From the NCBI GenBank assembly GCA_000165345.1, contig CM000435.1, positions 960,001-1,024,000 on the forward strand: a DNA stretch of 64,000 nucleotides, read 5' to 3'. Made by a program: the position numbers and the translations under genes. Positions 1-64,000 of the stretch are shown here, piece after piece. The notes under the pieces were generated by a model. It made no database searches and was not told the DNA's origin. It was given only the letters and a program-made list of their open reading frames with translations. How positions within the stretch are numbered: position 1 is the stretch's first letter; each line of letters begins with the position of its first letter.

Positions 1-10961: not shown

Positions 10962-11993
10962 ATGACAAACATACGGAAAACTAGTTGCATTTCTTTATTT
11001 GTATCAAAAATTTTGGTACTTACCTTTTTTTTGGTGATTTTCACTTCCGATTTTGAAATTCAGAATAGACTGGCACATTTTCAAGAGACTAGTTTATTAA
11101 GATTCTCGGAAGGGCCTATAAAAGATGAAGAAAGTGAGAGTTCCGGATCTGAAAGCTCGAATTTGAAAGCCACGAGTATTCTCTTGGAAATAGATAATCA
11201 AGAGGTAGAGAATGAAGTAAATCCCGAAGCAAAATTAAAAACAGGTAATACAAATGTTATTGGGAGCGATATGTCAGAATATTCTCTAGATACCGTGGAT
11301 GAGCTAATATCGCCTATAGTTAGTATGTGTTTGATTGAACTAACAAATATTTACGACATTCTTGAACTAGAGTATAATTCAATTTCATCTGTTTCAATCT
11401 TGGATAATTTAGAAGAATGTATCAACACAAGAAATAAAATTAATGAAATTTTGAAGATAATTATTAAGGCCAAAGAATTGCTCTTTTATGAAAAGAATAG
11501 CAATCTTTTGGATAGCAATTCACTAAATGAAGACTCGAGAAAGGAAACTAATAACAAAAAAAGTAAAACTTCTGATTTATTCTTTTACCTTCAAGCGAAT
11601 ATGTCAATATTGAAGAAAACAATTTCCTTTTACAATATCAAATACAGGGTTTATTCAAGCCAAGAACAGATTCTTGGGCGAATTACTAAACTAATGAATG
11701 AAATTAATACTTTAATTCATAGATTCAAAAATCTTACCAAAAATAATAAAAATACATTTGAAAGAGTTATGTTTGAAATTACAAAACCCGTTTCCAAGGT
11801 TATTAATGAATATAAATCCATTTTGAAGAAAACCCACTTATTTATGTCTACCAAGTACTACTCGAAGCACTCTAAGAATATTGAGCATTATGTACAGACT
11901 ATTTCATGCATGCTCAAACATAGACTTCAGCGTTCATCAACCTTTGACGAACTATTATTTATGCTGAAACCAACTTTCAAATTATGTCAGTAG
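10962..11993 (+). CDS. Asn/Lys-rich low-complexity protein with an N-terminal signal anchor (about 343 aa)
   Basis: The first ATG is at 10962; the track start 10959 is TTG. The N-terminus is MTNIRKTSCISLFVSKILVLTFFLVIFTS. The ORF is continuous. It is preceded by AAGGCGCCAAAC at 10856-10867. Confidence 0.45.
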   Translation: MTNIRKTSCISLFVSKILVLTFFLVIFTSDFEIQNRLAHFQETSLLRFSEGPIKDEESESSGSESSNLKATSILLEIDNQEVENEVNPEAKLKTGNTNVIGSDMSEYSLDTVDELISPIVSMCLIELTNIYDILELEYNSISSVSILDNLEECINTRNKINEILKIIIKAKELLFYEKNSNLLDSNSLNEDSRKETNNKKSKTSDLFFYLQANMSILKKTISFYNIKYRVYSSQEQILGRITKLMNEINTLIHRFKNLTKNNKNTFERVMFEITKPVSKVINEYKSILKKTHLFMSTKYYSKHSKNIEHYVQTISCMLKHRLQRSSTFDELLFMLKPTFKLCQ

Positions 11994-12048
11994 TTAAATT
12001 CAATCTTTTTTTATTCTAGAAACTAATAAATAAATTTTCCTTGCCCAA

Positions 12049-12062
12049 GTTCCCGCCGAAAC
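12049..12062. promoter_or_regulatory. E2F-like GTTCCCGCCGAAAC about 140 nt upstream of the mucin-like gene
   Basis: Seen directly. Confidence 0.4.
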
Positions 12063-12196
12063 TGTGTGAATAGTTATTTCCCATGTACACGTTATTGTCA
12101 TAATTAGACTTCATTTGTACCTTTATTTTCATTCCATTCACTACCTGAAAGTGATTATAATCTAAATTTTTCTATATTTTCTTACTGATCTTAAGT

Positions 12197-13981
12197 ATGG
12201 GAGGAAACAGCGGACCTCCTGAATGGTGTTATCTTAGCAAAGATGGTCAATGCGATGGAAGGGGTGGAACTTATGTTGATGTAATTGGAAATGGAGGTCG
12301 TATTGGAAATGGAATGGCAATGACTATGATTCCTAACAATGACAAAGATGTAACATTTAAATTAAACATGAAAAGCAAAGGGACTGTAGCTACTTTTAGT
12401 TGCAAGGGAGGAGTTTCTGAGTTAGTATTTTCTGGCAGCTCAGCGAGGTTTACAACTCCATCAATATCAGGATATAATCGATGCGCTGTAATTATTGGTC
12501 TGAGCGGAGATAGAATTCATGTTAGTCCTTTTGGCTCCAAAAACATCTCTTTAGGAAGTCTTCCAATGTCTCCAAATTCTTCCTTTAATGAGATTTATTG
12601 CGTACCAGAATATGCCAGATACGGGGCTATTCATTCTGGGTACAGTCCTTCCCCTCAAGTTGTTTCTACGCCAATATCACAGGGAATTACTAACGTTGAT
12701 AACTCTCTTTCGCTTCCTTCTACTACTACTACTACCACAACAACAACTACCACTACTACTACTACTACCACTGCACCTCCAAAGCTCATAGTTGAAGCAG
12801 AAAAATACGTTATTGTTCCGAGTATACAAAGTGCAACAGCATCTATTTCTTTTTCCATTAGCAAGTCTTTATTATCCTCATCATCTCTTACTGTTACTTT
12901 ATCAGATGTTGACTACCTAACACTTGCTAAAGTCAAGCTTAAATCTTGTTGTTTAGAGCTAACTTCAGATAATGAAGACCACTTTGATAAGATGACGTAT
13001 AATGCAGAAATGAAGAGTTCATCAACACTAAATCTCACACTAGCTTGGACTAAAGCATTCATATACTTGATTCTAGTCTCCAGTATGACTGTTTTAGCCT
13101 CAGTACCAAGGTTTGCAAATCTTAACACACCTGCAAATGCAGTCCTTGAAAATAACTCTGGAGCAGAGCTTACAACTACATGGAGGTATTCAAGTGAGTT
13201 CGAAGCCCCAAAGCTATCTTCATGTAATCTCATTAATTATGATAGCTCGTGTAAATCAGCATCAGTATCTATAATTTCTCCAGTTGAGTGGAAACCTGAT
13301 GTATCATTTTTAAGATATGGTTTTATCTCTCCAATAAGCAGTAATTACCCTATCTCCTTCTCCTTAACTTCCAGTGGTACCCTCTTCGCTTCTATTAACT
13401 TCAGTCAAACAGGTATTTCTATCTCAATACCATCTTCATCTCAAACTGCTTCAATGAGTTATATAAAAACTCCAAATCCTGGAGAATGGGTTTCTGGTGA
13501 TATCTTTCTATTAAGTCCCAAATTTTTTAATACTTTGGATAGAACTGAAAGTACTAAGACTTGTACTATCATTAAGTCTACTTGCACTGCACCATCTTCT
13601 TGGTCTTCCATCAAAAGTTCGGAATTAATTGCCAGATATGCAATATTGTCAAAGCTTATTTTGGATTCTGGAATAGAAGAAAGTGAAGAACAACCAAAAC
13701 TCTATGTTACTTATAAGGGAGTTTACGCACTAAGTATTAATGTTCCCAGTAAAGAACTGAATGGAGCAACAGTACAAGATAGTCCAACATACCAACCTCT
13801 AGTTTATTGGAGAGTATACAAAGGCCTTTCACCTTCTATTAGTTTTCCCTCCGATGAAATTTCTAAGGTTATTCAAAATGTTACAAACCCTGTAACTACT
13901 ACAACAACTCCTTTCACTACAACTACTACAAAGTCTACAAGCTCTGGATCATGGATGGATAGCTTTTTATCATGGTTTTAA
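12197..13981 (+). CDS. Thr/Ser-rich mucin-like protein (594 aa) with an internal hydrophobic helix
   Basis: ATG 12197. There is an 18-Thr run encoded by an (ACT/ACC/ACA)n microsatellite. A second T-rich block lies near the C-terminus (TTTTTPFTTTTTKSTSSGS). A hydrophobic segment AFIYLILVSSMTVLASV lies mid-protein. No N-terminal signal peptide is present in this exon. Confidence 0.55.
   Translation: MGGNSGPPEWCYLSKDGQCDGRGGTYVDVIGNGGRIGNGMAMTMIPNNDKDVTFKLNMKSKGTVATFSCKGGVSELVFSGSSARFTTPSISGYNRCAVIIGLSGDRIHVSPFGSKNISLGSLPMSPNSSFNEIYCVPEYARYGAIHSGYSPSPQVVSTPISQGITNVDNSLSLPSTTTTTTTTTTTTTTTTTAPPKLIVEAEKYVIVPSIQSATASISFSISKSLLSSSSLTVTLSDVDYLTLAKVKLKSCCLELTSDNEDHFDKMTYNAEMKSSSTLNLTLAWTKAFIYLILVSSMTVLASVPRFANLNTPANAVLENNSGAELTTTWRYSSEFEAPKLSSCNLINYDSSCKSASVSIISPVEWKPDVSFLRYGFISPISSNYPISFSLTSSGTLFASINFSQTGISISIPSSSQTASMSYIKTPNPGEWVSGDIFLLSPKFFNTLDRTESTKTCTIIKSTCTAPSSWSSIKSSELIARYAILSKLILDSGIEESEEQPKLYVTYKGVYALSINVPSKELNGATVQDSPTYQPLVYWRVYKGLSPSISFPSDEISKVIQNVTNPVTTTTTPFTTTTTKSTSSGSWMDSFLSWF
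12717..12772 (+). repeat. Coding trinucleotide microsatellite (ACT/ACC/ACA)n encoding poly-Thr
   Basis: Seen directly as actactactactaccacaacaacaactaccactactactactactaccact. Confidence 0.85.
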
Positions 13982-14509
13982 ATGCATTAAGGTTTGATTC
14001 TACTGAAGTTTTTTTTTACTTAAAACTTAATTTAAAATTACTAGATAAAAGGGAACCAAATCTATTATTTCCTATTGTTTTGCTGGAGTTCTCTCAATTA
14101 TTTTAACAAAACTCTAACAGAGATCACATTTTGCAATTATCGTGTGCAAATTTGGTAACTTAACGTTTTGTCCTGTGATAGAAATAATCATCCAAAAAAT
14201 TAGTATTATCTTTTTTAGAAAGACCATGTATAAGTTCTATTTTTCATTAATTTCTTTCTTCACTTTTTCATTAATATTTACTAGTTTTTATTTCAATCAT
14301 GAAAATAACTATGCCGGATTTCCCTTTAAAATATTCCAAGATTTAAGGATGGATTCCAAGAGTGGAATTTACATGTCAAAAATTGACCTTGAGACAGAAG
14401 TTTTTGATCAAAGTAAGTTTAACGAAAATATGAGGTGAGGTTGAACAACTTCAAACCTCCTTTCTTTGTTATCTGGAGATCATAAAATCTATTCATTACA
14501 AACTTAGGT

Positions 14510-15736
14510 TATGGATCTCTTTTTGAAGGATCAAGAAATGATACAAACTATGAGAGCCAATTAGAAAAGTTTGAGGGGATTCAAAGACAAGAGGGATTCT
14601 CAGGAGAGAACCTAGATCAAGATAAAGACCCTATAATTAGTACAGTAAAGTTTTTCAATACCTTCAGATTTCCCTTAAATTTGAATCCTAATGGATTTAG
14701 GTTAGGCATGAGAATTAAATATGGTGCAAGTTCAAATCCAATTAAAATTATTTTCATAGGAAGGGACTTGAAGAATTTATTAAACATTATTATCAAGGAA
14801 TGTAAGATATATCTCTTTTCTAAAGACAATAAGAGTAGTGGCTTCTTTTACGATAGTTCTCCTTTATTTATATCAAAGAATAGCACAGAAGATCTCCAAT
14901 TGATAATGGATTGGACTGAAAATACATTCAGAGTTTCTGCAGTTAGACCTGATAACTCCCAGGTGGCTTTAGGGGGTATTGTAAAAACAGATTCTCCTTT
15001 GGTAGCTTTTGGATCTGCTTTTATAGGGGAAGCATTGAATCCACTTCAGATTGGATGGAGCTTCAAGAATATGCCTGCAAACTCTAGATTTGAATGTTTG
15101 ATTAGTTATTTTGAGGAGAGATGTAAAAGCAACTCAATTCAAATAACCAATATACTTTATGAGAGTTTTCCTGGGATAAAAGCAGATAGGGGTTTTCTTA
15201 AGGTTGCTTTCCAATTCCCTCCAAAGGAGAGGCTCCCTGTTACTTTAAGAATTATGGAAGATAAAGAATTAATAATGAGTATTCAATTTTCATTGGACCA
15301 GATGGTGATACATGAAGCTGGAAAATCCTTCAAGCATTTCTTCCTTAATAAATATCAAGAAGGGGAATGGTTAAATCTAGACTTGGTTCCTATTTCGAAT
15401 TTGAGTTTGAATTACTTAATTTTTATACTAAAAACTCTATGCTCTAAAAGGATTTTTGATCTGAAAAGCACAAGTAGTTGTTTAGAATCCAGTCAAGAAG
15501 GAAATAATCCGGCCAAAGAATACAGAAAGCATGATTCAAAAAAAGGGTCTTGCAAAAATGAGTTTCTTCAAAATATAGCAAGAAGTAGAAAGATTTTAGG
15601 CCGTGAATATGGCATTCCAGAAAGTCAACATTTTGACGCTTTTCATTCCGGTAATGGTTTCAAACTTTTATTTGCAATAGATGAAGAAATTATAGGTAAG
15701 TGTAAAAATTTAGTCTTTTCAACCAAAATAATTTGA
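14510..15736 (+). CDS. Hypothetical protein (about 408 aa). The start is moved to the first ATG of the open frame.
   Basis: The track ORF 14681..15736 begins at TTG. The same frame is open back to a TAG at 14504-06 and has an ATG at 14510 (MDLFLKDQEMIQT...). No recognisable domain. Confidence 0.4.
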   Translation, partial: YGSLFEGSRNDTNYESQLEKFEGIQRQEGFSGENLDQDKDPIISTVKFFNTFRFPLNLNPNGFRLGMRIKYGASSNPIKIIFIGRDLKNLLNIIIKECKIYLFSKDNKSSGFFYDSSPLFISKNSTEDLQLIMDWTENTFRVSAVRPDNSQVALGGIVKTDSPLVAFGSAFIGEALNPLQIGWSFKNMPANSRFECLISYFEERCKSNSIQITNILYESFPGIKADRGFLKVAFQFPPKERLPVTLRIMEDKELIMSIQFSLDQMVIHEAGKSFKHFFLNKYQEGEWLNLDLVPISNLSLNYLIFILKTLCSKRIFDLKSTSSCLESSQEGNNPAKEYRKHDSKKGSCKNEFLQNIARSRKILGREYGIPESQHFDAFHSGNGFKLLFAIDEEIIGKCKNLVFSTKII

Positions 15737-16092
15737 ATCTGAAGGTAATTTAGTCCTAAAGAATGAATACTTGGATAGATTCAGTTTAAGCTTGGAAAAT
15801 AGTCAAAAATTCCACAATTCTACGGAATATTATCATGGACCTCTGGGCTATTGGAGGCTAAGAGCAGGTTTCCCAAAATATATTGAGAATTTGGTAAGTT
15901 TTCTATTGTTTTGTTCTTAAAAAGAAACAAGTTCTAATTTAAATAACTTTTTTTTTAACAATCTTAAATAATATTACAATATTGGCAACAAAACCAATGT
16001 TGAAATTCAAAATACAGAATAACCTTGTTAATTACTCTTTATATAATGTAACTAGCTAGATGAATATACTACTCTATAACTATCAAAATAGA

Positions 16093-19000
16093 TTATACTT
16101 TTTTTTTCTTCATATGTTTTTTGAAGTATCTATTGATTCTTTTAAATAAGTTTAAGTCCTTATTCTTCTTTTCATTATTGATATCGGCTTTATCACCAGA
16201 ATCAATATTAAGTGATTTTGATGAAGAGTTTGATTTAAGATGATCTTTTGTTTGATTCCTTCTGAATTTGCTAAGAGAGATACCGGAAATACCTATTCTT
16301 CTTTTCTTTTTCTTACTTTTGTTAATTTTAGCTACCTTGAAGTTAGGAAGTTGGTTCAATAGTACATTGGTTTCATCAGAAATGGTGGATAAATAGTAAA
16401 TATACCAAGAAATTTTCAAGTAGTAAGGAAGCAGACTAATTCCAAAGATTTGAATATCTTTTTTTTCATGGGAAGAAATTTTGGCCTTGTAATTACTTGC
16501 CTCTCTGAGATATTCAGCTCTAATCTTATAATTATTCTTAATAATGCTTGGAACTGAGTATGGATCTTTGATAGTGACTAAAGTAAGAACTAGTTTAGAA
16601 AGAGTCCTTTTTATCTTTTGATATTCAATAATATCTAAATTCTTCTTGAGTAAGTCAGAAATTTTTCTAAACATTGGAATTACCATAAAGACATGGTTAT
16701 CCAGAAAAGATAAGATGGAATTAAAGATATTCTTTCTAATTTTGATCTCCATCAAAATTTTCTTGTTAACAGGTTGATCCCAACTATTAAAGAAACGAAG
16801 AATCTTAGGTTTATTGGACCTCCTTTCAATCTTCTTATCAACAAATTGAATAGTCTTTTCAAGCTTTAAGTCTTTTGTTTGTTTTAGTTCAAAAAAAGAT
16901 GTGATTAAATTAAAATTGTTTAGATAATTTAATATAATACTTATATCGGTCTTTAATTTTTCAATATCTTCGTTAATCCTAATTCGATCACAATTAACAA
17001 TTCCTCCAAAATAGTCGAATCCAAAGGTTTTGTCAATATCATGAGTTATTTTTTCGATTGGAATTAGTAATTCTTCACAAAGCTTGAATGCATACTCAAA
17101 ATGAGGTCCATTATTGATTTCTTTTGTTTCAGACGTATACTTTCTGATCATTTCCACAACACAATTTTCTTTGTATGTATAAATTAATTCATATACTAAT
17201 TTATCCATTGGTGAGAGATTAGAACCAACTTTTGTGATAAATTGTCTTTGAATCTTTGAAATTTCTTTATCTTTTAATATCTCAAGAATCCTTGACTGTA
17301 GTATCTTGTGAATATAAATTAGCTTAAAGCTTAGAGAATTCATTCCAAGTTCTTTTCCAAATTCAAAAATTATGTCTTTTTGTCCCTTGTTAGTAATCTT
17401 ATTAGTGAATTCTTGAATATTAATGGGATTAAATCCTCTTTCAATCAATTCTTGAAGATTCTTTTCTTTGAATAAAAGCTTGAAATGGTTTTCTTCTAAT
17501 TCATCTCCAACATTATCAAAGAGTTGTTTTGTGGCTTCATAAACTAATTTATAAAAACCTTTATTGGATAAAATGATATCAGGAATGTTTTGATAAATCT
17601 TAATTTCATCAGACTTGTCAATATTAATTCCAGAATTCAAGTTTAATATAACTTCTTTCAAATAATATGAAAGAATATGTGGGTCTATTGGAAGTCTGAA
17701 TTTGATAATAAATCCAGTTACAAAGTTAAATATTCCAAGTTCATTATTTAACTGATATAATTGATGTGTCATAAGCAATAAATAATCCTTAATCATATTC
17801 TTTGAGATGATTCCTTGGAAAATTCTGTTTAAGGCGAATTGGAGTCCATAAAATATAGTCACAAAATAAAGTTCATTCCTGGCATCGGAAAATTTAGAAA
17901 AGAAATGATTTTGACTCATTTCATTTAAATTAGACATCTTCTTATATGATATTTCATTGATAATTCCCACACAAAAAGAAAGGATGGCAGAATAAGATAA
18001 ATCCAAATGATTGTTAATTTGTTTATTTGTTTCAGAAATACAATCATTTAAAGAGATATATATACTGATTGGACCATTTTTATCAAGCTTGGAGATTAAA
18101 TTTTCTATATCAACTCCATTTTCAGCCATTTTAATATTTTGAAACTTATGCATGGAACTTGGAATCTTCTCTACAAGTCTAATATTAATTCCTAGAATTT
18201 GTTTAGTCAATCTTTCAATCATTTCATTCACAAAAGAATCAGAATCTTTCTCTATGTCCAATCCTCTAACTTGAATTTCTTGATTTAATGAGTCTCTGAG
18301 CTTTTTCAAAGTCCCTTTTCCGGGAGTTGTGACTGTCAAATTTATTCTATTTCGACCATCTCCTGGCCAAATATTTGAAAGAGGTTTTAATAGTTCTACT
18401 GGATATCCATAAGTGAATAGGAATTTCTTTATACGTTCTTCACCAGTTTCTCTAGTCCAACAGGAAATAAGTTCTCCAATGAAATCAATTAGTCCAAATC
18501 CAGAATTTGGTTCTTTGATATTTTTGTTAACAAGAATTTGATTGACACGTGGTTTGAAGTCGTTAATTATATCATAAAAGTTTGAAAAGTATTTCATATT
18601 TTTGAACAATTCTACCCATTCTTCAGATAACCTTTTAGTGTTCTCATCTAAATAAATTTCCCTTAGAGTCTCAAGATCATGATCAAAAACATATTCATAT
18701 TTGAGGAATGAGACAAGTCTTTTAAGAGGTTGAGGCCATTCATAAGACAACAATGTTGAAACTATTGATTGAATTAGTAATTTCTCACAAGATGAAAAGC
18801 TGATCTCATCCACTTCAGTACAAATACTCATGCAAATTTGATAATAGTGATCCAGTCTTTTTGATTCATCAGTAATTATATTTAATACAGAGGAAAAACA
18901 ATGAATATGATTAAAGTTGTTTAACAAACTAGATGGTTGAATATTAAAATAACCATAAGAGAGGAAAATAGCTCCAATGTGTTCTTGTCTTGGAGAAAGT

Positions 19001-22000
19001 ACCATTTTTCCTAATCTTCCCACATGAATAATTTCACTATTAAAGATCTTGACAGATTCTTGAAGATGATTATTAAATAATTTAAGAATGTTCTCAGGAT
19101 AACCTTCTTTTTTAGACAAAACTCTGTTAATATCTTCTATATTATCTTTATCTATCCTGAACTTTGAATTTTTGAAGGATTTATAAAAGTGAACTCTTGG
19201 TGTAAGTCTTAGGTCCAAATAATTACTTGTAGATAAAGCTTGGTAACCAGTAGTTTTAATAGGATCTTCTGATTCTAAGATATTGATAATTAAATCTGCT
19301 ATTTCTGAGATTGCTTGGTTTTTTTCTGAATCAATAAATGTTGCAGAGTTTATTGGAGAAGCTTCAATTAAGGCTGTAATGAGGTTATCTTTTGAAACAT
19401 TCATTTTATACCAATCAAAATGCTCTAAAAGATTCTCAGTAATATGCTCTACCTCAATGTTTCCAATTAGAATTCCCAAACTCAAAAAGATCTCCTGAAT
19501 AAAGAATTTGAGAAAGCTATGCATTAATTCACTTTTTTTTCTTTCATTTCTATTGACATTTGAAACAACATTATAGGCTACAATGAAAGGTACGTATTCA
19601 TGATTATAATTCCCAGAATCTGAATAACCTATGGCTTTCTTCATCTCTTTAGTGTTATTTTTAACTATATCCAGTATATTTGATTTTATGATCTTGTAGA
19701 AACTATCTCCTTTAAAGTGATCCAAATTCTCAGAAATCAAAGTCAGATCATTGATTTTAAACCTTTCAGAGATCCCTCCTAGTTGATTATTTTTTGTTAA
19801 TATACCTTCTGTGAAATAGTTTATTAAAGCTTGAACATCTTCTCCTAACTTGGTGTTTGGTTCTGTAGGAGCTAAGGAAACAGGACACAAGTTCTCAGAT
19901 TGGTTGAAAATGAGCAAAAATTTATTGGAGTGTTTGAGATTTGCTTTTAGATCTAAGATTTCCTGAATTTGATTTCCTTTAATAGTGTTCCAAATCCAAG
20001 AATTTCCTGTTTTATGATTAATATCAGATAAATGAATATAAGGATTTTTTCCTATAATATTCAAAATCTGATTTATAGTAAAACTAAGTCTTTTGGTTTC
20101 TTCATATTCCTTTTCTAATACAAATTGAACAAGCTTTCTTGAAAAGACTAAGGGATCAATGTTAGAACTAATCATAGTATTTCTAATAACCAAGAATGTT
20201 AATATAATTATACAGTTGGGATATTGTTCCAGAAGATTTAAATGGACCTCCAAATAATTTCTGATAAATTGAAATGTTTTAGAAAAATCGAAAAGAGGAC
20301 CAATAGCATATTTAACCTCAGAAATATCTGGAAGCAAAGCACCAAATGTGTTTTCTACCCAGAATTTAGGAAAGAGAGTATCAATTGCTCTACTCAACCT
20401 ATATGCAGGGAGAACTTGAACAATCTTTTCGTATTCGCCAGTGGATTCATCATAATTATTGATAAAAGACTGAATTTCTGTACAAACCCTGTCAAAATCA
20501 ACTATTTTTGGAATTTCAAGACCCTCAATTTGGCTGGAATTTAAATATAACTTTTCCAAGGAATTCTTGGAGATTTCAATACATTCTGGACCCAATAATC
20601 CGAGAATATTGACTGGGTTTAAGAATATACTTTCCTTCTCAATATTAATTGGATTCAATAACTCCTCCTCCAAAGTTGAGACAAAAGCTCCGTAAACTCC
20701 TTGTTCCGTCAGCCATGATTTTCTTCTAAAAAGTAAATTTCCCATTTTATTACAAATATTGTAAATACTAGCAGTATAAACATCCTTTTTGGGTCTATTA
20801 TAAAAAAAGAAGCTCCTGAATGATCGAATACAGCCCAAGAAATCAAAAAGATCCCCTTTTCTAAGACTCAATAGTCCATATTTCTCATTCAAATCATTGA
20901 TGAGATTGTTTTTAATTGGCTGACCAAGGAAATCCTCCGTCAAAAGAGGGGCCAGTCTATCAAGAGCACTTGGGAATCTATAATTTGGCTGTAAAATGTA
21001 ATCTCTTGATTCACTGATTAGTCTTTCAGAGTTAATATTTGGTATAAGTTGCCTCAAAAACATTTCTATATGAGAAAGATCATTAAAATTTTTTGGGTAT
21101 TCTGAAGTTTCACCATGGCTTAAAAAGTCGTTTCTTGTTTGATCAGAGTTTTGAATGATGTAACCATATGAACTTAAAAGCTCCTCAACTCTTTCAAAAC
21201 TAATACCTCCAAAACTACTGCTTCTTTCTTTCCCATCTACAGTATCAAATGAATGTTTAATGCAGGTCAAATATAAGACATCATTATCTTTCAGAGAAAA
21301 ATCATTAAATATGATATTTATGTTATTTCCAGTTAACTTAATTTCTTTACCATTTTTAGTAAAGAGGCTCTCAGGCTTAATGTAATTTCCAAAACTTTTT
21401 ACTAGTATACTCGAAACTTTGTTAGAATTCATAACATTTTGGAATCGAATAGTTTTGCTAATTGCAGGATTATCCTTCAAGATAATTAAGAGAGAAATCC
21501 ATTCTTTTTTGACTGATTTCTTGCTATTTAAAAGTATAAGAGAATTCTGAGCAAGTTTCTCAGCAGAATTGAATGTTTTGATTATTGGAGAAATGTTAAC
21601 ATAATGTCCTTTGATATTCTTTGCCTCATTTTTGTCAATAAAATACTTCTCATGAACGAGAATATCATACAAATCAATATTATTTTCTAAGATCATGTTC
21701 AAAACGTGGAATAATCCATATGTATGTTCAGACTTATTCTTAAAATTATGAGGAATGGTTGTTATCTTTGCTACATAGGATAATTTCTGTGACTTGGAAA
21801 CAATATTTAGTGTCTTAAAAGGTTCAACAATAAGATTCACCAAGATTTTGTCGTGATCTCTGATTTTATAGTCGGAAATAGGTGAGTTATATTTTTCAAG
21901 GTCATTCTGAATAATGTTTTGAACATTATCCAGTACCAATGCATTAGTCTTCTGTGTATCTCCAAGTATTTCAATAGAAACTACCTCAAACTTTTCAACC

Positions 22001-25000
22001 CCAAACTCATCTCTATTACTAAACATTTCATCCATTAGAGTAGCTTTAATTTCGGTAAATAAGTTTTTCAAAACCTCATTGGACGAAATTTGTATTTCTT
22101 TACTTATAAAGTTCTCTTTTTGGTTATCTTGATCATCTATGGAAGGTATAACTTCCAACAATGAGGGATTTCTCCAAATAAGACTCAAATTAAGCAATGA
22201 AACATTTTTCAACAATGTTACAAGTTCTACTTTATTTGAAGTTCCAATTCCATGTTTTGAAATGTTTTGATCTAAATCGTCTGACTGAGGGTCCAACATC
22301 TTCCCATTTGGAAACAGTACAAGTTTAATAATTCTGTCATTGAGATCCTTTTTTTTATACAACTCCTCGAGAAATTGTCTAAGAGGTGTATCTTTTATAC
22401 TAAACTGCAAACTTCCTTCTTTCCTTGTATTTGCATCCTTCCAAGAAACTTCAATATCAAAAACTTCAGGTTCCAATTCGCTCACTATTAGAGTAAGGAT
22501 ATCTCCATCATTTAAGCCAAGGGTCTCGGCTGAAATATCCATTTCATTTTCTTGGTCCACAAATAATGATGCTCGGGATTCTGTCTGAAAACCTTTGAAC
22601 ACTTCCTTTGTGAGGTCTAAGAGTCCTCTGTTAGCAAGAGTAGGGATAATTGAAATGATTGGTACATTTCTGAGGCCAACAGTTACTTTTGTAGAAATAC
22701 CTATAGGATGACTACGCGTAATTCGAAGGTTAATTGTATCTTTTTGGGTTTTTGAGACAGAATCAACGTTTTGGCGAATTAAGTTGACAAGTTTCCTATA
22801 GGATTTCTTTCTCGGATAGTTTTCAAAGAGAGTTCCCCATTCATCGCAGATTAAGTCGACACTTGTATCTATAGGAACTTGGAATTTATCAAATAATTCA
22901 TTGACTTTCTTAATACAGTCATCTTTTTCCATATGTTCTTCTGCAAAAAGCTTGAGGATGTTTTCTTTTAAACCTGGATGGTTTTGGAATGGTAGGTAAT
23001 AACCAGAATAATCTCCGAGCCAGTTAATAAAATCAAAATCCAACTTTTTAGTATTACCATCAAGTTTGTTACCAATGAAACCAGTAATCATTGCACTTTC
23101 CTTAAAGGGAATATTGTTCTCAGTTAACTTAGATATTAATTGGCCATAGTTAAAGCCGTATATTGGATTCAAAGATGAGATAATCTTTGAAGCTTTATCT
23201 TTTCCAATATTAGGATGCTTTTCCAGGATAAAAGTAAGGAGTCTTCTATATATTGATGAAGGATGTAGAGCCAAAGGTTTATCCACATATTCTAGTACAT
23301 AAATAGAAAAGGTTTCAGAAAGAGATTCTAGCTGGTCTTTTGGAATAAAGTCAGTCAAATTGGAATATCTCTCCACACATTCTATAAAGCTCTTTGATAG
23401 AATTGTTCTGTCCTCAATATCTTTAATGTATGGTATATTTGAGAAGATTACTTCCATACATTTTGGAGGCAAAGTATTACCAGTCATATCATAGTACGTT
23501 ACACTTATTGCATATTTGTTGATCTCTGATTGAATATAACTATAATCTCTGGCTAGATAGATTCCAATTAAACTGCAAAATAAGATTGGATCAGACTTAA
23601 GCAGAGAATACCTGGAGTTATTCCAGTTGAGCAAAAGAAATTCATCCACACAGTTCAAAAAGTTGAACATATTGTTTGAAGTATTTTTTGAATCCTTGGC
23701 TACCATATAAAAAGGAGATCCAAAGTACTTGACAATATTGGAACTTTTAATTCTAACATCTATGTTTTCAGAAGAACCACTGCAAATATACTTATTAGTA
23801 AACATAAGTTGTTCCTGAGTGTTTAATTGGTTACTATAACTTCCAGAAATTCCCATCAGAGAGAGAACATCACTAAAGGGAGTTACTATAACCTGTCCCT
23901 TTTTAATTTCATCATATCTTGCCATAATAGTTTCTTGAGATAAGAATGTTAGAGTATTCCTCAGAAAGGCTTTCAAGCCAACAATTGAAAAGGAGACAGC
24001 ATTCATTAGATATCCTCTTGGAACATCCCCAGCAAAGTAAAGCTGTAAAGTGGCATCGAAGATTTCTTTGGTTCCCATAATACTCTTTTGACCTCCTTTA
24101 GAATCTTCTCCTGGGCTGGAAGTCCTAAAAGAGATCATTGTTGGCTGGGTTGTTGGGATAAATTCTCTAAGAGGGTTAATTCTAGAGAATATCTGGGAAA
24201 TAAGGCTATTCTCATTGCAAATTAAACTAATATATTCTTGCTTAATCGGACTGGGGTTCACCATTCTGATGAAGGGAAACTCCGGTTTGTATTTATATCC
24301 TTTGCTTAAAAATGGTTCGTGGCTATTAAGAACTTCAAGGTGTCTCCTACACTCGTTAATATCAAATCCATCATTCATTATTTGCAAAAGAGAATAAGTC
24401 ACACTTCTACCAAAAGTTGAGGTATAAATAGCCTTTTCTGAGGAGCTTATATATGGGAAATAGTCAGAGCTTGTATTTTGAGAAAGCCAAATTAATACCA
24501 GAGAAACAAAAGATGCAGTGTTAATATCAAACAGTTCTATCAGGTCTTTATTTACTCCTCTGTAAATGAAATAACATGTTCCAAAGGCAACAGAAATTTC
24601 CATCTTTAACTTTCCATCTAGAAGGGATTCAATGCAACTGAATAATTTAAATCTGGAAAGCCTAAGCATAGAGTTTTTTTTAATCCCAAAATCCATCAGA
24701 GAAGTTTCAATCTGTGTTTTTAAAGCTTTTCTGGAGCTTACAAGCTCTGGGATCTGAGTTGGCTCATTCCTCTCCTCTGTTAATCTGAGACCTCTGTAAA
24801 GGAAGAAAAGTCTACAGAGAAGCTCAGACTTTTGCATTGGAATCAAATATAACTTTAGAAGAAGGTCACTCGCAAACTGGCATTCAGAAAAAGAATATTC
24901 TTCAATTTTGTCTTGAGTTTTTGGAAAGTTTGCATCCAAAACGTCGTTTTTGTTTCTATAACTACTATTTGACATTTCAGCATCTATTGATTGTTCTCTT

Positions 25001-25821
25001 TTTTCCATCTTATAAATTTCCTTAATCCTAATTTGACGAATTGAATCAAAAATATAAATAATTTCTGGTTCTAAACTCAACCTTGTAAAGCTTTTACCAG
25101 TTAACTGAGAAATACTAACTCCAAGTTGTTCTTGGATGGATTGATCAAAAGCCAAGAGGTCAAATATATGGCTCAAAAATACAGGACTTCTACCAAATGT
25201 GAGTCCAATATTGTAGCAAATCCTCAAAGCTGTGGATCTGTGGAATGTACTCACCTTTTTGTTATCTTGGTCCAAAAGAACCTCAATATTCATCTCCACA
25301 GATTCAACACAAGTCTCAACAGAAAAGCTCTTACTGCTACAAAGAAATGATTGGACTGTATTCACAATTTCAGAGGGTAATTGCAAATTTTGCAATACAC
25401 CAGTTATCTTGGAATTGCAATTTATGGGACAGCCTAACTTATCTTTTCCAGAAGAATAAGAATTCTTGATTTCATTCATCATTGAAATAAAATTGTTAGA
25501 GTCAAGAATATCCCCCATTATCTCTTGCTCTGAAATTGTCTCCAATTTCTTGTCATCCTCTTTATTTAATAAACTTATGTATCTCCCCTCTTTTGACCGA
25601 ATCCAAACCGAGATTTCTTGGATACAAGCTTCACTTATTTCATTAAAATCTCCCGAAGAGCAGGAAGAAAACTTTGGAAGATCATATCCTGGGTTATATT
25701 TTAAACATGACGCTACTATAGCAAATATTTCCCCACCAGGGTTAGCCTCTAGAAAATTTAAATGTATTGCAAAAGTAAGAAAAAATGACAGAATGCACCA
25801 CTTTGATAGTGGGAGAATCAT
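16093..25821 (-). CDS. Giant hypothetical protein (3242 aa), uninterrupted, with an N-terminal hydrophobic segment
   Basis: ATG at 25821..25819 on the minus strand. N-terminus MILPLSKWCILSFFLTFAIHLNFLEA. The 9.7-kb frame is open, which is far beyond chance in AT-rich DNA. I found no P-loop, HECT, RING or kinase motifs. The C-terminal tail is Lys/Arg-rich. The E2F-like box TAGGCGGGCTTTTGC lies about 115 nt upstream. Confidence 0.7.
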   Translation of the reverse strand: MILPLSKWCILSFFLTFAIHLNFLEANPGGEIFAIVASCLKYNPGYDLPKFSSCSSGDFNEISEACIQEISVWIRSKEGRYISLLNKEDDKKLETISEQEIMGDILDSNNFISMMNEIKNSYSSGKDKLGCPINCNSKITGVLQNLQLPSEIVNTVQSFLCSSKSFSVETCVESVEMNIEVLLDQDNKKVSTFHRSTALRICYNIGLTFGRSPVFLSHIFDLLAFDQSIQEQLGVSISQLTGKSFTRLSLEPEIIYIFDSIRQIRIKEIYKMEKREQSIDAEMSNSSYRNKNDVLDANFPKTQDKIEEYSFSECQFASDLLLKLYLIPMQKSELLCRLFFLYRGLRLTEERNEPTQIPELVSSRKALKTQIETSLMDFGIKKNSMLRLSRFKLFSCIESLLDGKLKMEISVAFGTCYFIYRGVNKDLIELFDINTASFVSLVLIWLSQNTSSDYFPYISSSEKAIYTSTFGRSVTYSLLQIMNDGFDINECRRHLEVLNSHEPFLSKGYKYKPEFPFIRMVNPSPIKQEYISLICNENSLISQIFSRINPLREFIPTTQPTMISFRTSSPGEDSKGGQKSIMGTKEIFDATLQLYFAGDVPRGYLMNAVSFSIVGLKAFLRNTLTFLSQETIMARYDEIKKGQVIVTPFSDVLSLMGISGSYSNQLNTQEQLMFTNKYICSGSSENIDVRIKSSNIVKYFGSPFYMVAKDSKNTSNNMFNFLNCVDEFLLLNWNNSRYSLLKSDPILFCSLIGIYLARDYSYIQSEINKYAISVTYYDMTGNTLPPKCMEVIFSNIPYIKDIEDRTILSKSFIECVERYSNLTDFIPKDQLESLSETFSIYVLEYVDKPLALHPSSIYRRLLTFILEKHPNIGKDKASKIISSLNPIYGFNYGQLISKLTENNIPFKESAMITGFIGNKLDGNTKKLDFDFINWLGDYSGYYLPFQNHPGLKENILKLFAEEHMEKDDCIKKVNELFDKFQVPIDTSVDLICDEWGTLFENYPRKKSYRKLVNLIRQNVDSVSKTQKDTINLRITRSHPIGISTKVTVGLRNVPIISIIPTLANRGLLDLTKEVFKGFQTESRASLFVDQENEMDISAETLGLNDGDILTLIVSELEPEVFDIEVSWKDANTRKEGSLQFSIKDTPLRQFLEELYKKKDLNDRIIKLVLFPNGKMLDPQSDDLDQNISKHGIGTSNKVELVTLLKNVSLLNLSLIWRNPSLLEVIPSIDDQDNQKENFISKEIQISSNEVLKNLFTEIKATLMDEMFSNRDEFGVEKFEVVSIEILGDTQKTNALVLDNVQNIIQNDLEKYNSPISDYKIRDHDKILVNLIVEPFKTLNIVSKSQKLSYVAKITTIPHNFKNKSEHTYGLFHVLNMILENNIDLYDILVHEKYFIDKNEAKNIKGHYVNISPIIKTFNSAEKLAQNSLILLNSKKSVKKEWISLLIILKDNPAISKTIRFQNVMNSNKVSSILVKSFGNYIKPESLFTKNGKEIKLTGNNINIIFNDFSLKDNDVLYLTCIKHSFDTVDGKERSSSFGGISFERVEELLSSYGYIIQNSDQTRNDFLSHGETSEYPKNFNDLSHIEMFLRQLIPNINSERLISESRDYILQPNYRFPSALDRLAPLLTEDFLGQPIKNNLINDLNEKYGLLSLRKGDLFDFLGCIRSFRSFFFYNRPKKDVYTASIYNICNKMGNLLFRRKSWLTEQGVYGAFVSTLEEELLNPINIEKESIFLNPVNILGLLGPECIEISKNSLEKLYLNSSQIEGLEIPKIVDFDRVCTEIQSFINNYDESTGEYEKIVQVLPAYRLSRAIDTLFPKFWVENTFGALLPDISEVKYAIGPLFDFSKTFQFIRNYLEVHLNLLEQYPNCIIILTFLVIRNTMISSNIDPLVFSRKLVQFVLEKEYEETKRLSFTINQILNIIGKNPYIHLSDINHKTGNSWIWNTIKGNQIQEILDLKANLKHSNKFLLIFNQSENLCPVSLAPTEPNTKLGEDVQALINYFTEGILTKNNQLGGISERFKINDLTLISENLDHFKGDSFYKIIKSNILDIVKNNTKEMKKAIGYSDSGNYNHEYVPFIVAYNVVSNVNRNERKKSELMHSFLKFFIQEIFLSLGILIGNIEVEHITENLLEHFDWYKMNVSKDNLITALIEASPINSATFIDSEKNQAISEIADLIINILESEDPIKTTGYQALSTSNYLDLRLTPRVHFYKSFKNSKFRIDKDNIEDINRVLSKKEGYPENILKLFNNHLQESVKIFNSEIIHVGRLGKMVLSPRQEHIGAIFLSYGYFNIQPSSLLNNFNHIHCFSSVLNIITDESKRLDHYYQICMSICTEVDEISFSSCEKLLIQSIVSTLLSYEWPQPLKRLVSFLKYEYVFDHDLETLREIYLDENTKRLSEEWVELFKNMKYFSNFYDIINDFKPRVNQILVNKNIKEPNSGFGLIDFIGELISCWTRETGEERIKKFLFTYGYPVELLKPLSNIWPGDGRNRINLTVTTPGKGTLKKLRDSLNQEIQVRGLDIEKDSDSFVNEMIERLTKQILGINIRLVEKIPSSMHKFQNIKMAENGVDIENLISKLDKNGPISIYISLNDCISETNKQINNHLDLSYSAILSFCVGIINEISYKKMSNLNEMSQNHFFSKFSDARNELYFVTIFYGLQFALNRIFQGIISKNMIKDYLLLMTHQLYQLNNELGIFNFVTGFIIKFRLPIDPHILSYYLKEVILNLNSGINIDKSDEIKIYQNIPDIILSNKGFYKLVYEATKQLFDNVGDELEENHFKLLFKEKNLQELIERGFNPINIQEFTNKITNKGQKDIIFEFGKELGMNSLSFKLIYIHKILQSRILEILKDKEISKIQRQFITKVGSNLSPMDKLVYELIYTYKENCVVEMIRKYTSETKEINNGPHFEYAFKLCEELLIPIEKITHDIDKTFGFDYFGGIVNCDRIRINEDIEKLKTDISIILNYLNNFNLITSFFELKQTKDLKLEKTIQFVDKKIERRSNKPKILRFFNSWDQPVNKKILMEIKIRKNIFNSILSFLDNHVFMVIPMFRKISDLLKKNLDIIEYQKIKRTLSKLVLTLVTIKDPYSVPSIIKNNYKIRAEYLREASNYKAKISSHEKKDIQIFGISLLPYYLKISWYIYYLSTISDETNVLLNQLPNFKVAKINKSKKKKRRIGISGISLSKFRRNQTKDHLKSNSSSKSLNIDSGDKADINNEKKNKDLNLFKRINRYFKKHMKKKKV

Positions 25822-26081
25822 TTCTGAGATTCTAATTCACCAATTCCCCAATTTATTACGAGATACACATTTACTCTTTTTGAATCGATTTTCCATAGTT
25901 TTCGACCAATTACATGCAATTTACGACGGAGATCTAGGCGGGCTTTTGCTCCGAATCTTTAAAAGCAGTAGTAAGGTGGGATTTTAACTAAATAGTCAAA
26001 TAAAATGAAGAAATTGATTAGTTAATTAAAAACTAAATTATTCTGGCTAGATATATTTGTTTATGACCTAAACAAGCTAAC

Positions 26082-29000
26082 TCATCTTAAGTTGGAGCTC
26101 CTGCTCTTTCTTGAGGATTGAAAGCTATTACTAATAGGCACTGGACCGCTCTTAATTGAGCTGAAATCATCAAGTTCAACCGCTTTAGCTTGTCTTCCAA
26201 AAATTTTTTCTTCTGAATTTTTCTTTATGGATTGGTTAGTGTCGTATAGGGCGTTAGTAAACTCATCAGGATTTCTTAGTGCTGGGTATTTAAGATCTTC
26301 AAAGATGTCCATAGAATCTGAGGCAGAGAATACCGCCCCCCATAGATCACTTCCAGTAGATCCATAGTGTTTTGCATGTAGGTTGAGTGAATTATCCATT
26401 ACATTGTAATCTGAGTAATTATCTTCATCATATGAGCTTACCTCTCCCTGTTGGCCCTTATCAAAGTTTTCTAGTAAATAAGGCTGAACTATATACTCTC
26501 TAGAAATGTGATCTTTCCCTCCTCTCATAACAACAGTCATAGAGGGAGAGCTGACTACTTTGATACATTTTGTGCATCTATCTTCAGCTAGATCGAATTT
26601 AAAAAGAACAGGAATCAACCCCTCTCCTTTTGATATTTCAACTCTACTATTGATTGACTTGAGAATAGCTCCTTCTGAAACATTCTTCTCACTCTTTTGT
26701 TTGGTTTGATTTTCGTTCACTTTTTCATTGAGCTCCTTTGCTACTTCACATACGAATGTCCAGCTCCAAATCGAGTTGTTCTTCAAACGAACCACTGAAT
26801 GCCACCACCCTGACTGAATTTCAACAACATGGGATTTCAATTCTGAAAGTTCTACAAGCTTTGGAGTAAAGAAATTCTTGTGTAATGTTTTCTCCAGATA
26901 TTCATTCCAAACAGGTACTTGTCCCCATTGGTATACTTCACCATTAGTTGTAAGAGCTAAGGCAAAGTTATATCCAAGAGATATTTGAGAGACTCTTGAA
27001 ATATTTGAAAGGATTTTAGGCCTTTTGGTACTATATACACCCTTCCCAAGGCCAAGAATTCCATTCTGAGCAACTCCAAAGACTGCAACAACTCCATTGA
27101 TTCCAATCATAAAAGTGGTTCCTAGTCCACAGCTTAGTGAATTAATTCTCCCCAGTTTTTTGATAGCTGGACTCCTGAGCTGCATTGGGATAAACAACGA
27201 ATCATGAACATCTTCCAACCCCAAATCATCCCCTCTACCCCAAACTAGAACCTCATTCTCAATCGTTACTGCTACACAATGGAATGCTCCTGCTCTTGCC
27301 AATGTAATCCTTGTTTGCTTCCAGTCAGCAGGCAGAGAAATTAAAGTTGGAGTTGAAATCTGATACTCTGTTGCATCACATCCACATTGACCATATTCAT
27401 TTGCTCCCCAACAGTAAACTGAACCCACTTCACTTAAGGCTAAGGTGTGATCTACTCCACATGAAATACTCTTAATCTTATTTTGAATATTCAAACTCTC
27501 TGCTGGCTTAATCAAAGCTCTTCCAAGAAGCTCGCTACCAGGCTTTCCAAGCCCTAATTGAGACTTATCATTCATTCCGAAAGAGTATAGGCTGCCTTCA
27601 CAAGTTAAGACAACTGTGTGGAACCCTCCAATGCCAACTTCTTGGATTGAACTTCCTGATCTAAGTAAACCCGTTATTGATTCCATCCATCCTGCTGGAT
27701 ACTCTCTACTGGTATCTACATCTACTAATATCTGAATTATTTGGAGTCCCTTTGGAGACTTCTCTAATTTGGAACCAATCACAACTCTATTCTTATTTCT
27801 TCTTTCTAAGTCCCATTGTACTAGTATCTGACATTCACTTTGAGTCATAAAGTCTGTTCTTACTTTCTCTGCCATTAGTAAAACAAATAGTTTTTCCTCT
27901 CGAATTATTTGTCTGACTCTATCTCCTCTCCACCAACTCTGAATACATTTTATGGATTTGAGCATATTCTTCCAATATAACCTAGTCAAAGCTGAGTGTA
28001 GACGTGGTTGGAGAACATCTGCCACCCAAAATAGTCTATCAAGGTGAGCCAAAATCCAATATCTTTTGATTAAACATTGAATTTTCATTACATACTCACT
28101 CTTCCAAAGCTTGATTCTGATCTTCTCAAAGAAGTGAGAATGTTGGATCGTCTTTCTGACATAATACCCTCTCCATACACTCTGAATCTTTCTTGCTGGT
28201 GTTGCTATACGAATATAATGAATCATGATTTGCCTTAAATAATAATATCTCCAAACTCTTTGGATTTTGATTGCCTTTGCTTGTTTAATAGAGTATATTC
28301 TCAAAAGAATGACTAATCTCTTCTTTTTATAATGAATCCAAGCACTCTGAAGCTTTTTTGCTGCTGCTTCCGATTTAATTCTACGGAGAATATCCAAAAA
28401 GGTATTCTTTGCTTTCAAAACATTCACCAAAAGCTTGACAAAAGATACAAACTTCTTACATGCAGCTTTCCTTCTTAAAGCTGTTCCTATCTCCTTTCTT
28501 ACTCTGTGTCCTCTATATATCCTTTGAATAGTTATGATTGTTCTATTATAATTTCTCATAGCATTTGGAAGGTTCATTATAAGTGAAACACCAACAAGGT
28601 AATTCAAAAGTCTATTCTTTGCTACTCCTTCTTTATTTAAGATATACATTCTCACTAGACTCTGACATCTAATCAAAGATACTGAAAATTCCTTTAATTG
28701 CTTTCTAAGTTTTGAAAGTCTAAATATCTCCCTCAAAGTTTCTGCCAATGGAGCTAAACTCTTTGTCACAGATCTAAAGAATCTTTCTACCGCTATCCAA
28801 CCATCTTTTTTGATAAAGATCTTCGTATTACCGATTTGCCATTCTGTTTCAGGTATCTTCATAGTATTCATTGCTTGCCTACATTGTTGTTTCAAATCTG
28901 ATCCCGAAGATATGGTTTGTCCCATCAATTTCATAATCATTGAATTCTCTTTCATAAAGTTTTCAAAAGTCTCTCTATATGCATATCCTTTTTGAACTAA

Positions 29001-31064
29001 TAATATTGCTTCCATAATTGATAGACTTTGAAGTTGATCAACTACCATATCAGCTTCAATTAGATTTGGTACCTTCTTTTCGTTTGCTTTGACACATCTA
29101 ATAAATTGAGCATTTGTAGCTTTTAATGTATCAAGTAGATGTCCTATAGAAACCCTAAAAATACTTGCAAGGAACTTCCCCTTAAGCTTATTAGAATTAA
29201 GAATTTCAACTTTCTCAAAACAACCTTTAATAATTGAATTCTTGGATTCTTTAAAAAGTTTGATAATTTCTGGCCTAATTCTATGTTTATTTTTCAGAAC
29301 AAACTCTCTGGTAGTGTACTCTACTGTAGTTGCTGTATGTTCAATGATGAATTTGTCTGGGACATTTCCTTTTGGAAGTTTATATCCACTTTTCTTTCCA
29401 CAATTCTTATGAGCACTATTAGTGAAACTCTCATAAGTACCATTTGATACTAAACAAGACTCTTCAAGTAAATCAAAGATACCTCCTTTACCATCAAATA
29501 GCTGAACAAGTGAGGAATTATCTTCATATGTGATATTATCATGAGAAATTGACTCTTTTTCATATTCTTGTAATTCTGCCTGAAAAACTGAAGAAATGAA
29601 GAATTGTTGTAGTTTTTCATTTGCAAAGTTAATTAGAAACTGCTCAAAACCATTAACTTTAAATACTTCAAAACCATAAATATCCAAAATTCCAATCCAT
29701 TGTCTTTTATTATCATCAAATTCAATTGCCTTATTAACTAGATCTATCAAGTACTCGAAACATTTTAAATAGACTTCCTTTCCACAACTTTCTATTTGTT
29801 CTTGTGCCTTGGCCTTATTTAATGCTGAAACAACGACGTTGCCTCTGATTTCAATACTACTTGTAAGTAAAAGCTCTTCAAATTGTTTAGAATCGATTCC
29901 CCAGAGTTCTGAGACATCCGATAATATACCTTGACTTTCAATACAAGCAGCATCTTCGATTCCTCTGGATTCGTGTTCTCCAAGTTCAAAGTTTCCCATT
30001 AGTAAAATAGCAGAAAATAGAGAGATGAGTTGATCAATTGCTTCTTGGTTTGGTAAGATTCTTTCCAACTGAGGAAATACACAATTTTTAAACTCTTTAA
30101 TGTCATCAATGTTTTGAACATCATAACAATTCGATACATTCAAATATTTATACCAGTCCATTCCACGTAATTTATATTTAGAAATGTCAGCTTGGGAAGT
30201 ATATGATTTAATTATTTGGTAGAAGATGTGATAAGATCTTTCATTTTCAATTTGGTGACCTATTCTACTGAGTTCCAACATATAACTTGAAATTGCACCT
30301 CCAACAATACCATTAGATCTTTCTAGACATAACTTGATAAATCTACCAAACCTACTGGAGTTATTATTCCTTAGTGTTTTTGCATTTCCTAAAGCTTCCA
30401 ATAGTGGGTTTGCTCCTAGGATGACTTCCTGGACCTTATTATCAGATCCCATTCCTGAAGAAGCAAAATAAGTCATGAGTTGTCTTGCAGTTTCAGTTTT
30501 TCCTGCTCCAGATTCTCCAGATACAATACATGACTGATTGATTTTTTGAGTATCCAGGAGCTGCATCGATCTCTGAGCAACAGCAAAAGTGTGAGGAGGA
30601 AGGTCACTTGGGAAGCCCATAGAATAATCAGCTCCTTTATAGAGTCTGATTTTTTCTGGACCATAGAGTCCTTCAATCATCTTAAAAGGGTTTACAGCAA
30701 CAAGTAATCTACCAGCATAAGAGTAGATTAAGTCCATACTGAATCTCTTGTTGATGACATCCAATACAGAGGCTTCACTCACGTGAGGTAATTTAGTTAG
30801 GTCATTGATTTGCATAGCATCAATTCCAACATTATAGTTAAAACACATATTAAAGTCAACATCTATTTCTCCTTCACCTTCAATACTAACATGTATAGTC
30901 TTTTCGCCAAAGCTTTTGATTATACCTACCTTATAATTGTGATTTATCCCATTTTCTGGACATTTAACCCAAACTGGAGTATCAATAAGAAGCTCATCAT
31001 TTCCTACCATGGAATACCTCCTTTTGAGCTCCATTTCCTTTTGAGGGTTATTTTTTTTAATCAT
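26082..31064 (-). CDS. Myosin heavy chain, apicomplexan class XIV MyoH-like: motor domain, multiple IQ motifs and C-terminal RCC1/ATS1 repeats (1660 aa)
   Basis: P-loop GESGAGKTE, switch region LDIYGFE and LEEA-like SH1 region. About 8 IQ motifs are present (IQRIYRGHRVRK, KLQSAWIHYKKKR, KIQRVWRYYYLRQ, KIQSVWRGYYVRK, IQSWWRGDRVRQ). The RCC1 blades are GGFHTVVLTCEGSLYSFG, CGVDHTLALSEVGSVYCWGANEYGQCG and AGAFHCVAVTIENEVLVWGRG. Confidence 0.85.
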   Translation of the reverse strand: MIKKNNPQKEMELKRRYSMVGNDELLIDTPVWVKCPENGINHNYKVGIIKSFGEKTIHVSIEGEGEIDVDFNMCFNYNVGIDAMQINDLTKLPHVSEASVLDVINKRFSMDLIYSYAGRLLVAVNPFKMIEGLYGPEKIRLYKGADYSMGFPSDLPPHTFAVAQRSMQLLDTQKINQSCIVSGESGAGKTETARQLMTYFASSGMGSDNKVQEVILGANPLLEALGNAKTLRNNNSSRFGRFIKLCLERSNGIVGGAISSYMLELSRIGHQIENERSYHIFYQIIKSYTSQADISKYKLRGMDWYKYLNVSNCYDVQNIDDIKEFKNCVFPQLERILPNQEAIDQLISLFSAILLMGNFELGEHESRGIEDAACIESQGILSDVSELWGIDSKQFEELLLTSSIEIRGNVVVSALNKAKAQEQIESCGKEVYLKCFEYLIDLVNKAIEFDDNKRQWIGILDIYGFEVFKVNGFEQFLINFANEKLQQFFISSVFQAELQEYEKESISHDNITYEDNSSLVQLFDGKGGIFDLLEESCLVSNGTYESFTNSAHKNCGKKSGYKLPKGNVPDKFIIEHTATTVEYTTREFVLKNKHRIRPEIIKLFKESKNSIIKGCFEKVEILNSNKLKGKFLASIFRVSIGHLLDTLKATNAQFIRCVKANEKKVPNLIEADMVVDQLQSLSIMEAILLVQKGYAYRETFENFMKENSMIMKLMGQTISSGSDLKQQCRQAMNTMKIPETEWQIGNTKIFIKKDGWIAVERFFRSVTKSLAPLAETLREIFRLSKLRKQLKEFSVSLIRCQSLVRMYILNKEGVAKNRLLNYLVGVSLIMNLPNAMRNYNRTIITIQRIYRGHRVRKEIGTALRRKAACKKFVSFVKLLVNVLKAKNTFLDILRRIKSEAAAKKLQSAWIHYKKKRLVILLRIYSIKQAKAIKIQRVWRYYYLRQIMIHYIRIATPARKIQSVWRGYYVRKTIQHSHFFEKIRIKLWKSEYVMKIQCLIKRYWILAHLDRLFWVADVLQPRLHSALTRLYWKNMLKSIKCIQSWWRGDRVRQIIREEKLFVLLMAEKVRTDFMTQSECQILVQWDLERRNKNRVVIGSKLEKSPKGLQIIQILVDVDTSREYPAGWMESITGLLRSGSSIQEVGIGGFHTVVLTCEGSLYSFGMNDKSQLGLGKPGSELLGRALIKPAESLNIQNKIKSISCGVDHTLALSEVGSVYCWGANEYGQCGCDATEYQISTPTLISLPADWKQTRITLARAGAFHCVAVTIENEVLVWGRGDDLGLEDVHDSLFIPMQLRSPAIKKLGRINSLSCGLGTTFMIGINGVVAVFGVAQNGILGLGKGVYSTKRPKILSNISRVSQISLGYNFALALTTNGEVYQWGQVPVWNEYLEKTLHKNFFTPKLVELSELKSHVVEIQSGWWHSVVRLKNNSIWSWTFVCEVAKELNEKVNENQTKQKSEKNVSEGAILKSINSRVEISKGEGLIPVLFKFDLAEDRCTKCIKVVSSPSMTVVMRGGKDHISREYIVQPYLLENFDKGQQGEVSSYDEDNYSDYNVMDNSLNLHAKHYGSTGSDLWGAVFSASDSMDIFEDLKYPALRNPDEFTNALYDTNQSIKKNSEEKIFGRQAKAVELDDFSSIKSGPVPISNSFQSSRKSRSSNLR

Positions 31065-31295
31065 CTTTAAAGCTCTTCAGGTCTTTTCTTTAGAATTCCG
31101 ATTACCTTGAATGGAGGGCAAATTTAAAATATAGGTATTGTCCACCTCTTATAGAAACTATCTAATAAATTTGAGCATACAGGAAATTAAATTCCTATTA
31201 AATCTACTAAAGGGAGATGATCATGAAGTGTTTCTTTTTTTTTTCTTGAAATTTAATCACTTTTGACCATTTTCTAGTGTGTGCATGAGCACAAC

Positions 31296-31313
31296 GTTGG
31301 CGCCAAATAAAAA
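31296..31313. promoter_or_regulatory. E2F-like GTTGGCGCCAAATAAAAA about 235 nt upstream of the myosin ATG
   Basis: Palindromic GGCGCC core. Confidence 0.45.
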
Positions 31314-31607
31314 TTATTTTTAAACAAAAAATAAAGGAACTTTAAAATTAAAGAATTTTAGATGAATTCTGGATTTTGTATGGGAAAAATAATAGTTACA
31401 ACAAACTTTTTTTGATGAATTTTTTATGTTTTCTTTAGTATTTCTGATATAATTGTATCTGACTAGAATTAGTAGAGCAGACTTATCCTCACTAAATGTA
31501 AAAGGAAACAAATCAAACGAGGTTAAGAAGTTTATATAGCTATTTCTACTTTGAATTTCTAAATTCAATTTAGGAACCATAAATCAATAGATTGTGGAGC
31601 GTTAAAC

Positions 31608-32503
31608 TTAATCATCCTTTATATCAAGTTCTGAATATTCTTCCTCAGCAATATTATCATACTCTTCCTCATCCTGGTAATCTCCATACCTTTCATTTCT
31701 ATTCAAATTTAAGTTTGAGTTGTTATTTTTAACAAAGTTTGTTGGATGTTCAAATAGAACTCCTTCTTGTGCAGCAGTATTGTTCCCCCTATACATTTGC
31801 TGAATTCCACCAGAGTATACTAACTCAGGTGGGACAATGGTCTTAAATACCTGGTTACAGTTTGGGCAAACTTCCATGTCTTCTTCTTTGTCAGAAAGAC
31901 AGGCTCCACATGCTCTTCTATTAATAATCCAATCAAAATCATTATCTTCTTCTAAGTCTTGAAGAGAAACATCATTTCCAATGCATACGCCATCAACAAA
32001 AATTTGGGGTAGTAAAACGGTCCCATCCGATTCTAATGGATCCATTTTTAAAAGTCCTTCATTTTTTAAATTATCAAATATTTCAGAGTCTCCCAAATCT
32101 ATTTAATAAAATATTATAATGCATAATTACTAGTTACAAGGTTATCTCACCAAGTTTAAAGAACATATTTTTGGCTTTTATTCTTTTAACTTGACGAGGT
32201 CAGAATAAACTTACTTGCAGCAATTGAGAAATCTCTATTTGCATCAATCTGATAGTATACGACTCCTTTCACATCAAGGAATTGCTTTGCTCTTAAAGAC
32301 CCATAAAAATGCCTTCTTATTCCGCTCAAAGAAGTGTGAATTAGTACAACCTACAACAGAAAAAAGAGTGCTTATTGTGTGTAAACCCTAAATGCAGGCT
32401 AAAATTTGCAATACATTTTTGCATAATTCATTCCTGCATCTTTTATATTACTTACCTCTGCAGGCGTAGCTTGTACATCTGATCCTATTCCTTTTTCGTA
32501 CAT
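31608..32503 (-). CDS. Three-exon gene: glutaredoxin-fold protein of SH3BGR/GRXCR type with a C-terminal CxxC...CxxC zinc-ribbon and an acidic tail. complement(join(31608..32098,32215..32350,32456..32503)).
   Basis: Exon 1 is ATG..GAG (MYEKGIGSDVQATPAE) followed by GTAAGT. Exon 2 encodes VVLIHTSLSGIRRHFYGSLRAKQFLDVKGVVYYQIDANRDFSIAA. It begins after ttttttctgttgtAG and ends GCA A|GTAAGT. Exon 3 begins after ttttattaaatAG and equals the track ORF 31608..32096, which contains LLPQIFVDGVCIGN and CGAC...CPNC. All phases fit (0, then 1). Introns are 105 and 116 nt. Confidence 0.55.
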
Positions 32504-32684
32504 TTTAAATGGCTGTGTAAATGAAACTTATTTGAGGTAAAGACAGAATATAACAGGCTTTGAATTTACTCTCTTTGTTCTGAGCTTCAAATTCTGTAAT
32601 TATCTAGAATTTCAATTTATAGACAATTTTACATTTCATATCTTTTTACTTGTAAATAGACTTATTTTCATGTCAAAATAACAT

Positions 32685-32708
32685 ACCGCCAAATATTGCC
32701 GCCGACAA
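32685..32708. promoter_or_regulatory. Paired CCGCCAAA / TTGCCGCCGAC boxes in the 473-bp divergent promoter between the GRX-like gene (32503, minus) and the RPB11-like gene (32977, plus). ATTTTGGCGGTAAGA lies at 32915-32929.
   Basis: ACCGCCAAATATTGCCGCCGACAA is the only GC-rich patch in a spacer that is about 85 percent AT. Confidence 0.45.
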
Positions 32709-32976
32709 TTGTAATATTTTTTAAATTATAGGTCAATTTCAATTGGTACTTAAAAAATAAAAGAAGAAAGTTTTGTTGGGAAATAACATACAATGAGTTT
32801 TTGAGTGTGTTTGATGTTATGAAATTGCAAATAATTTTTTGATACTTTTGTGTTCGTTTTTTAAAGTTTTGATCCGTGTTAATATTTAGAATAGTTTTTC
32901 TACAATGTTATGTAATTTTGGCGGTAAGATAGTGATGTAATTAAAATTTAGCTAGAATAATAAAAAAGAACAAAAC

Positions 32977-33467
32977 ATGGGGAAGTTCTTTACAGTTAAT
33001 AAACCTGATGTAAATCTACTTGATATTCCTGCTGGATCTGAGAAGTAAGTTTGAATTATACTAATATTGCTGACTTGTATAATTTGCTGACCAATTTCAG
33101 AGTACAGTGGAAAGTGGAATCTAGAGTTCCTTGTTGTGGTAGTTTTATGATAATGCTTGAAGATCATACACTTGGAAACCTAATTACAACGTAAGTTCAT
33201 TAGTTTTAATTTGTGAGGTTTAAACTGGTAATACTTATCTTAATATTTTCTCTATTCAGACAATTATTACGTGATCCAAATGTCATATTTGCAGGGTACA
33301 AAGTACCTCACCCATTAGAGCCTCTTGTGCAAATTAGAATACAAACAAGAGAAAACACTACTCCATTTGTTGCGATTCAAAATGCTATTAAATCGATCCA
33401 AATGGAGTCACAGGTAATATTGAATTCATTTAAAGATTCAATGAGAAACTATCCTATATACAAATAG
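32977..33467 (+). CDS. Three-exon gene: DNA-directed RNA polymerase subunit of the RPB11/AC19 (RpoL) family, about 120 aa. join(32977..33044,33101..33190,33260..33467).
   Basis: MGKFFTVNKPDVNLLDIPAGSE|K VQWKVESRVPCCGSFMIMLEDHTLGNLIT|T QLLRDPNVIFAGYKVPHPLEPLVQIRIQTRENTTPFVAIQNAIKSIQ... The donors are AA|GTAAGT (33045) and AC|GTAAGT (33191). The acceptors are tttcAG (33099-100) and tctattcAG (33258-59). Both introns are phase 2. The EDHTLGN and AGYKVPHPLE...IRIQT signatures define the family. The track shows only the last exon, as 33213..33467. Confidence 0.65.
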
Positions 33468-33571
33468 AGAATAATTGAATTAGACTATAGTCGTTATTAT
33501 TTAATCTATAATTCTTCTTTCCAATTGTTCTTTTGTTTCATATTTATATTTAGATAAATTACTAGCAATAA

Positions 33572-34313
33572 CTAACAACAGCTTGATGTTGATTGTTTCT
33601 GGTTATTACCTTTTGAAAGTTGGATCCCTACTGAAGTATTATTAGCAAAACATCCTAAAGTAATTTTGAAATTAGGAAATAAAGTTAGAAGGATTAATCC
33701 ATCAATCTTTGATAAACTTACCATTCATATCTAAATTTGATGAGTTATCTTTCATCTTTTGATTATATACTTCCTGCAATAAATGCTCAAAAATATGTTT
33801 AACATTACATCTTGTGACTGCAGATGCTTCCGAAAAGAATAAGTTATTTTCTTGGGCAAAGTTTGCAGCTATATCAAATGGGACTTCTCTTTTACTTGGG
33901 TCCTTCTCAACTAAATCCAATTTATTCCCTACAAGCATCACAACAATATCAGGTTCCGAATTCTGCTTAATGTCCTCCAGCCACTTTGAAGCATTCAGAA
34001 AGCTTGATTTACGAGTTATATCATACACCAATAATGCACCCACAGATCGCCGATAGTGTGCCCTTGTGATTGCTCTATATCGTTCCTGCCCTGCTGTATC
34101 CCATATCTGAGCTTTCACTGTTCCTCCAATTGAAAGAGGCACTGTTCTTGTAGCAAACTCAACTCCTATTGTTGGTTGTGGAGTTTTTGGCAGAGCATCT
34201 CTTGTATATCGTGATAATAAATGAGTTTTCCCAACTGTTGCATCTCCTACTAATATGATCTTATAAAGATGGTCATATTCATCTGGTGAAGAACCCATTG
34301 AGTGTTTTTTCAA
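33572..34313 (-). CDS. Rab11-family small GTPase with a 3' terminal exon supplying the C-terminal CC prenylation motif. complement(join(33572..33654,33722..34313)).
   Basis: G1 GDATVGKT, G3 WDTAGQE, G4 GNKLDL and the Rab11-like YRAITRAHYRRSVGALLVYDIT. The track ORF ends MNGKFIKD* with no cysteine. The sequence at that point is AAT G|GTAAGTTTATC, a perfect donor. A 67-nt intron ends tttcaaaattactttAG. The next exon reads in phase (G)CFANNTSVGIQLSKGNNQKQSTSSCC then TAG. The track start 34313 is TTG, so the true start may be the internal MGSS ATG. The E2F-like box AATTGGCGCCAAATCG lies about 105 nt upstream. Confidence 0.75.
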
Positions 34314-34412
34314 TCTACATAAACTTTGAATTTATAACTAATTATGGCCAATTGTATCCACCAACTTGTTTTGAAACCTATTTTTAAACTAAGAATTGAA
34401 TCCCACTCACGA

Positions 34413-34428
34413 ATTGGCGCCAAATCGT
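34413..34428. promoter_or_regulatory. E2F-like AATTGGCGCCAAATCG about 105 nt upstream of the Rab11-like gene
   Basis: Near-perfect palindrome TTGGCGCCAA. Confidence 0.45.
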
Positions 34429-34658
34429 GAAACAACCCTTTTTCAATAATACATTTTATATTTCTGCTAATGGAAAATAATATAAACACACAAACAATCT
34501 GACAAATAAATATTAAAAATAAAATAAGACATGATCAAAAAGTAGATAACTCAGCGACATTTTGGTCATTACTGAGATCGTTAAATTCGAATTAACCACT
34601 AATAGTGAGTTAGTTTTCGTTAGCTTACTTCTTATAACTTTGAATTCACTCTATTTCC

Positions 34659-35582
34659 TTAAAATCCACTACCGTAGTTGATCTTAGCTTGTGAAAAGTC
34701 CATTTCCGGATGAGCTGCCTTAAACTTTTCAAGAAGTTCATGCTGTTTTAAGTTATCGCTTGTAGGCAATCCCATCGCTTTTTGTCTCTGATCAAACATC
34801 ATCTTCTCCACTGTAGCTCTGGTTTCTGGATCTAAATCTGAAAGCTTTGAATTCTCTGGTACAATCTTGGTAGTATCTATTTCTTGGTCTCCCTTTATAA
34901 CACATGACCACCAATTAATATTTTCCTGCTTTTCTAGTACTATTTGAATAGTTTTCCCATCTATAATTGACCATAAACAGTCATCTGGCTTAACTTTTGA
35001 GTTTAGTTCACCATCTATAATTACTTCTCCTTTTACAACTACCTTCAATCTATTAGTTTTAATATTAATATTACAATCTCTTGACTTGATTCCTGGAATA
35101 GTGTCAATAAGTACCTCCACAGTTCCTAGTGTCTGAGTCCAGGTATACTTATCTGTCGACCCTCCATTACCAGGAGGGGGAGCCTCTGTATCAGATTCTT
35201 CCTCATCGCCCAGCTTTTCATTGGTTTTTGTTGCTGGTTGACCTTTTTCATCGTCAGAAAAAACTTCTTCAATTTTCGGTACACTCTTTGTAGACATATT
35301 TTTCAGCTCTTCTTCTTCTCTCCTTTTCTGCTCTTCAATCTTCTTTTTTCGTTCTTCTTCTCTTTCCATCATTAACCTTTTTTCTTCTCTTCTTTTATCT
35401 GCAGAGAGAGCCTGATATTTCCTAAAGTATTTCATTAGAATTTTCTCTTCTTCTCCCTGGTTCATTGCTGTGAAAAAATCGGTTTTCCTCAGCAAGAAAC
35501 CAAATATTACATCCAAAAAATTCTCAATTCCATTTGCACTTTGAGCCAAGTTAATGAGAAGTGAATCAAATCTTTCATCCAT
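34659..35582 (-). CDS. NudC-family protein with a CS domain (307 aa)
   Basis: The N-terminal NudC-N region is LLRKTDFFTAM. There is a Glu/Lys/Arg coiled-coil linker. The CS/p23-like domain is YTWTQTLGTVEVLIDT...LKVVVKGEVIIDGEL...DCLWSI. The C-terminal NudC tail is DPETRATVEKMMFDQRQKAMGLPTSD. Confidence 0.75.
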   Translation of the reverse strand: MDERFDSLLINLAQSANGIENFLDVIFGFLLRKTDFFTAMNQGEEEKILMKYFRKYQALSADKRREEKRLMMEREEERKKKIEEQKRREEEELKNMSTKSVPKIEEVFSDDEKGQPATKTNEKLGDEEESDTEAPPPGNGGSTDKYTWTQTLGTVEVLIDTIPGIKSRDCNINIKTNRLKVVVKGEVIIDGELNSKVKPDDCLWSIIDGKTIQIVLEKQENINWWSCVIKGDQEIDTTKIVPENSKLSDLDPETRATVEKMMFDQRQKAMGLPTSDNLKQHELLEKFKAAHPEMDFSQAKINYGSGF

Positions 35583-35643
35583 CCTTGATAAAGCTTTTTA
35601 TATACTAAAAAATTAATTAGAAAATTATTCTACTGTTTTTGAC

Positions 35644-35656
35644 TTTGCCGCTAAAC
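35644..35656. promoter_or_regulatory. E2F-like TTTGCCGCTAAAC about 65 nt upstream of the NudC ATG
   Basis: Seen directly. Confidence 0.4.
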
Positions 35657-35904
35657 TTTTCCCAGCTCCCTAAGTTACAGCTCTTTCTACAGATATTTCT
35701 AATTATTACATAAGTTACTAGGTATTTAGCTCTATGAAGGGAGAAACTTAGGAAATCATTCAAGTTTCTTATTTGCTATCCAATTAGAATGCTACTAAAA
35801 AAACTAAAATTAACACTCCCAAGATGGTTTTTTTTTCCATCTTGAAACTAAATAAGAAAATAAGCCTATTGTTAATTTGCAATTTATTTGCAAAATTATT
35901 TATC

Positions 35905-35975
35905 ATTGCATGCATAAGAGTGATTTAGTTTGTAAACATACAATTTGCATGTAAATAAGATGTGCATGCAATAAT
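35905..35975. promoter_or_regulatory. Cluster of three TGCATG(C/T)A elements in the NudC/coronin divergent intergenic region
   Basis: attGCATGCAtaag, atttGCATGTaaat and gtGCATGCAat within 70 nt. GCATGC-type elements are known apicomplexan promoter motifs. Confidence 0.35.
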
Positions 35976-36331
35976 AAATATCATTAAGCCGGCTGAATAA
36001 ATTTCGTATCAGTGCTCTGGAAAAAAATAAATAATTTATAAGAACATGAATCATTTTGTCAAGTAAAAAAAAAAAAATGGACAAAGTCTGTGGTATGTGT
36101 CAAAATTTTACGTACAATAAAAATAATTATTACTATTGAAAAAAAATTAATAAAAACTTATGCATAATCATGTGGAAGGTCCACATTGGATCTTCAAATA
36201 TTAATAAAAATAATAAATAATAGTGCGGACGTGATAATAAATAATTTGAATGGGACCGAAAGAATTTAAGTGGAAATTGGGGAAAAAAAATAAAGAAATA
36301 AAGATATAAAGGGAAGAATTAAAAGAAAGAA

Positions 36332-37723
36332 ATGAGCAGAATTGTACATGACAGTAAATTCCGAAATTTGTATGGAGAGTGTATGCAAGATAGGTTTTCA
36401 GGCTTACATATTGTAACAAGCAGACATACAGTTGATGGATGTGGAATAGCAGCTTCAACAGAGTTTATAGCATTTCCAGCAGAGTGTAGCGGAGGAGGAA
36501 GTGTGGGTGTAATTGATAATAGTTCATTTGGATACAAACCAAATGTAGTATACTTTAAAGGCCACAAAGCAGCAGTTAGTGATGTGGAGTTTTCACCCTT
36601 TTACTCTTGTTTGTTAGTTAGTGCATCTCAAGATAAGACAATAAAGTTATGGGAAATTCCAGAACACGCTGCACAAAAGAGTTTAAAAGATCCTTTGGCA
36701 GTATTTCGTGGACATACAAAGAAAGTCTCACTTGTTAAGTTTAACCCCTCAGCAGAGTGGATCTTGGCTTCAGCTAGTAGAGATAATACAATTAAGATCT
36801 GGAACTGTGAGACAGTTCAAGATGAAATTAATATTGGATTACCAGGTTTACCAACATCGATCAAATGGAGTTATGATGGTAGTCTTTTAGCTGTTTCTTG
36901 TATGGACAAAGTTACCAGAATAATAGACCCAAGAAGTGAAAGAATTACATATCAGTGGCAAGCTCATAATGGAAGCAGAAAGAGTAGATGCGAATGGATG
37001 GGAGGCACAATGGGAAATCCAAATTGGCTATTAACAACAGGTTTTAGCGATAAAGGTGAGAGGCAGATTGGAGTTTGGGATGTAAGATATTTGGATAAGA
37101 GTGTTGGGGTGGAGTTTGTGGATATTGAACAACCATCGTTAATTCCATTCTGGGATGAAGGTACTGGACTATTTTATTTGGCAGGTAAAGGAGATACAAA
37201 TATTAAGGTTTTTGAATATAGTAAGACTGATGGCTGTGTAAGAAGGCTGGAAGAATATAGATCAGTAAATTCTCTCAAAGGTTATTGCTTGACCCCAAAG
37301 CAAAATGTCGAAGTAATGAAGTGCGAGATTGATCGAATTCTTAGATTAGAGTCAGGCGGTGTAATTCAGCCTGTTTCATTTATTGTGCCAAGAAAGACGA
37401 ATGAATTTTATTCCGATTTGTATCCCGATGCCATTGGAAATGAAGCCGCAATGGGTCCAGAGGAATGGATTAGTGGCCATACTGGTGAACCAATGAGAAT
37501 GTCTTTAAGACCAGATATTGTTCAAACGCAGAGCAATATGTTCAAGAGAATGAGATCTGTTGTTAAGAATGCAAGAGTAATATTAAAGAAAGATTTAGCC
37601 AAGGCAGAGATGCAATTAAGTACAATGCAGGATGAATTGTATTCTATAGAGTCACTCAAATATCAGTTAAAAGAGAAAGAAAATGAGATTGCTCAATTAA
37701 AAGCAAAGACTTCATTAGTTTAA
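36332..37723 (+). CDS. Coronin (WD40 actin-binding protein with a C-terminal coiled coil), 463 aa
   Basis: N-terminal coronin signature MSRIVHDSKFRNLYGE. WD repeats GHKAAVSDVEFSPF...SASQDKTIKLWEI and GHTKKVSLVKFNP...SASRDNTIKIWN. C-terminal heptad region LSTMQDELYSIESLKYQLKEKENEIAQLKAK. Confidence 0.85.
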   Translation: MSRIVHDSKFRNLYGECMQDRFSGLHIVTSRHTVDGCGIAASTEFIAFPAECSGGGSVGVIDNSSFGYKPNVVYFKGHKAAVSDVEFSPFYSCLLVSASQDKTIKLWEIPEHAAQKSLKDPLAVFRGHTKKVSLVKFNPSAEWILASASRDNTIKIWNCETVQDEINIGLPGLPTSIKWSYDGSLLAVSCMDKVTRIIDPRSERITYQWQAHNGSRKSRCEWMGGTMGNPNWLLTTGFSDKGERQIGVWDVRYLDKSVGVEFVDIEQPSLIPFWDEGTGLFYLAGKGDTNIKVFEYSKTDGCVRRLEEYRSVNSLKGYCLTPKQNVEVMKCEIDRILRLESGGVIQPVSFIVPRKTNEFYSDLYPDAIGNEAAMGPEEWISGHTGEPMRMSLRPDIVQTQSNMFKRMRSVVKNARVILKKDLAKAEMQLSTMQDELYSIESLKYQLKEKENEIAQLKAKTSLV

Positions 37724-37890
37724 TGATTATTTTTCAATAAAGCGACAGAAGACAAAAACCATTCACTCATTGTATAGTTCTATGAGAGGTAAATAAATAT
37801 AATTTGTAGGCTATAAATTTCAAAAACTTATTAAATACTATCCCAATCCTTAAAATTAATTCCTTTTTTCCAATTAAAGCTAATCCATTG

Positions 37891-38868
37891 TTATTTAGAG
37901 TAGATTTTCATGGTTGTTAAGAATAGATCCTTAATTCCTAAATCCTCACAGATTCTAGCAAGAATCTTTGTACCGTCACTTGGAAGTTCTATCATTGTAT
38001 TTGGTAGAATTCTTAGTGAATTTATCGTATCTAAGTTTATTGTACAATTTTTATCAATGGAAACATCTTTGATGATTTCACCTCTAACAATGAAATGTTT
38101 CCATCTAAGTCTTTGCAGTCTTCTAGTATACTCAAGGCAGCAGTCCTCCAGACCCTCTACAATAATGATTCCAGGATATCCAATCTTACAATATCCACCA
38201 AGACAAAGCTCTTTGGCCCATTCTACAATTAGCCTTCTTTTTATCTTGCTCCTAATATGGTGGCTGTAACAAGCTCTCTGTCCCCATTTTATAGTTCCTG
38301 AGGTTCCAGAAGTATTCCAAACATACTTAATCATTTCCTCTTGTTCTAACACACTACTTTCGCTTTCTGACTCTGAGCTTATTGATTGCATCTCTGAATC
38401 TAAACTACTATTCAATACTTCACATGGAATATCTCGAACAATATCTTCCGTCGCCTCCCTGGAGGCAATCACCTGGTCATAGATACATTCCATATTAGGA
38501 ATAAATGCATTTATCCCCACATCCTCTATGTACTTTGTTTGGGATTCTGATAAAAAAAATGGGCGTTTGTTATCTCCATCCCACTCTTTCGTTGCCACAA
38601 TACTTACCTTTTTTAAACCTGATTTATAGTTATTGTCCGGATCCAATGTTATTTCAAGATACAGAGGCATTGAGTAGAATTTCCTGTCTCCAAGTAAAAC
38701 TCTGAAACGTAAATCACCATGGCTTCCTTCATTACTCACTTCTTGCTCAAGCCATGACTCCAGCTCCTTATTAACAACCATCTCATCTTTCTCTGAAAAT
38801 ATACACCTAAGTGCACCGATTTCCTGCTTTAATCTTTCGGCTTCGTTCTCATATATATTTATATTCAT
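37891..38868 (-). CDS. RWD-domain protein with a C-terminal DUF1115-like region (RWDD2-like), 325 aa
   Basis: N-terminal EAERLKQEIGALRCIFSEKDEM, which is RWD-like. C-terminal WNTSGTSGTIKWGQRACYSHHIRSK...GYPGIIIVEG. TTTGGCGGTAAAAT lies 35-50 nt upstream. Confidence 0.5.
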   Translation of the reverse strand: MNINIYENEAERLKQEIGALRCIFSEKDEMVVNKELESWLEQEVSNEGSHGDLRFRVLLGDRKFYSMPLYLEITLDPDNNYKSGLKKVSIVATKEWDGDNKRPFFLSESQTKYIEDVGINAFIPNMECIYDQVIASREATEDIVRDIPCEVLNSSLDSEMQSISSESESESSVLEQEEMIKYVWNTSGTSGTIKWGQRACYSHHIRSKIKRRLIVEWAKELCLGGYCKIGYPGIIIVEGLEDCCLEYTRRLQRLRWKHFIVRGEIIKDVSIDKNCTINLDTINSLRILPNTMIELPSDGTKILARICEDLGIKDLFLTTMKIYSK

Positions 38869-38932
38869 AAATTCTAATTTTACAAGCTTAAAAACTACAA
38901 AGTTTGGCGGTAAAATCCAAATAATTGTGGGT

Positions 38933-41413
38933 TTAGGGTCCGACTAGCTCATACGAGCTAAAGTTACTGCAAAGTTTCTCAGCCTCTTCAACAGGAATAA
39001 AGGTGGCTATCCTGCTAACTATTTGAGTACATTGCCTAATTGCTTCATCTGGACGATCATAGACTAAGTCTTCGAGGTTACTTACAATGTTGAGATCGTG
39101 ATTGATGAGCTGTGCAGCTATATCGCAGGCAACATTCATGGGAATGACGATAACTCTACTAAGGTCAATTCCAGCAACCATATCTGGGTCAATTGCAGCT
39201 TTGGTAATCATCTTCATTTTTCTAAGGAGTTTATAAAATCCATTTGAGAATGAGTCTAGGCTGGACTTTTTAGGTTTTAATTTCGCAGGATAAAGGCAAT
39301 TATCTCTAGCGCTTCCTATTATTGAGAGGGCTACAATAGTCTTTAAGTCTGAGTTTGGCTTTCCATTGGGAATTTGTTCATCGCTGGGGCATCTATCCCA
39401 TTGTAGAAGCTTACTGGAGACAGTGCCTTGGAGGAGTCTATGAATGCTGAGCTTATTAGCAACTTCTGAACAGTATAACCCAGCTTTTGTAGCTCCAATA
39501 TCTTTATGATTAGTTTTGTAACTTGAAAGTGGGATTCCCCAAATTGAAACTCTATATTTTAAAAGTCCGTTAACACTCAAAGTTCTTAGGATGTTGGTGC
39601 ATGATTCAACAAATCTCCAAGGGACAAAGTTCCCTTTCCAATTTGGAGATTTCATCATCTGCCATGTAGATTCAGGAATTTTGTAACTACTCTTCATTAA
39701 TTCTCCTAGTTCATTCCAGGCAATTGTTTGAAAAACTGAGAACTTTGTGACTTCAGAGCCATCTACACCGACTGAATGCTTCAGAATTGGAGCATATTTA
39801 TACTCATGTCTTGGATGTCCTGCAGTCTTCCTATCAATTCTAAAACGCATTAATCTCGCTCCAAAAGGAAAATTGATACCGAAAAATTTGTCTCTAGTTG
39901 GTATCTCATCTATAAAAGACCTCTTTGAGGAAGGAGGAAGTTCATATATCTGCAGTAGGTACTCATTCACTGCTGAGGCTTTAGATTCTAATCTAGGGCT
40001 TTCTTTATTCACTTTAGGAGATATTATAGCATCTACTAGAGTAGTATGACCTGAGGACTCATCAATATGGGAAAGGTGTACCTCTACAGGTTCTGGTTCT
40101 TGGCTAGTTATAGAAGAAAGACTTGATTGCATTTGGGAACAAGGTGACTTTCTATTGGAACAGGAAACTTTTGAATTGCCACTCTCATCAGTACTAATAT
40201 GCAAGTCTTGTTCTAAGTCTAGACTGTCTTGAACTTTCTCTATAGCCTCTTGCTCTCGCTCGTTTTCTATCTCATCTAGAACCTCGAGTTCTCCTTGTTT
40301 GTTCTCTATAAAGTTCATAACTGGTTCAATAGGCCCTGTTTGAATGGGACTGGTAATATCAAAAGATTTTCCGTCAATCTTAGCCATTGCTTCCTTAATT
40401 AGTCTGTCCTTAATCTTCTTCCTATTAAGTCTTTTCTGAGTAGTAGTGAAGATAGGCTTACCTTCTATGTTGTGATAAGTTGAATGGAATTGGGAATAGG
40501 TCAGTTTGTGAGAAGCAAATCCTCCTCTTCCAGTTCTAAAGATCCTGTGTTTGTTGTTAAAGTAGTCGTGTTTCTTCGGACAACAAGCAGATCCAATAAG
40601 AAAATGGGATGTACAGGATCCTTTTGGCCTAGAAAGCTCTAGATGATGATCATGGCCAGCTATATAAGCATCAACTTTGTACTTTTTAAGTAAAGGATCA
40701 AGGATTTTGTGAATATCAGAGTTATCTCCATGCTCTCCACTTGAATAGCACGGGAAATGACCAATAACAAAGATCCAGTCAATATCCCTCATAATTGCAG
40801 CCTTTAGAGTATTCTCAATAAATTCCATCTGCTCATTCCACAATTCTGGAGTAATATCAGTTCCCATTGGGGAAGATATGATCCAAGAATCAGTATAAAT
40901 AAAGATTGCCTTGGTTTTGACCATTTCCTCCGTCTCTTCTGTTGGACTAGAGCTTACATTTAAATAAGGATGAGGTGAATTCACAGGGGATTCGAATTCC
41001 TCAATTGTATAGTACCAAAAGTTTGGTAAATACCATCTTGGAGACTTTAGACTATAATGACGATCAACCTGAGCTGTAGCATTGCCCCACCAGTCATGGT
41101 TTCCAAGGACGCATCTAAACTGAACATCCTGTAATGATTCTTGATCAAAGACAGATTCAAACATATTCTCCCATATTGGGTCATCAACCGAACTTACTCC
41201 CCACCTATAAAAGTTATCACCAACAGAAATGATAAAATTCGGCTTAATTATAGACGCAAGATTGGCCATTGATCTGCTTACTGCAGAAAGAATAGCAGTA
41301 GGCTCACCCCAATCACCAAAAGTCATCCAGCTTAATGGTTCGGAACTACATCTTGTTACCGCTAATAAACAAATCAAGGTTGCCCTGAGTAGTACGTAGT
41401 TTAGCTTGGACAT
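38933..41413 (-). CDS. Secreted purple-acid-phosphatase-type metallophosphoesterase with a C-terminal extension of about 430 aa (826 aa)
   Basis: Signal peptide MSKLNYVLLRATLICLLAVTRCSS. All five PAP motifs are present: GDWG, VGDNFY, LGNHDW, VIGHFP and AGHDHHLE. Residues of about 400-826 have no recognised fold. Confidence 0.65.
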   Translation of the reverse strand: MSKLNYVLLRATLICLLAVTRCSSEPLSWMTFGDWGEPTAILSAVSRSMANLASIIKPNFIISVGDNFYRWGVSSVDDPIWENMFESVFDQESLQDVQFRCVLGNHDWWGNATAQVDRHYSLKSPRWYLPNFWYYTIEEFESPVNSPHPYLNVSSSPTEETEEMVKTKAIFIYTDSWIISSPMGTDITPELWNEQMEFIENTLKAAIMRDIDWIFVIGHFPCYSSGEHGDNSDIHKILDPLLKKYKVDAYIAGHDHHLELSRPKGSCTSHFLIGSACCPKKHDYFNNKHRIFRTGRGGFASHKLTYSQFHSTYHNIEGKPIFTTTQKRLNRKKIKDRLIKEAMAKIDGKSFDITSPIQTGPIEPVMNFIENKQGELEVLDEIENEREQEAIEKVQDSLDLEQDLHISTDESGNSKVSCSNRKSPCSQMQSSLSSITSQEPEPVEVHLSHIDESSGHTTLVDAIISPKVNKESPRLESKASAVNEYLLQIYELPPSSKRSFIDEIPTRDKFFGINFPFGARLMRFRIDRKTAGHPRHEYKYAPILKHSVGVDGSEVTKFSVFQTIAWNELGELMKSSYKIPESTWQMMKSPNWKGNFVPWRFVESCTNILRTLSVNGLLKYRVSIWGIPLSSYKTNHKDIGATKAGLYCSEVANKLSIHRLLQGTVSSKLLQWDRCPSDEQIPNGKPNSDLKTIVALSIIGSARDNCLYPAKLKPKKSSLDSFSNGFYKLLRKMKMITKAAIDPDMVAGIDLSRVIVIPMNVACDIAAQLINHDLNIVSNLEDLVYDRPDEAIRQCTQIVSRIATFIPVEEAEKLCSNFSSYELVGP

Positions 41414-41566
41414 TATGGCTCAACATATAGTGAACTCAAAAGATCACAACCTCTAATATGTCCCTACTTTATCTTCAATTATTCAATTTTTCTTTATCTT
41501 CTCATTCGCGTCCCTTTTTAATAATCGCAATCTTAATGGCCAAACGAATCATCTAAAAAATGGGAC

Positions 41567-41620
41567 ATTTGCGCGCCAAATCTTTACCTAAAAAATCATA
41601 AAGCCGTTTGCCGCCCAAAC
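41567..41620. promoter_or_regulatory. Two E2F-like boxes, ATTTGCGCGCCAAATC and TTTGCCGCCCAAAC, in the divergent promoter of the phosphoesterase (41413, minus) and glycosyltransferase (41995, plus) genes
   Basis: Seen directly. Confidence 0.45.
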
Positions 41621-41994
41621 CATGTATTTAGTTTTAAAGCAAGAATTATATTAAGATCTTCAAGATTGAATATTATGAGAGAGGAATTACCAATACAATT
41701 TGAATTAGTGAGAGTTTAATCGGCTCACTATTTCCTGATCTGTATCACTTATATTTGTGTTAAATTATCATGATACCTCTATATTTACTCGATACCGCGA
41801 TACATTACTTGAATTTCTTAGATTTCCAGTAGTTGAGAAACTGAATAAGGCCAAGTAAAAAAAAGGGTTTTATTATAATTGCAGTAAGTTCGTTAATAAA
41901 CTAGCGGCTCGCCTGTAGTGTATCTCTTAGGCTCACACTAAACAAACGTATTAGCACGCATAATCAAGGCCAGGACTTATTACTTTGTGAGAAA

Positions 41995-43360
41995 ATGAGT
42001 TCCTTAAGACTTTTGGTATTTGTTAGTCTTTTCTTAGGGGTCTTCACGCAAGACCAGATGTTTCTAGGAAACCCCAGATTTACTGGAGGCCTGCAAGAGA
42101 GAATCTTTTCGTCTTTCCCGGCAATCTTTAATAGGGCCGATAACAAGAGCAGCAACTCTACTGAGGAGCTGGAAGCAAAACCAACAGAGCGTCCAGAGGT
42201 ACCAAGAGTGGAGGAAAAGGGTAAACCACAAAAAGATGAGCCCAAGAATGAAGGGACTCAGAACAGTAAAGGTAAGTTCGAGATAAGAACGAAAGAGGAA
42301 AAGGGAGCAGCAAGGAAAACCTGATGCTGAATCCCTTAATCTCGCCAGAAACAACCGAATTAACGAATATTCATTTCTAGGAAGCGAATTCAATAAGAAT
42401 CTAAGAGCAAAAAGCGTAACACAAACAAAGACCAAGGAACAGCTCAGAAGGGAATTGATAGATGGGAGCTTTGCGGAGTTTATGGAATTAGTAGAAAAGG
42501 AAGTGGAAGCTGTTGGACAAGTCCCAATGGATCATTTTGATCCAGATATCTCAGTTGTTATTCCAGTTGCTTTTGATGACCTAAGGTCATTCCCTGTTCT
42601 GCTATCAGTACTTAGATTACAAACCCTGAGACCAGAAGAAATAATTATCGTATTTGATTTTCCAGAACACGAGGTTGAAGCCAGGGCTAAGGCAATGGAA
42701 GAAGTTAAGAAATACAGTAGCAGTCTGAGAAATCTTAGACCATTCTTCAGAATCCCTCCACCTCCTCCAAACCACAGAGCAGGATCAAACAGACTTTATG
42801 GAGCATCAAAAGCCAAGAATGAAATCATAATATTCTTTGACAGTGATGATCTAATGCATCCACAAAGAGTTGAGTATGTCTCCAGAGCCTTTAAAGCCAA
42901 TAAAGATATGGATGCCTTCTTAACTGAGTACTTCGTGGAGCAGATGGACACAACAGAACAAGCCAAAGAAATGCCAAGCAAATCCATGATTGATATTAAA
43001 ACCAAATTTGACCTTGATCAAATTGAAAGAGAGGGTAAACTCTTGAGGAACTCTTATGAGGAGGAATTTAAAGAAGCTGAAAAAGCTGTCAAAGAGTATG
43101 GATTAAAATGTCCATGGGATCCCAATGATAAGCTAACTGAAATCAACTGGCCAGAAACTCACGGTTGGTGGCTTTACTGTTGCCATAATGGGTGGTTAAC
43201 AATCAAAAGAAGTGTGTTAATAGAAGTTCCATATCCCGATAAACCGTCTGGGGAAGATTCATTGTATGTGTTTAGACTCCTAATGAGCAGAAAGAATGTT
43301 GGTCATAGTACTGTTCCTTTGGGAGTGTACGTCCTAGGAAACACATATGAAGTCAGGTAA
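41995..43360 (+). CDS. Two-exon gene: type-II/secretory GT2-like (GT-A, DxD) glycosyltransferase. join(41995..42271,42381..43360).
   Basis: Exon 1 begins at ATG and encodes MSSLRLLVFVSLFLGVFTQDQ, a signal anchor. It ends ...AAA G|GTAAGT (42272). A 109-nt intron ends ttcatttctAG (42379-80). Exon 2 is in phase 1 and open to the stop at 43360. GT2 signature GASKAKNEIIIFFDSDDLMHPQRVEY. The track ORF 42455..43360 begins at an internal TTG. Confidence 0.55.
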
Positions 43361-43445
43361 CCAAGTTCACTGTACTTGATAGCATTTATGGCAGTACATC
43401 TTATAGAAACTATTCATTCTTGCTGAATCTGCTTTGAGCTGATGT

Positions 43446-44594
43446 TTACTTCCAGACTTTACAATCTTGGATCTTGAGTCCTTCAACCTCGTCATCATTG
43501 CAGAAATAATCAGTGATGAGCTTTTTGTCAGCAGGTTTGGAAATGTCGAGCTTAGTGAAGGTGTGGTATTCGTAGGAAGGATGGGATTGCATTTCCTCAG
43601 GAATATCTGCTCCCCTAAACATGAACACTCCCTGATAGTCGAAGTTATTACCCTCTCCAACGATATTGATAACACCAAAGGAGTACTTTCTGAAGTTGTT
43701 GTCGAGCCTTTGCAAGAAGCCACCAACCATGTTGCTTGCTCTGAATGCAACATCCAATTCATCTGGGAGCTTATTGTATTTCATATAGTAGAAACTATAT
43801 CCATTGGCATCAAAGTTCTGGTAGAGCCATGGCATTGCGACTCCTTTCAAGTCCTTAGTATTTGAGTATACACGTTTCCACTCGTCCATACTCATTGAGG
43901 TTGGAGGGAGACTATCTAATGGGTTATCCTTCTTCTTTGGTTTCTCTTCAGAGGCATCAGCAGATCCAGATTGGGGCTTAGCCTGAGAATCCTTAGATGC
44001 TGAACATTTCTTTACATACTCACCATAGTGTTTCTTGATTGAAGGTTGAGCAAGAATCGTGTCAATATATCTTTGTAGATTCACACAACTCTTCAATGAA
44101 AGAGCACCAGCAGAACACTTAATTGAACAATCAATAATAGTGGCTAATAAGACATCAGCAATAGTAATACGCTCACCAGCAACAAAAGTACGGTAGTTAA
44201 AGTACTTGTTAAAGCTCTCAAATATCTTTGTTAATTCAGATCCATATGATTTAACATCCCCACTCTTCTTGAAAAGTGGCACAACAAGTGATGACAATGT
44301 TGTGTCGATGTACTGCAAGATCATGTCAACATGGGTTGCATCAGAGTCAGTTCTTCCATATAAGTTAGTATATGGAGAACCTCTTGCAAGGAAACGCAAT
44401 ATTGTGCTTGTTCCAAATATTTTTCCAAATTGAGTGTCGAGTACTGGAGTTCCAAATGCAAGATGGAAATCCAAGTCTTTGTGGTCTGTGCCGTCACTCA
44501 CTTTGTGGCTGATCTTATCTCCTGTGATCTCAGCAACAGATTTGATGATTGATACCAATGGACATGAATCTAATCCAAATAATGTGTACACCAT
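43446..44594 (-). CDS. Translation elongation factor 1-gamma (GST-like N-domain plus EF1G domain), 382 aa
   Basis: GST-fold N-terminus with an ILRFLAR-like motif. There is a Lys-rich linker. The C-terminal EF1G domain is MDEWKRVYSN...WLYQNFDANGYSFYYMKYN...ending VWK. Confidence 0.85.
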   Translation of the reverse strand: MVYTLFGLDSCPLVSIIKSVAEITGDKISHKVSDGTDHKDLDFHLAFGTPVLDTQFGKIFGTSTILRFLARGSPYTNLYGRTDSDATHVDMILQYIDTTLSSLVVPLFKKSGDVKSYGSELTKIFESFNKYFNYRTFVAGERITIADVLLATIIDCSIKCSAGALSLKSCVNLQRYIDTILAQPSIKKHYGEYVKKCSASKDSQAKPQSGSADASEEKPKKKDNPLDSLPPTSMSMDEWKRVYSNTKDLKGVAMPWLYQNFDANGYSFYYMKYNKLPDELDVAFRASNMVGGFLQRLDNNFRKYSFGVINIVGEGNNFDYQGVFMFRGADIPEEMQSHPSYEYHTFTKLDISKPADKKLITDYFCNDDEVEGLKIQDCKVWK

Positions 44595-44965
44595 CCTGAA
44601 TTACTTAGTAAAACAATTATTCAAAATAAACTTAAGTAGAAAGAAAAAAAAACAATAAAGAATTGTATCTTATGTCAATTCTGTCCCTCGTAGTTCTAAG
44701 GTTATTTAATTTCATGTTTTGAGCGCCTTTTTTTGTGAGAATATTATTTATTAAATCTTAGTTGCTCATATAATGTATTCCGCCTAAAAACATTATTTAT
44801 TTATTTACTATTTAAATTCACATAAAGCTTAATAAATCTACTATCGTTCGTCATTAAATAAAAATATGTTAACAAAGTCTCTCTTGTTCAAATATGTATT
44901 ATCTAATGAATACACTTTCTTTTTTGTTTAATTTTTATTTCGTTACCTATTTTAATATTCATTTA

Positions 44966-45008
44966 CGACGTGTGCGCGTGGCGCGCGTCTACATTGGGCG
45001 GCAACATG
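44966..45008. promoter_or_regulatory. GC-rich island GACGTGTGCGCGTGGCGCGCGTCTACATTGGGCGGCAACATGG in the EF1-gamma / RPL6 divergent promoter. Boxes TTTTGAGCGCCTTTTT (44717-44735) and ATTCCGCCTAAAAAC (44777-44791) lie nearer EF1-gamma.
   Basis: A 43-nt stretch at about 70 percent GC inside 85 percent AT DNA. It contains a GACGTG element plus overlapping GGCGCGCG and GGGCGG cores. Confidence 0.45.
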
Positions 45009-45279
45009 GAACAATTAAGATAATTATAGAAATAAATAGGCGAAAGTAATGACATAATTTGCACAATAACTATAAATATAATAAATAAGAAAAAGAAGAA
45101 AATTTATAATTAAAATGAATATAAATAAGCAAAATTAACGTTTATGTCTTTAAACTGTCTCAGCTTGTCTTGCAAGAAAAAAGCAATGGCAAGGGAAAAA
45201 AAAGCCTCAAAGGAGGAAGCGTTGTAAAGTAGAATAGGTTATTCTTTTTTACTATATTAAAGGTTTAAAAAATCTGAAG

Positions 45280-45834
45280 ATGACAGAAAAAATTCAGCTC
45301 TATAAGCCACGTGATCGTGTCAAGGTTACCCTTAGAAGAAAATACTCTTCTCGTCGCAAGGCATCAGTAGTTGCCCCAAAATTGAGAAGCTCCTTACAAC
45401 CAGGTGTTGTTTGCATCCTATTAGCTGGTCCATACAAGGGTAAGAGAGTCGTTATGTTGAAGGCTCTTCCATCAGGTTTGGTAGTTGTGACAGGTCCATA
45501 CGCTTTGAATGGTGTTCCAGTTAGAAGAGTCAACCCTGCCTATATCATCGCAACCAGTACTAAGGTTGATGTCTCCAAGGCAGACGTCTCCAAGTTCACC
45601 GATGAGTATTTTAAGGTTGATAGATCCAAGCTCAAGAAGAGCAAGGATACCTTTATGGATCAAGGTGAGGAAACCAAAGTAAACAGAGTCGTCAGTGAGG
45701 AGAGAAAGAAGACCCAACAGGCTTTGGACGCCTCTATTATCCCATCCATCCAGTCAAACCCATTGATGATGAGCTATTTAAAGACAAGATTCACATTGAC
45801 CAGTGGTATGTTCCCCCATAAGCTCAAGTTCTAA
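45280..45834 (+). CDS. 60S ribosomal protein L6e (eL6), 184 aa
   Basis: VCILLAGPYKGKRVVMLKALPSGLVVVTGPYALNGVPVRRVNPAYIIATSTKVDVS and the C-terminal FPHKLKF match eL6. Confidence 0.85.
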   Translation: MTEKIQLYKPRDRVKVTLRRKYSSRRKASVVAPKLRSSLQPGVVCILLAGPYKGKRVVMLKALPSGLVVVTGPYALNGVPVRRVNPAYIIATSTKVDVSKADVSKFTDEYFKVDRSKLKKSKDTFMDQGEETKVNRVVSEERKKTQQALDASIIPSIQSNPLMMSYLKTRFTLTSGMFPHKLKF

Positions 45835-46311
45835 ATTACAGAACTTCTTTGGAAAGGAACCGTGAAGCTGTTAACTCTGTTAATATAGCTTGCTTAATTC
45901 ACCTACGCCATTACCATTTTACTGTTTTTTTAGAATATACAAGCGTTAATATTATTATAACGGACTATCTTGATTCTTTTTTTTCTTTCTCTCTTCTTTT
46001 TATTCCTCAAATCCATGTATTAACTTCTTTTACACGGTCAATGATCTCGTTACCCTAATAGATTAACATCTTGATTCCTTGCCTATTGTGGCGCCACTCT
46101 CATTTGGCTTGCATTTCCTGCAACATTCCTCTCAATCCATTGAACAGTGAAAAGATTAGAAAAAGGAAAAGTAGTTCAAAAAAAAAATAATCTGAAAAAT
46201 AATTTAAGTTTTAAATTACCTATATAACTTCTCTAACACAATATCTGTCTCTAATCACTATCTTACTTTTATCATTTTTGCTACTTTCTCATTTTTTACA
46301 TGAATTATGTA

Positions 46312-46337
46312 GACGTGACGTGGCGCCGGTATAGGCG
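46312..46337. promoter_or_regulatory. GACGTGACGTGGCGCCGGTATAGGCG composite element about 230 nt upstream of CDC14
   Basis: A tandem (G)ACGTG(A)CGTG sequence is fused to GGCGCC. The architecture is the same as the island at 44966. Confidence 0.4.
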
Positions 46338-46558
46338 ATACCATATAGATGCTAGTCAATTTTACAAATGACATGTTCTTTTTTTCCCTAAAGAAAAAGA
46401 ATTTGAAGTAGAAACAGTCCTGAGAGATACTATAAAATAAATCTATAGGGAGCATACTGTTTGTTATTCTCATCAGTTTTCCTCTATTATCCCATTGATA
46501 ATTCATGCTCATTTCACAATCTAGAAAATAAAGCTCTCCATCTAAAAATCATACTCTA

Positions 46559-47920
46559 ATGAATTCTCGAAAGAAAATTAATAATATCATCCAAGGCTCT
46601 CTTACCCTGATAGAAAATAAGTTCTACTGGAGTTTGTGTACTAGTAATGTACCAAGTACAAGTGTTGATAAAAAAGGTACTAATTATTATTTCTGTATTG
46701 ATGATGAACTTGTATACGAGCCTTTCTTCCAAGACTTTGGACCATTAAATCTGAGATGCATTTATAAGTATTGCAAAAAAGTTGATAACCTTCTCAGGAC
46801 TGTTGAAAGTACCGGAGGATATATTGTTCAATGTACTAGCGTGTATGATATGAAAAAAAGAACCAACTCTGCCTTCTTAGCATGTTGTTATATGATGATC
46901 AGACAAGGAAAGACTCCTGGAAGTTCTCTTGCACTATTCAACTCTGTGCCCTTGCTTTCATTCAGAGATGCAACATATGGACCATGTTCATACTCTCTGA
47001 CTGTAGGAGATTGTTTACTAGGATTATATTATGCAATGTTATTGAAATGGTTTGATTATGAAACATTTGACATTAATGAATATAGTACATATGAAAAGGT
47101 TGAAAATGGAGATATCTCATGGGTTATTCCCAATAAGTTCATAGCTTTTAGCGGTCCAAGTGGAACAAGTGTTGACGAGGATGGCTATTTTTCCCTTACA
47201 CCCGAATTTTATATTCCAATCTTTAAAAAGCTCAAAGTCTCAACGGTTATTCGTCTTAATAAGAAACAATATGAGAGTGAAAGATTTACAAATAATGGAA
47301 TCAAACATGAAGAACTCTTCTTTATAGATGGTTCCTGTCCTCCACAAAATATACTTAACAGATTCTTGGAACTTACTGAAAACGAAAAAGGAGTTTTTGC
47401 AGTACACTGCAAAGCAGGACTTGGACGAACAGGAACACTTCTTGGCTGCTATGCCATCAAAAACTATAGATTTACAGCATCTGCATGGATTGGATGGAAC
47501 CGAATTGCAAGACCTGGAAGTGTATTAGGACCTCAACAACAGTTCCTACATGAAATTGAACCTAATCTCTTTGCGAGAGGCTCAATCCTCCCTCCAGAAA
47601 TGAGACTTGATACAAAAATCCCACTTATAGCTAGGAAAGTCCAAGATGCAGTTCAAAAGCAAGCTAAAATCAGACAAATACAGTGTATCAGTTCACAATT
47701 CATGGAAAACAAAAATTCGGATCTTAGTAAATATCCTATTACTATGCAACAGAATAAAATATCGAAGGATACTACCAATAATCATGACGATATTTCTATA
47801 GAACAAGAAGTCATACAGATGATGTCGAACCTCAGTGCTGTCGACAATATTGCTATCTTAGGTGATGCTGGCCAAGGTGAAAGATTGGTCCATGCGAAAA
47901 AAAATATCATCTCAAAATAA
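46559..47920 (+). CDS. CDC14-type dual-specificity protein phosphatase (453 aa)
   Basis: DSPn N-domain FQDFGPLNL. Catalytic loop VHCKAGLGRTGTLLGCYAI. The C-terminal tail is low complexity. Confidence 0.85.
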   Translation: MNSRKKINNIIQGSLTLIENKFYWSLCTSNVPSTSVDKKGTNYYFCIDDELVYEPFFQDFGPLNLRCIYKYCKKVDNLLRTVESTGGYIVQCTSVYDMKKRTNSAFLACCYMMIRQGKTPGSSLALFNSVPLLSFRDATYGPCSYSLTVGDCLLGLYYAMLLKWFDYETFDINEYSTYEKVENGDISWVIPNKFIAFSGPSGTSVDEDGYFSLTPEFYIPIFKKLKVSTVIRLNKKQYESERFTNNGIKHEELFFIDGSCPPQNILNRFLELTENEKGVFAVHCKAGLGRTGTLLGCYAIKNYRFTASAWIGWNRIARPGSVLGPQQQFLHEIEPNLFARGSILPPEMRLDTKIPLIARKVQDAVQKQAKIRQIQCISSQFMENKNSDLSKYPITMQQNKISKDTTNNHDDISIEQEVIQMMSNLSAVDNIAILGDAGQGERLVHAKKNIISK

Positions 47921-47993
47921 TTAGTTAATTATAAATAGTAATATTTTCCTATTTAATAAAACTCGATTATAATTGCATACCTCTAAAACTTGA

Positions 47994-49151
47994 TTACTTC
48001 TCCTTCTCCTCTTTTGAATTATGTTCTTGATTATTCTGTAAAGCATAGAGATTGGAATAAACACCATATGGAGTATAAGGGATGAAATAAGGTGTAAAAC
48101 ATGGGTTTGAGGAGTAATAGCATTGATTAACGTAAGGATAAACCTCCATCTGGTGTTGGTTTCTTACATTTTCGGAAGTTAAATTCGTATTCTGTAAGTC
48201 AAGCTGCATTTGAGGTAATGCATTATAATAATCATAAAAGTATCCTGATTGTACAGGGAATGACAGAGGATAAGAACCTTGAAGCTCTGTTGCAGGTGTA
48301 TCTGACTTCTTATTAGCATTTGATGTATCTTTTTGCTTGAAAGCAAGAGAGACAAATGTTACCTTCCCATCCACAATTCTTTCTGGATGTTGAAGAACTT
48401 TCATCATGTCTCCTAGGTTATTAAAAGTAATGAAACCATACTTTCTAGATTTCCCAGTATTATGATCACGCATAACAAAACACTCCTCAATATCTTCAAA
48501 CTCAGAAAATGCTTGTCTCAGGCTCTCATTGGTTGTTGATTCAGATAAATTTCTAATAAAAAGCTTTTTTTTAAATATAGTGGATGTGAGGCGTTGATTG
48601 GATTCCATCACCTGTTTATTACAATCAATAGGGCCGCATGTAAACTCAGAAAAAGGATCAGCAGCTAATTTGACCAATAATTGTCTCCCATTAAGAATTA
48701 AATTTTCGTTAAATAATTTCTTAATTGATTCACTACTCTTGTACGTAACAAATCCATAACCTCTTGATCTCCCATTCTTCTCTCGAATTATAGTGGAGTC
48801 CTCAATCTCACCAAACTTTTCGAATAAATTCAAAAATACCTTATCTGAAGTCTGGAAGGAAATGTTTCTAACCATTACTCTTCTGCTAACAGGGCTTCTT
48901 TCAACAATTAACTTACAAGCATTACCAATAATATTATAAAGATAAGCAGATTTGCTTAAAATATCAACAAGCTGCTCTTTTGATAACAGAGAAACGACGT
49001 TTCTAAATTCAACTATACCCTCCTCCTCGAGCTCATATTCCCCTGTCAAAAATTCAAGAGCAGAACAAGGTAATTGCTGGCAATTACTTAACATCTCTTT
49101 AGATTCCATGTCTCTTTCTTTTTTAGCTCCTATTTTGTTCGTCATTTTCAA
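47994..49151 (-). CDS. RNA-binding protein with two RRM domains and a Tyr/Gln/Asn-rich C-terminal low-complexity tail
   Basis: RRM1 is RRVMVRNISFQTSDKVFLNLFEKFGEIEDSTIIREKNGRSRGYGFVTYKS. RRM2 is KKLFIRNLSESTTNESLRQAFSEFEDIEECFVMRDHNTGKSRKYGFITFNN. The track start is a TTG, so the true start is probably the internal MESKEM or MTNK ATG. Confidence 0.75.
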   Translation of the reverse strand: MKMTNKIGAKKERDMESKEMLSNCQQLPCSALEFLTGEYELEEEGIVEFRNVVSLLSKEQLVDILSKSAYLYNIIGNACKLIVERSPVSRRVMVRNISFQTSDKVFLNLFEKFGEIEDSTIIREKNGRSRGYGFVTYKSSESIKKLFNENLILNGRQLLVKLAADPFSEFTCGPIDCNKQVMESNQRLTSTIFKKKLFIRNLSESTTNESLRQAFSEFEDIEECFVMRDHNTGKSRKYGFITFNNLGDMMKVLQHPERIVDGKVTFVSLAFKQKDTSNANKKSDTPATELQGSYPLSFPVQSGYFYDYYNALPQMQLDLQNTNLTSENVRNQHQMEVYPYVNQCYYSSNPCFTPYFIPYTPYGVYSNLYALQNNQEHNSKEEKEK

Positions 49152-49801
49152 AATTCACTTCAATGACCATAAAAAATACTCATTTGTTGGATGACTCGTT
49201 TTTATCTTCAATTCTACATCAGCAATATTAAAAGCTTTCTCAATTTTTTCACAGCTTAATTAATTAAATCCAAACAATGATCATAGAATTTCTAAGACCA
49301 GGATAAATAAAATTTGTTATATTCCCTACTTAGGCGCGCAAATGTTTCATATACTTTTTAAAAACTCTATTACGAGGATAACTTACATGAAGAATTTTCT
49401 TTAAATTGATTTTTGAATTTTGTCTTCTAAAGCTTCAGTTAGTGTAGGTTTCTCTAAACTTTTTTTCTTTTTCTTTTCTCTTTGTTTAAAATCTGTGGCT
49501 TCAGTATCAAAGTCTTTTATTTGTCAATTAGTATTTGGAAAAACAACGCAAATCTTAGTAGAAAATTTACCAATTAAATTTCGATAAATTCTCCTGGAGA
49601 TTAATGAAATATAAATGTAATTCTTTTTCCTTTTTTTTTTTGTTTAGAAATAGGGCGGGTGAGCGAACTCTAAGTAAAAAAAACTAGTATTTCCACTAGC
49701 ATGAGAGTAAATATTTTGGGTCTAAATAACAAAATACAAGTTTAGAGGGGAGACACGGATGGTATAGTAGATTTTTAATTTCTTTTATAAGCTTACCTAA
49801 C

Positions 49802-52800
49802 CTATTCAATTATAAACCCAATCCTGTGTATGTCTTTATCATCCATTTCGAAGCATAGACCTCTCAAATAGTTGTACCCTTCGGACTGGTTGTATTCGGT
49901 GAACTTTGAAATTGTCTCACCGGACTGTGAGTACATTAAATACTTTCTTCCTATTTCATCGCTAGCATATACGTGAATCAGATTGTTTCTCGAGTTCATT
50001 CCGAATGAAAGACGTTTGAATATTGTAGCTGCGCTTCCTTGTTTTAGAATATACTCAGTCTTAGTTCCGATATCAAACATTCCAGTCCAGGAATCATCCA
50101 CAGAAACCCTTTCTGACCTGAACTGATTATGACAAGCTACGTACATTCCAACGATTCTTCCATCAGGTGGAGGAGAGGATAAATATAACATAATTGTTGC
50201 AACTCTGTGGTTAACCGGACAAAGAACTGCTGTATTCTTTGAGTTATCTTTATGTATTCCAACCAGTTTTCTGCAATAAGTAGAGAATTCATTCTTATCA
50301 TGGGTTACATAGCCTCCATATAATTCATTAAGGGATAGAGTTGTAATATTCTCCAAATTTGCATGAGAATTTACCTTTGGAATTCCCCTAACGGTTTTGC
50401 TTTCTTTAGGTTCTGATGCATAATGTCTATTAGTATGAATAATTTCTTCATCTATAGTTAGAGGCTCAATTTTACTCCAAACTTTCTCGTTGGTTTCAAA
50501 TGGTACTCCAACTGCATGAATTTTTCCGTTTGTCTCATCTAAATCAAAGCAAAGAGTACTTAGAATTTTCCCGTGATTTGAATCTGAAGACCAATAAATG
50601 CTTGATCCAAGACCTTCAGAGTTTATAGCTTTTGTCTTGAACTTGTTTAAAACGATTCCTTCTGAGTTGGAAACCAAAAAGAAACCAAAAGTATTTGAGT
50701 TTTTGCTGAAACCAAATTCAAGTTCTGAAACATTAATCATACTAATGGCCTTTTTCAAATTCTTATCATTACAAATTCCGATATTAAATGAAGAATTTTC
50801 ATCTTTGTCATCACAAACTGCTTTAAGACCAATAATTTCGGAATTATCTTCATTATAGCAAATGGTAATCTCTTTTATAGTAGTCTCACCACAAGATAGA
50901 CCAAAGCTTAGATTAACTTTGCTATTATGAATTCCTGCCCAACTTTCACAAATAGCTTCTGGTTCGTGAACTATAAATGAGTTTGAAATTTGAACGAATT
51001 TGGATTGTTCTACCTTTGAATTCTTGTTCCCAAGGGATTCCTTCTCCTCTTTAATAAAAGGAAATTGAGTTGGGGGTAAAATGAATTCATCTTCCCAGTA
51101 TAAGCCTTGGGATTTAAAGTATGCTCCAAAACCAGTAATTTCTTTAGATGTCTCTCCAAACTCCAAACAAATCATTGACAAAGAATATCCAATATATCTT
51201 CTGGTATATAAAGTAGGAATTTCCTCCTTATTAACACCAACAGGATAGATACTAGATCTTCCATCATTAATAAATAAATCAAATCCTTGTATTCCTGTTT
51301 TCTTGAAATCAAATGAAACATCAATCTCTGTTAGATATTGAGCAGGTAAATCTTTTGAATATCCTTTGTAATCTTGTGGAATATCCACTAAAGTTTCCAG
51401 ATCAACTTTTATTGAAGAATAACCAATCAAAGTTCTTCCTCCATTGTCACATTCAATAATAAAAGCAACAATTTTGGAATTATTCTCTGGTGAAATTTTC
51501 AAGGGGATAATTTTGGTAAATGAACTAGAATCAGGGCATGAGACAGTGAAAGTTTCTCTTATTTCTGTTGTTAATGGAGCTCTTGTAACTTGACATTGAG
51601 GATAGCTAATTTGATTAACAAAGATATTTCCAACAGATTTAATAGGATTTCCACCTTTGAGTGTCTCCATTTTTGGAGCAGGTTTAAGACCAATATTTAA
51701 TATACCTTCCTTTTTTAACTTGATTGAATTTCTAATCAGTCTACTTTGTATCAAAGTACAGAATGTGTCAAATGGACCATCTTTGATTTCACTGGATTTA
51801 GTTCCTTTTTTGTGACTAATCCCATTTTTACTGGATAAATATCTGTATATTAAGTTTGCTTCTCCAGAGAAAGTATGAGAATATGTTTCAAGCTTTGCAA
51901 GAAATCTATCAGAAAAAATGTTTGGGATTCCAGCAAGAACTGAATGAATATAATATGGTGGACTAATATCAAGGAGACTCTCAACCAAGCTGATATTACT
52001 TATTGTAATAAGATCTTGGTAAGTCCCAATAATAGCTCCAGAATATCCATCAGAACAAAGTAGTCCAACAATTCCCATTAGTTCAGTCTTTTTATTAGAC
52101 TTTGCATGTATATGGGTAATAACATGTCCTTTAGGACAAGTGAATGCAAAAGTACCAACATCTTTAGGTTTTTCTAATTTCTTATTCTTACGGTTAATTA
52201 CCCATTCATTCTTACATTCTTCTGGAGCTGAGGATCCTATTCTGGTTGCAATAGCAACATCACCAAAAGCAATATAGGCTAATCCAAAAGCTCTATATTC
52301 TCCAGGGTAGAAAATATTAGGTCTTACAATAGATTGACTAATTTTAACTTCTCCAGGAATTTCTGGTTTTGCTAAGGCGATTCCTTTAATTACAGACCTT
52401 CCATTTATTGTTTCAATTCCCAAACACATTCCATTGAATGATCCATCTTTTTCATATCTCCAGCTAATTTTTGAATCAGAAGTGATAATTTGTTTAAGTT
52501 TCTTGTCAACAGTTCTATGATAAAATAATTCATTACCTTCAGAATTATAGATTTTCAAGGATACTAAAATAAACTCATCAGAAAGATTTTCTCCTCTATA
52601 TCCAATTTCAAACCCAAGACTTTGAGCTTCTTGTACGTCTTCCATGATTGTAACTCCTTCCTTATTAGGAGTTTTTTCACCAATTCTAACTTCTCCATTT
52701 CCACAAGCTATTTGAAAAGCTTGAATAATATCTTCTGAAGTATTAGAAAATACATGCAAACCCTTTAAAAAATATCCAGGTTTACAAGTAACCAAGTAAT

Positions 52801-54703
52801 AATCAAGTTCGTCATTTAATTTGGATGAAGCACCAAAGTTACAGGTATTTTTTGTAATACTTTTCCCTTGATAAACATCTATAGTTCTATCAGAAATGAA
52901 GTCAACAACTGGAATTAATGATCTTTTTTTATGTTTTGGAAGTAAATACTGAACTTTTTCAATTTCAAGATTAGGATTGGAAGAATCAAAGATTTCTGAA
53001 GAAAAGATTCCTTGTAGATCTGAAAAATGAGTTTGTACTCCTCCTTGAATGAAAGGTAATACGTAAAGTTTCTTTGTAAAGTAAGCCCCAAATCCTAAAA
53101 GAGCTCCAGTATTAGAAACTTCAGCACAGATATACTTGAGATCATTTCCAGAGAAAGTTCTTTTAAAGCTTGGAACTCTTTCTTGGATAAATATAGTACT
53201 AATTCCATCAATAACAATTTCCAAATATGAGACAAACCCTAATTGGAGTCTACTCATATTTTCCTCAGTAATTCCAATTGTAATTTGGGATATAGATCCA
53301 GTTCTAGAGACTCTAATAACTGAAGGATCAGTAACTCTTCTTCCAAGTAGGACTGAGCCATTTGAAACAGTTTCCCTAAATTCGATTGAAATTGGGATAT
53401 GTTTTGAGGTATATGAAACTTCAATAAAGTTGAAATTTAACTGGTTGATTGAATTTGGTAGTTTAAAGAGAAAGAAATTGCTTTGATATTTACCCGAAGA
53501 TGTTCCAAAAAGCATTTGACATTCTGGCCAAAGCTTAGGAACTGCAAGTACTTTATCAGTTTTAACACTAAAATTCTCAAATGTATATGATTCCGGAGAA
53601 GAATTAATTGGAATGGTTTTAATAGGCTGAATAGTAACTGGAATTAATGCTATTCTATTAATAAGATTCATTTTTTTGTCCGTTTTTAACCCAATACAAC
53701 CTCCTGTCATAAAGCTTCCACTCCATTCTTTATATTTTGAGAATTGAGATCTTGGTATAAAAGGTGGATTTTCTCTTAAATCATAAGCAATATGAAAATC
53801 ATTATTTGGAACATTAACTCCAAATGTTCCATCAAATCCTGAGGCTGAAAATCCTGCAAGATACTCTTGTCCAGTTATAGATCTTTCTATAAATGCATTA
53901 GCCTTGTGAATCCACATTTTCTTTTCTTGTGGTATTGATAATCTAATATTAGATTTAGCAAGACTTCCAAAATAAATAAAACTTTGATTATCATCACATC
54001 CAAATCCCAAACCAGTAATTGCTATTTCAATATGTTTGAGATCGTTTGAATCTTTCTTTTTTTTTGCATTGAATTTTAGCTCTTTATATTCGAATCTCAA
54101 ATAGGAAATTGCTGATCCAGATGGACATTTGAAACTGATCATTTTGGATTTGGAGATTCCTTCAGCCTCAAGTAAATGACCAGCACATTCATCATCAATC
54201 CTATCTTCCATTATTAACATTGATCCAGAAGTATAAAAGCCCTCAATACGTTTTTCTTCAGGCAAATAGTTTGAAGTATACAGAGGATATTTTGTACTTT
54301 TTATAGATTTTGGATTTTTTGAGTATATTTTACTCATTTTTGAATAGTATTGAGCACTTGCAATTTCATCCTCAATATTTATTCGACTAATTTTTTCATT
54401 TCGATCTTTTCTAGACAATAAATCTGGATACCTTGAAATAGAACTAGGTAAATCACTTGAAGGCTTGTTTTTGTTTGATTTCTTAATTTCACTTTTTTTT
54501 TCAGCTTTCTGTAACGTCTTTGAACTGGATTTAGTTAAAGGTGATTCTCCTATTTCTGTTCCTAAACCCCTTTGTTCTAATATATGTCCTGCACCTGATT
54601 TCACTTCAGTAACAATACTAGATCCTACATATTTTACTTCAAATGATACCACAGCTACCAGAATGAAAAGAGCTAACCATGAAATTAACTGTTTGTTTCT
54701 CAT
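49802..54703 (-). CDS. Large secreted protein (1633 aa) with an internally repeated Cys-containing module
   Basis: Signal peptide MRNKQLISWLALFILVAVVSFEV. The module recurs as FKCPSGSAISYLRF, FTCPKGHVITHIHAK, FTVSCPDSSSFTKIIPLK, LVTCKPGYFLKGLHVF and AVLCPVNHRVATIMLYL. No transmembrane helix is seen after the signal peptide. Confidence 0.65.
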   Translation of the reverse strand: MRNKQLISWLALFILVAVVSFEVKYVGSSIVTEVKSGAGHILEQRGLGTEIGESPLTKSSSKTLQKAEKKSEIKKSNKNKPSSDLPSSISRYPDLLSRKDRNEKISRINIEDEIASAQYYSKMSKIYSKNPKSIKSTKYPLYTSNYLPEEKRIEGFYTSGSMLIMEDRIDDECAGHLLEAEGISKSKMISFKCPSGSAISYLRFEYKELKFNAKKKKDSNDLKHIEIAITGLGFGCDDNQSFIYFGSLAKSNIRLSIPQEKKMWIHKANAFIERSITGQEYLAGFSASGFDGTFGVNVPNNDFHIAYDLRENPPFIPRSQFSKYKEWSGSFMTGGCIGLKTDKKMNLINRIALIPVTIQPIKTIPINSSPESYTFENFSVKTDKVLAVPKLWPECQMLFGTSSGKYQSNFFLFKLPNSINQLNFNFIEVSYTSKHIPISIEFRETVSNGSVLLGRRVTDPSVIRVSRTGSISQITIGITEENMSRLQLGFVSYLEIVIDGISTIFIQERVPSFKRTFSGNDLKYICAEVSNTGALLGFGAYFTKKLYVLPFIQGGVQTHFSDLQGIFSSEIFDSSNPNLEIEKVQYLLPKHKKRSLIPVVDFISDRTIDVYQGKSITKNTCNFGASSKLNDELDYYLVTCKPGYFLKGLHVFSNTSEDIIQAFQIACGNGEVRIGEKTPNKEGVTIMEDVQEAQSLGFEIGYRGENLSDEFILVSLKIYNSEGNELFYHRTVDKKLKQIITSDSKISWRYEKDGSFNGMCLGIETINGRSVIKGIALAKPEIPGEVKISQSIVRPNIFYPGEYRAFGLAYIAFGDVAIATRIGSSAPEECKNEWVINRKNKKLEKPKDVGTFAFTCPKGHVITHIHAKSNKKTELMGIVGLLCSDGYSGAIIGTYQDLITISNISLVESLLDISPPYYIHSVLAGIPNIFSDRFLAKLETYSHTFSGEANLIYRYLSSKNGISHKKGTKSSEIKDGPFDTFCTLIQSRLIRNSIKLKKEGILNIGLKPAPKMETLKGGNPIKSVGNIFVNQISYPQCQVTRAPLTTEIRETFTVSCPDSSSFTKIIPLKISPENNSKIVAFIIECDNGGRTLIGYSSIKVDLETLVDIPQDYKGYSKDLPAQYLTEIDVSFDFKKTGIQGFDLFINDGRSSIYPVGVNKEEIPTLYTRRYIGYSLSMICLEFGETSKEITGFGAYFKSQGLYWEDEFILPPTQFPFIKEEKESLGNKNSKVEQSKFVQISNSFIVHEPEAICESWAGIHNSKVNLSFGLSCGETTIKEITICYNEDNSEIIGLKAVCDDKDENSSFNIGICNDKNLKKAISMINVSELEFGFSKNSNTFGFFLVSNSEGIVLNKFKTKAINSEGLGSSIYWSSDSNHGKILSTLCFDLDETNGKIHAVGVPFETNEKVWSKIEPLTIDEEIIHTNRHYASEPKESKTVRGIPKVNSHANLENITTLSLNELYGGYVTHDKNEFSTYCRKLVGIHKDNSKNTAVLCPVNHRVATIMLYLSSPPPDGRIVGMYVACHNQFRSERVSVDDSWTGMFDIGTKTEYILKQGSAATIFKRLSFGMNSRNNLIHVYASDEIGRKYLMYSQSGETISKFTEYNQSEGYNYLRGLCFEMDDKDIHRIGFIIE

Positions 54704-54806
54704 TTAATATGGATAATCTTCTTTTGCCAATCTCTTTCCTAAGTTTTCATTAATCCCAAATATGTGGCTTACTCACGTATGCACTACTTTGAATTTGAGA
54801 TCGGCC

Positions 54807-54822
54807 ATTTTCGCGCCTTTTC
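54807..54822. promoter_or_regulatory. E2F-like ATTTTCGCGCCTTTTC about 110 nt upstream of the 1633-aa secreted-protein gene. ATATTGGCGCCAGATGATC at 56271-56289 lies about 85 nt upstream of the Pro-rich gene.
   Basis: Seen directly. Confidence 0.4.
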
Positions 54823-56372
54823 AACAGTGATTATTATATATTTGTTTTTTTATAATGCCTATATTGAAAATATTGCATGTATGAAAAAAAAAACATTTCT
54901 AATTTGAAAATTTAATATTAAAGTTAAGAAATGATTAGTGAGTTTAATTTAGATTTGTTTGGTTTGAGAAGATACACAGTTAAGTTCTATGAATAATTTT
55001 CATTTTGATTAAATATTATTGAGAGTAGTTTTTTATTAATTTAGTTTTTTTTCTTATAAGGCATAAAGAAACTAAAAATCAAGTTTCAAGTTATGAAAAG
55101 GAAATAAAAAGAAATAAATTTAAGATAATTAGGAATAAATTTTTAGGAAAAGATGATTTTAGATGGTTTTTTTTTTAGTATTTATATGAAATAAACTATT
55201 CAAATTTTGGATTCTTTTTTCCCATCGCTTATTCACTTAATTATTTCAAGCCTATTTAGTTCTTCATATTTGCATACCAAGCTCCAATAACTCATTAAAT
55301 AAAAGTTGCATGTGAATTTTCATGCTTTTTTTTTTATTAAATAAAAGTAAAGTTATGACGTTCATATTTGGAGAAAAATAATAAAGAAATGAATAGTGAG
55401 TTATCTAACTTCCCAAGCTCAAGTTTAAATCAAATTCTAACACAAACATATTATATTACTAATAAAACAATTACAAAAAAAAGTTATTAAATTTTCTTAT
55501 TTCTTTTTTTAAATTTATAGTCATGCACATTTGGGCGGGAAATGCCAGTTTTATTTCTTTTTATTCTGGGAAAATAAATTGCACCTAATTATTATTTATA
55601 TTATAATTGAAGTTGGAAAGAATAATAATAGAAAAATAATATTAAAAAGAATTCTAAAGTTTTTATTTATTTATTTTTTAATAAATTTGTTAATCATTAG
55701 TTATAATTTCTTATTTATTTCCCTTTTTCCCTTATTTTCCCCCCTCTCCACCCCACATCCATTAAAACATTGATTTCTTATATTTAACGTAAAGTATTCA
55801 TTTGGAATTTGTGCATGCGCTTAAATACAGGTAACCCGCCTTATTAATATTATTTATTTTAGCCACTTGAATTTGTCAAGTTAGAAATTATTATTAATTA
55901 TTAGATAGGAAAGAAAAAACTTTAAAATAAGTCTAAGAACTTATATTATTACTAAAACAAATATTGAATTTTTATTTATTAACATCATAAATATATTAAC
56001 TCTCTTAGTAATTTTCTTTTTCTTTTGTCATAACAGTTTTTCTATATTTCTAAACCTAGTTTGTTGGTCTAATTTTACTATAAATAATATGAACTCAAAA
56101 GTCTTTAACAAAAAAAAAAAAAAGAAAAAAAAAAGAAATGAGCTTTTAAGAATAATGGTAGTAAAATTGTTTTCCCAAGATTTTAAACATCTAATTGTCT
56201 GTAAATTAAAAGTTTTAACTTTTGCCAATTAACGAGGGAAATTATTAACTAGAGATCAGCAAATACGATATATTGGCGCCAGATGATCTTAAAATGTTCT
56301 TAAGAACTGAAATATAACTAAAAAAAATTAATAAATGAGTGAGTAAATTGTTCATTTATAATACATTTGAAG

Positions 56373-58883
56373 ATGAATTTGACTTCTTTGTATTTTATTT
56401 TTTTGCTTTTTCTCATAAGCTCTCCGTTTGGAAATTCAGTTTACGTTACTAAAGAAGAATTATGGGCTAAAATTAAGACTGAATCACAAAGTGGCTCATC
56501 ATCTCCAGCATCAAGAATCGTCAAGGATGTGGGTGGACCCTGTCCTGCTGATGTAACTAGAACTGGAGGAATTTCCAGAGAAGATTTAGAGGAACTTTGC
56601 TTTGATCTTGTTAAGAGTGTAATAAGTAGTTGCCCAAAACCTATCTTTAATGCTGAATATATTCTTTATACATCAAGTGGAAGAACGGTTAAAGTTCTTG
56701 GGGTCAGAGCTAATACAAGATTTGTGGTTGATAGATTACTTGGTAAATTTTGTAGGTTGGTAATCAGTATGATGAATATTGACTCTGTCTCTCAACCTGG
56801 TCCACACCAACCACCCACGAAACCAACACCGCCTTATCCATTACCTCAATTATCCCCATCTCCATCCCCTTATCCTTCCCCAGCAATTAGTTTGCCACCT
56901 TATCCTACGCCATCGTCCCCAACACCGATGCCAATGCCAATGCCAATGCCAACGCCAACGCCAATACAAATACCAATCCGTCCTTTACAAACACCACCGC
57001 AGTCACCACCACCACCACCACCACCACCACCACCACCACCACCACCACCAACTTATCCAGCACCAACACTACCATCTACTTTTCCAAGACCACAACCACT
57101 ACAAAGACCTTTAGGACCGCTACAAGCGGAATGGAATAAGATTGTGACTGCTGCAACACATGGACCTGCAAGTCGATACGTTTCTTCAGTTCCAGGAACT
57201 CCATTCCCATCTTTCGTCTTAGGAAAAGATATAAATGAAAAGGTTGAACAGTGTATCAAGGCTTTAAGGGAAATGGTTAGTTCAGCTATTAGCTCAAATA
57301 AAAAGTCATATACTAATGGAAATCTTGTTTTGACAGTTGAAACCATTTCAGATAAAATGGTTACTGTTCAAGAAAAACTAGTTCTGATGACTAATAGCGA
57401 TGAACCTTCTTATATCAAGGAATTAATCAAGAAATTCTGTGAAAATGTGTATTCCGTCAAAGTTTCCAAGGTTGAAGTCAAGGAGTGGGAAAAGATTTAT
57501 AAACAATCCCAGAAAAGCGTAATAGTTCAGAAGCTACCAACTGAAGCTCCTAATTACTACATTGTTACTGGTGCTGATACTTCCAGTTTGTTCAGAGCTT
57601 GCGTAAATGCTTTAAAGACTTTATTTACCACTAGTAATATAAGTAGTCTTACTCAAAATTATGCAGCTTTGTCAAGTACTCTTAATTTTAGTGGAACATA
57701 TTCAACATCAAGTGGTACTAGTCAATCGTTTTTCTCATCACTCTTCTGCTCTTATCCCTATAATCAGGCAGGAATTGAAGAAGCTATTTTGGCCTTCTGT
57801 AGCGAAGTTTACTATGGAGTTTCAACGCAAGATTTTAAAGTAAGGGCAGAGTTTGAAAGTGTTTATAGTATTATTCAGCAAGCAACAAGTGGACCTAATT
57901 CTCCCTTTGGTAGACTCCCTGTTACATCTCCAAAATTCCAAATGCCATTTTTATCTCGATTCCAACTTACTCATCATGGAAACTTTAGTCCAGTTGACTT
58001 GGTGGATATTTGCAAAAATTTATTCAGAGAAATTTTTGATAAAAGCCATAGCAAGATTCCTGTAAATACTATTACTGTAAGACCTTCTTTAATTTCTGGA
58101 GTCTCTCCCAAGAGAGTTCAAAGGCTTACAGTCAATTGGGGTGGTAATTTGGGTGATGTTAGTATCGACTTCCCTTTTGTTGAATCCACAACTGGTTCAA
58201 GCGCATCTTTGCAAGATATTGTTGAAATATTCTGTAAAGAAGTATTCCAATCCAACGTTCCAATACCTAAAACTCTAAATCTAGGATTACCCCAACTTTC
58301 ACCATATTTGCCATCCCCCCAGCCAATTCCACAAACAATTCCACAACCAATTCCACAACCAATTCCTCAACCAATTCCTCAACCAATTTCTCAATATCCT
58401 GACTCATATTCAGGGCCAAGACCTCCATCAGGTTTCCCAAATCAAATAACTCAAAAAGCTGTAATGGTACAACATGCAGGTACTTCAACATTAAGTCATT
58501 CACGTAGTATTTGGAACAAAATTTATCATCATTCCAACTTCGGACTTGGATCTGGAACAATTACGGGTTTTGGACCTCATAGACATGGTGATTTTATTGT
58601 ATCCTCTACGGGGGAAGCTCTGTACAATTATTGCTACAATCTCCTTGCTGATTTCTATAGCACAGCCAATAATTACAAACTTTCTGGGGATAAAAAGAGA
58701 TTGAGTGTCAGTAAACAAGTAAATATGGATCTTGGTAAAGGTAACGAGAGGGAGAGATTAACTTCACAAAGTTGTACTTTGGTGTTTATTATTCCAACTA
58801 ATACTCAGGGTGGTAATTCAGAAGGAAGCCAAATAGTGAAGCTTATCGAAAAGTTTTGTAGATCTTTTGTAAGCATGTCATAA
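56373..58883 (+). CDS. Secreted proline-rich repeat protein (about 836 aa)
   Basis: The true ATG is at 56373; the track starts at TTG 56367. Signal peptide MNLTSLYFIFLLFLISSPFGNS. Three distinct Pro-repeat blocks are PMPMPMPTPTP, P16 and (PIPQ)n. Confidence 0.6.
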   Translation: MNLTSLYFIFLLFLISSPFGNSVYVTKEELWAKIKTESQSGSSSPASRIVKDVGGPCPADVTRTGGISREDLEELCFDLVKSVISSCPKPIFNAEYILYTSSGRTVKVLGVRANTRFVVDRLLGKFCRLVISMMNIDSVSQPGPHQPPTKPTPPYPLPQLSPSPSPYPSPAISLPPYPTPSSPTPMPMPMPMPTPTPIQIPIRPLQTPPQSPPPPPPPPPPPPPPPTYPAPTLPSTFPRPQPLQRPLGPLQAEWNKIVTAATHGPASRYVSSVPGTPFPSFVLGKDINEKVEQCIKALREMVSSAISSNKKSYTNGNLVLTVETISDKMVTVQEKLVLMTNSDEPSYIKELIKKFCENVYSVKVSKVEVKEWEKIYKQSQKSVIVQKLPTEAPNYYIVTGADTSSLFRACVNALKTLFTTSNISSLTQNYAALSSTLNFSGTYSTSSGTSQSFFSSLFCSYPYNQAGIEEAILAFCSEVYYGVSTQDFKVRAEFESVYSIIQQATSGPNSPFGRLPVTSPKFQMPFLSRFQLTHHGNFSPVDLVDICKNLFREIFDKSHSKIPVNTITVRPSLISGVSPKRVQRLTVNWGGNLGDVSIDFPFVESTTGSSASLQDIVEIFCKEVFQSNVPIPKTLNLGLPQLSPYLPSPQPIPQTIPQPIPQPIPQPIPQPISQYPDSYSGPRPPSGFPNQITQKAVMVQHAGTSTLSHSRSIWNKIYHHSNFGLGSGTITGFGPHRHGDFIVSSTGEALYNYCYNLLADFYSTANNYKLSGDKKRLSVSKQVNMDLGKGNERERLTSQSCTLVFIIPTNTQGGNSEGSQIVKLIEKFCRSFVSMS
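56925..57051 (+). repeat. Coding microsatellites: (CCAATG/CCAACG)n at 56925-56966 and (CCA)16 at 57004-57051
   Basis: Seen directly. They encode PMPMPMPTPTP and PPPPPPPPPPPPPPPP. The alternate frame gives the spurious poly-His track ORF 56779..57114. Confidence 0.85.
58323..58394 (+). repeat. Coding 12-nt tandem repeat (CCACAACCAATT-like) x6 encoding (PIPQ)n
   Basis: ccaattccacaaacaattccacaaccaattccacaaccaattcctcaaccaattcctcaaccaatttctcaa. Confidence 0.8.
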
Positions 58884-59068
58884 ACAGATTTAAAGGAAGA
58901 AAATGATTAAATTAAAAAGAAATCTTCACATTACTTAGGATATAGATAGGAACATAGAACATAAATTTAGGGGTTTAATTCTAGGAATAAAGAGTCTGGA
59001 TCAAGGAATGATCTATACTACTAGAACGGATTCTAACTAATAATTAAATCGTTAATTTGATGAAGATT

Positions 59069-62000
59069 CTAGCGTTCGCCATGGACTAGAGAATAGAAAA
59101 TGCTTTTAGGATTAGAGAGCAATAAATTGGGATGATCGAATTCAACAATCTTACCAGAATCCAAAACCATAATTTTGTCATAGTCAAGAACAGTTTGTAC
59201 TCTGTGAGCAACTGCTAATATAGTAGAATTGTGAAACTCAGCTCTAATAGTCTTTTGTATAAGAGAATCAGTATGAGAATCAACAGAGGATGTAGCTTCA
59301 TCTAGCAAAACTACCTTGCTTTGTCTTAATAAAGCTCTAGCAAGACAAAGAAGCTGTTTTTGTCCAGCACTCAAAATTTGACCTCCTGATTCAAGTACTG
59401 TATATAAGCCTAATGCAAGATTTGAAACATAAGAATCCAAATGTGAACCTTTTAAAGCTTGGTATATTTCTTCGTCAGTATATTGTTGTAATGGATCCAA
59501 ATTAAATCTAATAGTACCAGAAAATATGATTGGATCTTGAGGTATAATTGAAATTCTACTTCTAAGATCAAATGTTCCAATTGAAGATATATCAATATCA
59601 TCAATCTTAATACAACCTCTCTCAGCTTCCACAAGTCTCAAAATAGATATAAATATACTACTTTTCCCAGCTCCAGTTCTTCCAACAACTCCAACTTTTT
59701 CTCCTGGATGAATATTACAACTAATAGAATTGAGTACAAGTGGCATCTCAGGCTTATAACGAAGTTCAAGATCATGAAATTCAATTCTTCCTTGATATGG
59801 CCAGTTTCTAGGAGGCCTATGTTTATCCAATATTGGCATAGCCTCTAATGGAGTAGATACTGTATAATCTCTAATCCTTTCTAATCCAACCATAACTCCC
59901 TCAATTTCTCCAAGAACTCTAGTACCAAAATTCAAACAACTAGAAACTGATAGAGCAAAAGTCATAGCAGCTCCAAACATACCAGCAGTTGTTGGATCAT
60001 AAGCAACGGATATAACTCCAAGAGTTCCAGCAGTAAATACTGCAATACATCCCATAATTTCAAGTCGTACAAATAACCATCTATAAGCTGTTCCAGCATG
60101 ATATCTAATTTGAGCCTCAACTCGAATTGCATCATCCATCTTTTTAATGAATCTTTCTTGAGCATTAAAAGCTCTAATAGTTGTCAAACCATCAATAGTA
60201 TCAACAGTATGGGATAAAATAGGAGCAGCATATATTGCTGCAAATCTTTCACTTTGTCGTAACATAGGAGCATACTTTTTTGATACTTGAAAGAATAAAT
60301 ATGCAAGAACTGGAATACATATTAAGAATTTTGGAACTACTTTTGAAATAGAAACAGTGATTACAATAACTTTAGCAGTTGCAACCAATAAATCCCCAAT
60401 ATTACGAGGAAGAGAATCATCCAAGTTTGTAAGATCTCCAGTAAATCTATTCAAAATCCTACCAATAGGAGTAGATTCAAAAAAGCTCAATTTTGTATAT
60501 CTAAGTCTACTAAGTAACTTTTCATGAAAAGCTCTGGATGCATTAATTCCTCCATTTCTAACCAAAAGAGTGGATGTAATATGGGATAAGATATAGAATA
60601 TGATCAGAAGAATATAAATAAACACATCAGGTTCCCATATAGATGAGGATGAAGTTGAGACTGAAATTTCTGATGAATCTAAGAGTTTTTTTCTACCAGT
60701 CCAATTAGCTAACCAAAACATATTCCTTGAGAAAATGAATCCAGAAATAATATGACAAACCAGAATTCCAATCATATTAAGAACTCCCCATTCTGAAAAG
60801 TAGTTATAATAAGTTTCCTTGGAAACACTTCCAAGTTCTATTGATTCTTCTTGAATTATTTCAGCTCTCTTTTTGTTATTAAACAGTCCTCCTCCAGAAA
60901 CTAGTCTATCACTTGAGCTACTTTGAAGAAAGTCCATAGAACTTTCACTAAAATGAGAGTCACTTTCCTTCCTATAATGAGATCTAAGCTTTTCTCCACT
61001 CATCCTAATGGATGCTGTACGACCTTTAATAAAACCAACCTTATTAGCTCTTAGATATGGTGATACATGATTTTCTTCATTTAAAGAAATCGTTTGTAAG
61101 TTTGAATTCATTTCTAATTTGGGATTTTTCCCTTTTTCTAAATTATTTTCGCAAGTTCCTCCTTTTCTATTCGATTTTTGTGACGTCTTTCCAAGCTTAT
61201 ATGAGCTTATTGTATTATTAATTAGATCTTGAGTTGGAACTCTAGGAGTACTTGGAGTTGAGTTTTCAGTTTTTGTAACAAGTTCATCAAATAAATCTAC
61301 TGCAACAACATCATCCACAATTTTTCCAGTCTCTGAATCATCTGGTCCCAAAGGAGAACAGTCTTTGGGAGCAGTTATAGGTCTATTGTAAACATTATGA
61401 GTATTTGTAATCTCATTATCTCTATCAGAGTCTGTTGCCAGACTTGAGGGAAATCCTCTTAATGGTAAACTTCTAGGCTGAGGTTTATCCAAATTTCCAA
61501 AAACTTTACCATAAAAAGGTTTTCTTCCTTCAATTTCTGTCTCAAAACCATCCTCCTCTGCTGATTGTAAAGATTCAAAAGAAATGTTTTGTAAAGTAAA
61601 GCTTGGAAGTCTTGATAAACCCATAGGATTACCAACATATAACTGTTTCTTCTTTTCTGCGTCAAATAATATAACTCTATCCACATTTGGAATTATATCC
61701 AATTTATGAGTAACTAGTATAACACATTTCTCGCCTAGAAGTCCACATATACAGTTCTTAAAGATATGAGCTGCTACATGACTATCTACAGCACTTAAAC
61801 AATCATCCAATACATATACATCAGATTTCTGATAAACAGCTCTGGCTAGACTGATTCTTTGTCTTTGTCCACCTGATAAATTAATTCCCTTTTCTCCAAT
61901 TAGAGTTTGATCTCCATCTGGAAGGATTTGAAAATCCATCCAAAGAGCACAAGCTTTAATCACTGCATCATACCATTCAGGATCCATCTTTGTTCCAAAT

Positions 62001-64000: not shown

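Follow-up and report, generated by a model that had tools for sequence, protein, structure and literature searches.

Among the leading causes of diarrhoea in children is Cryptosporidium, a parasite that builds an unusual epicellular niche. The layers of its host–parasite interface (dense band, ring and feeder organelle) consist of secreted proteins, the majority of them orphans. The window analyzed here, a stretch of 64,000 nucleotides from contig CM000435.1, contains an ATG-to-stop open reading frame of 3242 codons, and the question it raises is what kind of protein so long a frame encodes and where in or around the parasite that protein would act.

The frame, taken from the ORF list and its translation, lies on the minus strand; the strand was missing from the sequence-only reading that preceded this analysis. 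At a G+C content of ~30%, about 8% of random codons are stops (own estimate), so that chance cannot explain a frame of this length. Its translation agrees in every residue with C. parvum Iowa II XP_628588.1/EAK90415.1, which carries the database name "very large secreted protein, signal peptide". The frame is thus a real and already annotated C. parvum gene; that it is real the sequence-only reading had held to be certain. It was named cgd7_4340 by mapping published qPCR primers onto the window: the reverse primer matches exactly (25417–25438) and the forward primer falls at 25524–25545, with one T absent from the published table. A linear guess from the XP numbers had pointed to cgd7_4270, which is wrong, as this ID belongs to phosphoglycerate mutase. 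An internal true start had been named by the sequence-only reading as a way in which it could fail; the annotated start codon is supported by an aligned start and leader in all 12 orthologues and by the published amplicon, which covers codons ~93–135. The features of the gene are collected in Table 1.

Table 1. Features of cgd7_4340 and its upstream region (positions refer to the window; aa, residues of the encoded protein).
Feature	Position	Strand	Remarks
cgd7_4340 CDS, single exon, complete	16093..25821	-	3242 aa + stop; mature protein ~372 kDa
Published cgd7_4340 qPCR amplicon	25417..25545	-	Both primers mapped
Upstream intergenic region, 260 bp	25822..26081	-	Between the stop codon of myosin cgd7_4350 and the cgd7_4340 start codon
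Signal peptide, aa 1-26 (MILPLSKWCILSFFLTFAIHLNFLEA)	25744..25821	-	Probable cleavage after Ala26
N-terminal region, aa 27-540	24202..25743	-	12 genus-invariant Cys
Most conserved block, aa 541-1025	22747..24201	-	Sliding-window conservation; predicted helical from ~aa 745
Central mixed alpha/beta array, aa 1026-1528	21238..22746	-	Five blocks of ubiquitin-like size; predicted strands
Candidate ubiquitin-like module U1, aa ~1030-1115	22477..22734	-	hhalign vs ubiquitin-family seed
Candidate ubiquitin-like module U5, aa ~1454-1524	21250..21462	-	hhalign vs U1
C-terminal body, aa 1529-3160	16342..21237	-	Predicted almost all alpha-helical, solenoid-like (AF2)
Basic C-terminal tail, aa 3161-3242	16096..16341	-	34% K+R, pI 10.9 over the last 82 residues
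Predicted terminal cationic amphipathic helix, aa ~3220-3239 (…DLNLFKRINRYFKKHMKK)	16105..16164	-	Hydrophobic moment; AF2 helix

The N-terminus bears directly on where the protein goes. In the transmembrane-helix check that the sequence-only reading had proposed, aa 1–24 form the sole strongly hydrophobic segment and the only one with a mean Kyte-Doolittle hydropathy >1.8; K7 precedes the hydrophobic core and E25 and E31 follow it. All orthologues begin with a hydrophobic leader that is flanked by positive charge on the N-side and by acidic residues on the C-side; its core in C. muris, at only ~11 residues, is not long enough to anchor a protein in a membrane. These features point to a conserved, cleavable-type signal peptide instead of a long anchor, with cleavage probable after Ala26, a site read from the sequence and not from SignalP. 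The hydrophobic targeting sequence described in the sequence-only reading therefore stands, whereas its interpretation as an anchor is contradicted by the charges and the short core. A cleavable signal peptide would put the body of the protein on the lumenal or extracellular side and keep it out of the cytosol. Candidate transmembrane helices at aa 1870–1888, 2102–2120, and 427–445 were rejected on account of their internal charged or polar residues and a hydropathy of ≤1.66; an aromatic segment at aa 3124–3159 has a mean hydropathy of ~0.9 (hand calculation). The protein has an N-terminal signal sequence and no other membrane segment; an ER signal peptide combined with the lack of a transmembrane domain is also what characterizes the DG/SG interface proteins of Cryptosporidium.

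The cysteines are in keeping with this topology. Thirty-three of the 39 are invariant in the genus, compared with 11.4% invariance over all positions, and those of the N-terminal region occupy residues 39, 131, 135, 161, 171, 202, 314, 336, 396, 416, 491, and 535. The protein contains no CxxC (metal-type) motif, and the pattern would fit disulfides in a secreted protein. N-glycosylation sequons number 19 against 34 expected and none is conserved, a count that is not diagnostic, and Ser/Thr mucin runs are absent from the protein.

Other motifs and database matches are scarce. The composition (L 11.1, I 10.9, S 9.1, K 8.7, and N 8.1%) agrees with the Leu/Ile/Asn/Lys-rich body described from the letters alone. 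Walker A, HExxH, and GxSxG motifs are absent from the protein, and hmmscan of the whole protein and its 12 orthologues detected no significant Pfam family, the sub-threshold matches being scattered and inconsistent; TSP, EGF, Apple, and mucin adhesive domains were likewise not found by Pfam in this set, and no chorein-N motif appeared at E≤1 (hmmscan, Pfam-A). BLAST of the protein against itself revealed no internal repeats. On all of these points (no recognizable catalytic motif, no repeat-family signature, no chorein-N motif) the sequence-only reading was borne out. Searches of the PDB, with the single sequence or with an 8-sequence profile (E≤10), returned no useful sequence relatives.

Orthologues that are collinear over the full length were found in 12 Cryptosporidium species or lineages, with identity down to 28% in C. 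muris (cgd7_4340 itself is collinear with 11 orthologues). Purifying selection acts over the whole length and indels are very few; the protein is conserved full-length across the genus, gastric species included, a constraint greater than is generally expected of a fast-evolving secreted effector. Within the most conserved block, aa 541–660 share 62–85% identity with C. felis, and a second conservation peak lies at aa 2221–2400. The orthologue search beyond the genus that had been proposed earlier was run as an exhaustive HMMER search with a profile of the N-terminal third (aa 1–1150) against 1,835,955,588 (1.84 billion) representative proteins. It retrieved Cryptosporidium proteins only, with no Plasmodium protein at E≤0.001, and, as judged from this third of the sequence, the protein is found only in the genus Cryptosporidium. 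At 3242 aa it is the second-longest product among the searched representatives that match the N-terminal profile of the family. Three word-index homologue searches, including one with a 12-sequence profile, returned only seven close orthologues; they missed C. muris and C. xiaoi, which are members of the query alignment, and are therefore invalid for distant relatives such as Cap380.

Structure prediction covered aa 480–1679 and aa 2043–3242 (AlphaFold2 models from 8-sequence alignments, with aa 1–479 and 1680–2042 outside the models). The alignments were shallower than possible because they did not yet include the orthologues of C. xiaoi, C. bovis, C. muris, and C. andersoni, and the mean pLDDT is 36.6 and 48.9, respectively. 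In these low-confidence models, DSSP assigns 56% helix and 0% strand to aa 480–1025, and 68% helix and 0.8% strand to aa 2043–3242; over the modeled parts outside aa 1026–1528 predicted strand stays below 1%. Foldseek against the PDB gave no match at E≤0.001 for either model, the best hits being generic alpha-solenoids with a TM-score of ~0.1. Since both models are of low confidence, the picture of a helical scaffold describes secondary-structure trends and not a fold. The extended beta-groove that structure prediction had been expected to test for in the sequence-only reading did not appear in the two low-confidence models, which are dominated by helix outside aa 1026–1528.

The central array departs from this pattern, aa 1026–1528 being the only modeled part with predicted strands (19%). 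Comparison of a 12-sequence profile of U1 with a 9-sequence ubiquitin-family seed by hhalign gave a probability of 88% (E 2.8e-6) over 71 columns, with ubiquitin residues 3–73 in register, and U5 matched U1 with a probability of 88% (E 3.3e-6) over 60 columns. The likeness of U2, U3, and U4 to ubiquitin was not significant by hhalign, and profiles built from 8 sequences lacked the power to identify such domains. Profile comparison thus identifies at least two putative ubiquitin-like (beta-grasp) modules in aa ~1026–1528; the earlier remark on blocks of ubiquitin-like size holds in part, as all five blocks have this size but only U1 and U5 are statistically ubiquitin-like. Three orthologues are named "Ubiquitin-like domain-containing protein" in UniRef, which suggests that a PROSITE-type profile match lies behind these names. 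AlphaFold2 shows beta-beta-alpha-beta-beta patterns at aa 1029–1520, but with a pLDDT of only 25–47, and the small beta-grasp-type domains among the Foldseek hits (Rgl2 RBD, USP7 UBL) all stand at E>1. Unlike curated ubiquitin-family domains, the modules lie below Pfam detection: no ubiquitin-clan family matched the five isolated blocks at E≤10 or the 12 orthologues at E≤1. U1 resembles ubiquitin-like domains in its conserved C-terminal strand region, "G-D-x-L-x-L-I-V", whereas the C-terminal Gly-Gly of ubiquitin is lacking, so that the modules are not conjugatable modifiers. Eukaryotic ubiquitin-like domains are seldom located, as these are, inside a secretory protein.

The Lys/Arg tail noted at the outset was confirmed by measurement (Table 1) and is basic in all 12 orthologues, although variable in sequence and length. 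Near its end AlphaFold2 predicts a helix at aa ~3220–3239 (in the model with a mean pLDDT of 48.9), and this segment has the top helical hydrophobic moment of the protein, 0.68, among 3225 18-residue windows (mean 0.25, sd 0.12). The corresponding segment ranks first in five species and 9–22 in C. andersoni, C. muris, and C. canis, and more weakly, 46–169, in C. felis, C. xiaoi, and C. bovis. Some Toxoplasma dense-granule proteins such as GRA2 are secreted in soluble form and then become peripheral on vacuole membranes by means of amphipathic alpha-helices. The terminal cationic helix of cgd7_4340 recalls these GRA2-type helices in having the highest moment of its protein, and its binding to membranes is putative; the proteins are not homologous and differ more than ten-fold in size.

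When and with which partners the protein is made can be taken from published data. In the qPCR series, in which gene assignments were checked by primer mapping, the cgd7_4340 transcript is zero at 2 and 6 h of infection in vitro, present from 12 to 48 h, highest at 12–36 h (with a profile shape that peaks at 12 h) and ~20-fold lower at 72 h, at a very low level of ~1e-6 of 18S rRNA (PMC3305300 supplement). The shape of this profile is shared by DG5 (cgd7_4490, a validated dense-granule gene) and cgd7_4500, and cgd7_4340 is transcribed, like validated DG genes, at the time of merozoite formation. At the protein level, cgd7_4340 was represented by 31 peptides and was one of 18 proteins enriched in an anti-DG8 pull-down from infected HCT-8 cultures (PMC13241007). 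Beyond the four top hits, which were shared with a GFP-DG8-C pull-down, eight of the 14 enriched proteins are predicted to belong to dense or small granules (PMC13241007). The protein is absent from the sheet of this second (GFP-DG8-C) pull-down, its ID occurring once in the supplementary file (PMC13241007), and some of the anti-DG8 hits are background because the list includes a myosin and ribosomal proteins. DG8 is a secreted dense-granule protein that builds the trophozoite interface, and both DG8 and SG4 associate with membranes while lacking transmembrane domains. These data show that cgd7_4340 is made as a protein and is enriched in the DG8 immunoprecipitate from infected cells. It is not listed in the supplement of a 2026 rhoptry preprint.

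We infer, with a probability of roughly 0.45, that cgd7_4340 is a soluble secretory-granule scaffold that would localize to the host–parasite interface. The protein would be synthesized while merozoites are built, be loaded into dense or small granules, and act at the interface as a large non-enzymatic scaffold. Long disulfide-stabilized helical arms may give it reach, the central ubiquitin-like (beta-grasp) modules may serve as protein–protein docking sites, and the terminal cationic amphipathic helix could keep the complex peripheral on an acidic membrane. Like DG8 (cgd8_5300), SG4 (cgd6_3920), DG3 (cgd1_590), and DG5 (cgd7_4490), it has a signal peptide, lacks both a transmembrane domain and known domains, and is restricted to the genus; as in Cryptosporidium DG/SG interface proteins, its transcription is on at 12 h and it co-purifies with DG8. 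The predicted amphipathic helix would permit the kind of membrane association without a transmembrane helix that DG8 and SG4 display. The grouping with DG/SG proteins is one of function and not of homology, and cgd7_4340 differs from them in its putative ubiquitin-like modules and in being far larger than DG5 (1633 aa, the sole DG/SG protein measured). If it truly is a scaffold or membrane tether of the DG8–SG4 layer, it becomes a candidate explanation for the cohesion of that layer and also a genus-specific target or antigen.

Co-purification with DG8 may also have arisen inside the secretory pathway instead of at the interface, an observation that counts against an interface scaffold. An alternative is a protein that resides in the lumen of the secretory pathway (ER, Golgi or granule matrix), would help to fold, sort or pack cargo such as DG8, and would not be exported to the host interface. 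The signal peptide, the invariant cysteines, and expression in the merogony phase fit such a resident equally, DG8 would be expected to co-purify if the two proteins meet inside granules, and some orthologues have K-rich ends. However, the protein contains no KDEL/HDEL-type retrieval signal, and a 372-kDa protein with a putative terminal membrane-binding helix is atypical for a chaperone, so that this account is unlikely. Retrieval by a C-terminal KKXX/KXKXX signal was examined and rejected: the terminal dilysine-like pattern is not kept among the orthologues (the last residues are NNIN in C. felis and IKKS in C. xiaoi), and such signals require a cytosolic tail adjoining a membrane.

A role in attachment or invasion, as an adhesin or invasion scaffold of micronemes or rhoptries, is distinctly unlikely. 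It draws on timing, as the expression shape (off at 2–6 h, peak at 12 h) is common to the neighboring apical glycoprotein AGP2 (cgd7_4330) and the microneme genes of that study also have their peak at 12 h. Set against this are the lack of TSP, EGF, Apple, and mucin domains, the depletion of N-glycosylation sequons, none of which is conserved, together with the missing Ser/Thr mucin runs, and the only partner data, which indicate dense-/small-granule proteins.

Cap380, a ~380-kDa protein with a signal peptide and no transmembrane domain, forms the oocyst capsule of Plasmodium, and cgd7_4340 could be conceived as its counterpart, with a structural role in the oocyst wall or capsule. The C. andersoni orthologue is named "Oocyst capsule protein" in UniRef; this database name is the only link, and no paper was found that ties Cap380 to Cryptosporidium. 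The two apicomplexan proteins are close in mass (372 kDa for mature cgd7_4340) and share an ER signal peptide, the lack of a transmembrane domain and the lack of a recognizable enzymatic domain, a likeness that is one of description; the exhaustive HMMER search with aa 1–1150 yielded no Plasmodium protein at E≤0.001. As to expression, cgd7_4340 is transcribed in asexual merogony and not in late sexual or oocyst stages: its transcript falls ~20-fold at 72 h whereas COWP and oocyst-wall genes spike at 48–72 h in the same study, with the caveat that oocyst formation is not completed efficiently in HCT-8 culture. The protein itself was recovered from infected HCT-8 cells with DG8, a builder of the trophozoite interface, and a counterpart of Cap380 is improbable. 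A broader version would unite cgd7_4340 and Cap380 in an ancient apicomplexan class of ~380-kDa secreted, envelope-building scaffolds, with a shared architecture of signal peptide, disulfide-stabilized helical arms, extracellular ubiquitin-like array and terminal membrane-binding helix, which Cryptosporidium would have redeployed from the cyst wall to the host–parasite interface. In a variant, the ubiquitin-like modules could, once exported, engage host ubiquitin-binding machinery. These propositions are a long shot.

The speculation of the sequence-only reading, an ER-anchored bridge-like lipid-transfer protein (BLTP1/Csf1- or BLTP2/Hobbit-like) with a long cytosolic beta-groove, bears a superficial likeness to cgd7_4340 in size (~3200 aa), in the single N-terminal hydrophobic segment and in the lack of enzymatic motifs, but is largely refuted and retains very little probability, as no Chorein_N, Fmp27/Apt1, VPS13 or ATG2 Pfam match was found at E≤1 in 12 orthologues (hmmscan), the low-confidence models are helical with <1% strand outside aa 1026–1528 where BLTP1/Csf1, BLTP2/Hobbit, VPS13, and ATG2 have a beta-groove, the leader charges and short core suggest a cleaved signal peptide and a lumenal or extracellular body instead of a cytosolic one, the cysteines are genus-invariant and scattered, the protein co-purifies with secreted DG8, and the family occurs in one genus (HMMER, aa 1–1150) whereas BLTPs are pan-eukaryotic. 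The lipid-transfer idea can be dropped, and cgd7_4340 can be taken as an annotated secretory protein for which the preferred reading is that of a granule-derived interface scaffold.

As a minor observation on the upstream region, the sequences CCCGCC and TGCATG lie ~95–120 nt upstream of the cgd7_4340 ATG.

The open frame of cgd7_4340 runs for 3242 codons from ATG to stop and cannot be open by chance, because at the local G+C content of ~27–35% about one in 12 random codons is estimated to be a stop. It translates to exactly the sequence of Cryptosporidium parvum Iowa II XP_628588.1/EAK90415.1 (also CPATCC_003649), named "very large secreted protein, signal peptide" in the database, which bears out the sequence-only reading of this frame as real. 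Of the per-gene qPCR primers tabulated by Mauzy et al. 2012 (PMC3305300, supplement), the reverse primer for this gene matches exactly at 25417–25438 and the forward primer matches 25524–25545 save for one T absent from the published table. cgd7_4340 is confirmed as a real gene, already annotated and confined to the genus Cryptosporidium.

Word-index searches recovered seven full-length orthologues from intestinal Cryptosporidium species (97–50% identity). An exhaustive HMMER search of 1.84 billion representative proteins with a profile of aa 1–1150 added those of C. xiaoi/C. bovis (40%) and C. muris/C. andersoni (28%) together with one 100-aa metagenomic fragment, and gave no match outside the genus. 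This ENA fragment (P0024) shares ~50% identity with C. xiaoi and C. bovis over aa 345–444 of their proteins and ~29% with C. parvum; its likely source is a Cryptosporidium species not yet sequenced. All orthologues are collinear, of 3153–3263 aa and with very few indels, and the protein is therefore folded and constrained over its entire length; sliding-window conservation peaks at aa 541–960 and 2221–2400.

The best-supported reading is that of a merozoite-phase secretory-organelle protein which serves as a scaffold at the host–parasite interface. In a 72-h HCT-8 qPCR time course, with values relative to 18S, the transcript is zero at 2 and 6 h, peaks at 12 h (1.8–3.8e-6), stays on through 48 h and falls to 6–8e-8 at 72 h (PMC3305300); DG5 (cgd7_4490, a validated dense-granule gene) and cgd7_4500 have profiles of the same shape in this series. 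The protein, as "Uncharacterized Secreted Protein", was detected by 31 unique peptides (57 PSMs) in a 2026 PLoS Pathogens study of the dense-granule protein DG8 (PMC13241007). When DG8 was pulled down by antibody from HCT-8 cells carrying wild-type parasites, cgd7_4340 came down enriched (log2 3.3, p 0.017) and was among the 18 proteins, SG4 and DG3 included, that cleared the authors' thresholds; the four top proteins were common to the GFP-DG8-C pull-down, and eight of the other 14 carry a dense- or small-granule prediction (PMC13241007). At the vacuole membrane and host–parasite interface, a location that cgd7_4340 may share, DG8 and SG4 make up a ring; both are membrane-associated without transmembrane domains. 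Both cgd7_4340 and cgd7_4500 are among the secreted-protein genes in which, according to a population-genomic study, every human C. parvum isolate has SNPs.

Granule of origin is suggested by these partners and profiles, and a microneme or rhoptry protein, or a resident of the secretory pathway, are possible alternatives. An oocyst-capsule role resembling that of Cap380, the ~380-kDa Plasmodium protein, is suggested only by UniRef's label "Oocyst capsule protein" for the C. andersoni orthologue and by the size and signal peptide common to both, but it is disfavoured by expression timing, since oocyst-wall genes in the same time course spike at 48–72 h, unlike cgd7_4340 (PMC3305300), and by the lack of any Plasmodium match to the N-terminal third (the aa 1–1150 profile). 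The speculative proposal of a bridge-like lipid-transfer protein (BLTP; Csf1/BLTP1, Hobbit/BLTP2) is not supported, as the protein departs from that class in every defining feature tested, having no family-profile match, no predicted beta-groove, a leader at odds with cytosolic topology and no pan-eukaryotic distribution.

The sole hydrophobic segment is aa 1–24, and the hydropathy scan gave no second membrane segment. This segment had been taken for a signal anchor; its hydrophobic nature stands, while the leader reads as cleaved. All orthologues open with a leader of signal-peptide type, in which the hydrophobic core is preceded by a basic residue and followed by acidic ones; in C. muris this core has only ~11 residues, too short to anchor stably. 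Cleavage probably follows Ala26 and would leave a soluble 372-kDa protein in the lumen or outside the cell. Of the 39 cysteines, 33 do not vary across the 12 species, compared with 11.4% of positions overall; the cysteines, scattered rather than clustered as CxxC, have the pattern expected for secretory-pathway disulfides.

The protein is rich in Leu, Ile, Ser, Lys and Asn. The motif scan found no Walker A, HExxH, GxSxG or CxxC, and self-BLAST found no internal repeats; the composition, the missing catalytic signatures and the missing repeats all agree with the sequence-only reading. No Pfam family is consistently matched across orthologues, and no PDB chain matched an eight-sequence profile at E<=10. 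Two AlphaFold2 models from eight-sequence alignments are of low confidence (pLDDT 36.6 for aa 480–1679, 48.9 for aa 2043–3242) and gave no significant Foldseek match to the PDB, although they still indicate the class of secondary structure. In these low-confidence models aa 2043–3242 are predicted as 68% helix and 0.8% strand and aa 480–1025 as 56% helix and 0% strand, strands being confined to aa 1026–1528 (19%).

This central stretch comprises five blocks of 70–130 residues, whose ubiquitin-like character was upheld in part by hhalign with 12-sequence profiles. Block one (aa ~1030–1115) aligns to a ubiquitin-family seed across ubiquitin residues 3–73 (probability 88%, E 2.8e-6), and block five (aa ~1454–1524) in turn shows homology to block one (88%, E 3.3e-6); block three is marginal, while blocks two and four fall short of significance. 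In UniRef the orthologues of C. hominis, C. xiaoi and C. muris independently bear the name "Ubiquitin-like domain-containing protein".

The Lys/Arg tail is also as described: the last 82 residues are 34% K+R (pI 10.9), and the last conserved core motif is followed by a variable basic linker and a short helix. The 18-mer DLNLFKRINRYFKKHMKK (aa 3222–3239) has the highest helical hydrophobic moment of 3225 windows (0.68; protein mean 0.25, sd 0.12). A matching cationic amphipathic helix comes top in five species, ranks 9–22 in C. andersoni, C. muris and C. canis, and is less pronounced in C. felis, C. xiaoi and C. bovis; it is a putative peripheral membrane-binding element.

According to the preferred reading, the protein would be made during merozoite formation, stored in a secretory organelle and released to the host–parasite interface as a large non-enzymatic scaffold. 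Its helical arms, stabilised by disulfides, would extend it, the ubiquitin-like modules would serve for docking and the cationic helix at the terminus would hold it to a membrane. The gene and its conservation, the secretory-type leader, the period of transcription, the existence of the protein and its co-purification with DG8 are established, whereas the granule it comes from, where it ends up and its scaffold and tether roles are putative. Among the orphan secreted proteins with which Cryptosporidium builds its host interface, a known class, cgd7_4340 is a new member of unusual size, and matters somewhat more to Cryptosporidium cell biologists than to a genome scan.

Genes placed in the window, with domain assignments from Pfam
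Gene	Product	Position	Strand
cgd7_4280	uncharacterized	primer near 976	
cgd7_4290	MFS transporter	2078–3643	
cgd7_4300	C2H2 zinc-finger protein (PMC12246861)	4106–4993	
cgd7_4310	1667 aa, four CAP domains	5396–10399	+
cgd7_4320	no Pfam match	10959–11993	+
cgd7_4330	apical glycoprotein AGP2	12197–13981 (primer match at 12494)	+
cgd7_4340	target	16093–25821	-
cgd7_4350	myosin with RCC1 repeats	26082–31064	-
cgd7_4380	Rab GTPase	33702–34313	
cgd7_4390	NudC	34659–35582	
cgd7_4420	metallophosphoesterase	38933–41413	
cgd7_4440	GT2 glycosyltransferase	42455–43360	
cgd7_4470	CDC14 phosphatase	46559–47920	
cgd7_4480	RRM protein	47994–49151	
cgd7_4490	dense-granule protein DG5	49802–54703	-
cgd7_4500	uncharacterized secreted	56367–58883	+
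cgd7_4510	ABC transporter	59069–63847	-

The qPCR primers of adjacent genes fall in order across the window. The chromosome here is compact, eukaryotic and largely intron-free, so the neighbours do not form an operon and are poorly informative on function. cgd7_4490, a 1633-aa frame with no Pfam family, is named DG5 in the DG8 paper (PMC13241007), and the window therefore holds at least two large orphan secretory genes.

The 260-bp intergenic region upstream of cgd7_4340 (25822–26081, minus strand) carries CCCGCC (E2F-like) and TGCATG (AP2-type core) ~95–120 nt before the ATG, short motifs that may occur by chance. The upstream neighbour cgd7_4350 fuses a myosin motor to IQ and RCC1-repeat domains, and its transcript spikes at 12 h, ~1000-fold above the cgd7_4340 level. 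On the other side, AGP2 (594 aa; published size 64 kDa) has no Pfam match, nor has the 351-aa frame between it and cgd7_4340 (14681–15736, plus strand), which is probably cgd7_4333, an AGP2 paralogue. cgd7_4300 gave no Pfam match at E<=1e-5, and cgd7_4500 (838 aa) none. The CAP/cysteine-rich secretory protein domains of cgd7_4310 (Pfam E 1.6e-50) are unusual in their tandem arrangement of four. cgd7_4510 (1592 aa; two ABC_tran and two ABC_membrane domains) adjoins the published multidrug-resistance gene cgd7_4520 (CpMRP1), located past the window end.

Follow-up and report, generated by a model that had tools for sequence, protein, structure and literature searches.

The genes cgd7_4360 and cgd7_4370 on chromosome 7 of Cryptosporidium parvum are best explained overall as a spliced divergent pair, encoding a non-catalytic glutaredoxin-fold protein (the GRX-like protein) and the RNA polymerase II subunit RPB11, respectively, and transcribed from an E2F/DP-type promoter, a reading to which we assign a probability of roughly 0.88. 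The pair lies in a stretch of 64,000 nucleotides (the window), and comparison of the window with CP141124.1 (assembly GCA_035232765.1) over 6,491 bases around the two genes gave no mismatches. In this model, the 473-bp promoter region directs divergent transcription of cgd7_4360 on the − strand and cgd7_4370 on the + strand, and the removal of two short spliceosomal introns from each of the two transcripts produces an open reading frame. Two GC-rich patches, which are predicted E2F/DP-type sites with one for each gene, would most likely set up an open-chromatin promoter driving both. The product of cgd7_4360 is a 224-aa protein in which a glutaredoxin fold that has lost its catalytic cysteines is followed by a zinc ribbon with four cysteines and by a tail of acidic character. 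An earlier reading of the DNA letters (the preliminary description) had reported two spliced, head-to-head genes here; that observation is confirmed, and its interpretation is supported and sharpened by the analysis below. The exons and introns of the two genes are as follows.

31608..32098, − strand: GRX-like exon 3, 491 nt including the stop codon, encoding the remainder of the glutaredoxin fold, the zinc ribbon, and the acidic tail
32099..32214, − strand: GRX-like intron 2, 116 nt, GTAAGT..TAG
32215..32350, − strand: GRX-like exon 2, 136 nt, encoding the first strand, the cysteine-free 'active-site' loop TSLSG, and the first helix
32351..32455, − strand: GRX-like intron 1, 105 nt, GTAAGT..TAG, with invariant ends and about half this length in C. 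bovis, C. xiaoi, and C. ryanae
32456..32503, − strand: GRX-like exon 1, 48 nt, with its ATG at 32503, conserved in eight species
32977..33044, + strand: RPB11 exon 1, 68 nt from the ATG start, encoding residues 1–22 plus two bases, gap-free in eight species and present in C. muris
33045..33100, + strand: RPB11 intron 1, 56 nt, GTAAGT..CAG, with invariant ends and an interior that varies in length and sequence among species
33101..33190, + strand: RPB11 exon 2, 90 nt, carrying the EDHTLGN motif
33191..33259, + strand: RPB11 intron 2, 69 nt, GTAAGT..CAG
33260..33467, + strand: RPB11 exon 3, 208 nt including the TAG stop

The head-to-head layout of the GRX-like and RPB11 genes is found in 10 Cryptosporidium species, and the gene order myosin, GRX-like, RPB11, Rab, NudC is common to the window and all eight orthologous loci compared (C. 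meleagridis, C. hominis, C. canis, C. ubiquitum, C. bovis, C. xiaoi, C. ryanae, and C. muris). The region around the pair is AT-rich, with ~30% GC, and the canonical GTAAGT...AG ends of its introns mark the DNA as eukaryotic. Approximately 10.8% of C. parvum genes contain introns, which have a mean length of 99 bp, and intergenic DNA has a mean length of 552 bp and a GC content of 25% (PMC4637869). Therefore, the introns of both genes and the spacer between them are of typical size for this genome.

The Rab11-like GTPase gene downstream of RPB11 (33572-34298, − strand) is also spliced: a 67-nt intron at 33655-33721 (GTAAGT..TTTAG) links a 203-aa open reading frame with a short last exon, giving a 219-aa product with a C-terminal CC prenylation motif. 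The GRX-like, RPB11, and Rab11-like genes thus form a run of three consecutive intron-bearing genes. About five such runs are expected among ~3,860 genes if each has a 10.8% chance of containing an intron and independence is assumed, and the run is not unusual for the genome. The RPB11 and Rab11-like genes are convergent with only 104 bp between their stop codons (33468-33571), so that their 3' ends must be nearly adjacent or overlapping.

The divergent promoter region

The spacer contains an AT-rich block and two GC patches that are conserved to different extents among Cryptosporidium species.

32504..32976, no strand: spacer or divergent promoter region, 473 bp between the two start codons, 25% GC
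32654..32677, no strand: AT-rich block, AAATAGACT(3 variable bases)ATTTCATGTCAA, 24 nt, invariant in eight Cryptosporidium species
32684..32703, − strand: GC patch 1, GGCGGCAATATTTGGCGGTA, with a pair of GGCGG cores at 32686-32690 and 32699-32703 (spaced 13 nt), oriented toward the GRX-like gene and 183–200 nt from its ATG
32916..32927, + strand: GC patch 2, TTTTGGCGGTAA, an E2F-like site pointing at RPB11, 54–57 nt before its ATG

The preliminary description gave the length of the spacer correctly and counted exactly two GC patches in it, without identifying these patches as E2F-like promoter motifs. The count is right for patches that bear GGCGG, which occurs in the spacer only in the two named patches, but not for 12-nt windows of at least 50% GC, where a third, marginal patch appears at 32577-32588. 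Both GC patches are E2F-like sites (TTTGGCGGTA), with one facing each gene, and TTTGGCGGT is present in both in opposite orientations. Sites of the TTTSSCGS type, with the sequence TTTGGCGG, are found at 32686-32693 on the − strand and at 32917-32924 on the + strand.

Oberstaller et al. 2013 (PMC3734150) described two E2F-like motifs for C. parvum, numbered 3 (DTTGSCGCCH) and 4 (TTTGGCGGGAAV). The patches resemble motif 4 in having a T-run followed by a GGCGG core, in being intergenic and upstream of genes, and in occurring on either strand, but they carry T rather than G after GGCGG (TTTGGCGGT versus TTTGGCGGG). Of the motifs found upstream of C. parvum genes, those of the E2F-like type show the strongest over-representation (PMC3734150). 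The same type predominates in ATAC-seq peaks, over half of which carry an annotation as bidirectional promoters (bioRxiv 10.1101/2025.01.17.633476). In patch 1, both CCGCC cores are invariant in eight species. The full motif of patch 2 is present in five species at a fixed distance of 54–57 nt before the RPB11 ATG, and what is left of it in C. bovis, C. xiaoi, and C. ryanae is TGCGG, which retains only GCGG of the motif. The C. muris spacer is 1.46 kb long with 16% GC and contains a single CCGCC near the GRX-like gene. Within the window, GGCGG occurs 19 times compared with 7.9 times expected, a count reached in none of 100 shuffles. Intergenic DNA makes up 19% of the window, yet it contains 15 of the 19 GGCGG and 22 of the 24 GGCGC sites.

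Examples of GGCG[GC] sites elsewhere in the window are at 1863, 10525, 12053, 38906, 41611, 44780, 44997, and 55534, with many in a TTT..GGCGGGAA context. The TTTGGCGGTAA core of the spacer patches recurs at 38903-38913, between two − strand genes.

It is conceivable, although unlikely, that a factor other than E2F/DP binds at the GC patches, or that the patches belong to the core promoter or the transcript start, with the AT-rich block serving as the real control element. The 24-nt block at 32654-32677 is indeed the best conserved part of the whole spacer, and the patches depart from the published motif at one position. Against this reading, the invariance of the GGCGG cores extends to eight species, a T-run followed by GGCGG fits the E2F consensus of both plants and C. 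parvum (PMC3734150), and GGCG[GC] is nearly confined to intergenic DNA in the window. We infer that E2F/DP proteins probably bind the two patches and that the two genes are probably co-regulated.

The E2F/DP model does not account for the AT-rich block itself. The block is located 8–10 nt from patch 1, and 33 invariant columns occur within 50 nt at this position, a number reached in none of 5000 shuffles. No other copies of the block were found in the window, and a search of Rfam with the block matched no family. An invariant ATG is contained within the block on the sense strand of the GRX-like gene, ~150 nt upstream of the start codon. The block could be a transcript start, the site of a second factor, or the start of an upstream open reading frame. 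A scan of the window for bacterial promoters and terminators, which is not applicable to a eukaryote, gave hits at chance level, and cgd7_4360 and cgd7_4370 are absent from the lists in the supplements of the motif paper (PMC3734150).

The glutaredoxin-like protein and its family

The assignment of a glutaredoxin fold to the − strand gene in the preliminary description was right, and is sharpened by comparison of profiles and structures. Structure prediction with AlphaFold depended on the alignment supplied, with a pLDDT of 30 from the six Cryptosporidium sequences only and 81 from an alignment of 40 family members. Residues 17–120 of the model match the structures of glutaredoxins and SH3BGRL proteins about equally well, and the C-terminal part of the model matched no solved structure. 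In the 40-member alignment, P92, Q93, D97, G98, C125, and C128 are invariant, while C139 and C142 are at least 90% conserved. The conserved residues are indicative of the cis-proline region of a glutaredoxin fold and of a CxxC-x10-CxxC ribbon.

31857..31910, − strand: putative zinc ribbon CxxC-x10-CxxC (C125, C128, C139, C142), modelled with pLDDT >90 and conserved in the family

The protein has the thioredoxin/glutaredoxin fold of a classical glutaredoxin and lacks the CxxC or CxxS motif at the start of helix 1. In all six Cryptosporidium sequences the active-site loop reads TSLSG, with no cysteine in the loop and none before residue 100. Its only cysteines are C100, which varies among species, and the four cysteines of the zinc ribbon. 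Without an active-site cysteine, the usual thiol-disulfide oxidoreductase mechanism would be impossible. The GRX-like protein may serve as a zinc-binding adaptor with no enzymatic role, as opposed to acting as a thiol oxidoreductase.

The preliminary description had posed the alternatives of a GRXCR-type or an SH3BGR-type protein. The fold domain proved to be nearest to GRXCR, but the cysteine-rich tail is not the GRXCR tail domain. With hhalign, comparison to an alignment of 11 named GRXCR proteins gave a probability of 98.2% (E = 5.8e-14, score 98) over 97 columns that cover the fold domain only, and comparison to single GRXCR sequences gave scores of 64 and 61. The corresponding comparison with a verified SH3BGRL3 sequence gave a probability of 75% and a score of 35, and a profile comparison with an unverified E. 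coli Grx3 sequence gave a score of 56. The protein shares with GRXCR1 and GRXCR2 from animals and plants a glutaredoxin-like domain without the CxxC dithiol site, a similar strand-loop-helix motif (VVLIHTSLSGIRRHF versus VVIYTTSLRVVRKTF), and a cysteine-rich segment directly after the fold domain. In contrast, the tail of the GRX-like protein consists of a single CxxC-x10-CxxC ribbon and a conserved VPPE..Y.G..QQ segment, and not the PF23733 (GRXCR1-2_C) domain. The PF23733 profile recognized cat GRXCR1 with 39 bits and a jujube homologue with 72 bits as controls. It gave no match at E up to 10 to the Cryptosporidium, Besnoitia, or Chromera proteins, and matched none of the 40 family members. 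By these comparisons, the GRX-like protein is GRXCR-like in its fold domain and overall layout and not SH3BGR-type, and lies outside of the GRXCR family in its Pfam definition.

It is highly improbable that the gene encodes a functional glutaredoxin or that its product belongs to the SH3BGR family. The first possibility is opposed by the TSLSG loop in all six Cryptosporidium sequences and by a Pfam Glutaredoxin score of 18.9 bits, which is under the cut-off of 22.9. The second is opposed by the Pfam SH3BGR profile (PF04908), which gave no match to the Cryptosporidium protein at E up to 10 and matched one of the 40 family members (E = 0.009), and by profile similarity to SH3BGRL3 that is weak next to the GRXCR scores. 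It is also opposed by the zinc ribbon, which to our knowledge is absent from SH3BGR proteins.

A word-index homologue search with the GRX-like protein found nothing outside of Cryptosporidium. A HMMER search of 1.84 billion representatives with the six-species profile found only 108 relatives, of which 10 were looked up: eight come from named organisms and two from environmental or assembly contigs. The named organisms are Besnoitia, Babesia, Theileria, Cardiosporidium, the gregarine Ancora, Alphamonas, Chromera, and the dinoflagellate Gymnodinium, and so include apicomplexans, chromerids, colpodellids, and dinoflagellates. The relatives from these organisms are annotated only as hypothetical or 'glutaredoxin domain-containing'. 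The GRX-like protein is a member of an unnamed myzozoan family. A search for literature on GRXCR1 in connection with apicomplexans found nothing relevant.

In some relatives, the GRX-like and zinc-ribbon module is found at the C terminus of proteins of 650–2,050 aa. A Pfam scan of these long multi-domain relatives recognized no partner domains.

The polymerase subunit

RPB11 is a small subunit that, together with RPB3, makes the assembly platform of RNA polymerase II. The preliminary description had assigned the + strand gene to the RPB11/AC19 type, which is correct, and had proposed a comparison with the two subunits; the outcome of that comparison is RPB11. The Pfam profile PF13656 (RNA_pol_L_2, the RBP11-like dimerisation domain) matches residues 37–106 of the product with 93.1 bits, compared with a cut-off of 27. 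Among solved structures, the best six matches are all RPB11 chains, from animals, plants, and fission yeast. They score 64–84 bits and align from residue 14–19 to ~115, whereas RPAC2/AC19 chains score 46–60 bits with alignments that start at residue 30–36. The protein is similar in length to RPB11 (POLR2J) of the RBP11-like/archaeal subunit L family (121 aa compared with 115–123), is collinear with it from residue ~14–19 to 115, and contains the EDHTLGN and YKVPHPLE..IRIQT signatures. There is no difference of note apart from the two short introns that interrupt the Cryptosporidium gene.

The possibility that the gene encodes AC19/RPAC2, the subunit common to polymerases I and III, derives from budding yeast, where AC19 scores 60.2 bits and Rpb11 scores 56.7 bits, the sole exception and a difference of 3.5 bits, and from the EDHTLGN..PHP..IRIQT core that both families share. 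However, RPB11 from human, plants, and fission yeast exceeds RPAC2 from the same or comparable species by 18–28 bits, and the RPB11 alignments begin nearer to the N terminus. In addition, none of 34 relatives in a large protein collection is named RPAC2/AC19, with RPB11 or Pol II subunit being the specific subunit names used. We consider the AC19 assignment very improbable, and on the evidence of sequence comparison cgd7_4370 is to be read as encoding RPB11.

Splicing, public annotation, and significance

Joining of the exons at the four junctions predicted in the preliminary description (33044|33101, 33190|33260, 32456|32350, and 32215|32098) gives uninterrupted products for both genes that are identical to GenBank proteins, and the junctions are conserved across species. 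It also reproduces the RPB11 exon lengths of 68, 90, and 208 nt and the range of 56–116 nt for the introns of both genes that had been stated there. The length of the RPB11 product was given as 119 aa and is in fact 121 aa. The 121-aa product matches QOY40762.1 and other entries letter for letter in GenBank, with the proteins of C. parvum and close relatives also in UniProt, and the 224-aa GRX-like product is likewise the same letter for letter as QOY40761.1 (CPATCC_003651), CPHLJ_7g4360, and others. The annotated gene spans of 491 and 896 bp agree with the spliced models. In the annotation that carries both models, introns are stated to be 100% RNA-seq-supported, a statement that applies to the annotation as a whole (PMC8744675).

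Both genes were aligned for eight intestinal-clade species (the window and seven others), with C. muris inspected separately. All four introns are at the same positions with invariant GT..AG ends in the eight species. The exons have no gap columns in the seven other species and are 78–99% identical, with changes mostly at third positions. In the introns, identity drops to 42–53% with up to 43 gap columns. Both RPB11 introns are kept in C. muris with unchanged phase. In a comparison of C. parvum and C. hominis, the tabulated values, which we read as dN/dS, are 0 and 0.058 for the two genes, with 0 for the GRX-like gene (PMC4637869 supplement). Identity with deposited proteins, the RNA-seq statement of the annotation, and this comparative evidence together indicate that the splicing of both genes at the four junctions is real, with an exon and intron pattern that is beyond chance. 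The notion that the short open reading frames are decayed gene fragments and the introns chance GT..AG pairs, for which the sole point is the lack of a long single open reading frame, is refuted by these comparative data, with the exact products annotated in several species and the frame, junctions, and splice ends conserved in eight to nine species under strong purifying selection.

The description of the genes as invisible or mis-drawn applies to a bacterial-style ORF track, to the Iowa II models of 2004, and to models from several other species, but not to the current annotations of C. parvum, C. hominis, C. tyzzeri, and C. meleagridis. As had been noted, the ORF list contains RPB11 only as an 84-aa piece (33213-33467) and the GRX-like protein only as a 162-aa piece of the last exon that starts at a TTG (31608-32096). 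In the 2004 Iowa II annotation, the pair is modelled at 115 and 145 aa. RPB11 is mis-drawn in older annotations and in those of other species because the two short introns split the gene.

Among public models, RPB11 is truncated in C. felis (95 aa) and C. serpentis (83 aa). The C. muris model takes an internal ATG as its start and continues across intron 1 (~1485-1545 on the − strand of the C. muris locus), with an intact exon 1 (MGKFFIVNKPDVNQLDIPLNAEK) just upstream of the annotated internal start. GRX-like models without the first two exons are found for C. ryanae, chipmunk genotype I, C. hominis TU502, and C. parvum Iowa II, and a 166-aa GRX-like model is also among the mis-drawn public models.

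As a check of method, the locus illustrates that bacterial-style ORF tracks and several public annotations truncate short spliced genes, and that reading of splice signals recovered both genes correctly. A literature search found no paper text for cgd7_4360/4370, cpbgf_7004360/70, or the CPATCC identifiers. Both gene models are already in the public record, the scarcity of introns in this genome and the E2F-like promoter motif have likewise been published, and the finding is therefore already known. It carries little biological weight, the locus being correctly described but ordinary.

Apicomplexan biologists may nevertheless find some interest in the unnamed family that combines a glutaredoxin fold and a zinc ribbon, and in the AT-rich element beside the E2F-like sites. 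Tentatively, and at somewhat short of even odds, the GRX-like protein could represent an old and widespread myzozoan family, found in apicomplexans (including Babesia, Theileria, Besnoitia, and gregarines), Chromera, Alphamonas, and dinoflagellates, in which a GRXCR-type, redox-dead glutaredoxin domain is combined with a four-cysteine zinc ribbon peculiar to the family and with a conserved tail. With the same reserve, the 24-nt block could be an element that controls this gene specifically, or an upstream open reading frame could start there. The retention of the family in the most reduced genomes and the dN/dS value of 0 between C. parvum and C. hominis suggest that it may be an essential adaptor. 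The cysteine-less glutaredoxin folds of GRXCR1/2, SH3BGRL, and Aip5 act on the actin cytoskeleton, and a cytoskeletal role for the GRX-like protein is therefore conceivable.

Follow-up and report, generated by a model that had tools for sequence, protein, structure and literature searches.

The Rab11B gene of Cryptosporidium parvum, located on chromosome 7, very probably consists of two exons separated by a 67-nt phase-1 GT-AG intron in the hypervariable tail, whose splicing yields the CC prenylation motif. The window, which is the whole stretch of DNA that was analysed (64,000 nt), is identical from 30572 to 37298 to positions 1031692-1038418 of CP141124.1 (GCA_035232765.1; 100% identity over 6,727 nt). 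In that record the gene spans 727 nt and has a product of 219 aa; the span equals a CDS of 660 nt plus the 67-nt intron. The window thus comes from C. parvum chromosome 7, and the gene model of the preliminary description of the window coincides with the current annotation. The two-exon model is already known: it is found in the current annotations of C. parvum, C. hominis, C. tyzzeri and C. ubiquitum, and also in those of C. felis, C. canis and C. serpentis. The terminal micro-exon, described at first as hidden, is therefore not so, as several annotations already include it, and the scientific weight of the finding is small because the correct model is already public. The micro-exon could nevertheless be recovered correctly by a reader from the raw sequence alone. 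The features of the gene are as follows:

33722..34298, minus strand: exon 1 of Rab11B (577 nt), with the ATG, codons 1-192 and base 1 of codon 193; it contains the whole GTPase domain
33655..33721, minus strand: predicted spliceosomal intron (67 nt, phase 1, GTAAGTTT...ACTTTAG, 24% G+C)
33716..33721, minus strand: 5' splice donor GTAAGT, as read from the sequence
33702..33704, minus strand: TGA within the intron, which stops the unspliced ORF (...NGKFIKD-stop) six codons past the GTAAGT donor
33684..33688, minus strand: candidate branch point CTAAC, proposed from sequence only; the branch A would lie some 30 nt before the acceptor
33572..33654, minus strand: exon 2 (83 nt with its TAG stop), with the remainder of the hypervariable tail, (G)CFANNTSVGIQLSKGNNQKQSTSSCC
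33575..33580, minus strand: TGT TGT, the C-terminal di-cysteine and putative double geranylgeranylation site

The ORF reported by the program (33702..34313, minus strand) is 203 aa long, begins with a TTG start of the bacterial table and ends in ...NLDMNGKFIKD-stop with no C-terminal cysteine, as had been pointed out in the preliminary description. The first ATG is at 34298, and the ORF-only product is a protein of 198 aa with the N-terminus MGSSPDEYDH.... At the exon/intron boundary the DNA reads AAT G followed by GTAAGTTTATC, and the donor that had been placed after AAT G is present as GTAAGT at 33721..33716. The proposed 67-nt intron with a pyrimidine-rich end runs exactly from 33721 to 33655; its 3' end is TTACTTTAG, and pyrimidines make up about 20 of the final 30 nt. 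It has a GT donor and an AG acceptor and the frame is open after its excision, as in spliceosomal GT-AG introns. The G+C content of the intron (0.24, vs 0.37 for exon 1 and 0.34 for exon 2) agrees with the published mean of 22% for C. parvum introns (PMC4637869).

Removal of the intron leads in frame into G/GA TGT TTT..., and the spliced product continues as GCFANNTSVGIQLSKGNNQKQSTSSCC up to the TAG stop codon at 33574..33572. The in-phase downstream exon (33654..33572) ends in ...SSCC-stop, in line with the double-cysteine end that had been proposed; it supplies the last 27 residues of the 219-aa product (C-terminus ...QSTSSCC-stop), the terminal Cys-Cys among them. The C-terminal cysteines characteristic of Rabs are present solely once the 67-nt intron is removed. 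As a gauge of chance, in all six frames of the whole window Cys-Cys directly precedes only 10 of the 8,103 stop codons (0.12%). Concerning other readings of the DNA, the sole other AG within the intron (intron positions 14-15) was rejected as an acceptor because it is too near the donor, and a ciliate-type code in which TAG is not a stop was set aside, as the window is C. parvum and its long ORFs are closed by standard stops.

For the comparison across species, each deposited protein was mapped exactly onto its own DNA at the orthologous locus. The position of the intron in each species is as follows:

window and L001, C. parvum: intron of 67 nt, phase 1, after residue 192
L003, unverified species with 94% nucleotide identity to the window: intron of 65 nt, phase 1, after residue 192
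L011, C. ubiquitum: intron of 66 nt, phase 1, after residue 192
L010, C. felis: intron of 47 nt, phase 1, after residue 192
L005, C. serpentis: intron of 68 nt, phase 1, after residue 192
L004, C. xiaoi: interval of 54 nt at the same codon (GTAAGTTC...TTATACAG); the deposited model is colinear (236 aa)

The exon mapping reproduces the deposited 219-aa C. parvum protein only if 33655..33721 is removed. In all six species the intron sits at the same codon and in the same phase, and its length varies freely, as is expected of a true intron: it ranges from 47 to 68 nt, its length modulo 3 is not constant, and its G+C content is 0.13-0.32. All six species have GTAAG at the donor and AG at the acceptor, and the candidate branch point is partly conserved in the alignment (CTAAC, CTAAA or GTAAAC). 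Exon 1 is 577 nt long in all six species; exon 2 is 83, 80 or 77 nt long, so that the differences are multiples of 3, and its peptide is conserved. In four of the five species comparisons nucleotide conservation is lower in the intron than in both exons, and the spliced tails end in xCC-stop in 6/6 species. The same arrangement in five other Cryptosporidium species shows that it is not due to chance.

The deposited C. xiaoi protein (L004:1501-2211, JAWDEY010000012.1; 236-aa 'Rablib') contains 17 extra residues, KFNSPISFCRNPLIIYT, which precede GCFTNAS...GCC. These match the 54-nt interval at the same codon, so the model reads in frame through the same intron, which in this species happens to keep the frame and to contain no stop. 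The 236-aa model probably reflects faulty annotation, though not of the type seen in the ORF-only models. The Logan entries in the protein cluster, P0132-P0134, are likewise genomic read-throughs without splicing, from other Cryptosporidium species.

The original annotations of C. parvum Iowa II (XP_001388407.1) and C. hominis TU502 (XP_667916.1, 199 aa) treated the gene as intronless, which would make the 198-aa product ending in ...KFIKD a real, non-prenylatable Rab11B. Such a protein had been called remarkable in itself; it would have a precedent in the Apicomplexa, as Plasmodium Rab5B has no prenylation motif (PMC3317772). The absence of the motif alone is thus no proof of mis-annotation, and it is the comparative data that settle the matter. 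The read-through tails are mutually unrelated (KFIKD, KFIKN, KFIKNC, KLV and KISIIYFLFF, each followed by a stop) and are not conserved even among close species, whereas the downstream exon is conserved in frame, changes in length by multiples of 3 only and always ends in CC. No orthologue has a well-supported protein that ends in ...KFIKD; such an end would have spoken against the two-exon gene. The exon-2 peptide motif G/A-[IVM]-Q-L aligns with the Rab11B tails of Toxoplasma, Plasmodium, Vitrella and Perkinsus and of transcriptome-derived sequences, and the aligned tails from outside Cryptosporidium all carry terminal cysteines (in the forms CC, CCx and CxC). Also, the 198-aa record is flagged 'partial', and its model was replaced by later evidence-based annotations. 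Based on these data, an intronless Rab11B is extremely improbable.

Concerning the deposited proteins, the best match in a search of 5.8 billion proteins is the 219-aa 'Rablib [Cryptosporidium parvum]'; the two-exon model that had been proposed gives a protein 100% identical to it over the full length. Next come C. serpentis 'putative Rab11b' (85%), C. xiaoi (82%) and T. gondii Rab11b (67%), followed by the Rab11B proteins of Plasmodium and Perkinsus. In an exact-sequence look-up the spliced 219-aa sequence (P0001) was found as QOY40763.1, KAK9171707.1 and KAL5367758.1, and POM82669.1 (C. meleagridis) is also recorded under it; the QOY accessions we take to be those of the IOWA-ATCC project. 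C. hominis, C. tyzzeri, C. ubiquitum, C. canis and C. meleagridis also have deposited orthologues of 219 aa.

The ORF-only form is deposited as well. The expectation that annotation from ORFs alone would produce a wrong model is borne out by the 198-aa 'Rablib, partial [C. parvum Iowa II]' (EAZ51600.1 / XP_001388407.1), and further records without the CC are those of C. hominis TU502 mentioned above, chipmunk genotype I (XP_067200414.1, 198 aa) and C. ryanae (XP_067196745.1, 200 aa). In a C. canis model of 281 aa (KAJ1614127.1) the reading frame continues across the intron, passes exon 2 in the wrong frame and enters the 3' region. The practical value of the analysis is therefore an annotation warning, as ORF-only and in-frame read-through models persist in public records; the spliced model is advised for tagging and knock-in designs of Cryptosporidium Rab11B and for the scoring of prenylation motifs in apicomplexan Rabs. 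The name 'Rablib', which is spread over many records, looks like a typographical corruption of 'Rab11b', and a literature search on it returned only unrelated Drosophila papers.

Both forms of the protein might also be made, regulated retention of the intron giving a soluble, non-prenylatable Rab11B beside the prenylated one. Short introns in compact genomes are often retained in part. An in-frame stop lies 3-12 codons past the donor in 5/6 species, so that retention would yield a clean GTPase without the tail. The early stop is not conserved, however: the introns of C. xiaoi and of the P0132 species are in frame and stop-free and read through to the CC, which would remain on the retained form, and an AT-rich intron of 47-68 nt is expected to hold stops by chance. 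We regard the production of both forms as very unlikely. More doubtful still is a regulatory use of the intron as a Cryptosporidium-specific gain, in which stage-specific retention would act as a switch and the soluble Rab11B would titrate effectors or GEFs.

The two-exon gene, the reading preferred here, was also followed at the level of transcripts and annotations. An exact scan of metagenome and metatranscriptome contigs gave 0 matches to the 35-nt spliced junction (AATTTAGATATGAATG joined to GATGTTTTGCTAATAATAC), and among the Logan (SRA-assembly) contigs there is none on record that encodes the contiguous 219-aa protein. That the terminal intron of Rab11B is spliced in vivo is suggested indirectly by the literature on C. 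parvum annotations, its sole source of support. The RNA-seq-guided reannotation of C. parvum in 2015 added 451 introns and brought the genes that contain introns from 4.3% to 10.8% of the total (PMC4637869); the gene is not mentioned in the supplements of that paper. In the IOWA-ATCC (CpIA) reannotation the introns are stated to be 100% supported by RNA-seq, and the annotations of C. hominis 30976 and C. tyzzeri UGA55 were made consistent with it (PMC8744675).

The spliced protein matches the Pfam Ras domain (PF00071, E=5e-52) with residues 13-178, which cover profile positions 1-161 of 162, and it contains the motifs of the Ras superfamily: GDATVGKT (P-loop), DTAGQ, NKLD and EASAV. The Rab family is characterised by the RabF motifs of Pereira-Leal and Seabra (IGVDF-, KLQIW-, RFRSIT-, YYRGA- and LVYDIT-like). 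Their counterparts in the sequence are IGVEF, KAQIW, RYRAIT, HYRRS and LVYDIT, and the best matches are all Rabs. Within the family the protein belongs to the Rab11 subfamily: the top 33 PDB matches are Rab11A/B, Rab25, Ypt31/32 and RABA1a (170-190 bits), and Rab14, Rab2 and Rab4 trail at about 150 bits or less.

The best named protein matches are the Rab11b proteins of Toxoplasma, Neospora, Plasmodium and Perkinsus (310-331 bits). The preliminary description spoke of a Rab11-like GTPase, which holds for the subfamily; the protein is not a generic Rab11 but specifically Rab11B, with 67% identity to TgRab11B over the full length vs 49% to human Rab11A. Rab11B is distinguished by substitutions specific to alveolates in its P-loop and in switches I and II (PMC2912401). 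All sequences of the Rab11B alignment have the P-loop GDATVGKTHLLSRY and AHYRR, whereas Rab11A has GDSGVGKSNLLSRF and AYYRG, and the spliced protein has the VEKDPxxREV of the Rab11B type, a 4-residue insertion after NKLDL. By its matches, identities and motifs the encoded protein is assigned as Rab11B, the alveolate-specific paralogue.

The relatives with solved structures that match best are human RAB11A (PDB 5fbl, 1oiv) and yeast Ypt31/32 (3cpj), with E values of about 1e-54. Rab11A and Ypt31/32 have in common with the C. parvum protein the N-terminal DEYD(Y/H)L(F/Y)K, GVEFATR, AQIWDTAGQERYRAIT and the C-terminal prenyl cysteines. Canonical Rab11A differs in its P-loop (GDSGVGKS) and switch II (AYYRG) and lacks the 4-residue insertion after NKxDL; its identity is only 49%. 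The C. parvum protein falls with the Rab11B proteins rather than with these. T. gondii Rab11B (ME49; P0006), 67% identical, has GDATVGKT, AHYRR and the LVEKDPxxR(E/D)V insertion in common with the C. parvum protein, and its tail likewise contains a G-V-(Q/R)-L motif and a C-terminal CC; the end of the protein is CCG in TgRab11B and CC in C. parvum. In the GTPase domain, Plasmodium Rab11B (P. vinckei P0023; P. falciparum MAL13P1.205) shows 74% identity to the C. parvum protein; it too has a CC end, with a tail that is longer than that of C. parvum and rich in Asn and Lys.

There is also a difference in the positions of the introns. Based on tblastn HSPs, the T. gondii Rab11B gene (L006) has no intron in the tail; its two introns interrupt the GTPase domain, one after ...VKAQ and the other before VPYE.... 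The Plasmodium gene (P. vinckei, L008) has four, all in the GTPase domain, two of them at the positions found in Toxoplasma; the common positions are phase 0, after ...GTVKAQ and before V[PT]YE. Cryptosporidium Rab11B lacks both common introns and has the single phase-1 intron in the tail. As to whether orthologues carry the terminal intron, a question already raised for this gene, the answer is positive for five other Cryptosporidium species and negative for the Rab11B genes of Toxoplasma and Plasmodium. The terminal intron is thus specific to Cryptosporidium relative to both lineages, and the differences among the three lineages amount to intron loss together with retention or gain within one small gene.

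Prenylation and a cellular role of C. parvum Rab11B can be predicted from homology. Excision of the intron, which lies between codons 192 and 193, would drop the in-frame TGA and join the 83-nt terminal exon. By analogy with characterised Rabs, Rab escort protein would present Rab11B to GGTase-II, which would attach geranylgeranyl groups to both cysteines; from established Rab biology, the geranylgeranylated Rab11B would insert reversibly into membranes under the regulation of GDI and the GTP cycle. As another membrane anchor, N-myristoylation at the MG... start of the protein was considered and rejected, as Gly2 is not conserved (MS.. or MA.. in other species). Rab11B is alveolate-specific and is required for IMC biogenesis in T. 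gondii (Agop-Nersesian et al. 2010, PMC2912401). By orthology this role, shown only in that species, may extend to C. parvum. In the T. gondii study the tags were placed at the N-terminus, as lipid modification requires the C-terminal cysteines (PMC2912401).

Concerning the neighbouring genes, the gene at 31608..32503 (minus strand) is annotated in CP141124.1 with a 224-aa product that has no Pfam match; its span of 896 nt implies that introns account for about 221 nt. No open frame is restored by one GT-AG intron of this length, so the gene must have two or more. The convergent gene at 32977..33467 (plus strand), whose stop is 104 nt from that of Rab11B, encodes a 121-aa RPB11/AC19-like RNA polymerase subunit (PF13656, E=9e-27). 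It needs two introns, 33045-33100 (56 nt) and 33191-33259 (69 nt), which have GTAAGTT donors and 25-29% G+C; two other two-intron combinations keep the frame open but disrupt the domain. These introns are of the same type as that of Rab11B (GTAAGTT, short, low G+C), so the Rab11B intron is locally typical. The upstream neighbour (34659..35582, minus strand) is an intronless gene for a 307-aa NudC-like protein with Nudc_N and CS domains (precomputed annotation), with synteny preserved in every Cryptosporidium locus fetched.
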